Source: Lepidodermella squamata (lineage: Eukaryota > Animalia > Gastrotricha). From it: 64,000 nt of DNA. The DNA lies in the NCBI GenBank assembly GCA_047495785.1, contig JBLDXI010000054.1, positions 2,294,001 through 2,358,000 of the forward strand. The letters run 5' to 3'. The position numbers and the translations under genes are program-made. Shown here one piece after another: positions 1 through 64,000 of this stretch. The notes under the pieces were generated by a model. That model did no database searches. It was not told the origin of the DNA and was given only the letters and a program-made list of their open reading frames with translations. Every line of letters begins with the position of its first letter. The stretch's first letter is position 1.

Positions 1-43
1 ATTTTGATTTGAAATTAAAATACACAAACAATTAGTGTCTCAC

Positions 44-2827
44 TCGGTTGAATACAAGCCCCCTCGCTGACCCATGTTCCATTATCCAAGCAAGCAATAA
101 TGTTCGTGCCTTCCAGCTCGAATCCTGACATGCAATTAAAAGTAGCGGTTATTGACTGGTATCCGGGGAGATCTCTTGAATTCGATCCGACGACGGCATT
201 CTCAGGGACAGGCACATCAGTTGGACAGGCTATGGTAAACAAATATAACGCAGGGTACTGAGCTGCAAAACAACTTACGAATCACGCATCGTCCTTTCAA
301 GCTCCAAGAATTTGTTGCAGTGATAAAGCAAACGTCGTGAGAGCCGATTAGAGAAAACCCGTCGTCGCAAATGATTGAACCACAGCACGAGTCGGGCGCA
401 TACTGGATCTTACCATGCGAAAGCCTCTTCGGCCTCGGGGTTAACACTAAAATATAATGAGCATAAATATATTTTAGTTTGGCTAGTTTAGCAAACTAGT
501 GGCGAACAACTCTTAAATTAAGGGTTCTAAATTTCGTTAAAAAGCCTACCTCTTAGTTTGACGATTTCGGCGCGTTCATCCCCACATCCACTTTGCGGCG
601 ACAGGCTCGAACAGCGACTAAACTTGGCGAATAACTGGACGAGTTTGTTGTAGCCAGCAGCCGATGCCCACTCAGAGGGCGAGTTTCCGTCTTCATCAGC
701 CTCGCATGTCGCATTGTATTTAGTTAGCAAGAGCTCGATCAGCGGGACGCAGTTTTGCTCAATCGCCATCCAGAGAAGTGTTTTGCCGCGTTGATTCTTA
801 TGAGACAGCGCAGATTTGAGTTGATCGGGGTTCAACCCAGATAGAAGAGAATCGATCATTTCAACGCCGTTGTCGTAACACCTCGCTGACTGATGAAGCA
901 TTGATCGGCTGGTTTCATCATCCTGGACAAGAGACGCGTAGTTTGAACGCGTAAACGCCTGGATTAGTTGGTTGTTTTCCGACTTCACCGCCAGCCCGAA
1001 TGGAGTGTCACCGTTCTTGTTTTTCTCTGTATGCAGGCCAGCGGAAGCTTCAAGCGAAAAAATGTTAGCAACCATTTCGGCATTTCCGTTCAAGACAGCT
1101 AGATGAAGGGCGTTGTCACCTGTGATTGAGTTGGGCAATTTTACGAGACTTGAATTAGCTTCAGCCAAAACCGAGAAGCATTGAGTCAGGTTTCTCTGAA
1201 CAGCAAGCAGCATCGGCGTGTTGCCTTTCGAATCAAATTTTGCCAGATCCATCGAACCGGCGAACTCTTTCAGAAAAGCAGCATGATTTCTCCCTACAGC
1301 CAGATGAGCCACCGTTTGATCCAGGCTGTTCACAGCCGATAAGTCAGCATTCCGTGTTTTAACAAGGTAACGAATGAATTCGATTGGCTTTCCTTCATCG
1401 ACAGCGACTAATAGAGGCGTCATACCAGTAGGACCTTCGAAGCCATCAGACGGCCAAGTTGGGAGGTTGATATCGCTGAAGCCAGCCTTCTCAAATAGAA
1501 AATCCACTGCTTCAATCGAGCTGGCGAGGTGCAATGCCGAATAGCCGCGAATATCGGTAACCCGGCTATCAATAGTGAACTCGTCATCAGTCAGCACCTT
1601 GGCGAAGGAGATGGCATTTGATGCGATCGCCGTTAGGAATGGAGTCCTGCCCATGCTATCCTTTTCATCAGCCAAGCCCGGGAATTTGGCGAGAAGCTTG
1701 CTAGCAATTTGCTTGCTGGTTGCATCACTTATTTTCATCGCACGTAAATCGGTGTCAGGCAGCAACGCCATGGCATGAAGAGCGTTGCCAACTTTAGAAA
1801 ACGCTTCGGCAGAATCTTCTATTTTCGCCTTGAGAAGCTCATCGAGAACGTTGATTTTCCTCAGGAATGCAGCAAGGTGTAGCAAAGAGCCGATGCCTTT
1901 CGAGATTTTCTGGCGATTAGCGGTCGTCAATTGGCATTGCAAGGCAACTGAGTTCGGCTTGTTTTGAAAGTACTTTCTAATGAAAATGAAGAAGCCCTTT
2001 CGCACGGCATAGCAGAGTGGGGTGTCACCATTTTCATCCTTGGCTGTAGCGTCGAAGCTAGAGGAAGCTACGCTGCTGCTCAGCCAGTTTTCGTAATTGC
2101 TCGCAGCAATCATGTGGGAGGTTGAGAATGTACCAGGCCGAGCAGATCTTGCTTCAAGAGTTTCTGTCAACATCGCAATTAGATTTTTCTTGCCAAGTTT
2201 GACTGCCAGAGATAATGCCAAATCGCCATTAGCATCCATGTGAAATCGATCAGCCTTTTTATCGAGAAGAAGCTGAACGATTTTTTCCGCATTGGGTGAA
2301 GTAGATTTAACAGCGTAAAACAACGGAGTTTGACCTTGATCTTGAACTGCATCCAGCATTTCCACGGACGCGAGGCTGAGTTTTTCGGCCTGATTAAGCA
2401 GCTTCTCAACAACACCAAAATGACCCCTGAGACAAGCCAGGTGAATGGGCTGTTCGCTTTTCTTGTTCTTCGCGGTAACGAGACTTGGGGTAGCTTCGGC
2501 AAGGAGCAGCTCCGCAACATCCGATGCGCCATGGAGAGCCGCAAGGTGAAGAAGAGTGTCGCCGTTCAATTTCCTCAAATCTTCAAACCGATGTGAACCA
2601 TACTGTTGATCAGTCGCGACCTTCTTGAATTCTACGACTGAATTTCGTCGTATTATCGGTTCGAGTACAGAAAGAAGCTCTTCGATGCTATTGATGGCTG
2701 GAGCTGGGCTTATCGAGTTTTCTTGTTTCAGTTTGTCGATGTTAGAGTCAGTCAGGTAGTCAGGGTAGTCAGGGTTGGCACCGCTGGATACCGCACTCAC
2801 GGCAGCCAGCAATATCAAGATTTTCAT
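44..2827 (-). CDS. Secreted ankyrin-repeat + CCP/sushi protein, paralog 1 (runs off the left edge)
   Basis: ATG at 2827 gives signal peptide MKILILLAAVSAVSSG. Exon 1 (2827-550) holds about 18 ANK repeats (GDTLLHLAA, GQTPLFYA, GDNALHLA...). GT-AG phase-1 introns lead to CCP exons 446-279 (IICDDGFSLIGS...WSLKGRC) and 229-44 (CP...FNCMSGFELEG...C...GTW...C). Confidence 0.88.
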
Positions 2828-3859
2828 ATGTAAGTAAATTATTTTGTATTTTGTATCGAGTAAGAAAGATGTCCTACAATATGAAAAAAGAAATTGTTGA
2901 ATAATTGTTGAACTCAATTTCAACAACAGACAATATCAATACTATCAATAATGCCAAGCTGCTTTTTATTATCAGGGCGGGGAGGTAATAGATGCGGGAA
3001 TTCGGCATAAGTATTAAAAGAGGTTAGAAAAATAATTTGGCTTGGAAATTCTGGCTTCGCCGCAGCACAATTACATCACTCATGATTAAATGACAAGCAA
3101 TAAAAATTATAATGTGATAGATTTTGATTGTTTACAGGGCGTTCGCGTGATAATACTCTGGGTGAGCTAAAAATAGCTACAAAAAAAACTAAAATGCATG
3201 CAAAAAGTAGCAAAGCTATTTTTAGAAGAGTATTATTACGCGAACACCCTGTAGAATGGGATGAATATTGCTTGGTGAAATCGGTTGACATAGCAGAATG
3301 AAAACCCAGCAGAATGAAATTGGGTAGAAATTTGCCAAATTTGCAGTGTTGAAGTTTCACCTCAAATGCCTTTTAAGCTAGAAATATGAAACATTGAGCT
3401 GGCAAATTTTAATTAATGACTGATAATGTCACAAATGTCGCCTTGCTGAAACACGTGTCACAAAAATATCGCGTGGATTGGTAAACATAATTTCAGGTTA
3501 ACATAGCAGCTGGTCATCAACAAATTGCTGATTTAATATTAATCTTTTGATAGACATTGTCTAGTTAATGAAAAGCAGCGACTTGCCACCTATGCCAACT
3601 GTGAATCTGGAAATATCCTGCCAGGAAAAATCAAGGTTTAAGGATGAAAAATCCAAGTTACCAGTGGAGTCCACACTTCATATTTTTAAGATTTTTTATT
3701 CCTCATTCTGATTTCTTAACAAAAAAGCTCCGATTTTCCAAGTTTCATCGTGATTTTCAGGTTTCGTTTCCATCAACACAACGTTTAATCGCGTTTATTA
3801 ACAAGAAAAGGCCATGGTTAGTATTTATATTTATATCATATTCGAGGCCTGCTCCCCTT

Positions 3860-6249
3860 TCAAGACCCTCGGCCGCTAGCGCTAGCTAAAATAGCAGCAT
3901 CCGTCAAGTCGCAGACATAAGTGTCATAGCTATGATCATCGATGCATTGCTCTGACCAGTGGGCAATCGCAAAAACACATGAGCACGTGCTTGCTCGACC
4001 GCAGTTGTAAAACCGCGACTCGTTCCTATTAGAGCCAGATCCACACTCAGACTCAAACAACCGCCCAGCGGAGCATTTGCAATCTTCCAATAAATTATAC
4101 CTGGAGCGAACATGCATGCTCCTGAGCAGCTCATATTCAATTGCTTCGTTTCGAGGCGACAATTGCCGGGCGAAAAACAGCGGTGTCTTGCCGTCATTGG
4201 TTTTCGCAATCACGTCAGCCCCCCTCGACAGCAATAACTTCACAGTATCGACGTGGCCTTTCCTAACTGCATGCATCAATGCCGTTCGACCATCATTTCT
4301 TCTAAAATCTACATTCGCTCCTTTATCAAGCAGCAGTTTTACGTTATTTGTCCTGCCATTCCAAGCCGCATCGAAGAGTGGCGCTGCGCCGTCACTCGTT
4401 TCTTTCACATTAGGATCAGCCCCGCGGTCCAGCAACAGTTTCAAATTATTCTCATAGAACGAAGAAGCGGCGATGTGCAACGGCGCGCAGCCGTACGTGC
4501 TCTCTAACGCATGGATATCAGCACCGTAATCCAGAATAACTTTTATCAAGTCACTAGGAGCGTCAGCTAGGAGAGCTCGATGGAGAACTGTGAACTCTGA
4601 CATTTGATAACCGGTGGTTATATTATCCGGGCATCGCCAGTTAACGTCAAGACCCAGAGACAGCAAGCGCTTGACCTCTGATGTGTTATAAGCGACAGCT
4701 GCATCAATTAATTGCCTTTGAAGGGTTACATTCACCTAGAAAAAGACCAATCCATTAAAGAGATTCGTTAGATAACGGAACATACCGATTTCTGTTGAAA
4801 AGTTACTGCTTTCTGTTGCAAAAGCCTTATTATTGTTGCATCTACTTTGTTTTCTTCGGCAAAATCAAGAGCATTCTGTCCAGTGCTTTTTCTGATAAAC
4901 TTGTCTGCACCCCGCTTGATAAGCAATTCTACAATTTTAGTCGCTCCACATGCGGCTGCTTCAATGAGAGGCGTTGCGCCGTCGGATCGCAAGGCATTGA
5001 TGTTAGCACCAGCATCGAGTAGAGCATTGACCACGTCCTCGTTACGGGACCACGCTGCATAATGTATAGCCGCATTTCCGTCCTCATCAGTCTCGCCAAT
5101 GTCAGATACGCGTGGGATGAGAGCTTTCACAGCATTTACGTCACCGACTGCCGACGCCCTGCGAAGACGAGCGCCCAAAGTTGTACCCTGATGAAGAAAC
5201 AATTTCTCAAACCTATTAAAATTTGTTAATGATCAAGTTACATTATCTGGCCATATTTCCTTCAAAGTTTCTGTTTGACCTGCCCTTGTAGCCATATCGA
5301 GTGCTGATGCACCTTCCGGATACCGAAGTTTCCGAATAGATGTGTCGGCTTCTCGTTCCATTAGCACCTTGGCAACCGCTGGCGCACCATACCAGGCAGC
5401 TTCTATCAAGGCTGAGGCACCGTCAGTTCGCAAGGCATTAACGCTAACGCCAGCATCAAGCAAAGCGGCTACAACGGCGGCGTGATTTCGCTGCGCGGCT
5501 TTGTGTATCGCCATATTGCCATCCGAATCTCGCCACGTCAGATCAACGTTAGGCATTGAAATCAAGCGTTTAACTTCATTCAAGTCGCCGCTCCCAGCAG
5601 CTTCAATCAGGGCATTTCGAATTTTGGCTAGTGGCAAAGTTGTAGTCGGGGTGCTTTTCGTCGTTGTAGGAGCCAATGTAGGAGCGACTGTTGGAACTGA
5701 AATAGGAGCTTATATTTAGTAGATCTGGGCAAATAAATCATTGCACCCACCCTCGAACTACCTAACTTTAGCCTTCCATCTTTGCAAAAGGTTTGGAATT
5801 TCATGAAAATGTACCTCTAGGTTTGAATATTTCGTTGCGCGGCTGGCTGGAACAGCGTTCAAAATTGGCGAATAACTGTACGAGTTTGGTATAGCCAGCT
5901 GCAGATGCCCATTGTAATGGAAAGTTCCCGTCCTTATCAGCCTCGCATGGCGCTTTGTATTTAGTTAGTAAGAGCTCGACCATCGGGACGCAATTTTTCT
6001 CGATCGCCATCCAGAGAAGTGTTTTGTCATGCTGATTCTTCCGAGATAACGCTGTATTCAATTGAATGGGGCTCAAACCGGATAGCACGGCATCTACTAT
6101 GTTCACGCAAGTGTCGAAACACCCTTCAATTGGCTGAGTTGAGTTCATCGAGTTTAGCTGTTCGATGTTTGACCAGTGTTGTCTCTTGACCGCGGATTTA
6201 TATCGCTGGACACCATGCTCACGGCAGCAAGCAATATTAATATTTTCAT
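3860..6249 (-). pseudogene. Paralog 2 of the ANK family: internally deleted, frameshifted first exon, then Thr linker, 3 ANK modules and a Cys-rich tail
   Basis: Signal peptide MKILILLAAVSMVSSD is nearly identical to paralog 1. The frame shifts near 6190-6170, and homology jumps from the N-terminus (SNIEQL...) straight to the last repeats (CFD...KTLLWMAIEKNC). Downstream exons 5696-5242, 5187-4807 and 4735-3860 are open and splice in frame. Confidence 0.7.
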
Positions 6250-7310
6250 GACTAATTTTGTATCGAATTTCACTGTTCTCGTTTCCGGTTCTATAACACA
6301 AAGCAGCAGTAGAGGTAGAGAAAACATTAAACCGAAGATCAAAGATGAGTTTTACAATCGTACTAAGCTGTTTCTTCTATGCTTAAGTTTCAAAGCGCGT
6401 TATCCAGCATTGACCGACGGAGGAACGGATGGGAGTTCACCATATAGACGAATACGATTATTCAACAGTTGGAGTCAAAGCCTCTCTGGAAGGTTTAGAG
6501 TTGACGCGATAGCCCACTTTCGTAAAATAACATCTGAGAAGCGATCTGGTACTACATCGTTTTCAAAGTCATTTATAAATACGCATGATTTTTCAGGAAT
6601 TTTTCAGGAATTTTCCCTCGTTATTTTTAAGAATTTCATAATTTCGCAGTATTATTCCTCTGCAATGTCCTGATAAGACAGTCAAGTTTCTTGTATTGAA
6701 TTACTTTTTTGTCTCGAGGTTCACTTGAGCGCGGCTCGCGGCATTTTTTCCGACCCCGTTGACTACGGCAGAAAAACAGCAGACGAGACATTCCCATGCC
6801 TACTCCAACAGGTGGTAACCGTGCCCCATCTTTAAATGAACACCGATCATACGGTCTTGTATCTCGGTCTGAACTTTCGATTCGACTGTTGCCAGCCACG
6901 TATGGGACTGTGAAATGCCATTCAATTTCGTTCTAAGACTCAGTCGCCCGATTTTAGGCTTTTTAGAAAAGAGTGTGGTCACTCTTTGAAATTTACCCTG
7001 GATTATAAATTTTTATCATGGCATGCAACTATGCCAAGCTTCACGATGGAACTCAATCATGACTATGTGTTTTGTGCTCTAAAATGTGATGTACCATGTC
7101 GTGAATTATTTTATAAAGAGTGACCTTCGCTCCCAAATGTAACTGTTTTTCAAGATGTCGCTTCACCTAGAGCACACGACCTTACAGCACGCGCCATACG
7201 TTCGGCAAAATGGTGCCGAAAGCAATTCGTAAAATCGTTTCATTCTCATTTTCAATTTCATCATTTTTATTACATCGAATTTTTAACCTTTACTACTTGA
7301 AGTTTTATTC

Positions 7311-10300
7311 ATGAGGGCTTTGTTACTGTTGGCGGCGCTAAGCGCTGCCTATGCTTCAGATGTAGACACCACAGAGCAACTGACTACAACACCTGAAGCG
7401 GCTCTCATCAATGAGCAAGCCTTCTCGGCTCTCGAAGCGGCGATTAAAGCTGATTCGGTTTCTGACCTCAAAGAAACAGCTCTTCAACAATACGGTGAAT
7501 CATTCAAGCTGAATGAATTGAAGAAATCAAACGGAGACTCGCCGCTTCACATCGCTGCGTTACACGGCGCGATAAAGGTTGTCGAATTTCTGCTCGATGA
7601 AATCAGCGTTCCTGTTACAGTGAAGAACGAACGCGGTGAACTTCCGATTCATCTCGCATGTCTCAATGGTCACTTGCAAGTTGTCGAGCGGCTGGTCAGT
7701 CAATCAGAGAAGCTGAACTTGGCACCGAACCAAATGCTTGACGCTGTTCAAAATCGAAACCAAACTCCGTTGTTCTATGCCGCGAGAGCCCTTTCGGAGA
7801 AAGTTGTTCGATTTCTTCTCGACAAGAAGGCCGATCGTTATCACATGGATCTTCATGGCGATTTCGCCTTGTCATCCGTTCTGAAAAAAGGCGACGGGAG
7901 CTTGGTCAAGCTGCTTAGCTCTGTTGATGGCGATGAGAAGCTCAGTTCAGTCACGATGTCTCACGTGGCTGCCGCGAGTAACTACATCGCATTCTTGGAT
8001 GATCAATCCGCTTTCGACGCCACTGTCAAGGATGAAAATGGTGATACTCCACTCTGTTTTGCCGTCCGAAAGGGCAATGCTGGTTTTATCAAAACGTTTT
8101 TCAAGAAAGCGCCGCATATGGTTGATTCTAGATCGCTGCAGTGTCAATACACGATTTCGAATCGAGATCCCGTTTCTAAGTCAATGGGCGTCGGTTCTCT
8201 TCTCCACTTGGCGTCGTTTCTACGAAAGCTCAACATTATCGATCTGCTGATCGAGGCTGATTTCACTGTTACTGGCGAAGATCAATATGGCGGCAATCCG
8301 ATTCATGCAATGGCTTTGCTGACTGAAACAGGCGCTGCTAAGTTGGAAATCACAACTGCTGATCATGAAAAGACGCTGCGAAGGCTCGATTTCGGTACTT
8401 ACGGCCTCATTGAAGAGAAAGACCGTTTCGGCAGGACTCCTTTCTTGCTGGCCGTATCGTCGGATTCAATCTCGTTCGCAAAAATTCTGGCCAATGAAGA
8501 ATTCCGAGCTCATAAAGTTGCTGTAGAACATCGTGGCTACTCAGCTCTTCATCTAGCAAAATCGATTGCTATGTACGACTATCTATTTTCATTCGCTGAA
8601 TTCAAAGACGTGAATGTCCGATCTGTGGTTGAGGACGAAGGCCCCAGTGGTATGACGCCTGTTCTGGTCGCGATTGCTGAGTCTAAGCCGATTGAGCTGA
8701 TTCGATATCTAGTCAAAACCCGCAATGCTGATTTGACTGCTTCGAACTCTCTGGAGCAAACTGCGGCTCATTTGGCAGTTCAATCGAACTTCGTTGCATT
8801 TCTTGAAGAATTCGCTGGTTCTCTGGAGCTGAAGACATTCGACTCGAAGGGTTACACGCCTCTGCTGGCTGCCATCGCTGCGAACCGATCGGAGATTGTT
8901 GATATTCTTCTAAAGTCGGATGTTAACCTGCTTTCCAAGGCGAATTCGTTGACTGGCGATAATGCTCTTCACCTGGCAGTTTCGATTGGCAATTCTAAGA
9001 TTCTAGCGTCGATTCTAGCAGCAGCAGCCTCTTCTGAGTTGGTATCCCTGCCTAATGAAAAAGGCAAAACCCCGCTTAGGCTGGCAATCGAAACTCGGAA
9101 ACAGGACGTCATTCAAGCCGTAGTATTCCAAGGTGGTTCGAGCTCTTTCCTGGATATCGAAGACTTCAGCAAATCTCTCCTTCATGAATCAGCGAGGTGT
9201 TTCGATGACGGCGTTAACATGGTCAATTACTTGCTGTCTAATTTGAACGATGAGCAACGTAAAGCGGCTCTTGAGCGTAAGAACGAGCATGGCAAAACGC
9301 TGTTCTGGACTGCTGAACTTCTGAACAGAATTGTGTTCCTTTGGCTAGCCTCTTGCTTCGTGAGTACAACGATGTGTGTGAGCCTGATGCTGATGGTGAC
9401 TCGCCTGTTCAATGGGCCACTGCGGCTGGTTTCAAGAAGATGGCTAAGCTCCTGTCGAAATTCGAGCGTTGCACGGGTCAATCAGAGCAAATGGTATGCT
9501 CCAATGACAGCGCTGAAATTGCTAGGCAACGAGGTACAATTTTATTAGCATCTCTGAAGTTCATCTAGGAAACTTTCAAACAACTATTTTCGAATTTTTT
9601 AATTTTATATTAAAAAATGATTTCTTAAACTTACAAATTATTCACAAATGATTTCTAATTTTTTTATTTTTCAATTTTTCAAAACTTTTTTGCTTATAGA
9701 CTCAATGCCCTATATTTTGAAAATCATAGAAATTAATTATTTTCAAATTTAAAAAATTAGTCTTCCAATTTTTGCAGCAAATGTTGAATTTAAGCTTTTT
9801 GAATTTATTTTGCCGACAATCAAGTCATCAGCTTGTTAAATTTGCTCACAGTTTTGACGCCGAAGCCGAAAAAGGTATCACACGGTCAGATCAAATACCC
9901 GAAAGACAGCTGCTGCGGTTTCATCACTTGCGACGAGGGCTACATGCTGATTGGCTCGAGCGAAGTTTGTTTCAGTGAAATGTCAAATTATTGGGTATCA
10001 AGCGGTCGCTGCTCCTTGGGTAAGCAGGCTTTTATAGCAAAAATTTGCAATAATATGTGCATTTTCTATTCCGCAGCATGCCGCGAAAAATTCACGCTAC
10101 CTATCAACGCCGAGGCGGAAACCTTCGAAGAGTCACCGACAAAAATTGTCTTCAGCTGCAAGCCTGGATTCGACCTCGAAGGAACGAATACTATTGTTTG
10201 CAAAGATGACGGCACCTGGTCTGCTTTGGGAAGCTGTGTCCAGCTGAGTAAGAACATTTTGCATGATGTTATTTTTAGGTCAACGTTTATTGCCAAAGTT

Positions 10301-13300
10301 CCATAGTGGATTTTTATTATAAGTTTGCAATTATTAAAAATTCAAAATTTCGATTTTATTGTTTAAATCCGACATTGATTTTGATTTTTGAATGTTAAAA
10401 TTTTACTCGTGAACTTTTTTAAACAATTTCTATTTTCTCAAGAATAATTCAAAATAAATAAATATTGATTACTTTAGCTTGCAAGGACCAAATCGTCACC
10501 CCGGCAAACGCCGGACTTCTTCAGCAACCGCAATACCCCGCCCCTCTTGGAACTTCAGTTACATTCGAGTGCAACGAGGACTTCGTTCTTCAGGGCTCAA
10601 ACACTATCACCTGCCTCGAGCTCGGTGCTTGGTCTGAATCTGGAAAATGCGTTAAAGGTATTTGATGGATAAGCTACATAAGGAGTTTTACATGTTTATG
10701 TTTTCACAGAGGAAAAGCTTGGCTGTGGCAAAGTGCCTGAGGTTACAAATGGGAAAATCGCATGGGAGGCGGCTAATACGGAGTATAATAAATACGGAGT
10801 GTTTGCTACGGGAACAGTCTTCTCGATCACTTGCGAAGCTGGCTATAAGCTGCACGGCCCTAACTTCATCTTGTGCCGAGCGGATCGCACTTGGTCAGAA
10901 GCCGGCATTTGCTCATTGATCGGTTTGTTTTCCGCCATTCCTCAATTTAAGATTCATTCAATTGTTTCGACTTCAACAGGATCATGCTCCGTGCCTGAAA
11001 TTCCGTATGGTACGTTTGTCGACACTTTCGGACGAGAAGTGCCAGCAAAGGAAAATTTGAAGCCGGATTCTTCGATTATCCTTCAATGCAAACTTGGCTA
11101 TGAAGTCGTTGGCGGATCAACCGCCTCAATCTGTGCTGACAACTCCACCTGGGCTCCCGAGTTCGGGCAATGCGCCAAGAAAGTAAGCACTTGCTGTTTT
11201 TATTATAATATCGCTTACTATTTTAATACAGGACGTGTCTAAGGAACAGCAACAGCTTATTCAGGCTGCCATTGATGGTAACATTGATCAAGTAAACCAA
11301 CTGCTCGATCTCGGTTATTTGAACATCGACTGGCGGGACGAAAGCAAACGCACCAGCTTCTCGATCATCAACGGCACCGCCCTGCATCTGGCTCTTGCTT
11401 CGAACGCCCCAATCGAACTCGTCCGCGCGCTTGTTACCAAAGGCCACGCCAATGTTAACATTAAGGAGGACAGCTTCGACTTCACGCCTCTTGGACTCGC
11501 TTCAGCTGTTTGCAGCGTCGATGTCGTGAAGTTCTTGCTCGAACAAGGGGCTTGCCTCGATTGTAAAACCGATCGCCTCGGCTCAACTGCTCTAATTATA
11601 GCCGCGGGAAGTGGTCAACTTGAAACTGTTAAATTCCTGGTTGAACAAGGCGCTGATGTCCATGCCAAGAAGACTGATGGCGATTCTGCTTTAACTGCCG
11701 CGATCAAGTTCAAGCGTGCTGAAATTGCCAAGTTCCTCATCGGCAAGGGAGCTAATGTTTACGAGGTTGCTACGGAAGATCGAAGTGCCATTGTTCCAAC
11801 TGATGAGCTGTCCGAAGTTTTCCAGCAGATCGAATCGATCAAAACTACCACAACTACGGTAGGATTGAAATATTGAGATGAATTTTGCACATTCCTCTTG
11901 TTCAGACTACAACCACCACTATTCCGATCGTGGTGATTCAGCAGCAACTTGTCGATGCGGCTGCTATCGGTGATCTGGCTGAGGTCAAACGTCTTCTCTC
12001 TTCTCGCAACGTCGATCTTCACTGGCTGAGCGCGGAAGGCAAAATGGCTATCCACAAGGCTGCTGCGAACAATTATGCACAAGCTGTCGACGAGCTCCTG
12101 ATCGAGGGCGCCAATATCGATGGTTTGACTTTCGACAAATCAACACCGTTGATTGAAGCTGTTGCTAACGACGCCGTTATGGTTGCTACGCTGCTTGTCA
12201 ACCGTGGTGCGAACGTCGCGATGAAGAGGTTGGATGGTCTTTCAGCGATTGACATTGCCCTTAGGGCCGGGAAAATCGAGCTCGTCAAGATTTTATGGCC
12301 GGCTGATGAGGTTTGATTTCATTTATGATTCGAATTTTTGCTATATTTCACTTTTTCAATAGAATGCGACTGGGAATAAGAAGCTCCTTAGAGCCGCTGC
12401 GATTGGCGATTTTGACGCTGTGAAGAAGTTGCTTGAGACCGGTATCGATGCTGGCAGTACGGACGAAAACGGCAATGCCGCCATTCATTACGCGGTTTGG
12501 TCTCGAAACGCTAATATAGTCGCGGCTCTGTTGGATGGCACTGCCAACATCGACGCCCAGCGATCTGACGGCTCTACGGCTCTGGTCGATGCGACATCGG
12601 CCGGAATTGCCCCTATCATCAAGTTGCTCGTCGATCGTGAAGCTGACAGGTCGATTCAAACTAATTCAGGGAAAACAGCGCTCGACATTGCCGTCGAAAA
12701 TAAGCGGACAGATTTCATCACAATCCTGGAACAAGGCTCTGTATGCTATTTTATCAGAAAAAGCTTGTGATTATCGCATTTTCCCCTGTAGCTTATCATC
12801 GCGGCTGCTGATGGCAATTTGGAAGAGATTGAACGGCTACTACATCTTGGCGTTGACGTTAACTGGCGCAATCCCACGGCTCTGGATCACGAAACCTGGA
12901 AAATCACCAACTACACTGCCCTGCACCGGGCTCTTGTCGCCAATGCGGATATTGAAGTGATCGAAAAGCTGTTGAATGCGAAGGCCGATATCAACGCTGC
13001 AGAATCTAGATACCGCGCGAAGCCCGTTCACATTGCTGCTGCTAGTAGCCGCGAGGAAAACCTTCGCGAGTTGGTCGGACGTGGAGCTGAGCCGAACGCG
13101 AAACAAGTCGACGGGTCGACCCCGCTCTACGAAGCGGCCTTCAGCGGACGGTACACAATTGCTGAGTTTTTGCTATCGAGTGGCGCAGATATCGAAGCCA
13201 AGCGCAATGACGGGGAAACTGCGCTGATGGCTGCGATCAAAACCAATAACGTCGAGGTTGCGAAGCTGCTTCTCAATAAAACGTCGAATATCATCGCAAG

Positions 13301-13616
13301 ATCGTTGTCCGGTTCGACGCCGATCAGCCTTGCGAAGAAACTGAATCCGCCAAATGAAGGTGAGGAAATGGTCTACCTCGTCCTGAGTAAAATGCAAGAG
13401 ACTGGCAAGTACAACAAGCAGATTGAGTGCGAGTGTTCCAAAGGCGAAGCCTGGACCCAGCAATGTAAAGCAGTCGAGGATCGCACTTCCAAAGACCCGA
13501 CCCGCTTCTACGCCTGTGGCAAGCCGTACAAATGTTCTTGCCTTTTCGCCATTGCGTACTACGATGAGAACTGCCCCCCTGGAGAAGACAGCACCTACGT
13601 CTGTGATCTGGAATAG
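7311..13616 (+). CDS. Paralog 3: signal peptide, about 18 ANK, 5 CCP, 4 ANK modules and an 8-Cys C-terminal domain (one frameshift at about 9315-9322 in this sequence)
   Basis: Signal peptide MRALLLLAALSAAYA. Inferred exons 7311-9533, 9852-10019, 10077-10247, 10478-10657, 10710-10922, 10980-11182, 11232-11858, 11906-12310, 12363-12740, 12792-13616, all with GT-AG introns and compatible phases. Confidence 0.82.
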
Positions 13617-14152
13617 CTCGGCCACAAACTTGTTTATTAAAAAGTCTTAACTGCCCAAAATGATCTTGAATCTTGACTCTCAACAGTTTCTTTAATGTCT
13701 GATAGCAAAATCTCGAACACAACATGTTTTAACATTCGTTTGATCAAAGCGTTCTTTTTTAATAAAATCACAATTTTCCAGTCACTTTTAATTTTCAAAG
13801 TCCGGAATCAGGCTCAAAGCAATCTTCTCGTAACTGTGGAAATCTTGGGATGAGCATATTCATTGAGGATTAAGCATAGGCTAAATCCTGTCTAACAGCC
13901 GCTGTATCAATGTGAATAATTTGACTTTGATGGAAACAGATCATCGAGTGACTGTTTAGAAAAACAGCACTCTAGAGTTGTTTAACCTTGAACAGAAATC
14001 GGACTTATTTACACGCGTGCTGTGCATGAACAGCGTGACAACTGGTGCAATTACAAAATTAGCCATCTTACATTGCACTGTGAGGTGATGTTTAAAATTC
14101 ATATAACTTCAATAGATTCAATACTCAAGAATCATTCGCATTAAGCGTTAGC

Positions 14153-16551
14153 ATGCTGTCAAATTTGCTGGCCGTAACAGCCATTTTCTTCATTGTTACT
14201 GATATCAACTTAGCCATCCTAACTAAACCTTATCGCATGTCAGTTCTCGAGTTGATTGCTTTCACGGGAAATCCGCCTGCAAATGGTTATGCCTGCCAAG
14301 TTGCATCTCAGATCGCTGTCGACATGGCTAACAACCGTTCAGACTTCCTACCAGATTATCACGTCGAAGTCCAGTTTGAAGACGAAATAGCTGGTCTCGC
14401 CGCTGCTCGTGCAACAGCAGCTTTCAGTCGAAGCTTTGAAAATGAAGGACGGCCAAACGAATTTCAATCTCCAGTTATAGCTGGGCCAATATTTTCAAGT
14501 AGTTGCAAATCGATCGGGCCTATTCTACCACATTTATCGTCCGTTGCAATTTCCATTGGATGCTCAGCCCCGTTTTTGACTAATCGCAATATTTACAAAA
14601 ATCTGTACCTGATGCGGTCAACTGGCGGGGTCCTTCTGTTCGCCCAGATGCGGCTCATCAAAGAAGTTGGTAAATGGCAACGCATTGGAATATTAGGCAA
14701 CGCAGGCAGTGCTTTTGATTACTCTTACGCTGCTTTACTTCAAAAATACGCCAGCGAGCAGGCGAAAGTTTCCATCTCTTACTTTGACATTGTCTTGGAT
14801 ATGGATGATGAGTATATGGTAGCTTTGAAGCAAAGCGACACGAGAGTTGTGGTGATTTCGATATCGATTGCAAGATTGATTTGGCGATTTCTGTGTCAAA
14901 GTTTCAAGTTTGGAATCACTGGCCCAAAATATGTTTTTGTGTTGTTAGGAGTGGCATTCAGCGATCCCATGATGCTTAGTGATCCAGTCTTCCCTGGATG
15001 CCCCAGAGCTGTTGCTATCGAACAAATGAAGGTAGGTTTTTGTGTTCGAGATTTCGTATGCAATTTTATAATTTTTCCTCTATCTCTAAGTTTTCATACT
15101 GGACCGCTCCAGTTCAATTTACAGATGAGCCAAACGTCCCATCCCATCTCGGCTACAGTTTGAACGAATTTGACGCAACTTTCGACCGATATACCAACGG
15201 AGTACGACCTTATGATTATGAAATACGACTCCTGTGCCACGACACCATGCTTCAAGGCCTAATAACCTTAGATAATGCCGAAAAAATGCTTAACAGTCGC
15301 TATAACATGTCATTACGCAACTTACGAGACCAGCCAGCATTGGTTGGTCGTATCGTCAATCAGTCAGCTATTTCTGTAGATTACATGGGCCTTAGAATGG
15401 GCCGTATGCGCTACAACAATCGTGGTGAGGTTGATGCTGATGTTCAAATGGTCAGTTATTGGACTCCTGAATCGAAGCTGCAGTATATATTCACAATACA
15501 TCAGTACCTGAACGGATCTGCGTACTCCTACGACAGCTATTGGATGAAGAAGCATCGAGAACCTATTTGGGTAACAAAGAACGGCATGCCTCCTAAGGAT
15601 CGAGTTCAAGTTGTGGAAATTATCAATGAAATTTCAACCGGTCTTTCGTACACTCTTATTTCCCTATTCTCGTTGAGCTTCATCACTCAGCTTTGTTTGG
15701 GTTTCAAGCTTCGTATTGCTATTAAATCGCCTCAGATGTTTGGTATTTGGATTCTAAACTTAGCTGGCATGGCATATTCGATTCAAACGAATCTTGCTCC
15801 AGAAATTCTGTGGAAGTTCCGAATTATACTTTTGGCACTTTCTTTCGCGCTGGTTAATGGCTCCTCAAATCTTCGCGCATTTTTTCTGCTACTTAATTCT
15901 TGGTTCGATTCGAAAAAACCAACTCAGCGTTCGCGCAAGAACACGAAAACCTCGCACGTGCAGCCAACCACCACTAACGAAACTAATCAAAGCACCTTCG
16001 ACACGAGATCACCACGCATCCCTTCGTCGCTAGAAGTAATGATCAACACCGAAATATTCCCGCATCAAGTTACTAGTTTAGCTAATTTGGATTCTCCACT
16101 GAATTTCGCGTGGACTTTGATTTTTGTGTTAATTAACGGGGCTATTTCTGGATTTTGGCTCTTAGGCGATCCGCTCATATGCTACGTATCCAGAAATCCG
16201 CCGGTGCTAAATGAAGCGGAAGACACTGTTGTACTGGTGTCATCGTGGGTATGTCAATCGAAAAATTATCCATCTTGGGTGGCTGGGCTCATTAGCCTCA
16301 ATCTGTCCGTAATGGCTATTGGGACCTTTTCAACCTTAAAGATGAGATTCAACGGATCTTTCAAAAATATTCCGGAATTTACTCTAACGTCATTGTCTAT
16401 CTTGAATTTAGTGACATTTTTTGTCGGAACACTTCTGATCGTAGTAGTTTTGAGAGATATAGTGGCTCAGGAGATTACCATAGCTTTTGCTACTCTCATT
16501 TTATCATCTTCGATGTTCTGGATGTCATTGTACATGAAGATCAAAACGTGA
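14153..16551 (+). CDS. GABA-B-like class C GPCR (Venus flytrap domain + 7TM), divergent
   Basis: Signal peptide, then AVDMANNRSDFLPDY, GP..SS.C, KFGITGPKYVF (ANF-receptor VFT motifs). One intron near 15032-15090. Seven hydrophobic segments including W...DPL and PE; no cysteine-rich domain. Confidence 0.8.
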
Positions 16552-16707
16552 TAGTGGCAACAAATATGAACTAAACTAAGACGAAATAAAACCAAGTCGT
16601 TCCGATGATCGCGTGTCGCAACAAGCTTACATGTGTTGCAAAAACCTGCACTTTGACTGCTGACATAAAACAAGAGTATCTAATAGTAGAATTAGAACGT
16701 CGTGGAA

Positions 16708-19700
16708 ATGAGCACTATTCTGTTTCTGTTAGTTTTACCTGCCGTAGTGAGTGCTTTTTCTACCTCCGATACGGTTTCAGTGCCTGATTCGATTCAGAAT
16801 GATAACACCATTATTGCTCAAATTGTGCCATTGATACAAGCAGATTCGATTGCAGATATCAAGGAAAAAGTTCGGTCGTTTTTGGTCAATACAACGTCAC
16901 TAGCGTCTCGGCAGAACTCAACCGGCGATACATTGCTCCACGTATCGGCCTTTTATGGGGCTTCAAAAACTTTCATGTTTCTCGTCAGTGAACTTCAAGC
17001 TGATATTACAGCTAAAAACAACAACGGTGAATTGCCAATCCATATTGCCTGCCTAAATGGTCACTTGGAAATTGTGAAATTCCTCTTGCAAGAAGCAGCA
17101 AAATCGAACTTCGCACTAGGCCAAATGATTGATGCCAATCAGAACGACAATCAAACGCCATTGTTTTACGTCGCCAAATCTTTGTCGTCAAATGCTGGGG
17201 ACATTGCTCGGTTGCTACTTCGAAATGGTGCTGACAGGTACCACATGGATTTAAACGGCGAATTCCCACTTTCATACGCGATAAGAAGTGGCAATAAATT
17301 GGAAGATATTCTCGTAGGCGACATTGAAAAGATTCAGGAAAGAGCTGCACGCCCGAATTCGTTTTCGACATCACATCTGATAGCGGCGACTAATTATGAA
17401 GCGTTTCTGAATAATCACCTCAGTTTAGTGACCTTCGACCCGTTTGCCTTAGATGAGAGCGGCGACACTCCGTTATGTCTGGCTGTGAGAAAGGGCCACC
17501 CCAGTTTCATAAAGAAGTTCCTCGAGAAACGACCGGCTATGGCTAAATTGAATGCGATGAAGTCGACAACATGCCAGTATAATGTCAATAATCGTGATTT
17601 ATTAACAAAGTCTAAAGGTAGCGGATCTTTGATGCATTTAGCAGCTCATCTACGCTTGGCGAATTTTGTCGACCTGATGCTATGGGGCAAAATGGATGTA
17701 CCAGTCGATGATACGAATGGTGGCAACCCAATTCATGCGATGGCTCTTTTATCGGATGAAAATGCCCGGAAATTGAACATCACCGAGATCCATAGTGAAG
17801 CAATTGCCAGGCGGATTCTCGCAGTTGCGCCTGAGTTACTGGAAGGCAAGGATAGCTTTGGCCGGACACCATTTCTCACAGCTGTTGCAGAGAACTCGCT
17901 GTCTTTTGTGAAAATGATTTCGAAATTCGATTTTGGTTATCAAGCTACCGACAACCGTGGTTACTCAGCGTTACATCTCGCCAAATCTGTGGATATGATC
18001 GATTATTTATTCGAGCATTCTTTCGTCGAAAATGTTAACGTTCCATCTAGGCCGGTTAACAATTACGAAGGTCCGAAAAACATGACCCCATTATTGGTAG
18101 CTGTACTAGAGAGGAAGCCAGTGGAATTGGTGCAGCATCTTGTTTCATCTCGAGGCGCGAATTTGTCTGCTAAGAACAGCTTTGGCCAGAATGCTGCCCA
18201 TTTAGCAGTTGAGGCGAACAACTCAGCGTTTTTAGAAAGATTCGGCGGATCTATCGATTTGAAGAGCCGTGCCGTAAAAGGGAGCACTGCATTGCTAGCG
18301 GCGATTCGAGCCAATCTTACCGATTTGGTTGGAACGCTGCTAAAAATTGACCCGCAGCTAGTTAAGCTTGATAATTCGATTACTGGCAATAATGCTCTTC
18401 ATTTGGCTGTTTCAACACGGAATCTCGAGATTCTACAGTGGATTCTAGCTGTCCCAGGTTCTGACGGTTTAATCACCCAACGGAATAAGGAAGGCATGAC
18501 TCCAGTTGATTTTGCTTTTTCATCGGGCTCTTCCGAAATCATCCTAACTCTACTTCAGCTCAAGCCGGGAATCATCTTCGAGTTTGACTCGTTTGGTCGC
18601 CCGGTAATACATCAGGCCGCGACTTGCTTCAACAACGGCGTTGAGACGGTTGACACCCTGTTATCTGGGCTTGATCCCGATCGACTTGAAACAGCATTGA
18701 AAAGGAAAGATCAGCTCGGCAAGACTTTACTGTGGCTTGCGGTCGAACAAAACTGCGTTCCATTGGTTGAATTATTGCTCGGAAAATTCAACGTGTCTTG
18801 TGAAGCCGATGAAGATGGAAATGAACCCCGGCAGTGGGCGATGGCTGCTGGCTTCAGCAAGTTGGCTGAGTTACTCTCAAAGTTTGACCAATGTTCTGTT
18901 GCATCCGAGCAGAGTGCTTGCGTGAGCGAAAGGAGCGAATTCTCTACTTTTAAAGGTAATTTTAGATGTGATACCTACGCCAAAACTATATGTAATTCAC
19001 TCTTGTTAGCTCTAGTGCCAAGGCCGAAGAGAGTTCTGAATGGGAAGATCAAGTATGCAGGAAAAGACTGTCCTGGCTTAATTATTTGCGACGAAGGCTA
19101 CACGCTGATTGGGTCTGCTAAAGTTCGGTTTGTATCGCGCTCCAACTTCTGGACAATCACCGGCCATTGTGCTAGAGGTTTGTCTCTTGATTCATCTTGG
19201 ATGGCTAATTAGTGAATTTCGATTACAGTATGTCAAGACGAAATACCAGTTCCACCTAACGCCCTGATTGAAACAGAGACGACGATGAAATCGCACGCTC
19301 CAATCGCTTCGGTGACCTTTCAATGCTTATCTGGTTACCAGCTTGAAGGTCCTAATACAATCAATTGCCTCGAAAATGGCACGTGGTCTCAAGCTGGGTC
19401 TTGCGTTCAGCTCAGTAAAATTTCTACAGTTGAATGACTATTTTTCAATTCTTCTTTTAGCTTGCATTGATCAATTATCGATGCCACCAAATGCCGTCAT
19501 GGAAGATTTTCCCGATGTCCCGGCTAGTCTTGGAACCACTGCTTCTTTCCAGTGCTTCCCTGGTTACGAGCTTCATGGTTCGAATACGATGGTTTGCACC
19601 GATACTGGCTCATGGTCTGAGCCAGGTGAATGCATCGAAGGTACGTGATGCACTGGAATTTTGTTCCCTACCTCATCTCTTGATCCTAGTGAGTGCGCAA

Positions 19701-20402
19701 GGGTGCGGTCCTGTGCCTGAAGTGAAAAATGGGCGAGTTGATTCTGCGAGTGACGAATTCATCTTCGAAGTTGGAACTATGATGCAAATTCAATGCGATG
19801 AAACTTACGAAATTCAGGGCGCGAGCTTCGTCGTATGTACTTCTAACTTCACGTGGTCACCGCCGGGTAACTGCGTTCGAAGAGGTATTACGGCTTCTTT
19901 TATCACCATTCGAAAGTGAATAAATCGTTTTCAGAATCTTGCGCTGTCCCTGAGATTATGAACGGCAGAGCTGTTAATTTGGAAGGCAATGAGCTTACAA
20001 TCAATCAGTCTGTGGCGATTGATACTGCTATTATTCTTCAGTGCCATCCCGGGTACGACGTTTTTGAAGGAGCCTTAGGATCGATGTGCCGAACTGACTC
20101 GACGTGGACCCCTGCATTAGGCCGCTGCATTGAAATCGTAGGTGGCTCGAATGCGCTTTATTCAAAGCCTTAACCCGTTATTATTTCAGACAACATACGA
20201 AGATTCCTCACGTTCATTTGTGCCGAGTGCGGATAGCATGTCGAGAATGACGAACTTCAAAGTACTTCGAGAGCGAAAGTCTCAAGTGGCTCTGAATACT
20301 GGAGCGTGCAACAACCTGCTAAACACCGAACACTTCATTTACCTAGTTTTGTTGCCATTATCTCTTGTTAAATTTATGAATTTTCTAATGTCGCTTCAAT
20401 AA
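16708..20402 (+). CDS. Paralog 4: signal peptide, about 18 ANK, 5 CCP and a hydrophobic (GPI-like) C-terminus; appears intact
   Basis: Signal peptide MSTILFLLVLPAVVSA. Exons 16708-18955, 19010-19177, 19229-19414, 19461-19640, 19690-19884, 19935-20137, 20190-20402. Ends ...NTGACNNLLNTEHFIYLVLLPLSLVKFMNFLMSLQ*. Confidence 0.88.
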
Positions 20403-20742
20403 ATTTTGTTACCGCCATTTTCTTGTCTGGATTTGAAGATTAGAGTTTATAGTACATAGTACATAAAATGAGCCATGTAGGGACGACTCCATTACAATAT
20501 CACTCAATGAGTGATTGTTTGGAAACGTAGTACTTTCAGTTACTTTTATCTCTCTTTTTGCCTTTTACAAAATAAGGTGGCCAAATATAAATGAGTCTTA
20601 AATCAAAAGCTGATTAGGTATTCATTCTTATCAAAAGTGGCAAACAAGTAGTTTAACCAACGATAACCAACGATAATACCACTAAATGTAGCTCATTGTT
20701 TTCCAACCGTCTCTGAAAAAGGGAAGTCAGGTCACTTGAACA

Positions 20743-21634
20743 ATGGTCAGCTTTAAAATTCTCAATAGCTTCCGATTTCTAACATTTTGTCTTTGCTACT
20801 AAATCAGGATTGCTCGGTGTGCTTCGAGAGGTACGATTCGTCAGCTCGCATCCCAAAAAGCATGCCCAATTGCCCCCACACGTTCTGCTTACATTGTCTG
20901 AATCAGATGGTTCGAAGCAGCGAAATCATATGCCCAGAATGCCGAATCAAAAACCCTGTCGGACGATCAGGAGTGAAAGGTATATTACACTCCTTAAATT
21001 TGTACATGGAAATTGCAAGCTTGATCATTAGATTATCGCACAAACATATCGATTCAAAGAGTTATCGAGCAGATGCAAGAGAGAGAAACACCAGTAGCGT
21101 CACCTAACCAAACCACTGGCTTAAGACCATTAGCAAATACCGTTTCTGTCACGGCTCCGGCTGCTTCTGCAAAATCTTCCAACTTCGTTAGAGTTACATC
21201 AACGGTGCAAGCACCTGGTTCGGGACCAAAAGTCGTTATTAACGTCGCTGTAAGAAATCCTCAGCTGCAACAGGCGCAAATTATTGGACCGGGGTGTAGT
21301 ATAGCCTCGACAGCTCGAATCGAGCCCGGCGCTCGGATCGGCACAGGTTGCAGAATCGAGGACTACGTTGTCGTTAAAACTGGGGCTACTGTCGGAACTG
21401 GCGCAAGCGTCAAATCAGGTGCAGTTATCGACAACGATGCTAGTGTTGGAAGTAAGGCTTCTTGGTTTGACGATATAACCTTAATAATAAATTATATCGG
21501 CAACAGCAGGAGCAAATATCGGTAGCCAGGCCCATGTATCAACTGGTGCTAAAATCGGAACGGGAGCTGTTGTCGCACCTGGGGCGAGAGTGCCACCCTA
21601 TTTCGAACTCTCAACTGGCAGCGTTTTCAGATAA
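20743..21634 (+). CDS. RING-finger + hexapeptide-repeat (left-handed beta-helix) protein
   Basis: Spliced M|DCSVCFE...CPHTFCLHC...CPECR (RING-HC), then IGPGCSIASTARIEPGARIGTGCRIEDYVVV...VGTGANIGSQAHVSTGAKIGTGAVV hexapeptide repeats. Three short GT-AG introns; TAA at 21632-21634. Confidence 0.8.
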
Positions 21635-22351
21635 TTCATCCTCTCGAAAAGCATTGTTTCAGACGAAAACAGCAATAAATCAGAGTTACTTTTCAAATAG
21701 CTATAGCAACCGAAAATTCAAAAAAGGAAACTGGATTTTGGCCTATCGTTCATTTTTATGTTTTCGAACCGACTTGACCCCTCAAATCAACTAAATTAGT
21801 AACTGGGATATTACGTGAGTAAATACGGTTCATGTTTGGCCGTCAGTTTCTGATAACGAGTCTTATACACTTCACTACCACTATCGACCAGCGGCCTTTG
21901 ACAGTTGACGGGGAATGTTATATGAACATTGATTTGATGAAAATTATATAATTTTGCCTCATGTCTGTTTCCAACCCAATTAGGTTGAAGACAATCACTG
22001 CCCGGTATGTATTGATGAACTGATGACGCTAATGAACTCAAGGCTATGATCACACGTGGTCATTTCGCTGGGATGACCGGCTCAGGACACCCTGCCCATG
22101 TCAAGATGACCGAACCGACTGGCCTCTGAGCGCCGTCGCATGCATCGATAGTTATGGCTATCAATGACGTCAGATGGAAGCTAAAATAGCTGCTAATTAC
22201 GCTTGCTTACGTCAGGCATATGCCGCTAACTGAGATTTTGAGTAGTAATAGGAAGTAGGAACGTCATCACCATCTTCGCTTAGCATAGTAGTTCCCCATA
22301 AGATGTGTCTTGATCTCGCGCACAAGTTTAATTTATCCAAAAAATAAAAAG

Positions 22352-25338
22352 ATGTTAAGAAACCTATCCATTCTCGCCTGCCTTACCGCTTTCTTGCTGA
22401 AATCAGCGTGCTTTTCCGTACGAGCGAAATTGAATATGACCGAGCCCCTTCCGGCGCTAGTCGTTTCACCACGTGAGGAATCTACGAATCGGACGCTCAT
22501 TAAAATAGCAGCAAGTCTGACTTACAGCGGGCTGTTTGGATCTGGGCCACTCTGTACTGTCGCAACGACCTCGGCGTTCGATAATCTGAGAAAACAGACC
22601 AACTGGCTACCTGATTACCACATTGGGTTCGAGTTTTTCGACGATGTTGTAAGTTTGCAAGGGTTCAACTGCGCTTTATAGCTTTCTAATTTCCTTAAGT
22701 GTGATAACGGACCGGCTTTCAATGGGCTGATGCAGCGAATTCGAGCGAGTGACACTGCTGAGAATCAGTTCCCACTCGTGTTGCTCAGCGAGTGCATCGA
22801 CCAGGCTCAAATTCTGTCTAGTATGGCCTTGCAGTACGTAGACTTCATAGGCGTAAGTCGGAGAGTCCTGAATTAGTCCAAATTCACTTACTATTCTTAA
22901 AAAGATGGCCGGTCTGCCGTTGATTATCGAGCAAGTTAGCGACAGGCGTCGCTATCAAAATTTCTTCGCTTTCGGGGAACAACCGGATTTCTACTACCCA
23001 GCACTGGTGCAGTATCTGTTGGCAATGAACTGGCGAAAGGTTGGCATTTTATCCGAGACAGCGATGTATTTTACACTGGTAAGTTAATCTGTTCATAACT
23101 ATCCGTTAAACGTAAATTTTAACTCTTGCGCTAATCAGATGGACAACTACCTGGGCAAGCACTTGGACGATCGAGGCATCCAGCTGCTCTACCTGGAGAA
23201 GATCGATTTCAGCATTAATCTTGATGGCTACACTCTTGAGGAGTTCGCATCACGTGACCCTCGTATTATTATCGTTCAGGTGTATTACGGAACCTTAGCA
23301 GCGTGCATTCTACACCGTGCAGGTTTCCACGGGCCCAAGTACGTGTTCTTCTTCTACGGCTGGGACAACATCGGCAAGAGCCCGGAGGTGCCGCCCGAGG
23401 CTGCGGATTGGTGCACGCAGGAGATGATTCTACAAGTCGCCGCCAGTGTCATTCGATACACTGATACCAACTGGAATATGGTGTATGGACCCAATTTCAC
23501 GGATTCTACTGGGCAGTCGATGGATGGCCTGAAAAATACTCTGCAGCAGGAGATCAATGACCCTGAATCAAGGATAAGCTATGACTACTGGCCGGAGCTG
23601 TGCTACGACAGGGCTGTGGCAGTTGGCATAGCCCTGAATTTGACTGAAGCTGAATTGCGAAAAAGTGAGCCACTTTCCCCGATTTCCAAATGTTCATCTT
23701 CCAAGTCGAAAATTGAATAGGAAACCAAACTCTGTCGCAATGGTTCACTAATACGAAGCTGTTTCAATCGCAGGGTAATGAACTCGCGAGTTTGATGAGA
23801 AGCGTAATATCCGCCACTGAATTTGTCGGTCTGAAAGCAAATTACGCATTCGATGAGGCAACAGGCGAGTCCAAGACAAAATTCCCAGTTACTTTTAGCA
23901 AAACCGTGGTTCAAGGCAACACGAGCTACTACGTCCCAGTCGCTTTCGCGGTGCCAGCCGGCGGGGCGAACAAACGACTCGTTGCGTCGCAATTCGCGGC
24001 TGCCAACTGGCGAACTACCGGAAATGTCCCGCCTGTAGATTCGCTCAAAATAATCCGTGTTCTAGAGATGCCGGTGCCGTTTGCAGCCAATATTGTTCTC
24101 AAAGGTAGGTTTTACAGTTAATACTACGAGTGAGATAAAAAAGCTACCACCTGCATCTTTTGCAAGCCTTAATATAGGTTTTTGTCATTTTTTGCAATTT
24201 TGAATATTTTTTCCCATTTATTTTTGCATGCAGTTATTGGTTGTATGCTTTTCATTGCTGTGATCAGTTGCTTTATCGCGATACGTAACGTAAGACATTC
24301 CGACCTTTCTGACAGCGTCAGGAGCAGCCGACAGCGACTAGCGAGAGTGTCGCGCGATAAATTGCTGGATCGATCACTGATTGTACTCGGAAACGCCCTC
24401 ATTCTCGCAAATGTCCTTGCTATTCCTATCGACGCCTCCCCAAGCATTGCCGGTAACTGTATAGCTAGCGCTGTTCTCAGCCAATTAGGCTTCAGCCTCG
24501 CTCTGTCTAGCGTCGCAACTCTGATGAGCCGCGAATATCGCCGGAAAGGCTCACTGTTGACTCCACTGCCTGTCAACTGGCTGAACCGAACACTTCACCT
24601 GAGAGCTGGCTTCACCTTGTCTTGGTCACTGCTACATGCGGTCTTGATGACTATTGCCTTGGTGATTTCACCGATCCGAGTCGCGAGCGTTGAGCTGCCG
24701 CTTCGATCTCAAGCGTCCGACTACAACGTCGCGATATCACCGCACAGGTTCGACTGCGACTGGTCGCTGCTTTTCGACGCTACGCACGGCCTGGATCTAC
24801 TGGGACTTTCTATTTGCCTGCATTCCCTACTCATTTTACACCTGATCCACCTAGCGCTGTCTATGCTTCGATTTCAGGCAAAAGTGGCCAAGAAGAAATT
24901 CTTTGCAGCGGCCGTACGTCAGCTTATTACAGTAAGTTCAAATCAGTTTTAGGTTTCACGGCTTTGGTCATAGAATGTGGGCCTGAAAATATCCTTGTTT
25001 CGAGGATACAAATCTTGTGTCTAATTCTCTCTAATTTTCCGACTATTCTCTTTCCTTAAGCATATCGGCAGAAATATCATGTTTCTCTCTTCTTTCAGAT
25101 CACAATTATGACAAGGACCTCTTTTCGACGCGTATTTGAGGCGCGAAAAAGGCTGAACAGAGGCAAGGAGATGCCGGCTAATTTTGTTTTCTGCGCTAGT
25201 ATAACACTAATCGCAGGTGTGCTCGTTGGTCTCGTCGACTCGAGCAGCATGCCGCATTTGCTGATCACGCAGGCCGTCACCTCGCTAGCCTTCGTCGCTC
25301 TCAGCCTCGGTCTGCTTTTCGCTCCAATGCTGTTTTAA
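22352..25338 (+). CDS. Second divergent GABA-B-like class C GPCR, multi-exon
   Basis: Signal peptide MLRNLSILACLTAFLL; WLPDYHIGFEFFDD, MNWRKVGIL, DPRIIIV, GFHGPKYVF, W.T.GNVPP.D. TM exons at about 24232-24930 and 25099-25338 end LLFAPMLF*. Confidence 0.75.
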
Positions 25339-25581
25339 ATCATAGCGTGCCCGGCGCCCAATAAACGATTGTCAATGACTACTAGTACACAACATGCAAC
25401 TATCTTTAGGCAAATTATATCTATATCGATAATAAAAAATACAAATCCGAGCTTTTCAACATCTCTCAAATTTTATTCACCTGAAAGTGCTCGCGAATGG
25501 TATATGCTTTTTGATTGTAATCAGGAGTGGTAAAAAAAATCAGAAAGGGTGTAAATTACTAAGCATCTATCCCGCAGTGCT

Positions 25582-28105
25582 TCAGCTCAGATGACTAATA
25601 GTTTCATTTGCTGATCGGATAGCGGTTAGTATGGACCCGAGGCTCATTTGCGTAGCTGAGCGCTCAAAAGCCGGTGCCAGTACAGTTTTAGCCTGTCCGC
25701 GGTTGTTAAACGCAGTCGAAGAATTCCGGCTCCAGTAATCAGCTTCATAAGCCGCCAAAGCGTCCTCAACATCAGCAAATTCGGGTAACTGGTTGACCTG
25801 GTGCGTGGATAAATTATTGCCGTGGATTATTTGTGAAGACTTTTGTAGAATCGCCTCCGTCGAGGCTCGAATTGAACTGTTTTTATCGCTTTGCTGGCTG
25901 CTTGCCGCCTCAAGATTTTTCCGAAGTATTCTAGACGCGATTTGGTGATCGGCCCCAGCAGTGGAAGATGCGACAGAACCTGGTTCAAGAGGCATCAAAG
26001 CTCTAGCTCGCCGTAACTGTTTAAATGGCTGCCTTGTAGTCGCGTATTGACTTTTAGGCCAAGCTGGGGCAACCCAAAGTCTGGGAACTAGAGACTTCGA
26101 GCAGAACTTCGAACAGTTGTAGACAGCCCTAGTCGTCGGGCCAGAGCAACAGTCGGTTGGCGACGTGGGATCAACGTTGCTTGAATTGCATGTCACTTGA
26201 ACCTGAAAAAAGCGGAAATTAAAGCATCTTTCAAAAGAATTTCCTCAAAATGCATGGATCAGCAAAATTAGTGAAGCGTTAAAATCAAGTGAGCGAAACA
26301 AGCGAAGACCTGTAGCACAGCAGCGTGATTTACTGGTAGTGAAGCTCGGAACATTTTCTTCGATGGTTTCGCCGGTAGTGACCCGCCTAATAGCGTTGTT
26401 CGATGCGAGTTGTGGGTGACCGGCATGTTTGAAAGCCCTGGGTTGTGATGCTGCTGATGCTGATTGTTCTGCTGAACGGCCGATAACGGTGGCATGTTCG
26501 ACGTCGTTGTTGAAATTATTGATGGGTCAATCTCATCCGGGGCTGTTGCAATTTCGACGACGCTATTGCTTGGGTTTTGAATGATTGGCGATTTCTTGCG
26601 AAGCATAGCACTCTGGGGCGGCACAACCGAGGCTGCACGGGATTTCGGTAGCGGAGGTGGCGCTGGGGTCATGGAGGTGACGTCGGCGTAAAGCGGCGAT
26701 TGGGCCTCACGAACGACGGCGGACGAAGCATCGTCGCGGTTACGCACCGGAATTTGAGAGGTTATTGCTATCATTTTTCGCGGCTGTTGACCAACCGATG
26801 CTAAGGGAAAGTAAGAAAATCTCAGTAAATTTTTGATTCTGAGGCCGTTAAGACCCTAAAAATCGATGGAAGCAGAAAAAATGAACTGATAGGGATTGTA
26901 TCAGGCTTCTATTCTAATATAGGGTTGTGCATTTTACATAATCTTATCTCTCCTCCAATACCTGCGCTCTTCTTCAAATTAGGGCTTCCTGTCGAATAAG
27001 GGGCTACCGTTAAAGCTCTTGTACTGACTTCTTTTTCTTGCTGTATAATAGGGACCATTGAGATCTAAGATGACTTACTTCCGCTTAGATAGAGGTGAGC
27101 AGGTGGGGGTTGTTGATCGTTGCTGAAATATGACATTCCGCTTTTGGGATACCTCCCATTAGCACGATTACCTCGGAGAAGCGCTCTCAACTCTTCCTCG
27201 AACTCGTCGTCGTAAATGTCCGTGCATGGTATCCCAAACGAGTTTTTACCCTCAACCTATAAGAAAATTAGGTGATATCCAAAACTAGGGCAGCGTCTTA
27301 CTTTAAGATTGGCTAGCACACGAGAATTATGGTGGTAGTAGTCGAGTTTAGAACCATCAACGCCCTGTTCTGGCTTGGGAGTTTTTCGAGCTAAGTCTCC
27401 CAATTCACTGGAATCATCCTTCGATTTCTTATTACCGGTCTCTGCTGGAGGATTCTTTCTGAGGGCACAAAGAAGTTGAAGATCCTATAGGTAATCAATA
27501 GTTAACCAGAGGCAATAGCAAGAAATTAGGGAAAATACTTGTTCCAGTTGCGAGGCCTGGGCAAGATCTAGTTCAAGTTTTTGCAGCCATTCGGCATCGT
27601 TTGGCTGCATCATATCTTCGTCTTCTACATCTTCATTAAGTCGGCCGTCAGCAACTCGAACTGCAAGTTGGCGACTGCTCATTAAGCCTGAATGGCCATT
27701 CCCATCCATGTCAGTGATCATCGGCAGGACAAGATCGGAGCCTGTTCGATGCATCGTGTCGTCGTTATCGCTGTCAGTCAGCGTCACGATCTTATATCGA
27801 GCACCTAAAGAATATTTCATATTAAAAGGTCTCATTGTTATGAGATGTATAAGACTGATTACAAGACATGTAAGAAAGGCTATAAGTAAGCTATGATACC
27901 AATAGCTTCGAAGACAAAAAAACGTGTTTCGTATTTTGATTATAAATACAAAATACGATGATATGGCTAGAAATTGTTGATTATTCCATATGTGAGCAGT
28001 AAAAATTTGCACCCCTTTGCGTAGAGACGGTACATTGCGATGAGTTAAATAATAAAACACCTGCTTACCTGCACTTTTTGCCAGTGATCGGAAGTATTGA
28101 TTCAT
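25582..28105 (-). CDS. Unknown multi-exon protein, mostly low-complexity or disordered
   Basis: Spliceable open segments MNQYFRSLAKSA|GARYKIV..., acidic and Pro/Ser/Gln-rich exons at 26268-26800 and 25582-26200. No recognisable domain; the start codon is uncertain. Confidence 0.55.
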
Positions 28106-29461
28106 GGCGGTGTAGTTTTTTCGCAGGTGTCGTTGCGAAGGGAGTGAAACAGGCTCACGCAACCCAGTGATCAATGCGGTGGTAGTTAATGCCGTCCGAT
28201 GGATTTATTTGATGACGATTAGTCCCCTTGCTAGTGCATGAGATATTGCATGGTAATAAATCTTCTCACCCTGCTTTTGAGAACTTCATCTAGAAACGTA
28301 AGATCGGTAATTAGAGGTTAAAACTATTCTTCGGACACTTGATGATTAATGATTCGACCCTCAAACAAGGGGTGAGATTTGCATGTCACATGGCTAGGCA
28401 GTAAAACGGTGGGGTCTAGGGCATAAGCATGTAAATAAACATCGAACTATATCGAGGGTGTGTGTGCTGAATTTTCTTATATAAGGCGGCGTCCGTGCAG
28501 CTCATGATTAATCGAAAATCAAGACATTGCATAGCAACCACACGCAAACTTCCGTGTTTGTAATAAAAAGCCGGCATCTCAGACGATTTTAATGCGCATA
28601 ACAAGAGCTGGTTGTAACTGCGACTGGGAAAAACTTGACGTCAGTAAAAAAACCCGCCCGAAACTAGGTGAATACAGCACTACTGGATAACCACTAGATA
28701 TGGGACAAAAACATATGCTTGGAAAACAGCTGTGAGAATTAAATGAGATCTATTCACGCGGAGTGATTTTCTATTTGCAGCTATCAATTTGTAACGGCTT
28801 TTATCCTAAAAAATGAGTTTCTCCCAAAAAGAATGCGCACCTCATTGAGACGCTTTTCATCTCCTGTTATTAAAGACCTGTGAAGCGTGGTTTCCTTAGC
28901 GGTTAAATTGTAGATAATGCGGTATGGATAAAAAGAGGCGATGCACTTAGCAAAAGCACGACAATTTGCGATACATAAAAATAATATTTTGTGCTAACTT
29001 GCTGCTTGCTTAATGCCGAACACGCAGGTGAGAAATTAAAGATTATTCAGCGCCCGATAAGTATTTGAGGACAGATGAGTGTTGCAGATGGCGATTGTGA
29101 GTGGCAAAAAACTGCCTCTCGCTGAGTCAGCATACATTAGAAGGTGAAGTGTTGGAGAGTTCCGGTTGAATTACACAATTCGATTCGATGGGATACTTGT
29201 AAACTTGAGGTCCAGTTGAAGGAGAATGAACTTGAAGCCGACTACTCAAAGGAGTTTGGTACAACAGCACTGAGCCTAATTGAAGGACAACTCATAAACT
29301 CGAACCGACTCAAAAAATACAGAAATTTCTGATCAACTCTCATATCTTATATATCCCAAAAGAGGGGAGCAACAAATTGAAAATGAATACCGACTTTCTG
29401 AAGTTACACAATATTTTACTGGCATTAGAGCCTAATATAGCAAAATCACTGTATAATGGAA

Positions 29462-31457
29462 TTAACAACAACTGTCGAACCACTCAGACAATAAGTTGAA
29501 AGTGTTCAAGGTTAAAATCGCGATTAATATCATAACAACATAGAAACAGCTCGAATAAACCACCGGCGAAGATGAGAATAAGTCATTGATTCGCTCTGGT
29601 GACTGTTGCTTCGCAGGGGTGACAGTATTAGGCGTAGTTTCAGCGTTCTTGCTAGTTCCTTCCGTCATCAGGGCGCTTACAGTCGCGGTCGAATTAATCG
29701 GCTGATTGGCAGTTGTAGTTAGTACCTCAGACGCATTAGCAACACTTGCTGTGGTGGTCAGGTTGTTTTCACTTGGTGAATGAGTTGTCATCGCCTTGAT
29801 TGTAGCATTCGACGGCAATGACGTTGTAGTTTTACGGTCAATAACAGGCTGAATAACTCCAGATGTGGTAGTACCATTAAGTGTTGTCGGTAGTGTTGTA
29901 CTTCGGCCGAAGTTCGAACAGTCGACATCGGGCTCGACAGATTTGACGCAATCGCATGGCAAGTTGGCGAGATCTTCAGCTGCGAGCAGTACGTTATGGA
30001 CCGACAAGCAAATGATAGACATCAGTTCAGTCGAAATCGAAGGACCTAATAGAAGATCAGTTTCCGCCGACACCAAGCGAACTGGTAAAGGCGTTGCATC
30101 GCTATTCGATCCGCTCCACAATCGCAGCGATTTGTCACGAGAGTCGAAAGTGATGGCAACCATGAAAAGATTCGCTGCTCCAGATATAGATGAAACAGCG
30201 CCTAAAGCACGATCTGGCGTATCATCGTAGACAGTCATTCCCTTAGTCGACATCTTGATCTTGAGACCAAGCCACGAAAACAGCGAAACATCTTCTGCAT
30301 CGAATGACAAATCGGCCATATTGACAAAGCAGACGACAGTGAAATCTTCGTCTGCCAGTTTGACGTTGGTGAAGTTGGCGATGTAAGGAATGTTAGGCTC
30401 AATCAAAACGTGGGATAGATGGCTCGATGCGAACACAGCCGCCTTGACCACATTCTTCAGCCGACCATTTATCGCTCCGAGTGATGTTCGCCCGGTCACT
30501 ATTTCGTTCAAATGATTTTCTTTATCCATTAAAGGCCAGAAGCCAGCGGTTTTCATCCTGGTTGGGAAGAGGTTTTCGTTCAGCAATTGTCTACCTTTCA
30601 CGCAACGTCCCTTATATTGGCAAATGCATTGTAGCTGCATGATTTCCTCCCTGAATAATTCGGAATTGTAAACGAAAAGGCAGGAAACCGCTATTGGGTG
30701 ACGAGCTCGCAGGCTGAGATCTGTCATTTCGGACGGCGTTGTCACCCAAGATTGGTCCAGCTGGCTAGAACCGTGGTTAGTCCCATGCCAATCGTACAGC
30801 CGGCTTTCAGCTCGCTTATTGAAAGTCAACGCAACGAAATGCCAGTCATCCGGTGTCCGCCAGGGCATCGTTTCGTAAGGAATCAAAACGCACTTCTCAT
30901 TGGCCGGGCTGCAGTCCTCAGATCGAAAAACATGTCTATCTTCCATCTCGTCGAATTTAATGCCGAATTGAAGCTTCCGCTTTCCAGTTCCGGAGATCGT
31001 GATAATACGTTCCCATGTTGAACCGCCGAATTTAGTGACAGCTGCTGCCAACTGGTCGTACATCTCAATTTTGTCGTAGCGGAAAAAGAAAGCTAGTGTG
31101 TATTCATTTTTGATGGAGAAAGCGGATTCCAGCTTGAGAACAGTGCCCCTTGCATCGCTCTTTGGTAGAGCAAATGCTGTTCCTGTGGCTTGAAACGGCC
31201 CGGGTTCCTTCGTCAAGCACTTCCCACCTAACGCTTTGAATCCAGGTAAAGTTTCGTTGAGTGCCCATTCGTCGCTGGTCGAAGCGCAATCAAGCGGAAA
31301 AAAGCCTATAAGAGACTGAGGCCGGGGGTAGTTGCTTAGAGTGGCTGAAAATTGAAACAATTCATAACATGCTTAAATAAATATGGCTTCTCATACCTTT
31401 TGACAGACTACACAAAAATACGATCGTAAGACTAAATATCTCAGCAAAGAGCGCCAT
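29462..31457 (-). CDS. Secreted or membrane-anchored protein with two LamG/ConA-like domains, a Thr-rich mucin stalk and a hydrophobic C-terminus
   Basis: Signal exon MALFAEIFSLTIVFLCSLSK. Twin motifs GFFPLD/GFWPLM, WHFVALTF/VAITFDS and VYNSELFREEI/VHNVLLAAEDL; T-rich region with NxT sequons; terminal hydrophobic stretch. Confidence 0.72.
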
Positions 31458-31736
31458 TTTCCTGTTGTAGGAAAAATTTGAAAAAAAATAACGACGAAGG
31501 AGAATATTAAGGTGGATTTTTTTTAGAAATTTTGAATGGATGAAATAATATATAAAAAATAATCAAATAAATTCCAGAGATCAAATATTTTATTCTCAAA
31601 ATCAACAGAAGATGTCATCCAACGAGAAAATCAAAATTCAAACATGTAAAATCGGTGCAAAATCAGAGGTAGTCAATACTCATAATGATGCAATAGTATA
31701 ATATCGACGTCAGGTTTTCGAGTTCCATTTCAACTT

Positions 31737-33212
31737 TCAATTTCGAATTGAGCTGCGAGTCAACCTGGAAGTCTTGCAATTAACGGAGTCGGCCATAGGT
31801 TTCTTGCGTTTCTGGCTGGAATGCCGAAGACTTCGACTGTAATTTTGATACCAAACTTTCAGAAATCGCAATCCATGAGCAGCAAATTGATCAGCAGAAT
31901 CGGCAACTAATTTGATAAGATATCAAGATATTATTAACGGGTCTGGATAGGGAACACTTCTCGGGTCAAAAAATCAATCTGCAATTTTGCACAGAAAATT
32001 TCAAGATTTTTTCAATTAAATACTAAACAATCAAAAAATTGGGAATTCGAATAAATACCAGTCCGAATAAATTGCCGAAATTTCTCGAAGTTACCGAAGA
32101 TGACCAAAGCTTACCTTGAATAGCAGTTTGCCCGGCAACATTTTTCATATCAAACAAAACTGGCGAAGAATTAAGCAACAATCGCATGAGTTCAACGTTC
32201 CCGTGGACAGCCGTCAGGTGAAGAGCAGTATTTCCATCCGAATCAGCCACATTCAAATCAAATCCGCGTTCGACTAGCAGCCTGGCAATTTTCATTCCGC
32301 CTTCAAACATTAGCAGTGACCAAACGATTTCACAGCTGAAAGCAAAACCGACGTCATCGTCCGGGTCTAGCAATTCGGGATTGATGAAATCAGCCGGGTA
32401 GCCGTTTTTCTCGAAATCGTCGCGAATCGACAGAATTTCTTCATCAACATGGCAATCTTGAGCAATCACGTGAAGACAATTCGCGCCAGTTTCAGGATTT
32501 TTCGAATGCATCAAGTCCGGGTTCAAATCAGCGAGAAAACAAAAAATTTCGAAATGGCCACAACTCGCTGCGATATGAAGCGATTTCCAGTCGACCGCCG
32601 CGTTATTTCTCACGAAATACCGAACGCATTCCAACGAGCCGGACCAAATCGAACGATGTAAAGCTGTTTCACCGAGAAGGTTTGTGACTTTCAAGTTGGC
32701 CTCTTTCACTTCAACTAGGTATTTAATCATGTCGATATGGCAATTTTCTGCAGCGATTAGGAGAGGCGTCTCGCCGTTTTCGTTCCTTTCCTCGATCAGC
32801 GCCGGATTTCGATCGAGCAGTAAATCGACGATTCGAAAATGGTTGTGTTTAACAGCCAGGTGAATAGCGCTCGGGCCGTTTCGCAACCGACATCGCAGGG
32901 TTAAATCCGGCTTCAATTCTTCGACAATAAATTTGACTAGATCGAGGTTGGCGCGTTTGATTGCTTGCATCAGAATTGTTTGATTGTAGTGGGATGAGTC
33001 GCGGTAGTCAGCGATGAACTTGCGGCCGGATTCGTCGAGATTCAGGCGCAGAATGGTGAAAGCCAGGCCGGACATATCGCCGGAACGAGCTGCGGCGTGA
33101 ATCGCCAGGATATCATCCAAACCCTGCGCGACAAATTGGAAAATCAAACTGCATAAAATTATCTTTAGGAAAAAATTACAATTTGCTGGTTTGTTTTCTC
33201 GAGACTCATCAT
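31737..33212 (-). CDS. Cytosolic ankyrin-repeat protein
   Basis: ANK motifs (GETPLLIAA, GETALH, GNTALHLTA) and no signal peptide. Short first exon MMSLEKTNQQI; inferred last exon VADSADQF...SIRN*. Confidence 0.75.
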
Positions 33213-33778
33213 ATCGTGCCGGTAAAGATGATAAAACCTATAAGATGAAATAAAAATTGAAAGAAGCATTACCAAATACGTCTTTTAAATTACGCCAGAA
33301 AAGCCCGCGCTTTTTATTATAGGACTTGCGTTGCTTATTTGGCAAGTAATAAATACGCACAGCAATTACCGCAAAGCAGCAACGGCCGTTGTGACCTGAA
33401 TTTAATTGATGTGGCAAGTGTAACCGAGAGAATTTCGACGCATTGAGAGACTGAAGAAAACGAGTGCGCGAATTAGTTGAAAATTCCTCCTTAATGAAAA
33501 AAAAACAAAAGAAGAAGAAAAATCAACAGATGCAGGTCCTCTCCTCCTCCTACAGCTGGCTTCCGCCGTCAATAAATTATTTGATTTAATTCAAGAACCG
33601 CCCAGGTCCTTAAATCTTCGAGACAAATTGAAACACGACAGTTACTATGTCGCGATGCCTGCTGATCAAACATAAAACGGCACTCAATGTAAAAAAGTGA
33701 ATAAATTCTGATTTAGCTGAGAAAAATTCATCATATCGTGTAGGTAAATTCCACAGTGAATTTTTGAAAATCCATAGC

Positions 33779-34039
33779 ATGCATTTTGCTAAGTTCTTCT
33801 TCATCGCCCTTTTCAGCCTCGCTGCCCTTTTGGCTGCCAGCGATGCTGCCAACCTAGGGGAAACCTGCGAACACCTCGCTGATTGCCAGCTGGACGTGAA
33901 ATACTCCAAGTGCGACCCGATTCACAAGTAGTTGCCTTGATTTCTCCAATTTTTCATCCATTATTATTAAAAACATTACAGGGTCTGCGTGTGCCAGACT
34001 AGGAAGCACCCTTCCCAAGACAACGTCTGCCTTAAGTGA
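33779..34039 (+). CDS. 68-aa secreted six-cysteine peptide (EB-module-like)
   Basis: MHFAKFFFIALFSLAALLAASDAANLGETCEHLADCQLDVKYSKCDPIHK|VCVCQTRKHPSQDNVCLK*, with a GT-AG intron at 33928-33981. Not in the ORF track. Confidence 0.8.
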
Positions 34040-34177
34040 AACAGCAGTCGGATTAACAGAATGACTATCAGAAATATTACTAGACAGCCTGGTTTATGGT
34101 TTTTGGGTGATGGTATGCGAATAATTCCGCGCTATTAAAAATTCAGGAATTGCTGAAAAAATTCAATATTTTATTTA

Positions 34178-37100
34178 TTAAAAACACAAAAATAACAAGA
34201 ATAAGGTGAGCAAAATGGACAAGTTCGCTCCTGCTGGCCCAGTTGAATTATGGACCCCGCCGATTTTAGCCACATTGTGATCAGTCAAAGGCGGCGCGAA
34301 TTTCGACACCATGCCACTGGCCTTCTCCGTCAGGCAAACCGCGCCGATCAGCCCCTCGACGAAGACAACATTCGCGACGTAGACGTCTTTCAAATCTTCC
34401 AACGAAATTCTAGCAGCAACAACAGCCGCTCGGCCGCTTGAGGTCATCAGCGAAAAACACGCGATTCGCCTGTGGACAGACAGCCGAATCGCCCGGGTCG
34501 GGTAAACGCTGTCGGGAAATTTAATTTTTACTTTAATTGAAGTGTCATCGGTATGTGGGTCAATGCGGTGCAGATAAACAACGATTTCTGGGTCAGTTTC
34601 GACAAATAACACCCAGGCTTCTCGTTTAGCCGTGTCGTAGGCGAGTTTGAAGGAAAAAGCCGTCGAGTAGCTTATCGAAATGAGATGCAATAATTCTGAA
34701 TAAGTGACAGTGCTTCGATGACGCTGGGCCAAGATTGGATCGGGTTTTTCGCGCGAAACATCGTGAAAAATAACATAGAGCAGGTGGCGTTCAGATTCGC
34801 CAAATAAATCCGCCAGTCTCCAGTTATCAGCATCTTTCTCTTTGACTAAAGGTCCGCCTAAAATTAAAAAAAATAGTTTTAGGGTCCTACTTTGAACGTA
34901 ACGAAAGGGGATCCAAATTTGCACACATTATTTAGCAATTGAATTCAAAATTGTCGAGAATTAACCCTCTAAGGCCGGGAGCGTGTATACTCAAACTACG
35001 ACTTCTCACCTTGAATTCTCATACTTCCGGATTTTTGCCGGCCAAATGGTTTGGCATACGTTTAGATGACCATCTAAATACCCCGATTCCGAAAACCGCA
35101 GACTCGCCGCGTTGATTACGTAACACAGGTGAGCGCGCAAATCACGGGCACTCATGCCTATTGTGTAAACTCAGGCAAATTTCGACCAAATGACACGGGG
35201 GTCGCGCGGGCGGCCTGTTTTGTGTGCATCGGTTCAGTCACCCTGTGTTAATTTAAATGGCCACTTGAGTTTACTCATGCACATTGTCAATAAATGTTTG
35301 ATTTCAATTTTTTTACATTTTCTTTTTAAATAAAACTTTTTATGAGTGTGATGAGAAATTAAGACACTCGCAGATGTTGCGCAACACAGAATTGCGTAAC
35401 AACAACAAGCTTTTTACGTTGTTACGTTATAACCATGCAAAATGGAAATAAAAGCGCGGCTTCGAGTAGAAACATGAGCATCGTCAATATTCATTTACCG
35501 AAATTTGCGTCATCCTAACTTTTCGTAACTCATGGATGCGGCTGATAAGCAGCAAGTCTACGGCATGGTGGAATCCGATGAGATCGGTTCAACCGATTCC
35601 GCGCTCTCGTCATCGGACGATGAACTTGACCGGCCGCTGGCTGACTTCAAGGTGCCTGGACAGGTCAAATGGCAAAAGCTGAACGAAGATCGCCAACTTC
35701 ACATCGAAAAATGCGACCTGAAAAGTCGCCCTACCGACGAATTTGTAACACGAGTCGAGGCGCTAGGCAAAGGTAGGTATCTAGCCCATACCCATCCGAA
35801 TTATAAGTCATTTTCTTTAGTATCTGATATTGCGTCGCATTGGAATGACGAATGGCAAGCGGAGTGGTCGGCTGATCCTCAGGCCAGCACCAGCAAGCAG
35901 GCATCGCACGATGAAGATACCAACGGCGAGAGCGGCAGCAAGAAAACGGCCAGCGATACCGCCAAGAAGGCCGAGCCGAGCTCCGACAGTGGCGATGAAG
36001 AAACCGGCGAAGTTACAAGCGGCAAGACCGTCAAGAAGCGCGGCACCACGACCAACACCAAGGCTGCTGAGAAGACCGCCAAGTCCGGCCAATGCGACTA
36101 CGACGGCAGCGACGAAGATGATGAACCAAAACCGAAGAATTCTAAGAAAACTGTGAAACGCGATCGAGCTGGTGGTTCGAAGCGCGCTGAGAAGCGGAAA
36201 CCGAAAACCGACGAGCGTTACCCGAAGGTTCTGCCGTTTTTTCTTCTGATGTTTCCCGTGATATCGATGTTGGTTACTGAAACGAACCGGTACGCGGCGC
36301 AGATGTACGCTAAGAACCCCGAAATCGGCCAATTTGTTGCAACAAATGTTCACGAGGTCTTCTGCTTTTTGGCGTGTGCTATAGCCATGGGTATCGTCAA
36401 TTTACCGTCGGCCAGGCTGTATTGGGAAAGTTCTGATTCAATGCTGTACCAGCCGTACTTCGCCAAGATCATGTCGCGCGATCGATTCAAGCAAGTAGTG
36501 CGTTTTCTGCACGCAGCGAACAACGACGCCGCCCTACCTCGAAACGACCCTGAATATGACAAGATCCACAAGGTTCGGGCGTTTCTCGACCGTTTGCAAA
36601 ACGCTTGGCTCGCGAACTTTGAAATCGGTGCTGAGGTTCGTATAATAAGCTTTTTGCTTTATTTTTACTGAAATTTTCTATGCTCATCAGGTTGCTGTCG
36701 ACGAGCAAATGGCCGCATTCAAAGGTCGAACAACCCTCAAACAGTACATGCCGGCTAAGCCCGTCAAACGCGGCCTCAAGTTTTTCGCTCTGGCGTTGTC
36801 CCCGATAGGCTACATTTTTCGCGTTTTGCTCTACAGCGGGAAAGGCGACCAAGGTAATCTGGTAATTATTTTTCAGGCGATATTATAATATTTTTTTGCA
36901 GTTGGCACCGACGATTCGGAAGCGGGATTGGCCGAGCGTATCGTATGGCGGTTGGCGACGGCGATTGCTGGCTACTGGCGCGTCCTCTACATGGACAATT
37001 GGTTCACGTCTCTACCGCTGGTAAATCGCCTATGGGGCAACAAAATCCATTCGGTTGGTACTGTTCGAGCAAACCGGGCTGGTCTCGACTCGGCTGTTCC

Positions 37101-38938
37101 GATGAAGAAAACCTCAAAGACCGAACGTGGCGCGATGCGATTCAAATTTTTCGGCAATGTCCTTTTCGCTTCATGGCTCGACAACCGCGTCGTTAATTAC
37201 CTGTCGACTTGCCACACTGGATCTGCGACCGCAAATATCGAAAGACGAGGCAAGGATGGTAAGAAAATTGAAGTGCCGTGCTCACCGGTGTCGGTCGACT
37301 ACCAGCAGTTCATGCGCGGCGTTGACGTCGCTGATCGTCTTCGCGAGAGCTACGATTGCACCCTGCCCGGCAAGAAGTGGCACCGGCCAGTCGTCTTCTA
37401 CGGCTTGGAAACCGCGATAAACAACGCCTTCATTGCCTACAAGCAACTTGCGAATTGTCCCAACTACCCGTCTCTGCTGTTTCGTCGCCGCCTTATCGAC
37501 GAGCTGCTTGCCGCAGGAATGTCGCGTCAGCGAGCCGTGGCTCGGAGGCACAAACTTCACGAAAACATCGACGCAACAACCATGACTGACGCTTGGAAAG
37601 ATGGCGGACATTGGCCTCGGCACATCGGCAACTACCCCGGCACTCAGCGCACTCGTATGCGCCAATGTGCGCTATGTGTGGCCACGAAGCCTCTTGGCAG
37701 CCGAATTCCGGCATCAGCCTACGAATGCCAGGTCTGCGACGTTGGGCTGTGCATCGATCCTTGCTTTCGGCAATTCGGACCTCACGCCGGCTGATTTTTC
37801 ACCATTTTTATCATGAATAAATGAACTCATTTTGAGTAAATACATGTTGATCAGAGTAATTTTCAGCGCGTCTTGTGTTAACTCAAGTGCGAGTTTTTAC
37901 AAATAATAAGTGTGAGTAAAGTCAAGTGGGTACTTGTGTATAATCCGTATTGAGTGTCGTAAAAATCGCCAATCCAAAATATAACCCCCAAAACTGAGTT
38001 CACACAAGTTGCAGCTTAGTTAACTCAAAATGAGTGGTTTTTCCCCAATGAGTATACTCAAATTGTCAAAACTCAAGACGCTGCCGGCCTTAGAGGGTTA
38101 AAAAAAAATTAAATTAAAAAAAGAAAAATTCGAAATCTCGAAACTCCGAAACTCCGAAAAATTCCGCCAAGTAATCCATTTACCTAAATTATTTTTTTCT
38201 ATTTTGTTTAATTTATTCCTGACGTATTTTTTCTGAATTTAATTGACCTACCTATCAATTTCCAGTCATCGTTAAATTGAGCAAGTTGCCGGCAGGTTAA
38301 AATTTCTGTTAAATTCAGCTTTCTCGGGTTGAAATTGAAGCTGCAAGATCGCAGTGATAACGGCGAAGTTCGTGACCACATGAATAGATTTGCAGGTTCA
38401 TTCAAGCCCTCAGCTTTACGCGATGTTGAGTAGTTGAAGCGAACCCGATCGAGTAAAGGCCGGCTGTTTGATTTATCGACAAATTCGATCAGACCCATGG
38501 TGTTGTGAATCCAGTCTGTGTTCGATTTCACGCTCGAAAAATCGACTAGGAAAAGCCTTGGCAGTTTACTACTTGGATCCTGTTTTTTAAATAATTTTTC
38601 AAATTAATTAATTGTAAAAATTGTATTACGTTATCTTTTGCGATGATGACCAGTCGATTTGTGGCGTGGTCGAAATCGAAATCTGAAAAAGTGCTAGGCA
38701 GGCTTTGCGGAATTGTTATCGTTTGATAATGCCGACCCGTATCGTCATCCAACTGGTTAACAACCGGCTGAAGTTGAACCTCATTTTTCGTAACTATCAG
38801 CATGCTGCTGTACTTGAGAGTTCCGAGTTGGCCTGAAAAATATTAAAAAAATCCAGAAAAATCAAAGGCTTGAAACTCACCTGTTACGAAAAATGGGGAA
38901 AATATTGCAATTAAAATAAGTATTTTCCGCTTGTTCAT
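34178..38938 (-). CDS. Unknown secreted, probably GPI-anchored protein of about 420 aa; hosts the piggyBac in intron 3
   Basis: Signal peptide MNKRKILILIAIFSPFFVT. Exons 38938-38881, 38832-38630, 38579-38252 and 34857-34178 join in frame; C-terminus NSTGPAGANLSILLTLFLLFLCF*. Confidence 0.72.
34965..38097 (+). mobile_element. Full-length piggyBac DNA transposon
   Basis: TTAA target duplication at 34961-34964 and 38098-38101. Perfect 14-bp TIR CCCTCTAAGGCCGG (19/20 when extended). Internal inverted repeat 35261-35278 vs 37912-37929. Encodes a transposase. Confidence 0.96.
35532..37794 (+). CDS. piggyBac transposase (DDD triad, C-terminal Cys-rich domain), spliced
   Basis: MSRDRF, VAVDEQM..FKGR..LKQYMPAKP.K.GLK, MDNWFTS, MRGVDVAD and CxxC...CxxC...LC..PCF. 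Introns 36636-36690 and 36854-36901; a possible in-frame 48-nt intron at 35773-35820. Confidence 0.92.
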
Positions 38939-39445
38939 GTTGTAGGTATGTATCATTAAAGCGTGTTTTGCTGAAGATGATATTTTTTCGGCCTATAACT
39001 GGGTAGGTATGCACTATATATATTCTCATTTATCGATGTTTATTATTGTTTACTTACCTGGCAATTTCGCTCTCCTTGTTTTTCCGCAATGATTAATCGA
39101 CGCGTACTTCTCGCTGCTCTCATCATAGGCCTATTTATTGCCAGCCACTCAGTAAAAATCAAGAATGACATGGCTGATTGAAGGCCTTCCATGCCGATGA
39201 GTGAAATAGCCGAACTGTTGAGTAATTTTCGATCTATGATCAATTTCAGGCTGTATTTTGAGGAAACAAAGAAATTTCGGGAAAAACTGAAAATTGTTGC
39301 AATTTGTAATAAATTTTATGAAATAAAATCGTCAGCAATAAATGAAAAAAATCCACCTCAATAAAAATTAATCGCAAATTAAAAAAATGCGAGTCGAACA
39401 CTTTTCTGCAAAATCAAACTCGTCATCGTGTAATAATTCTTCAAA

Positions 39446-40419
39446 ATGCGCCGAACTGCTGGGTCAAGCTCATCCGATCTTCGAGCTAACATAGTTTTAA
39501 AATCACTCGAAAAAGAAGTACGCTATGGGCAAACAGTTTTACCCGAAGCCATTGCTAGTCAATCTTACATCGAATACGCCACCGTTAACAATAGTGAGCC
39601 AACAAATCTTGATTATAACCTGTTATTTTTAACATCTAAATAGTGAAAAGGCCCTACGATGAAATGAACGATATCACGACGCGCGTTGGCAATGGCTTTC
39701 TCAACTCAAAATATGGCGGTGCCATTATTTTCGGTTGCAACCAAGATGGAACCGCTGAAGGGCTAATGGTACGCAACAATTCGGCCCTGGCAACGATTCA
39801 AAACGCAATAATCGATGCAATAAGTGCTTTTCATCCAAGCGTCCCCGAGATGAATTGCGAAGTTGTTCAACTTTTCAAATTTTAAACGATCATTTTTCAA
39901 TTTTTCGATATATAGGTAAAATTTATCAGCATAATTGGGATTCCTTTGGATAAGAGTATAAAGCGAGATGAAATGCAGCGATTTGTTGTAGTTGTAACCT
40001 TCAAACCGTACCACAGACTGACAACCGAGGCGAAGTACTCGCTGGTGTTACTTCAGGAAGGGGGCGGAGCTTACGTGCGATCAGACAGTACTGGCGATTT
40101 GGATTACCTTGAAACTGAAGCTGAGCAAAGATCTTACGTAAAAACAAAGGGAAAACCTATAGCGAAGGCTGTCCGCGCAGTTGCTGAAGTAGTTGGTGCC
40201 TGCTTACAAACTTCGCCAGCAGATTTGTATAGTGCCCGAGACCCGAGACCGGGTAATTCTGTCGCAAACAGTGGCCAAGTTGCTTTGAGGATGCCGTTGG
40301 TTAGGCGAACCCCTGAGGTGCAGGATTTGACATTGCTGACTGATGAAGAACTGAACAGAGCATATGAGGAGCTGAATAGAACAAACTATGGACCACTTCG
40401 ATATGATCACAAACAATAA
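39446..40419 (+). CDS. Stand-alone Schlafen AlbA_2-domain protein
   Basis: GFLNSKYGGAIIFGCNQDGTAEGL matches the AlbA_2 signature (AFLNxxGGxLxxGVxDDG); downstream FVVVVTF and AYVR strands. Introns near 39594-39643 and 39862-39916. Confidence 0.72.
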
Positions 40420-41443
40420 AATCTGAGAAAATGCCGCTAGTTTGTAGCAAACTTATTAAATTTCCTGGTTTTTCAAGGCTTCCAGCAAACTCAGGTAAGG
40501 CAAGAATAACAACTGCGGAGTTGAATGTGAAAAACTATGAATCACTGAGGAAGACTCGTGATTCCAAAAAATGAAAAAAGTTGCAACTTATTGTCCCTAT
40601 ACTTTCGGTTTTTGAGGCCGAAATTGAACAAGATATTAGCGAACATAGGAGAAAAACCGACGCTTAAGAATAATCCTTTATTATCTATCACTTTGCACAG
40701 CGATAAATCATTGAACAAAAAATCATCAGAGCTTTATCAAGGTTTTGGAGGATTCCTGATGAATTTAGCAAACTCAGGTAATGCAAGCACCTTTTCGCAG
40801 TCCAATTTGTTCTTGAAACCTCTATTGCGAGCATACTTCTCTTTGAAGTGGTTCCAATGCCGGGGCGCGCAGTTGCTTTCAATTCCTTTGCCGTACAACG
40901 CCTCGAGGTATGCCGAAATGTTGTGAGGAGCTTTCACTCCCACGCCTTCGTAGTCGATCTAAAAAAATAACAGAAAAATTAAGCCAGTTTTTTTTTAAAT
41001 TTAATTGTTCCATACCGTTTGTAATGGAAGGAAAAAATCTAATGGATGCAGCTGAAATATTAAAACCATTTTAGACGTCGTAGCATTATTTCTTCGAAAA
41101 TTTACTTTGTTATCTTCCCAGTAAATTTTGACCTGGTTATTTGCCGCATTTCGCTGGTATGGTGGAGCAGTATCGAAGAGGCAGATGTCAAAAAATGGCC
41201 ATTTGACCTTGGGAAATATGTGCCTCGTAAAGTTTGCGTCGTCGATGAAAAACTTGATGACTCGACTACTACTAACAACGGCTTTGAAGCGGTACGGCAA
41301 GGCTAAATTATTCGCTTCCCGCTCGACTTTTGCGGCGAATTGTGCAGCATAGGTCAAATTAGATTGCGAACCCAGCGGCGTTATTATTACACAGACATCG
41401 CCATCATCGTCCCACCTGGAAGATAAAAAAAAATAATAGATGA

Positions 41444-41967
41444 CCGTTAATAAATGAAAAGTGGGATTTGGCGTAATTTCTCTATTTTCCAGAAGTGTGT
41501 TGACTTGAAGAGGGACAATTCTTTGAATCCTAGATTTTCCTACTCGCCGATTTTCTTGGGGATTTTGAATTGCCAAGGCCCCCATCCACCTCAAAAGTCG
41601 GGAGACCCAAAAGTGTCGCCGAAGAGGCTTATCGATTTAGGTTGAGTTGGAAGCACCATCAAAATTATTGAGGACAATCTAGCAAGATTCCTTGACCCCG
41701 TTAAATGTCGACTGCGCATAAGAAAATAGCGTCAAAAATTATTGCGCGAAAAATTATTAATTGATGCAATAAAAGCTCAATTTTTTAAGCGCGCATTTTT
41801 TCAAAATGAGCAATTTTCACCCATTGAAACTTTGAAGCTCATTTTCTCAGCAACCCTGATGACTATCAACCTATTTTTGATGTCGTTCGACTCCTCGTTC
41901 TTGGGTGTGGCATCATGATCTCACGTTTTAAAATTTTCGCAAAACCCCACTTTTCGCTTGTTAACGG
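41444..41967. mobile_element. Non-autonomous TIR element (MITE), probably Tc1/mariner-pogo type
   Basis: Imperfect ~36-bp inverted termini CCGTTAAYAARYGAAAAGTGGGRTTTKGCG. Right flank TA, left flank GA. No ORF. Confidence 0.65.
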
Positions 41968-42191
41968 TAAGATTATAAAAATTATTGCATTAAACAATTA
42001 AAATCGAGAAAAATCAAAATATGCACAATTTTTGTTGCCTCGCATTTTAAACAAATCCGAAACCACGAGGTATTTTTTGAAGCGGTTCTCGCCAGTTGAT
42101 AAGGTCTGCGCACATACTCGTATGAAAAAATGTGTATGTGATTTGTAATAAGTTTTTTGCCGGGGTCGTATGTGTTGGCGAAAAAAAATCG

Positions 42192-42681
42192 CATACAGAC
42201 CTGTTCACAAACTGATTTCTTTTCTCGTTGTATGTGATTTTTTTTCTGGCCGAAGAGGCCGCTGAAAAAAATGACCAACTTCGATGGGGCTCGAACCCCG
42301 TCCGCCCGTTGAACAGGCCGGTCAATAGCAACTGCACTATGTTGCCATCATATTTATCTGTCGTTATAAAAAGGCTAATTATTGGTTGCTAATATCTATA
42401 AAAGCTATCCGCGTTTTCTGGGTCAAGTGCGGGCATGAATCATTAATCTTCGACTAGTTTGTTGACGCATTTATCAATGCATTTTTTGCCTTAAAGTCTA
42501 ATTTATAGGTCACACATTAAGCTTGACGGCTTAGCCATGTCGATATAATTATCGATGTGTGCGAAGACGTCAAGGGTTCGATTCGACGTGCCGCCATCCC
42601 TTTTTTCAGTGGCCTCTTCGGCCAGAAAAAAAATCACATACAAGGAGAAAAGAAATCAGTTTGTGAACGGGGGCTGTATGC
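42192..42681. repeat. Divergent pair of tRNA-like (A/B-box) heads, each followed by a shared ~80-bp tail; SINE-like inverted pair
   Basis: 42192-42270 is the reverse complement of 42601-42681. The minus copy head 42346-42275 has GGTTCGAGCC; the plus copy head 42525-42596 has GGTTCGATTC. Confidence 0.6.
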
Positions 42682-44591
42682 TTTTTGCTGTATGTGTATG
42701 TGTTTGCTCGCATACGCATGAGAAAAAAAAGAAACGAGTTTGTGGGAAGGCCTATAGATCTAGTCATCGGTAAACTTTCCTGGAATACTCGTTGCTTTGT
42801 ATTAACGAGCCATTCGAGCGAATAAATAAGTGGCGAAAAGGCTCTTTGCGACTTCAAATAAAAAATTCAATTTTTGGACAATGATATTTTTAGTTATAAA
42901 TGCTCATATAAAATGAAGTAAAAATAAGAAAATCGCTAAATTGTACCGGTATACCTTGGCTCACCTTACATACCTTTGTACCAAAAATCGATTTCAGATA
43001 TTTTTAATCCTTGAAACATTGGTTTCGCCCAAAATTACCTCCCTTCCGGTACGTTCTAGTTATTTAAAATTTAAAATTTATTTTAAAAATCAAAGGTACA
43101 GATAGCTAAAGATAAGGCTAATACTAACGGTATCATCGATCGATGGCGTTGATATCCAAGCAAAGAGCCGCCCTCAAGAAACCACCATGTGTTCATTTTA
43201 TCGAGAACAAGAGCCAGATGTTTCAAGGTGACAGCAAATACCATGCGCTGTTTAGGCGTGGTCATCAGCCTCAGATCCATCTTTTTGCCACTTTGCGTAA
43301 AGCTGAAATGTCACCCTTAAAAGTGGCATTTAAACCGCCGTATTTCGCCGTCTCATTAGCCGCCGTGTTGCGCAAGGCTGAAAAATTGCCAATGATGCCG
43401 TCGTCATGGGTGACGTGGTAATCGCTATGTTCTCTACGGCCGCCGGAATGCAACAGAAATAAACTTAACGCCAAAATGTTGATGCATGTAAATATCAGAA
43501 GGTGAATGCGCTTGTTCGAAATCATACTTCAACCGCTTCAACTGTAATATTTTCAAATTACTCACTGAGAAAAGCATAGAAGATAAAGATTGAGATGCGT
43601 GATCCTCCATTGTTTCCAAAATCACGTGCTATAAAAAGTCGCGGTCTGCCAAGTAAACAAATTTCTAATTTCTGCAACGCGTGCCTAGACCAAGTCATGG
43701 AATGGTCAATATTTCCTTTATTTTCAAAACAACTTTTATCCTTCAAAATGAATAAAAATAACACGCCTGGTAGTAAATTGTTGGTGGCCTTCAAAGGGAT
43801 CCAAGGTCATCGCGCCCCAAAATAGAGAAGCCGCGCGGTATTATTGTTAAGGAAAAGCGGTCGCAAAATTCCAATTTCAACAATTTTTGACAATTGCCGG
43901 AACGGTTAATTTCAAAATACAATAATACAGAATACAAAATTCCAAAAAAGTAGGAATAATTCACGTCATTGAGATATTGAGATCTATCTCTAATTGTAGT
44001 TTTTCAAGAAAATCGGACCCGGCGTTCAATTTCTGGAAATACCTAACTTGGAACTTGGAAGGAGACTGACCTGCTCTGGGATAAGGATACTCTTCGGTAC
44101 TCAAGTTACATATGGTTGCAATTTTAGATTTTAAGAGACCGCCGCCGGCGCGACCGGGATGCCATATCGTTAGTTTCGTTGAAAAAAATCGGATTTATTC
44201 TTTTGTTTACATGCAAAACGTAATCAGATGATTGAATCACGTATCATGCCTGAGCTCATATTATCGCGAGATATTAACAAAATGTCATTGCCATTCCTGC
44301 TCTATGGCTGTCTGAATGCTCTGTTGATGAATGGAACCAACAGAGCCTGCTCGGAATCAATGGCACCGGTGTTGCATTGGCCACTTTTCCAACTTTTTCG
44401 TTGAATAACTCTCAGATTTAGGCTTGCTTACATCCTTTTCGAGGTGCCTCACTCCGTTTCAAACATAGATTATTTTGAGCATACAAATTTCAATTATCCG
44501 CCGCTGGAACCACTACCAAATGCGAATATCCCTTCCGTTATTTATTATCTCTTTGAACAGAATCATTGAACAAAAAATAATCGAGGTTCTA

Positions 44592-45836
44592 TCAAGGTTT
44601 AGGCGGATTCCTGATGAAGTCAGCAAACTCAGGTAGAGCAAGCACAGATTTGCAGTCCAATTTATTCTTATATCCTACATACTTCGCTACTTGCTCATTG
44701 ATATGGTCAAAACTCCGTGGTGCACAGTTGCTTTCAATTCCTGTGCCGAACGCCGCCTCGAGGAACGCCGAAATGTTGTGAGGAGCTTTCACTCCCACGC
44801 CTTCGAATTCGATCTTGAAAAATAACAAAAAAATTATGGGAGCTTTCACAAATTTAATTGCTATTCCATACCCTTTGTAATGGAAGAATATTATCTAATG
44901 GATGCAGCTGAAATATTATTATCATTTTAAATATCGTAGCATTTCTTCGAATATTTACTTCGCTTTCTTCCCAGTAAATTTTGACCTGGTTATTCGGCGC
45001 GTTTCGGAGGTATGGCTTGGCAGTATCGAAGAGTAGGATGTCGACATATGGCCATTTAACGTTTGGCAATTTCGTTATGGGCTTCGTAAAATTTGCGTCG
45101 TCGATGAAAAACTTGATGGTTCGACAACTAAAAGCGGCGGCTCTGAACTGGTAAGGCGAGGATAGATTATTCGCCTCTCGCTCGAGTTCAGCGCCGAATT
45201 CTGTAGCGTACCTAGTATTAGATTGCGAACCCGGCGGCGTTATTATACCAACATCAACGTCATCGTCCCACCTGGAAGAAAAATTCAAGATCTTAAATTA
45301 AATTCTAAAAAATATTTAAATCAAGAAAAATTAAGTGAAAATTTAGGGTTTTTTTTATTTTTTTTTAAGAATGCGTATTAAATCGAACGGCGGAAAATAA
45401 GACCAACTTACGGTATCATCGATCGATGGCGGTGATATCCAAGCAAAGAGCCGCTAGCAAGAAACCACGACGCGTTAATTTTATCGAGAACAAGAGCCAA
45501 ATGTTTCAAGGTGACAGCGAATACCATGCGCTGTTTAGGTGTGGTCATCAGCATCAAATCCATCTTTTTTGCCACTTTGCGTAAAGCTGAAATGTCACCC
45601 TTGAAAGTGGCATTGAAACCGCCGTATTTCGCTGTCTCATTAGCCGCCGTGTTGCGTAAGGCTGAAAAATTGCCCACGAACGTAGAATTGATGCCGTTGT
45701 CATGGAGAACGCTGTTATCCCTACGTTCTTGGCTGTCGTATTTCATCAAGTGTTCGAAATGCAAAAGAAATATACTTAACGCCAAAATGTTGATGCATGT
45801 AAATATCAGAAGGTGAATGCGCTTGTTCGAAATCAT
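44592..45836 (-). CDS. LicD/fukutin-family nucleotidyltransferase-fold protein, copy B (intact)
   Basis: Type II TM anchor; GSLLGYHRHRSMIP|WDDDVDV, WPYVDI and FEG..VKAP....FL. Four exons. Confidence 0.85.
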
Positions 45837-46816
45837 ACTTCAACCGCAAATTAACTCAGATTTTCAAATCACTGACTGAGCTGAGCATAGATATAAGGTT
45901 GACAAGTAAAACTCTCCATCCTGTAATGTTTTCAAAATCACGCATCAAGGTCGCGTCCTGCCAAGTAAACAAATTTCTGCAACGCGTGTCTTCCGAAAAG
46001 ACCGATTCACGGAATAGTCATTTTTTGTTTTATTTTCAAAACAACTTTATGGTCCACATTTTATGAAAATGATTTGCCTGGTAACTTTTGCTGGCTTTCA
46101 AATGAATCCAGGCTTGTCGCGCCACAAAATATAGAAGTCGCGCTATTGTTGAATAAAAGTTGTCGCGAAATTCCGATTTCAGCAATAATTTTTGAAATTG
46201 CTGGGACGATAAATTTCAAAATCTTGAATACAAAGATTCCAAAATAGATACATCAAGATTCACGTCTCATTGAGATCTATCTCCAAGTGTAATTTTTAAG
46301 AAAATCCGTTTTGTCCCACAATTCTGGTTTTTGCAATTTAAGGTTTTTCGATCAATTTGCAACAAACGAAAAGCTGGGATTAACGTATGAATTAATTTGG
46401 AACTAGAAAGGTTATTGACTTGCTTGGATGAGGCACCCAGTAGACTGAGATAAGCTTGGACTTTTCAAATTTGCCGGCAAATGGAAAGCTCAGGAACCTA
46501 AAAGGTCCAGAACTACCTTAGATCGACCTTTATAGTGGAATATTACTGACCTTGCGAGAAAAATTGGCAAGTCAATGTTATCTCAGCCTTCTGGGCGAGT
46601 CATGATTCTTAATCAGTTCAAAAAGCCGAATATTATGTCGAAAAATCTCGAAAAATATTACGGAACCGGAAAGCCGCATAAGTACGAATATCCAATCCTT
46701 GTTTTTACCGTGTACCCGCCGTGGAAAGGTCAGGAAGCTCAACATTAAGTTGTAATGATTATTTAAATATCAAAATCAGCTTTTTTTCACCGCAAATAAA
46801 ATAAGGTCAGATCGTA

Positions 46817-47324
46817 CAGTGAAAATCAAAAGTTACACACGGTCAGGAATTTGTTGAGTTGAAACTAAAAATATCTCACACGCGCCCGAACTATTTTTAG
46901 CTCCAAGCTTGGGTTGAACTCAGCTAAAAATAAAAAGTGTAACTCGACAGACCACGAAGTTTTAATAGTTTTAAAATTATGAATATTCATAAGGTGCTAA
47001 TTGATATTCCGAAGCCCTCAAAATTGATAATTATGTCAGAAAAATTCTGGAATTTTTTTTTATTTGTTATAACCTTACTCTAAATGCTCAAATTTTTCTG
47101 CAATTTTCGGCACTTAACTAAGAATGTCCTAGTTTCATGACATCTCATGAATATATTCATATTATTGAAACTATCCCCCTTTCCTTGGAGCTATTTTTGG
47201 AGATCGTGAAAAAGGCGTCATTTTGGTCCGTTTTGCTGGGGATAAACAGCCTCATTTCGCACGTGCGAAAAATTTCAACTAGCATCGCCTCAATTCAACC
47301 GCGCGGATCTTTTGATTTTCACTG
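46817..47324. mobile_element. Tc1/mariner-type MITE
   Basis: TA-CAGTGAAAATCAAAAG at 46815-46832 and its exact reverse complement at 47309-47326 (TA target duplication plus CAGTG TIR start). AT-rich non-coding interior. Confidence 0.75.
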
Positions 47325-47867
47325 TATTTCGCCAGATTTCGCCGCCGGACTTGAGAGCGAAAGCAAAAGAGCGCTGGGCATAAGGGCGAAAGATCGAGGA
47401 TCGCCGGACCCAATTATTAGTTTTTTTGCTAAGTTTGGCATGGGCTCAATTAATTTCATCGATGAACCTTTATTTTCTTTTCTCGTACCATCCATTTTTC
47501 TTGACGAGAGAAATTACAGCTCTCGCTGTTAATTAAGGCTTCATTTTTTTTATAATAACAATAAATATGTGAATGCAATAACCGACAAATCCAACCTAAA
47601 AATTAATTTATTAGTAAGATCTGAAAATTTTATCTCGATCATCGATCAGCATCTCTCACACCGAGATACATACCTAGCGCCGCTATTTTTCAATTTAAGG
47701 TCGAATTTCGAACCATTTATATCGAAAATATCCACCTTCCATTGGTTGTTCAATGTATATTCCATTTCGGCTCGATAGATATAACGATGTGTAAATGGCA
47801 ATGAATAATTAGTATTCGTATTCAAGCTTTGGATGCGGATGGGGCGCGGACGGGATGGATAGCGGAC

Positions 47868-48209
47868 GTGCCCACCTATGCTATTAAAGCATAAAACAAA
47901 AGCACACGTCATCGAGATGCGCATTCCAATCAGCAGAGCTGTAAAAAAAATGGCTCGCCCTTCACGCGTCTGCATTTTGCATCACAAATGAATGCTGATG
48001 ATGAATCAACCCAGCTTACCTGGACATTTTAATTTGCAGTCCAGCTTTTACCATTTACAATTAAAAAATATCCAGAAAATTCGCTACTACACAAGTTGGA
48101 ATAAAACTGCGCTTTTTTAACTTTGCGTGTCAATTTTTTGCGCAATCGGACAAATTAATATGGTTTAATTGAACTCTCATATTAAAATGTGCCCACCTAT
48201 GCTATTAAA
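47868..48209. repeat. 21-bp direct repeat GTGCCCACCTATGCTATTAAA (two copies)
   Basis: Identical copies at 47868-47888 and 48189-48209, each followed later by AAAAAAAATGGC. Confidence 0.7.
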
Positions 48210-49405
48210 CCGCAATTTTCCATTCCATGAAATGATATTAATTGTTTTATAGCAAAAAAAATGGCCCTATTTGCGACGGAAAACCAATCTCATTAGTCTC
48301 GCTACAACACGTTGTCGCTCGCACTCACGCAATAAAAAATATAGGCGAGTGGCCCAAAAAAATTCAGCACGAAAAAATACGTCCGTCTTTATAATACAAA
48401 GGCTTCGTGTTACAATTTCAATCGCGTTTCTTTCAGGATATAGGAAGTCGTATTGGTATGTTAGCTGATTTTTTACTCTGCGGACATTTTTCCGCAATTA
48501 TAGGTGCATAAGGGTTAAACGGCGGTCATGCCCGTTTATCACGTGTTCAATAATATACACTATACACCCAACCGGGTTTTTTTTCCTGCTCGGTATAATT
48601 ATTCATATTGCGTAGTTTCCGTCCACTATAGTAAATAAAATGCCTACGTCCGCGGTCTGCACCTGCCTTATCGCTACTTACGAGACTAATTACGCGCAGA
48701 CTATAACACAAAAGCAAAAACTATGCGCGATAGTAAGAAAAATGCCGGACAAATAGGGTGTGCACAAGGACTTTATTTATCATTCGTCGTAATGCGATAA
48801 TAAGGCTATAGCTAATCTTCCCCATATAGCAATTCTGACCTACTAAAACGCATTTCTTACCTTCATCATAGCAGCAATTTGGTATCATTGCATCTTTATT
48901 TTTAATTATTTAAGGTGGCTTTTTATTTAGATTTCGCGACAAAAAAGTGTGCTCTAGGTCACGCGTTTTCATACTAACATCACGTACTGCTTCTGCCACC
49001 TTAATGGCTCTACCTTATTACAACAAAATGAAACAATGCCTTACCCCCACACGTTTTTAATGCAACTCGAATAAATAACGCATACAAGTTACATATTTTT
49101 TTTCATCACTCTCGATTACACGCCGGCTAGTGTTTTTTAGCGAAAAATAAGTAAGGTCCATATTATTATTACATCAACTCACCTGTGATACCTGCTATCA
49201 CTTTGAATATGGATGGATATGATGTGATATTTCTTTTGTTTACCTAGCGGATTTTTTTACAAATGCTATTATTTACTCGCGGCATACAGCAGTGAAAATT
49301 ATTACCTGCAATTTTTTTGCATTTTTTATTATACGGAACTCCGACGCTATACCTAGAGTTTTCTTGCGGATTATGTCAAAAGTATACAAAAAAGTTCTGA
49401 AAGGA

Positions 49406-50267
49406 ATGTACCAGGTAGGAAGGATTCGCTGAAAAATCCTGATTATTTAATTTTTTCCATTGATTTTCTAGAAAAATTTGGCCCTGTCGATTGAGTTGTT
49501 AACAGTTTCAAGGTATGGAGATACAGATCGAGTGAAGGGGCTACTGGAACAGGGCGCTGATGTTGATGCTCGCGATCGAGAAGGCTCAACTCCGCTTATT
49601 TTAGGTACAGAAATTTCAGTTTTTTTTAGAATTTTTTTGAAAATTTGTTGTTATTTTTTAGCTGCTCTAAGTGGTTGTCCCAGTGCGGTTTCTGTCATAA
49701 TTGAACGAGGCGGCGATGTAAATGCTCGAAACGTCTATGGATCGACAGCCCTGTAAGTTTTCCAGTCACGGACTTGAAATTGGTGTTTTTTTAGGTGCAT
49801 GCATAATTAATGCACATTTTTATGACCTCAAGACAGGTGAACGCACTCAAGGTATTAATTTGAGTGCGTACATAAAAAAAAGTATAAAAAAATCACGCAA
49901 TGAGTGCATAATTTATTGGTGAAATTAAATTTTCGAGGAGAGATCAATTTTTTCAATTTTAAATATCCGTCATTTAAAATTTTGCAATTAATTATTTCTG
50001 TTTAGAATTTGCGCCGCGAAAAATGGTTTTACGGATATTGTCAAAATCTTGGCCGATTCTGGGGCTGATTTAACCGTGCAAAATAATTTCGGCCAAACAG
50101 CGTTGATTCGAGCCTATGGAAATGGCCATCACGACGTCGTTCGCCTTCTCGTCGCGCTCGGCGCTAATGTCCTGAGAAATCACTGCTTAAATGACGGCAA
50201 TAGCTGGATATCGGCGACGCGCAATGCAACATCGGCAGCTCTTATTCAAACTGTTCTTTCAACTTGA
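49406..50267 (+). CDS. Small cytosolic ankyrin-repeat protein (about 4 repeats)
   Basis: MYQ|KNLAL...GSTPLIL|AALSG...GSTAL|ICAAKNG...GQTALIRA; GT-AG introns splice in frame. Confidence 0.75.
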
Positions 50268-50626
50268 AAAAAATTAGGCAACAAGTCGAGCGCATTTTAT
50301 TGTTTGAAAATATTGAAAAAAATGCAAATTGCAATATTTCTGATGAGCAATTTGCTAAAGAAATATTTCCATATTTTTTTTAATTATGCATTGCTATTTA
50401 AAAACACCTTATTAAAAATTCGGAGGCAGTAAAATTCCATTATTTCACCTTGGGCATATGAAAATTCCTTTTTACATGGTCGTAATTTTCGTGTGAGCAG
50501 AAAAGTTCGAAACCGATATTGGAAAACTCGAACTTAATTTCCAGATTGTGTCGTTTTATTCTCTTTGATTTTCATTAACAAAAAGGGAAGATTTCTAGTT
50601 CGCCGTTAATCAAATTTTTGCGGATA

Positions 50627-51904
50627 TCATTTGTGGCGGTTGATAAATCGGCTGAATCGAGCGTGAAGTTTCGAACAGTTCAAATGATTCATCTTATCAT
50701 TGGGCGCAACTTGCCACATGTGAAGGCGGTGGTTCCAGATTCGCGGCGTGCACTTGTCCAAATGTGGCCCATAGGCTATTTCCAAATAGTCTTGAATTTT
50801 TCGAGGCGCAAATACTTCAACACCCTCAAAATCAATCTGAAAAATATTTAAACAAAAATTCATAGAAAAGCGAAATTATCTATTAAAAAAATTCGGTTTT
50901 AATAATGTCAATTTCAATTTTGAAAATTTGAAAATTTCAATATTAAATCCTCTCTGATTTTTCCTTTTGATTTTCATCAGCGAAAAATAAAATTAAAAAA
51001 TTTATTTAGTCTAATTTAATTTAAAAAATTGTTCAAATTATTTAAAACTTTTTAAAAATTTAAAAATTTAAATTCAACAATTGCCTGGAACCTTTTGCAA
51101 AGGAAAAACAACGTCCAAAGGGTAGTGTTTCTTGTGCCACGGAATCCATACGATTTTAGCCGGCCTAGCTCGAGGAGTTGTGGGTGTTTGAACGCCCACA
51201 AATAACAAAATGTCAACATAGGGCCATCGGGCTTCGATTTTTTCAACTGAAGTTGTTCGACTTGTATCGTTCATAAAAAACTTGATCGTGTAATCAAAGG
51301 ACAAGCTGCTATACGTCGAAAATGGCTTGTTGATTGTTGGCTCGATGGAATGTCCCGAAATTTTAGCCGCTTTTTGACCCAATTTTTCAGCAAATTGTTG
51401 AATATAGCTGTCACTTAGTTTCGAGACATGCGGATCGAACAGAACAGCCAAATCGATATCGTCATCCCAGCTAAATTCGAAAAATTTGAAAAAAATCGAA
51501 AAAAATCAAGAAAATTACGGAATAATTGATTTGTGGCGGTAATAGCCGAGCAATGACCCGGAATCAATGTACCACGTGACTTGCATTTCATTCAGGACTT
51601 TTACCAGCGTTTTAAACGTATCGAGCAGGGTGTTTCGTTCGGTTTCATTCAGAGCAACGTAAAACCCGGCTCGAGCCAGGGTTTCTTCATCTGCCTGCTC
51701 GAGATCGTCGCCGATTTCTGACTCATCAGCTATTTCAAAGTCGTCATTTGTCAGGAAAATGATCGAGGACTGATCTTCTTGGTAAATGCTGAGTGAAACT
51801 CGGCCGTAGAGCAGCGAAACGCTGATCATTAGGACGAAAAACGCCGCCAGTGAAGCTAGAATCAGCATCAAATGCCTGCTTTTCAGCCCGGTTTTCGAAG
51901 GCAT
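50627..51904 (-). CDS. LicD/fukutin-family protein copy C (divergent)
   Basis: TM anchor; WYIDSGSLLGYYRHKSIIP|WDDDIDL, WPYVDI and FEGVEVFAP...YL...YG. Confidence 0.85.
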
Positions 51905-52209
51905 GTTAGAGGTGAAAAAAGCAACAACAAAATTAGGGTAAAAATCTTGTCTTAACGCACTCCGACTGATTTTAGATAATTTCAGAATTTTCACAATTTA
52001 GACTTATTTTATTGCGCAACAATGGCGGTGCCGCGCAAGAGATTAGCCAAAATTACAAAGTTGCTTACGATGATTTCCGAGAAAATCTGTTGAGAACCAA
52101 TACTCTCCTGTATTTCAGCTTATCAGCATTCGATTTCGGAAATCAGTGGTTTTTCCAATTTCAGCAGTCCAGGGAACCTTAGTCGAAAGATATTTAACCG
52201 AAAGTTGAA

Positions 52210-52640
52210 GCTGGAAAATCACATTTGACCTATAACGGAATGCATTTCTAGGTAGATCTCACCAAGCTGATGAACCTTCTCTTTGAGAGCGGCTTTCTAG
52301 CTATCACCGATCTCGAGATGACCACTCAGGTGTGTCACCAGGTAAGGTCAGGAGTAAGGTCATGAGAAATTTTTTCATTTTTTTCTCTATTGACACGCGC
52401 TATCCCATAATAGGGAAAAAAATAGGGAGCAATAATTCGAAAACCCCATGTTTTTATCGCTTAAGGTTGCGGAGAAATTCCAGTGTCAAGTTGGTCACGT
52501 GACCTTACCTGGTGTCACACCTGAACGGTTATCTCGGGAACGGTGATAGCTAGGAAGCCGCTCTCAAAGAAAAGGTTCACCAGCTTGGCGAGATCTACCT
52601 AGAAATGCATTCCGTTATAGGTCACATGTGATTTTCCAGC
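52210..52640. repeat. Foldback element with ~141-bp inverted arms and a ~149-bp spacer
   Basis: 52210-52350 is reverse-complementary to 52500-52640 with scattered mismatches. Confidence 0.88.
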
Positions 52641-52806
52641 GTGGAAATTTGCATTTAGACACCCTATAGGATTTTGTAAATATAGGGTGCTCGAAAAAGC
52701 TACCATGGGGCTTTAATGGATTTTATATTTTATCATATTCGCCAATTTATTTTTGTTTTTATTTCTCTATTTTTTCTCAATTTATCACAATTTTTATGAA
52801 AATCTA

Positions 52807-55738
52807 TCAAAAGAAACCGAGTTGTCTTGAGATCGGTGCCAAGTAGCGATCACGATTCTCCCGCGACAGCCAATTCCATTTCGCTTTCTTCGACTTCATC
52901 ACCGTAAAAAGAGTCGGCAGAAAAACGAAACCACTCGCTACGGCCGAGTGAGTCAGACATAGCGCGGCCAAGATGAAGCTGATCAGGATCGGCGAAAAAA
53001 TCGTCCCGCCAACAATGGTTGCCACTATCGAAATGGCTGTCGTGTTGGCGTAGCACAAGATGCAAAGCCTCGCCTCGGGTACTAACGAGCTCATCGGCGA
53101 CAACTTGCGCCAGATTAGATAACTCAGTACACCTCCGGCGATGAAAAGGCAACCGTGAAATCCGCCAATCCAACCGTTCCACAGCATAGTTTGCTTGTAA
53201 GTACAGAGTCGGAAACGAGTGACCGAATAAACATTCAACACCGGGTCAAATTCCGGGAAAAGTTTCGTTTCTCGAAGTACTATAACAGGCGGATCTTTAA
53301 TCAACCAGACAAGGATGACGATGAAGTTGATAAGTAGGCCAAAAATGAGGACTGAAATTGCTGGAGCAGCTTGTCGCCATGTCATCACATTTCGCGAAAC
53401 TGTAAGCCGTTGTTGAATGTTGTTGAGGGTTATCGAAATGAACGATAGGCGATGGGTTCGTATGGTTGGCGAGATGCGGAAACGATTGGGCGGTACCCTG
53501 CGGTAAATCAGAAGTATTTGGCAGAATACAACTATGCTAACGAGAAGGCGCCCGGTGAAGATGAGAATTTGCCGGCCGAAGCAATATCCCGGGTGTTCTG
53601 CGCCGATGAGGGCGTAGTAAATAGCAGCTGAGTTCTGAAGTACACATCCGATGGCGAGAATTGTGTTGAAAGCATTTGTTACGGCATATCGCGTTTTCTT
53701 GTAACTCAGCGCAGCGAGACCAATTTGAATGATAACTGTGTTGAAAAAAGCAAAAAAGTTACCAATAACTGGGTAATTCCATGCCAACGACGACCCAGCT
53801 AAAGTTTGCAGATCATTGGGGAAGAAAAACTCGGATAGAGCTTGAAAAACTAAGGTGTTTTCTTATAGAAGTATGAGTGTGATCAAGATTCCTAGAACTT
53901 ATTACATCAAGGTTCAACTACGGCAAAAAACCATATGGAAAACGTGGTCAGGTATTGAGATCTAGCTACTTGGCAACGGTTGCTATGATTTGGCGTTGAT
54001 TTTCTTTTTCACGTGATTCCGAGAACTTGGGTTTGATCGTCGATCGAAAATCACAAGGAATTACCCAACAGCCTTTCTAGCGATAAAAGCTTATTCAATA
54101 AAAGGGCAACTGCATGAAAATTTGCTGTGATGGAAGATGACAAGATCGACTTGTTGTTTGTACCCACGTTTTACCCACAACAATTACGTGCTTGGATCAC
54201 TTCAAGAAAGGGTTGTTCATCACTCACTTAGGCTCCAGCTGACAACACGAATCGCTGTAACAACACTGTCGGCAATTTTGCTGATTGTAATGACTGTTGG
54301 CGGGTAGTCACGCGGGGGCTCCCCGTTCCCAGTGTACCATACAATAGGCGCAACGAACCGGCTGGAAATAAGATGGCTGTAATTTGCTCCGTCCGTTTGG
54401 TTTCTTCTCAGAATGTAATTGATTATGTACTTGTTTTCCAACACTGACCACTGAAAAACACCCATGTCTTCATCGTCCATTTCTAAGCGTTCTGAGTAGC
54501 GCTGTGGGCCGGCGCGGATCCCTGCAAATTCGAGCCTCGCAATGCTGTCATTGACAACGGACATTATCTTCATTGGAATCTGCTCATAATCTGAGAGAGT
54601 AAGATTGTCTTCGGCAATCAAACGTTTATCAGCAGCGTCCAACGCCAAAACGGTCGCTAGCATAGCGTCGTGGCAAGTTTGGCGGTTAATATAATCTGCA
54701 GATTTTGTTCCATTGATGTATCTTCAAAGAAAAATGTAAAATAGGGGCTAGAAAATTTGATAAGAAAATTTTAAGATACCTATTAAGAATGATGTCAAAC
54801 TGCGTCGAATTGTAACCTAACGAAGTTAGTCCAAAGTCTTTCGGGGCGAACGGGAAAATTCCTACGAACAAAGCCTGACCATACAGGCTGAGAAGCTCAT
54901 TTTCAGAGCATTGCGAGCGATATCCTTCCAAACCAGTCAACGGATCGAAAGCTACATTGCTCTGGAGGATGAACAAGTATTTGGGTGCAGTTAAGCCGCT
55001 TCTCAAGGCCTTACACAGGAACTCAATCAGGATAACTGATGTACTTATTTCGACGAAGATAATTCTGGTCTCGCTTCGGATTAAGGAGGCCATTGTTCCA
55101 TCAGTAGTTTCGCCGGAAATCGCCTCGAACCACGAGACTTTTAGACCTTTATCCGATAAGAGATCAAGTAGATTTCGAGCGTAGAGATAGTCACGAGCCT
55201 TAGACCCGTCCGTCACAATTCCGAAACGTCGCCAGAAGCCAGTAAAACGAACAAATTCATATCGAGCATGGACTGATAGATCGATGGGCGGGCGAACTCT
55301 GTACATATTAGGGTACAACTTGCGATTTGACACGGCCCCAGCAGAGCAACTAGTAGCGATTGAAGTTTGATTAACATGGTGAATCATGTTTCCCAGCCGC
55401 TGACAGCCAGCTGTGAAGTATGGCCCAATCAGAATCGGAGCTTTCTCTCGAAATCGCTCTTGAAACATGATAGTCTTCCTGACTACAGCATTGCCATTCG
55501 CCGTTTCATCTTCGTAAATAGGCGTCAAGTGGTAATTCGGTAAAATGTCGCTGCGATTGTTAACAATGTCGACAACCACTTGCATTGACGCTTGGCAAAC
55601 CTTGCCATCTCGTGGCTCATTGCCGGTGAAAGCGATAAAAGTTAGTAAATTCAAGTTTTTCTGTTTCCTTTTCAAATATTGTCCTAAGAGCCCGGAATTG
55701 ACCAAAAGCGTGATAATTATAAAGAGCTTGAACAACAT
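52807..55738 (-). CDS. Third GABA-B-like class C GPCR, paralog of 14153-16551
   Basis: Signal peptide; VNNRSDILPNY, GLTAPKYLF, CHDAML, W.T.NG.PP.D. Intron 54227-53736 joins VVSWSL|IIIQIGL (TM1); 7TM with W...DPP and PEA. Confidence 0.82.
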
Positions 55739-55879
55739 TCTCTGAGCGAGACTGACTCTATTTTTTGCTGCTTAGCTTCTCACGACCTGTCAAAATCAAT
55801 TAAAGCAGTATGGTGAATTCACCAAAATTTATTGCGATAATTTATCGGGCAAACATATGATCAAATTTAGTTGTTTGGT

Positions 55880-56926
55880 TCAAGATTTTTCAGGGTCATC
55901 GCTGCTGCTATCATCGTTGCTTGCTGTTATCAATTGCACGTGATCTGCTGAGGGTGACTTCTCGGCGGCTTTCTCAGCAGCTGCCGCCTGAAGCTTGACG
56001 TAGGTATATCCGAGCGCACCGGCAATTACGGCAGAATTTCCAAGCCACCAAAACGCGTTTTTCACTTCGTTGTAAAGCCAACAGGCGATTAAAGTTTGAA
56101 CAACTGATTTGCTCTGGACAGAAACGTTGTGACTCAGGGGTGAAGTTAGCCTGATGCAGCCATTCGAGCTCAAACCGATTGCGAACGTTAAAACACCGGA
56201 AATTAATACTGTTATCCAAAATTTAGCTGTTAAATCAGCTGTAATAGCATAGGAGATCTCGTCTTTCGCCAGGGTCATTACGAAAAGTGGTAGAAGCGAT
56301 CCGAAGTTGATGTAAAGATTTACGATAAGGTCAGCCTGATCCTTCTGAGTCACAGCGTCTAGCGATAACCGAGTTAGAACGCTGTGAATTCCCAGAAAAA
56401 CACTCGCAGCGACTCCGGCCGCCACTCCAGACCAATCTAGATCGACGAGATGTTGCTCCTCCTTAACAGTTAGCCAAAATCCGATGATAACTAGCACACA
56501 GCAAGCCATACTTTTAAGCGATTGCTTCTGCCCGAGGATGAGGTAGGAGAAAAATGCGGTTGATATTAAATTAAGTGATCTGACGACTTGAAAGAATGAA
56601 ACATTGACTAATCGCAGGCAGATGTTGCTGAAAGCTAGGCTGAGTGAAAAAGTCAGCATCATAGCTACGACGTAGAGCTTCAGCTTGGAAGATTGGCGAA
56701 GTGGCTGTAGAATCGTGTGTAGAACACCGCTCGATTCCTTCGGCTGCTTTGACAGGGCGAAGAAAATGCCGCCAATCGCACAAAACACCCCGACAACATT
56801 TTGAACGACGAGTAACAGGAAGTTCAAATCACTTTTTGTCAAGAAATGCTTGTTTAGAAATGTGACAGCTATAGAAGAAATCCAGTACACGGCGAATACT
56901 GAGAAAACCGGTAAAAATTGTGTCAT
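55880..56926 (-). CDS. Nucleotide-sugar transporter, GDP-fucose transporter (SLC35C1)-like, intronless
   Basis: YWISSIAVTFLNK, FSNICL..V.VSFFQVVRSL, ILGQ, TSPLSHNVS...KS..QT; about 10 TM segments. Confidence 0.82.
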   Translation of the reverse strand: MTQFLPVFSVFAVYWISSIAVTFLNKHFLTKSDLNFLLLVVQNVVGVFCAIGGIFFALSKQPKESSGVLHTILQPLRQSSKLKLYVVAMMLTFSLSLAFSNICLRLVNVSFFQVVRSLNLISTAFFSYLILGQKQSLKSMACCVLVIIGFWLTVKEEQHLVDLDWSGVAAGVAASVFLGIHSVLTRLSLDAVTQKDQADLIVNLYINFGSLLPLFVMTLAKDEISYAITADLTAKFWITVLISGVLTFAIGLSSNGCIRLTSPLSHNVSVQSKSVVQTLIACWLYNEVKNAFWWLGNSAVIAGALGYTYVKLQAAAAEKAAEKSPSADHVQLITASNDDSSSDDPEKS

Positions 56927-57670
56927 AATACAAAGGAAGCGTTGTTGTAGTACGCTTCCTGCTTTTCCGATGGTTAAGTTATGCTCGCCCGCGTAGCACG
57001 AGCTGCAGTTATAAGCTAGCAAAGGTGTACTGGCGTGTTCATGTAGTATAGTACTCTCGTGTATTCATCAATACCATACTTGTTCTTATAAAGGCTTTAT
57101 GCACTTATGCATCTACTTGTTGTGTGGCGCGCGTATATATGTATTATTCATGAAAAAAGACGACTGCGTGTATTTAGGCTTTGCGCTCTTCTTTGGTCAT
57201 TCAAAGAGAGGCTATACAGGCATTTTGCGGCTGCGTGAACAGCTGATACGCTCGCAAATAGGCGCGTTCTGTGTTGAAGCTGTATACACAAATATGACAT
57301 TCTCCACGTCATTCACAAGAGCACCAAACAATCCCCCTCGTCGCAGTGTTTGCTTTGTTACACTGTGTAAGCCTGGATCATACGGCTAAGATAAATCGGG
57401 TAAATAATGCGAAATAAATCGAATTTTGGGACGCAATGAAATAAAATCATCGCAATTATCGATGTCACCTAGGCAGCGGCGTCTAGCACTGGTTCACACC
57501 TTAAAACTTGAAACTAAGGCGTTTGCGATGAAAAAAGAATGAGATCGATTTGAATGCAAATTTAATAGCAATTTAATGTTATTTTTGCGGTAAATCAATT
57601 TAAACCAGGGATATTGCTCAACATGCACGCACAACTGGTAGAGCCTGAAAACTTCTAGTTTCAATAAATT

Positions 57671-58876
57671 ATGCTCCCGTTTTTGAGAAAACTAAGAAAA
57701 CCTCTCATATTAACAGTATTTGTTTCATCGTGTTCTTACCTGGTTCTGTTGCGGAGCGACTCGTTTCAAGAAAAATCAGACAATAGTGCGACAAAATATC
57801 AACTCAGTCAAGTTTTTCTGGAAAGGAGGCGCCATGTCCGCAATATTTGCCACGATTATTACAATTCGATAGTATCCCAGAACGATAGCCTCTTAAATGT
57901 TAAGAAAGGTCTAACAATGTTGGAAAAAGATGAACGGAAGGAGCGCGCTTTCTATGTCGATGAGGCTAACAAATTTGTAACTTGCGCGTAAGCCTCATAG
58001 CTATCCAACCTGAATCAGTGACTATTTCCTGTCAATTTTTTCCAGGATTGCGAAAGCAGCTTCAACTAATTGGAAAAGACTTTTGATGTACCTGGCTGAG
58101 AATTCGAGCGCTTCATCGCTAGAAGAGATAGAATCCGATTTCATTCATAATATTACGCTGTGGAATAGAAATGCCAGTTTTCGCCCTCTTTCATGGTACA
58201 GTCATTCCGAAAAGCTAGACCGGCTGGTTAACTACACAAAGATTGTCTGGGTACGCGATCCTCTTGTTCGACTCGTATCGGCTTGGAAGTCTAAATTGAG
58301 GGATGAGAATAACGCCTACTATCAAAAGGTTCGAGATATCGATAAATCCCATAAGTTTGTTCCTTCATTTCTTTGACTCACAGGTATACGCTAGCTACAT
58401 TAAAGAGAACATCCGCCAATCCGGGAAACATAGGAATGCGTCCTACCCGGTAACTTTGGAGGAATTCTTCACATTTGTGTACAACGAAGGCAGCACTCAC
58501 GGAATGGCTGACGCACATTGTAATCCGGGTTGAATTTTCCGATATTTTTAATGTTTAAATTCAATTATTAGGGTCTATGTACAATATTCAATGTTCGCCT
58601 TGCTTTTTTGATTACGACTACATCGCGAGAGTCGAAAATTGGGTGCCAGAAGCCAAATATATCCTCGAAAGGGTCATTGAAAGAAATAGCCATTCCTGGT
58701 CTCGGATGCAGACTCCAGTTGTACAGAGGTCTCTAACGCAGGCTAAGAACACATCAACGGCAGCAATTGTCCGTTCTGCCCTCGCGAAATGTCCATTGTT
58801 ACTTATTGGGAAAATACGCAGCATGTTTGGGCTGGATTTTGACCTATTCGGCTATTCTCGCGTCGCACAGTATTAA
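57671..58876 (+). CDS. Carbohydrate sulfotransferase (Sulfotransfer_2 / HNK-1ST-CHST family) copy 1
   Basis: 5'-PSB C|IAKAASTNWKR, 3'-PB VRDPLVRLVSAW, DAH|W, CSPC..DYDYI and DF.LFGY. Confidence 0.88.
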
Positions 58877-59134
58877 TTATTCAACAATGTTGTCGTGGCC
58901 AACGCATCATGGGGATGATGATGAGTCTCGGCTGGAACTATCTTCGATATCGATTATCGGAGCCGAGATACAGGAAATTTGCTTGCGGCTGCACCTCACG
59001 TGCGTAGATTCATACGTTTTTTATTGTCTCACGCTATTCGTAGTTCATTTTTGTTAAACTCACGTGAGTTCGTATCAATAAAATTGAATGCTATACCAGT
59101 AGTTTGCCTTTAAGCAAGAGTAAGGAATTCATGC

Positions 59135-60487
59135 ATGCCCTTACGTAACGCTGCACTCGTACCGCTGTTCGCGGTATCGCTTTCCTTCTACTTCATCATC
59201 TACCAGTATGCATTTGCCCCTACAGACACAACAGAGGTCCGCGAGATGACCCAAGCTCTTTCAATTTCCAACCCAACTAAAGATTCAGCAACGGTCAAAG
59301 CAGAAGAACCCGCTTTTCCAACCTACGATGTTAGCAGTGTTGGAAAGACACTTGAAGATAGGCGTCTGTCTGTGCAAAATAGCTGCCATCGCAGGTTTGG
59401 CAACATTGGCGCCAATTTGAAGAATATGCGGGCGCTGTATGCCTTTCAAAAGAATAAGATTGTTCAAAACACATTTTTCTACGATGATGAGCGGCGGATG
59501 CTGATGTGCGTGTAAGTATGGTGATGGGAGCTAAAATTATTGCATTTTACCAGTGGTTTATTCATTTCAATTAGGATAGCGAAAGTCGGCTCTACCACCT
59601 GGAAGAAGATTTTGCTTTACATGAGCGAAAATTCACCTTTTAAATCACCCTACGATGTCCCGAGTGAGGTGGTGCACAATTTGACAGCTTGGCCCAAAGG
59701 AATATCCCTTAAACCGGTCTCATCAATCATGGGGGATAAGAGGAAACTGAACGAGGTGCTTGGCTATACAAAAGTGGTTTGGGTTCGCAATCCTTACATA
59801 CGCTTAGTATCAGGTATGACAAATTTCATCATAATTACAGAAAATATGACGGAAATTATTTTAAAGCATGGAATTCCAAACTGAGGACAGGAACCAATGC
59901 GTACTACAGCAAGGTATTTAATCAGTGAAACCCATACTTCTTTACATGCTTTACGTCTTAGGTGTATTCTAATCACATAAAAAATCTCTACCATGGTGTG
60001 AAATCGCAAAAAACCGCAAAAAATGTTAGCACAACTACTCCGGCTCCAGTTCCTGTGACATTAGAAGAATTCCTATACTACATACGCCGGACAGTGAGGG
60101 TCTATCAAATGAGTGATGTTCACTGTGAGTAATGACTTGCAAATATTCATTATTTCACACTAATCGATTCATCTTTTTTATATAGGGTCTACTTACAACA
60201 CGCAATGCATGCCATGTACTTTGGACTACGACTATATTGGTAGATTGGAAAATTGGTACCCTGAGGCACATTACGTCCTTAGCAAATTAGTAGGCCCGAA
60301 GAACTCGACCAGCTATATGAAACTTCATACAGCGGACATGGGAAAAATGCTATTACAACATAAGTCATCGGACGACGAGTGGATAAAAATGCTGAAACGT
60401 CTTCCTAAACGCTCTAGAGACGAAGTGAAACCTACTTTTTGGATAGATTTCGAAATTTTCGGTTACAACCCTGAAGAATTCTCATAG
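59135..60487 (+). CDS. Carbohydrate sulfotransferase copy 2
   Basis: IAKVGSTTWKK, VRNPYIRLVS|AW, DVH|W, CMPCTLDYDYIG and DFEIFGY. Confidence 0.88.
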
Positions 60488-60877
60488 CAACACTCTTCTA
60501 TTTTGTTTTATCTATTTACATTTGTAATTACTACATAATAAAAGACCTGTTTCTGCTAGTTTGTTTTCGTAATGTGACCATATTTTAGGCTGTTTTCCCA
60601 TCAATTGTTGTGATAATGGCAAACCGCATTAGTATGATGTATAATATGGTGCTTATAGAGGCCAAACTTTATTGGATTATTTGATAATGAATAATTTAGA
60701 AGGGTGTAAAAATAATAAGCAAGCATCGCGCCTTCTGAGGATACACAACTCATCAGCGCCTCTCATCGAGGCTAATTCTTTTGCGGCAATTCATATAATG
60801 ATTTCTGGCAGTATCGCTTCTGCTCCGCTGAGGCGGCGATGCATTACAAGCGACGAAGGAATACATTCGCTATTGCT

Positions 60878-62160
60878 ATGAACAAGACTGCGCTTTTTGT
60901 GTGGCTTGCTCTTTCCAGCACAGTTGGCTACTTGTTACTATTCCACCTTATGACGGGAGATCAGGAGAAAGTCACCATTTTTTCGTCACTCATCACCGCT
61001 ATCGGTTTCCACCGGGCTCCTGCCGAGAAAAGGCCTGTTTTTGAAGGCTATCAGCCCCTTTATAATGTCGATTTGTTGGAGGAGACATTTGAGAAAAGAC
61101 GCAAGGTACTCAGGGAAGCGTGTAAGAGACGTTATGGTCGCGAACCAGAACTGCGCCACGAACGGTTGTGGGCTATCCATGTTCTTTCAATCAATCCTTC
61201 TATTCAAAATTCTTTCTTTGTCGACGAGGAAAACCGAGCCCTGTTTTGCCTGTGAGTTACTTCCAATCAAATCGTAATTTATTCATTAATTGTTTGATAG
61301 AATTCCGAAAGTTGGTTCGACAACTTGGAAGAGGTTACTGCTGTACGGTGCTACAAATTCTAACTTCCTCAGCCCCGAGTCGATAGCGCATGATTTTGTG
61401 CATAGTAGCTACAAATGGCCGTCTAACATTTCTCTCAAACCCATAAAAGCCTTTCAAAATCAAACTGCTAAGCTGCTGGATATCATGTCAAATTACACCA
61501 AGGTCATATGGGTGCGCCACCCTTTGATGCGGCTGGTCTCAGCATGGAACAGCAAACTCACGGGTAGGAATGAGTTCTACTCCAAGGTGAAGCTTATGAG
61601 TTTAAAAGATCGATGGAATTTTCAGTGATTTATGGATTATTAGAGCGTGGGACAACACATTGCGGCGAAATTCCGGAGACCTGATACCAGGGGACCTACA
61701 ACAACAATCAGGCCGAACAATGTTTCAATTGAGCTTTCAGAATTTTTTCGATACCTTGAACGAGATGTTAAGCTGTACAAAATGAGCGATGTTCATTGTA
61801 AGTTTCTAACAAAGCAGAAGTGAATTTTCTTGAATTTTTCCTTCTCTAGGGTCACTATACAATGTGCAATGCTTACCTTGCTACACTCAGCCGCATTACA
61901 TCGGCCATTTAGAGAATTGGTTCCCCGAGGTGGATTATGTTCTGCGGAAAATAACGGCCAAGAACCCAAATTCTTACTGGCAACGCCCACCGGAAGAGCA
62001 AGAAGCCGCGGCTAATCTGCTGTACAAAACTGACGGCGCTCGGTCTGACCCAACGTGGCGCGATATGCTAAAAATGCTTCCTACAAAACTGCTTAAATCT
62101 GTGACAAAAATCTACCAAATCGATTTTGAGTTATTCGGCTACAACGCAACATTATTTTGA
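60878..62160 (+). CDS. Carbohydrate sulfotransferase copy 3
   Basis: IPKVGSTTWKR, VRHPLMRLVSAW, DVH|W, CLPC and DFELFGY. Confidence 0.88.
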
Positions 62161-62171
62161 AAGGCTATTAT

Positions 62172-63462
62172 TCAACGAAGTAAATGCTTTCCAAAGTTAT
62201 CAATGTCATAGCTGAAAACTTTAGCATCAAAGCCGTATATTCGTTTTATGCTTTTCAGCAGTTGATTTGGAACATTCTTCAGCAGCTCCTTCCAATTTTT
62301 TTCATGGCTACGAGTTCGGGGTCCCAAAATTCTACGGATTTTTGCGTGATCATCGGCGCTAATATTGGTTCGCACTGATTTCAGGAATTTTCCGAGAATG
62401 TATTGAGTTTCAGGATGCCATTTTTCCACATTTATCACATAATCATATTGAACGTGGCACGGGGCACATTGTAGATCGTAGGTGTACCCTAGCATAAATA
62501 TTGGAATGAGTGAAATTCGTACATTTTTGACGGTAAAAACTCACAGTGAACATCTTGCCGCTTGGGGTATTCCACAATGTAACGGAGAAATTCCTCGAAA
62601 GTCACTCCTGTTTCGTTTGCTAGATGCCTTTGTGAGCCTTTGCGGTATATTTTTTTTATTTTCGAGCCGACTAACTATGAACGGTAACTTGTGTAACTTT
62701 CAGCTTTTCAACGTTGATTAAGCTTTTACCCAATTGTAATATTCATTGTGCCCCGTCAATTTATCATTCCATGCAGACTGAGAAAAACAGAAATATTGAG
62801 AGGAAATGAGGGAAATATGTAGCTTATTTATACCACAAGGCGAATTAATGGGTGCCTGACCCAAGCGATTTTCGTGTAATTTGCCAACCGTTGTATTACT
62901 CCTTCTTTTTCGTCGTAGAAGTATCTCAAATGTTTAAAAGTGGAGTTGCTCGGCCAAGCCGATGCGTTATGCATCGTCAAGTCAAGGGATGAAAGGCTGG
63001 GAAAAGATGAGTTTGGACCGAGAAAAAGTAAAAGCTGCTTTAGTTCCGATGACGCGACTTTGGGCATTCTAACAAAAAAAATCCATATCTGGTCAGATCG
63101 AGAATTTCGACTCACATGCAAAAAAGTAGCTTGTTCGCATCGTCCACGAAGATGGAGCTTTTGGGGCTTTCCTTTGACGTTATCTTGCGGTAAGCAATTT
63201 GATTCAATTCTGTCGGATTAACAGGAATCTGATAATGAATAGAGCATTGTTTTCTCGAGTTGATTGAGCGTTGTTTGAAAGATTCCTCCAATTTCTCAGA
63301 CGCTGAGTTGGCAAAGTTACCGAATAATGGCTGAGCTTTGCTATCGCCGGGAGCCTTGCTGAAGTCGAAAGTGTAAGTTACCCCATGGAGTACAATAAGT
63401 CCAGATAGTAAACTAGCTATCCAAAAGACTTTTCGAAAATCTGCGCTAGTAAACGCACACAT
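62172..63462 (-). CDS. Carbohydrate sulfotransferase copy 4 (inverted)
   Basis: TM anchor, MPKVASSELKQ, VRHPLIRLV|SAW, CAPCHVQYDYV and DAKVFSY. Confidence 0.85.
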
Positions 63463-63915
63463 TAAGCTGTCAAAATGGCCGAAATGTTTAGGTTTGTTGT
63501 TGTGCACGTGCGTTGTGTTCGGAGTCACGACCAAGCCACTACTACGCACTATGCTGCGGTAAGCGTGACCACTGTTAGAGCCATCTCGCGAATGCTAGTG
63601 TATTCGGTTCATTCTTCGTGGCTCTGCCCCAAATGCTACAAGTGCCACAAAGTGCTGAGTTTGACTGCGGGTGAAAGCCGTACGGTCACTCCCGCATCTT
63701 TTTATTTCGACCATTTCGACCATCTGAGGCCTTAAAGGATTACGAGTTGCGATGATAGAAGATAGGAAATATCCCAAGGCTTATAGTTTGTTCAGCAATT
63801 TCCAAATGCGATTACATTTTTCATTTTTGAGATGAGCCCCTTTCCCGTAACACGTTACATTTCGTTTCAATTTAAATGGAATGGAAAGACAAATCTTCCA
63901 TAAATTTGTTACCCA

Positions 63916-63943
63916 ATTTATTTATTTATTTATTTATTTATTT
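63916..63943. repeat. (ATTT)n microsatellite
   Basis: About 7 tandem ATTT units seen directly. Confidence 0.85.
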
Positions 63944-64000
63944 CTTAATATAAATCTCTGTAGAAAATCACATCAATATAATAATTTGCATCTGGAATGA

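Follow-up and report, generated by a model that had tools for sequence, protein, structure and literature searches.

Ancient, clustered gene copies of Lepidodermella squamata that probably encode secreted ankyrin-Sushi mosaic proteins

This study analyzed a 64,000-nucleotide stretch (hereafter the window) of the compact genome of Lepidodermella squamata; it carries four related gene copies (P1 to P4). Three of them, P1, P3, and P4, have a common layout, in which a signal-peptide-like N-terminus is followed by an exon of approximately 2.2 kb encoding 18 ankyrin (ANK) repeats and then by Sushi/CCP exons. Together with P2, these genes form a small group of old, clustered copies, whose products are most likely secreted proteins that combine ANK repeats with Sushi modules. 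With a probability of roughly 60%, we consider P1, P3, and P4 to be old paralogs of lineage-restricted secreted mosaic glycoproteins that consist of a solenoid and a CCP rod, and P2 to be a rearranged copy. The union of ANK and CCP modules in one secretory-pathway protein is supported in silico, and the layout, a probable extracellular-ANK architecture, is real, unusual, and rare. In animals, ankyrin repeats are the textbook case of a protein-binding module that works inside cells, and we know of very few natural examples that act outside the cell.

Gene copies and splice models

P4, on the forward strand, is the sole complete and intact copy in the window. Its intact first exon (16708..18955) encodes a signal peptide (16708-16755) and the 18 ANK repeats, and it is followed by five CCP exons of phase 1-1, located at 19010-19177 (divergent), 19229-19414, 19461-19640, 19690-19884, and 19935-20141. 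The first intron comprises 54 nt and is open in frame, and the CCP introns measure 46-54 nt. The tail region (20190..20403) contains a doubtful last exon of 15 codons (20190-20236, ending in ICAECG) and an AATAAA sequence at 20398, both on the forward strand. Because the independent DNA read run X2 carries a stop at P4 codon 1065, within this doubtful exon, the C-x-C tail is not conserved. The P4 product comprises 1076 aa and has no membrane helix.

P1 lies on the reverse strand. Its first exon (550..2827) is intact, encodes a signal peptide (2783-2827) and 18 ANK repeats (Pfam E = 1.3e-52), ends in phase 1, and was delimited by the open reading frame, Pfam, and alignment; the frame reaches a stop a few codons beyond the donor. 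Sequence reading, alignments, and a tblastn search with P4 located a CCP1-like exon at 279-446 and a CCP2 exon at 44-229, both on the reverse strand. The gene is cut by the window edge, as had been noted, and runs off the window after this second CCP exon at base 44.

The first exon of P3 (7311..9533, forward strand) encodes a signal peptide and ANK repeats and contains a frameshift at about 9314-9321, where 8 nt replace the 3 nt of the paralogs ahead of the last approximately 70 residues of the ANK exon. The piece after the frameshift (9317-9533) still codes for repeats 17-18, in which none of the four conserved Cys is missing. The splice model and Pfam Sushi matches place five CCP exons on the forward strand at 9852-10019 (divergent), 10077-10247, 10478-10657, 10710-10922, and 10980-11182. 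Each of these exons begins in phase 1, and the last ends in phase 0. This last exon was joined by in silico splicing to four small ANK modules (Pfam ANK), encoded on the same strand by C-terminal phase 0 exons at 11232-11858, 11906-12310, 12363-12740, and 12792-13616. Ten consecutive Thr residues in a Thr-rich mucin-like linker straddle the 11858/11906 junction, and an orphan 8-Cys domain occupies approximately 13400-13613 on the forward strand. The resulting model is a single open frame of 10 exons and 1128 aa. AF2 predicted the C-terminal ANK module with a pLDDT of >90 and the 8-Cys part with a pLDDT of about 30. For the 8-Cys domain, we found no word-sharing homologue, no PDB sequence match below E = 1, and nothing in the ESM Atlas feature search.

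P2 (3860..6249, reverse strand, recognized by Pfam ANK) is a rearranged copy without CCP exons. Its signal-peptide frame (6154-6249) reaches a stop after only 31 codons and is shifted by +1 relative to a remnant of ANK repeats 16-18 (5815-6140), repeats 1-15 being lost. Further along the same strand are a Pro/Thr linker with an ANK module (5242-5696), a second ANK module (4807-5187), and a third with an 8-Cys end domain (3860-4735). P2 is 44% identical to the last exon of P3, and Thr/Pro-rich mucin-type linkers adjoin the ANK modules in both copies (PT-rich in P2, the Thr10 run in P3). Two of the four copies, P2 and P3, are broken as assembled; they either are damaged or contain assembly indels.

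The paralogs are approximately 45% identical, and their synonymous sites are saturated; the order of domains and the splice phases are kept across three copies. In P1, P3, and P4, each CCP exon is of phase 1 and carries one Sushi/CCP module, and this phase-1 symmetry is the typical CCP exon pattern. In the splice models, the introns are GT-AG introns of 46-57 nt, apart from two longer ones in P3, with in-frame joins at every junction. An Rfam scan of the window revealed no RNA family. Splice joints were observed neither in run X2, which is DNA (approximately 110x depth, even over introns), nor in run X1, which is sparse and of low depth and contains inverted chimeric joints. This result, the breaks in P2 and P3, and the short, open first intron of P4 would also fit a gene-model artefact, that is, an ordinary cytosolic ANK protein, with the hydrophobic start and the CCP exons either part of other transcripts or mere relics. 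Such an artefact is unlikely, given that the order and phases are kept in three copies at 45% identity, that the CCP exons lack both a start codon and a signal peptide, and that between-strain indels avoid all proposed exons: relative to X2, the indels of P4 are confined to intron 2 and the 5' UTR, with none in coding sequence.

Ankyrin solenoid and CCP modules

The ANK exons of P1, P3, and P4 matched Pfam Ank_2 with E = 1e-52 to 1e-59, and stacking the repeats by hand yielded 18, in agreement with the approximately 18 initially proposed for three paralogs. The exons display the tandem helix-turn-helix repeats of approximately 33 aa that form a solenoid in ankyrin-repeat proteins (PF00023/PF12796). 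The AF2 model of the region is a helical-pair solenoid (pLDDT 77), in which repeat 1 starts at residue ~70, after two short helices and approximately 50 residues past the signal peptide. The best PDB matches to this model were the 24-repeat domain of AnkB (Foldseek E = 2e-19), ankyrin-1, NOMPC, and latrotoxin. The membrane-binding domain of ankyrin-B and ankyrin-R (PDB 4rlv, 5y4d, 8cs9), the best structural match, is likewise a long superhelical ANK solenoid, and its inner groove binds extended peptides. However, it is cytosolic, has 24 repeats followed by ZU5-UPA-death domains, and shares only ~20% identity with the family described here.

Sushi modules were defined by a length of approximately 60 aa, four conserved Cys and one Trp, and a score that exceeds the gathering threshold of Pfam. 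In P3 and P4, modules 2-5 matched Pfam Sushi (PF00084) with 31.6-44.6 bits (cut-off 20.7) and E = 2e-7 to 2e-11, and the residues C, C, C, W, C are invariant in the CCP alignment A3. The first module after the ANK exon exhibited no Pfam match at E <= 1; compared with the family's own CCP profile, it was recovered by hhalign (91.7%, E = 7.7e-7) in its C-terminal C2-C3-W-C4 half only, and in P4, it has lost two Cys together. This module may be a CCP so divergent that it takes a profile comparison to recognize it. The five CCP modules annotated in P3 and P4 therefore stand as five exons each, whereas as Pfam Sushi matches they amount to 4 of 5 modules per gene. Regulators and adhesion proteins that have CCP modules without ANK repeats, such as factor H, CR1, selectins, and CSMD, are secreted proteins and resemble the present family in their strings of approximately 60-aa modules with four Cys and one Trp, one per phase-1 exon. 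Unlike the present family, none of them contains ANK repeats, and the first module of the family differs from theirs in that its N-terminal half is remodelled and the module scores below the Pfam threshold.

Secretory route and selection

All four copies begin with a hydrophobic segment: MKILILLAAVSAVSS (P1), MKILILLAAVSMVSS (P2), MRALLLLAALSAAYA (P3), and MSTILFLLVLPAVVSA (P4). Signal peptides were called by eye in all copies from the n, h, and c regions and the -3/-1 rule, which all four starts obey, in line with the proposal of a signal-peptide start in each paralog. In-frame stops occur 5 codons before the P4 start, 9 before that of P3, and 37 before that of P1. The signal-peptide-like start is kept as a feature across the paralogs, and its sequence diverges. 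No hydrophobic segment with KD19 >= 1.6 follows the signal peptide in any spliced model, and there is no membrane helix between the ANK and CCP regions. The sole TM-like stretch is an out-of-frame read-through of P3; the membrane-bound and soluble forms initially suggested had no basis other than this frameshift artefact, and the spliced models lack a transmembrane segment. From these sequence features, we infer that the protein is probably secreted.

CCP modules require disulfides, and Cys columns are conserved in the paralog alignment, as had been claimed, at P4 positions C115, C257, C289, C640, C683, C698, C729, and C738. The nine sequons listed for the ANK region of P4 are all present, but their number is not above chance: 12 were observed in P4 versus 9.2 expected from composition, 3 versus 6.1 in P1, and 2 versus 4.2 in P3. 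Sequon enrichment was rejected on this composition-based expectation, and only one sequon is common to P1, P3, and P4.

P4 bears the marks of a functional gene and is under purifying selection. Among 40 differences from X2 listed of 141, 16 are synonymous (745 sites) and 17 non-synonymous (2486 sites), which corresponds to a within-species pN/pS of about 0.3 (0.32); the allelic differences, again the 40 listed of 141, exhibit no clustering on the binding face. Between paralogs, dN/dS is not estimable because pS is saturated at 0.75-0.80.

CCP modules are frequent in complement-type proteins. Their presence here and the clustering of a multigene family could point to an immune or self-recognition repertoire that diversifies outside the cell and in which the concave ANK face would be the variable binding site. 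We regard this as very unlikely. Pairwise identity at the DARPin-type positions 2, 3, 5, 13, and 14 is 51%, compared with 54% in the framework (Fisher p = 0.36; three paralogs, low power), so that the binding face is no more variable than the framework; repeat positions 4-11 (hairpin and inner helix) are the best conserved among paralogs, and variation is greatest in the outer helix. Moreover, the paralogs are ancient, with saturated pS, the low allelic pN/pS comes without clustering on the face, and a membrane anchor or signalling domain is lacking. The diversifying ANK solenoid and its likeness to LRR-based immune receptors, both put forward in the initial annotation, find no support in the same binding-face variation or in the pN/pS of P4, and the immune-receptor reading of the family is unsupported.

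Relatives, known systems, and biological meaning

No homologue of the same layout was found outside this genome by the word-indexed, hmmsearch, or JGI metagenome searches. The word-indexed search with the P4 ANK exon yielded only generic ANK proteins of <=25% identity, none with Sushi. A three-paralog profile searched with hmmsearch against 1.84 billion representatives retrieved no colinear full-length relative in the best 150 matches, which were giant ANK proteins scoring via many stretches; Sushi is absent from the five matches whose single stretches are longest. The JGI metagenome scan yielded a single ANK match (25% identity), and the ESM Atlas feature search with P4 yielded generic ANK clusters. 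Literature on extracellular or secreted ankyrin in animals led only to latrotoxin, pathogen effectors, RON9, and phylloxera candidates.

The nearest precedents are Toxoplasma gondii RON9 and the latrotoxins. The combination of signal peptide, ANK, and Sushi is itself known from RON9, which has coccidian/Cryptosporidium orthologues and for which experiments showed a location in a secretory organelle (PMC3299665). Like the predicted proteins of the present family, RON9 unites a signal peptide and a block of ANK repeats N-terminal to Sushi in one secretory-pathway protein; it differs in being a protist protein whose ANK repeats number 6, whose Sushi is single, and which also contains PEST repeats and, at the C-terminus, a membrane helix (PMC3299665). 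The family described here has 18 ANK repeats, five CCP modules in phase-1 exons, and no membrane helix, and it belongs to an animal. It has the signal peptide, ANK, and Sushi of RON9 and lacks the C-terminal hydrophobic segment. This resemblance likely reflects convergence.

Latrotoxins lack a classical signal peptide, to our knowledge. These widow spider proteins (PDB 9goa, 9go9, 7ptx) have 11-20+ ANK repeats, act outside the producing cell (PMC4058007), and are structural matches to the ANK solenoid of the family. Their large N-terminal pore-forming domain and their C-terminal domain are missing here, where no large helical or pore domain precedes the ANK array, and latrotoxins have no CCP modules. 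The family might be secreted effectors or toxins directed against another organism (prey, host, or competitor), with the ANK solenoid acting in or on the target cell, by analogy with latrotoxins, apicomplexan RON9, and candidate effectors of sap-feeding insects that bear a signal peptide and ANK repeats. This possibility, which we rate as rather unlikely, draws on alpha-latrotoxin and latroinsectotoxin among the fold-search matches, on the union of signal peptide, ANK, and Sushi in the organellar protein RON9 (PMC3299665), on the abundance of ANK domains in phylloxera candidate effectors, and on the lineage-restricted, clustered family. However, there is no latrotoxin-type N-terminal domain, since the ANK array begins so close to the signal peptide, and no pore-forming or catalytic part; in addition, five disulfide-bonded CCPs and mucin linkers fit an extracellular role better than delivery to the cytosol.

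In the preferred reading, that of secreted mosaic glycoproteins, a cleavable signal peptide would bring the entire chain into the ER, and the mature protein would consist of an ankyrin solenoid of 18 repeats and, after it, five CCP modules in a rod, of which the first is divergent. Proteins of the P2/P3 type would continue with ANK beads of 4-5 repeats on mucin-like Thr/Pro linkers and end in the small 8-Cys domain. The solenoid may serve outside the cell as an elongated platform that binds proteins in the groove formed by its conserved hairpin and inner helix, and the CCP rod may act as a spacer or provide a second arm for binding. Through the mucin linkers and the Cys-rich end, the protein could be tethered or form multimers in the extracellular matrix, in mucus, or in secretory granules.

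If the preferred reading is true, ANK arrays would be usable by animals even under the oxidising and glycosylating conditions of the secretory pathway, and the family would be a natural counterpart to engineered DARPins, which raises the question of the extracellular partners that ANK solenoids bind. A bolder proposal, which we hold to be unlikely, is that the ankyrin repeat has become a general extracellular scaffold of this animal lineage, with dozens of signal-peptide ANK genes fused to CCP, mucin, or other ectodomains in an adhesion or recognition repertoire akin to Ig/LRR logic. If many such clusters in the genome hold, they would represent a lineage-specific reinvention of the extracellular toolkit via exon shuffling.

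Layout and gene models of the ANK-CCP locus

Six-frame reading and ORF lists placed four related genes (P1-P4) within the window's first 20.4 kb. The genome is animal-like, compact, and poor in introns, with a GC content of about 0.43-0.47. P1 (2827 down to 44, minus strand) continues past the window edge, P2 (6249 down to 3860, minus) and P3 (7311-13616, plus) lie head to head, and P4 runs from 16708 to about 20236 on the plus strand. A tblastn search of the whole window with the P4 model revealed no additional family copy beyond 20.4 kb. P3 and P4 are separated by an unrelated gene (14153-16551, +), which encodes an ANF_receptor ligand-binding domain. The stop of this gene is 156 nt from the P4 start codon (16552-16707, with AATAAA at 16585), a very tight and perhaps operon-like spacing.

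ANF_receptor-domain ORFs (14153-16551, +; 54686-55738, -, with 52807-53787, -; 23139-24952, +; E = 1e-14 to 2e-16) precede multi-pass hydrophobic ORFs, which Pfam 7tm models do not match; these combinations resemble divergent class C GPCR-like genes. An ANK-repeat ORF at 32023-33147 (-; Pfam E = 1e-51) has no hydrophobic start and is not related to P1-P4 by tblastn. The 632-aa ORF at 29462-31360 (-) matched no Pfam family. It finishes with a long, sequon-dense Thr/Ser/Asn-rich stalk and one hydrophobic helix, suggesting a mucin-stalked type I membrane protein whose ectodomain is unassigned. Hexapeptide (left-handed beta-helix) repeats occur in an ORF at 21073-21525 (+; Pfam Hexapep E = 9e-12), and the two large ORFs listed at 35532-37794 (+) were initially read as a putative piggyBac-type transposase split by an intron.

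In-silico splicing joined all proposed junctions in frame through GT-AG introns (46-54 nt in P4; 47-57 nt in P3 except two of 230 and 318 nt). The exon joins and 5' ends are predicted; the public run X1, labelled possibly RNA, yielded no splice joint and consisted of very shallow, inverted chimeric contigs. Phase 1 marks the end of the ANK exon and both ends of every CCP (Sushi) exon except the fifth of P3, whose 3' end is in phase 0 at a GTAAGC donor and leads into four phase-0 exons, each with one module of 4-5 ANK repeats. A ten-threonine run spans one junction of these C-terminal exons, and the last ends in an 8-Cys domain. P2 carries the same three C-terminal ANK modules and 8-Cys domain as P3 (44% identity); it has no CCPs, and a Pro/Thr-rich linker connects these modules directly to what remains of repeats 16-18. 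The 8-Cys domain (C-x-C ... C ... C ... C-x-C ... C ... C; P3 13389-13613, +; P2 3863-4114, -) had no detectable homologue, no PDB sequence match, and no confident fold (AF2 pLDDT of about 30). The spliced P4 model encodes a 1076-aa protein, and its proposed last exon of 15 codons is doubtful because a stop falls inside it in the independent public DNA run X2.

Modules and predicted topology

In P1, P3, and P4 the large first exon matched Pfam ankyrin families at E = 1e-52 to 1e-59, and stacking by hand gave 18 repeats of 32-54 residues per exon. The AlphaFold2 model of the P4 ANK exon (mean pLDDT 77, pTM 0.65) was a run of helix pairs, with disorder only in the first ~32 residues. Its Foldseek neighbours were the 24-repeat ankyrin-B domain, erythrocyte ankyrin-1, NOMPC, TRPA1, and latrotoxins (E down to 2e-19), and matching AlphaFold DB clusters held generic ANK proteins only.

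P3 and P4 each have five short exons 3' of the ANK exon, and the part of P1 inside the window has two. Scanned exon by exon, CCP exons 2-5 of P3 and P4 scored 31.6-44.6 bits against the Pfam Sushi cut-off of 20.7 (E = 2e-7 to 2e-11), and the first module alone gave no Pfam hit. Of the five CCPs initially annotated in P3 and P4, modules 2-5 stood, and the fifth "canonical" one, the first module, lies below Pfam detection. The first modules of the three paralogs are about 50% identical to one another and matched a profile of nine clear CCPs (91.7% probability, E = 7.7e-7). Because this match covers the C2..C3..W..C4 half, the first module is best described as a putative CCP with a remodelled N-terminal half. 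Two of its cysteines are lost together in P4, as expected if they formed one disulfide.

All four copies share a similar N-terminus: Met is followed by a basic or polar residue and a stretch of 10-13 hydrophobic residues, and positions -3 and -1 hold small residues. Upstream of these signal-peptide-like starts, an in-frame stop occurs at 5 codons in P4, 9 in P3, and 37 in P1. Because the sequence differs between copies, it is the signal-peptide-like feature that appears to be conserved. The spliced models contain no later 19-residue window with a Kyte-Doolittle mean of 1.6 or more; therefore, ANK and CCP must lie on the same membrane side in the predicted proteins. CCP modules are disulfide-dependent, and threonine runs and PT-rich linkers are typical of O-glycosylated secreted proteins; the Thr10 linker of P3 and the PT-rich linker of P2 adjoin ANK modules. 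The ANK exon alignment has eight conserved Cys columns, and P4 pairs such as C257/C289, C683/C698, and C729/C738 could form disulfides. The initial case from sequons in the P4 ANK region did not survive: 12 occur versus 9.2 expected from composition, P1 and P3 fall below expectation, and only P4 N536 is common to all three paralogs. Membrane-bound forms were likewise not borne out, given that the only anchor-like stretch of the locus is an out-of-frame tail of P3.

Lesions, age, and constraint

Two lesions had been overlooked initially. At about 9314-9321, P3 has 8 nt where P1 and P4 have 3, and its first ORF therefore stops at 9548, past the out-of-frame hydrophobic tail; downstream, a single frame of 1128 codons in ten exons stays open. 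P2 has lost repeats 1-15, and its P1-like signal-peptide ORF (6249-6154) stops after 31 codons, +1 out of frame with the repeat remnant; a weak predicted splice could yield a short signal peptide-mucin-ANK product. Long frames remain open 3' of each lesion, which points to damage of very recent date, to indels of the assembly, or to the use of alternative 5' exons.

The paralogs share 45-50% identity over the ANK exon and 39-52% over the CCPs, with pN of 0.33-0.36 and a saturated pS of 0.75-0.80, which indicates that the duplications are old. X2 reads, deposited under a different organism label, gave an even depth of ~110x across exons, introns, and spacers and differed from the window at 141 single bases in 5.9 kb (15000-20900; about 2.4%), which means high heterozygosity or a distinct strain. 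Among the differences listed, 33 fell in P4 coding sequence (16 synonymous and 17 non-synonymous), giving a pN/pS of about 0.32 from these alone (745 synonymous and 2486 non-synonymous sites), and all three indels lay in the 5' UTR or intron 2. These findings argue that P4 is a coding gene under constraint in two independent data sets.

Over the 18 repeats, the hairpin and inner helix (positions 4-11) had the highest pairwise identity, 0.58-0.88, and the outer helix had the lowest (0.27-0.50). Repeat-position identity in these three sequences, a low-power comparison, bore no sign of diversifying selection; positions randomised in designed ANK binders were not more variable than the remainder (Fisher p = 0.36; three paralogs, little power). 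This result and the P4 pN/pS speak against the proposed analogy to immune receptors.

Relatives and proposed function

Sequence, profile, metagenome, and protein-atlas searches found no relative with the ANK-CCP layout. The P4 ANK exon retrieved only generic ANK proteins in a word-indexed search, all lacking Sushi and at most 25% identical. No colinear relative came out of the exhaustive profile search, in which the five hits checked had ANK only; the metagenome scan gave a single weak ANK match, and the protein atlas gave generic ANK clusters only. A single-exon nucleotide-sugar-transporter-like ORF at 55880-57022 (-; 380 aa) also had only one word-indexed hit at E <= 1e-20, at 45% identity. 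The lineage is therefore poorly sampled, and the missing relatives are weak evidence of uniqueness.

Full-text literature searches retrieved no description of an animal extracellular ANK family. Toxoplasma RON9 comes closest in domain combination: this rhoptry-neck protein has a signal peptide, six ANK repeats, one Sushi, and a membrane helix at its C-terminus (PMC3299665). The proteins described here, in contrast, have no such helix, contain many more repeats and modules, and are encoded in an animal-type genome. Latrotoxins are animal ANK proteins that act outside the cell (PMC4058007), but they carry N- and C-terminal domains that P1-P4 lack. The candidate salivary effectors of phylloxera include ANK proteins with a signal peptide (PMC7376646), and an effector role is therefore a possible reading here.

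Apart from the sequon argument, the fifth CCP, and the lesions, the initial observation is real. The most likely reading, at a probability of roughly 0.6, is a lineage-restricted family of predicted secreted ANK-CCP mosaic glycoproteins. In this reading the ANK solenoid would act outside the cell as a platform for protein binding, with the CCP rod, mucin linkers, and Cys-rich end as spacers and tethers. The proteins would be modular, secreted products of phase-1 exon shuffling in which ANK is the unusual module.
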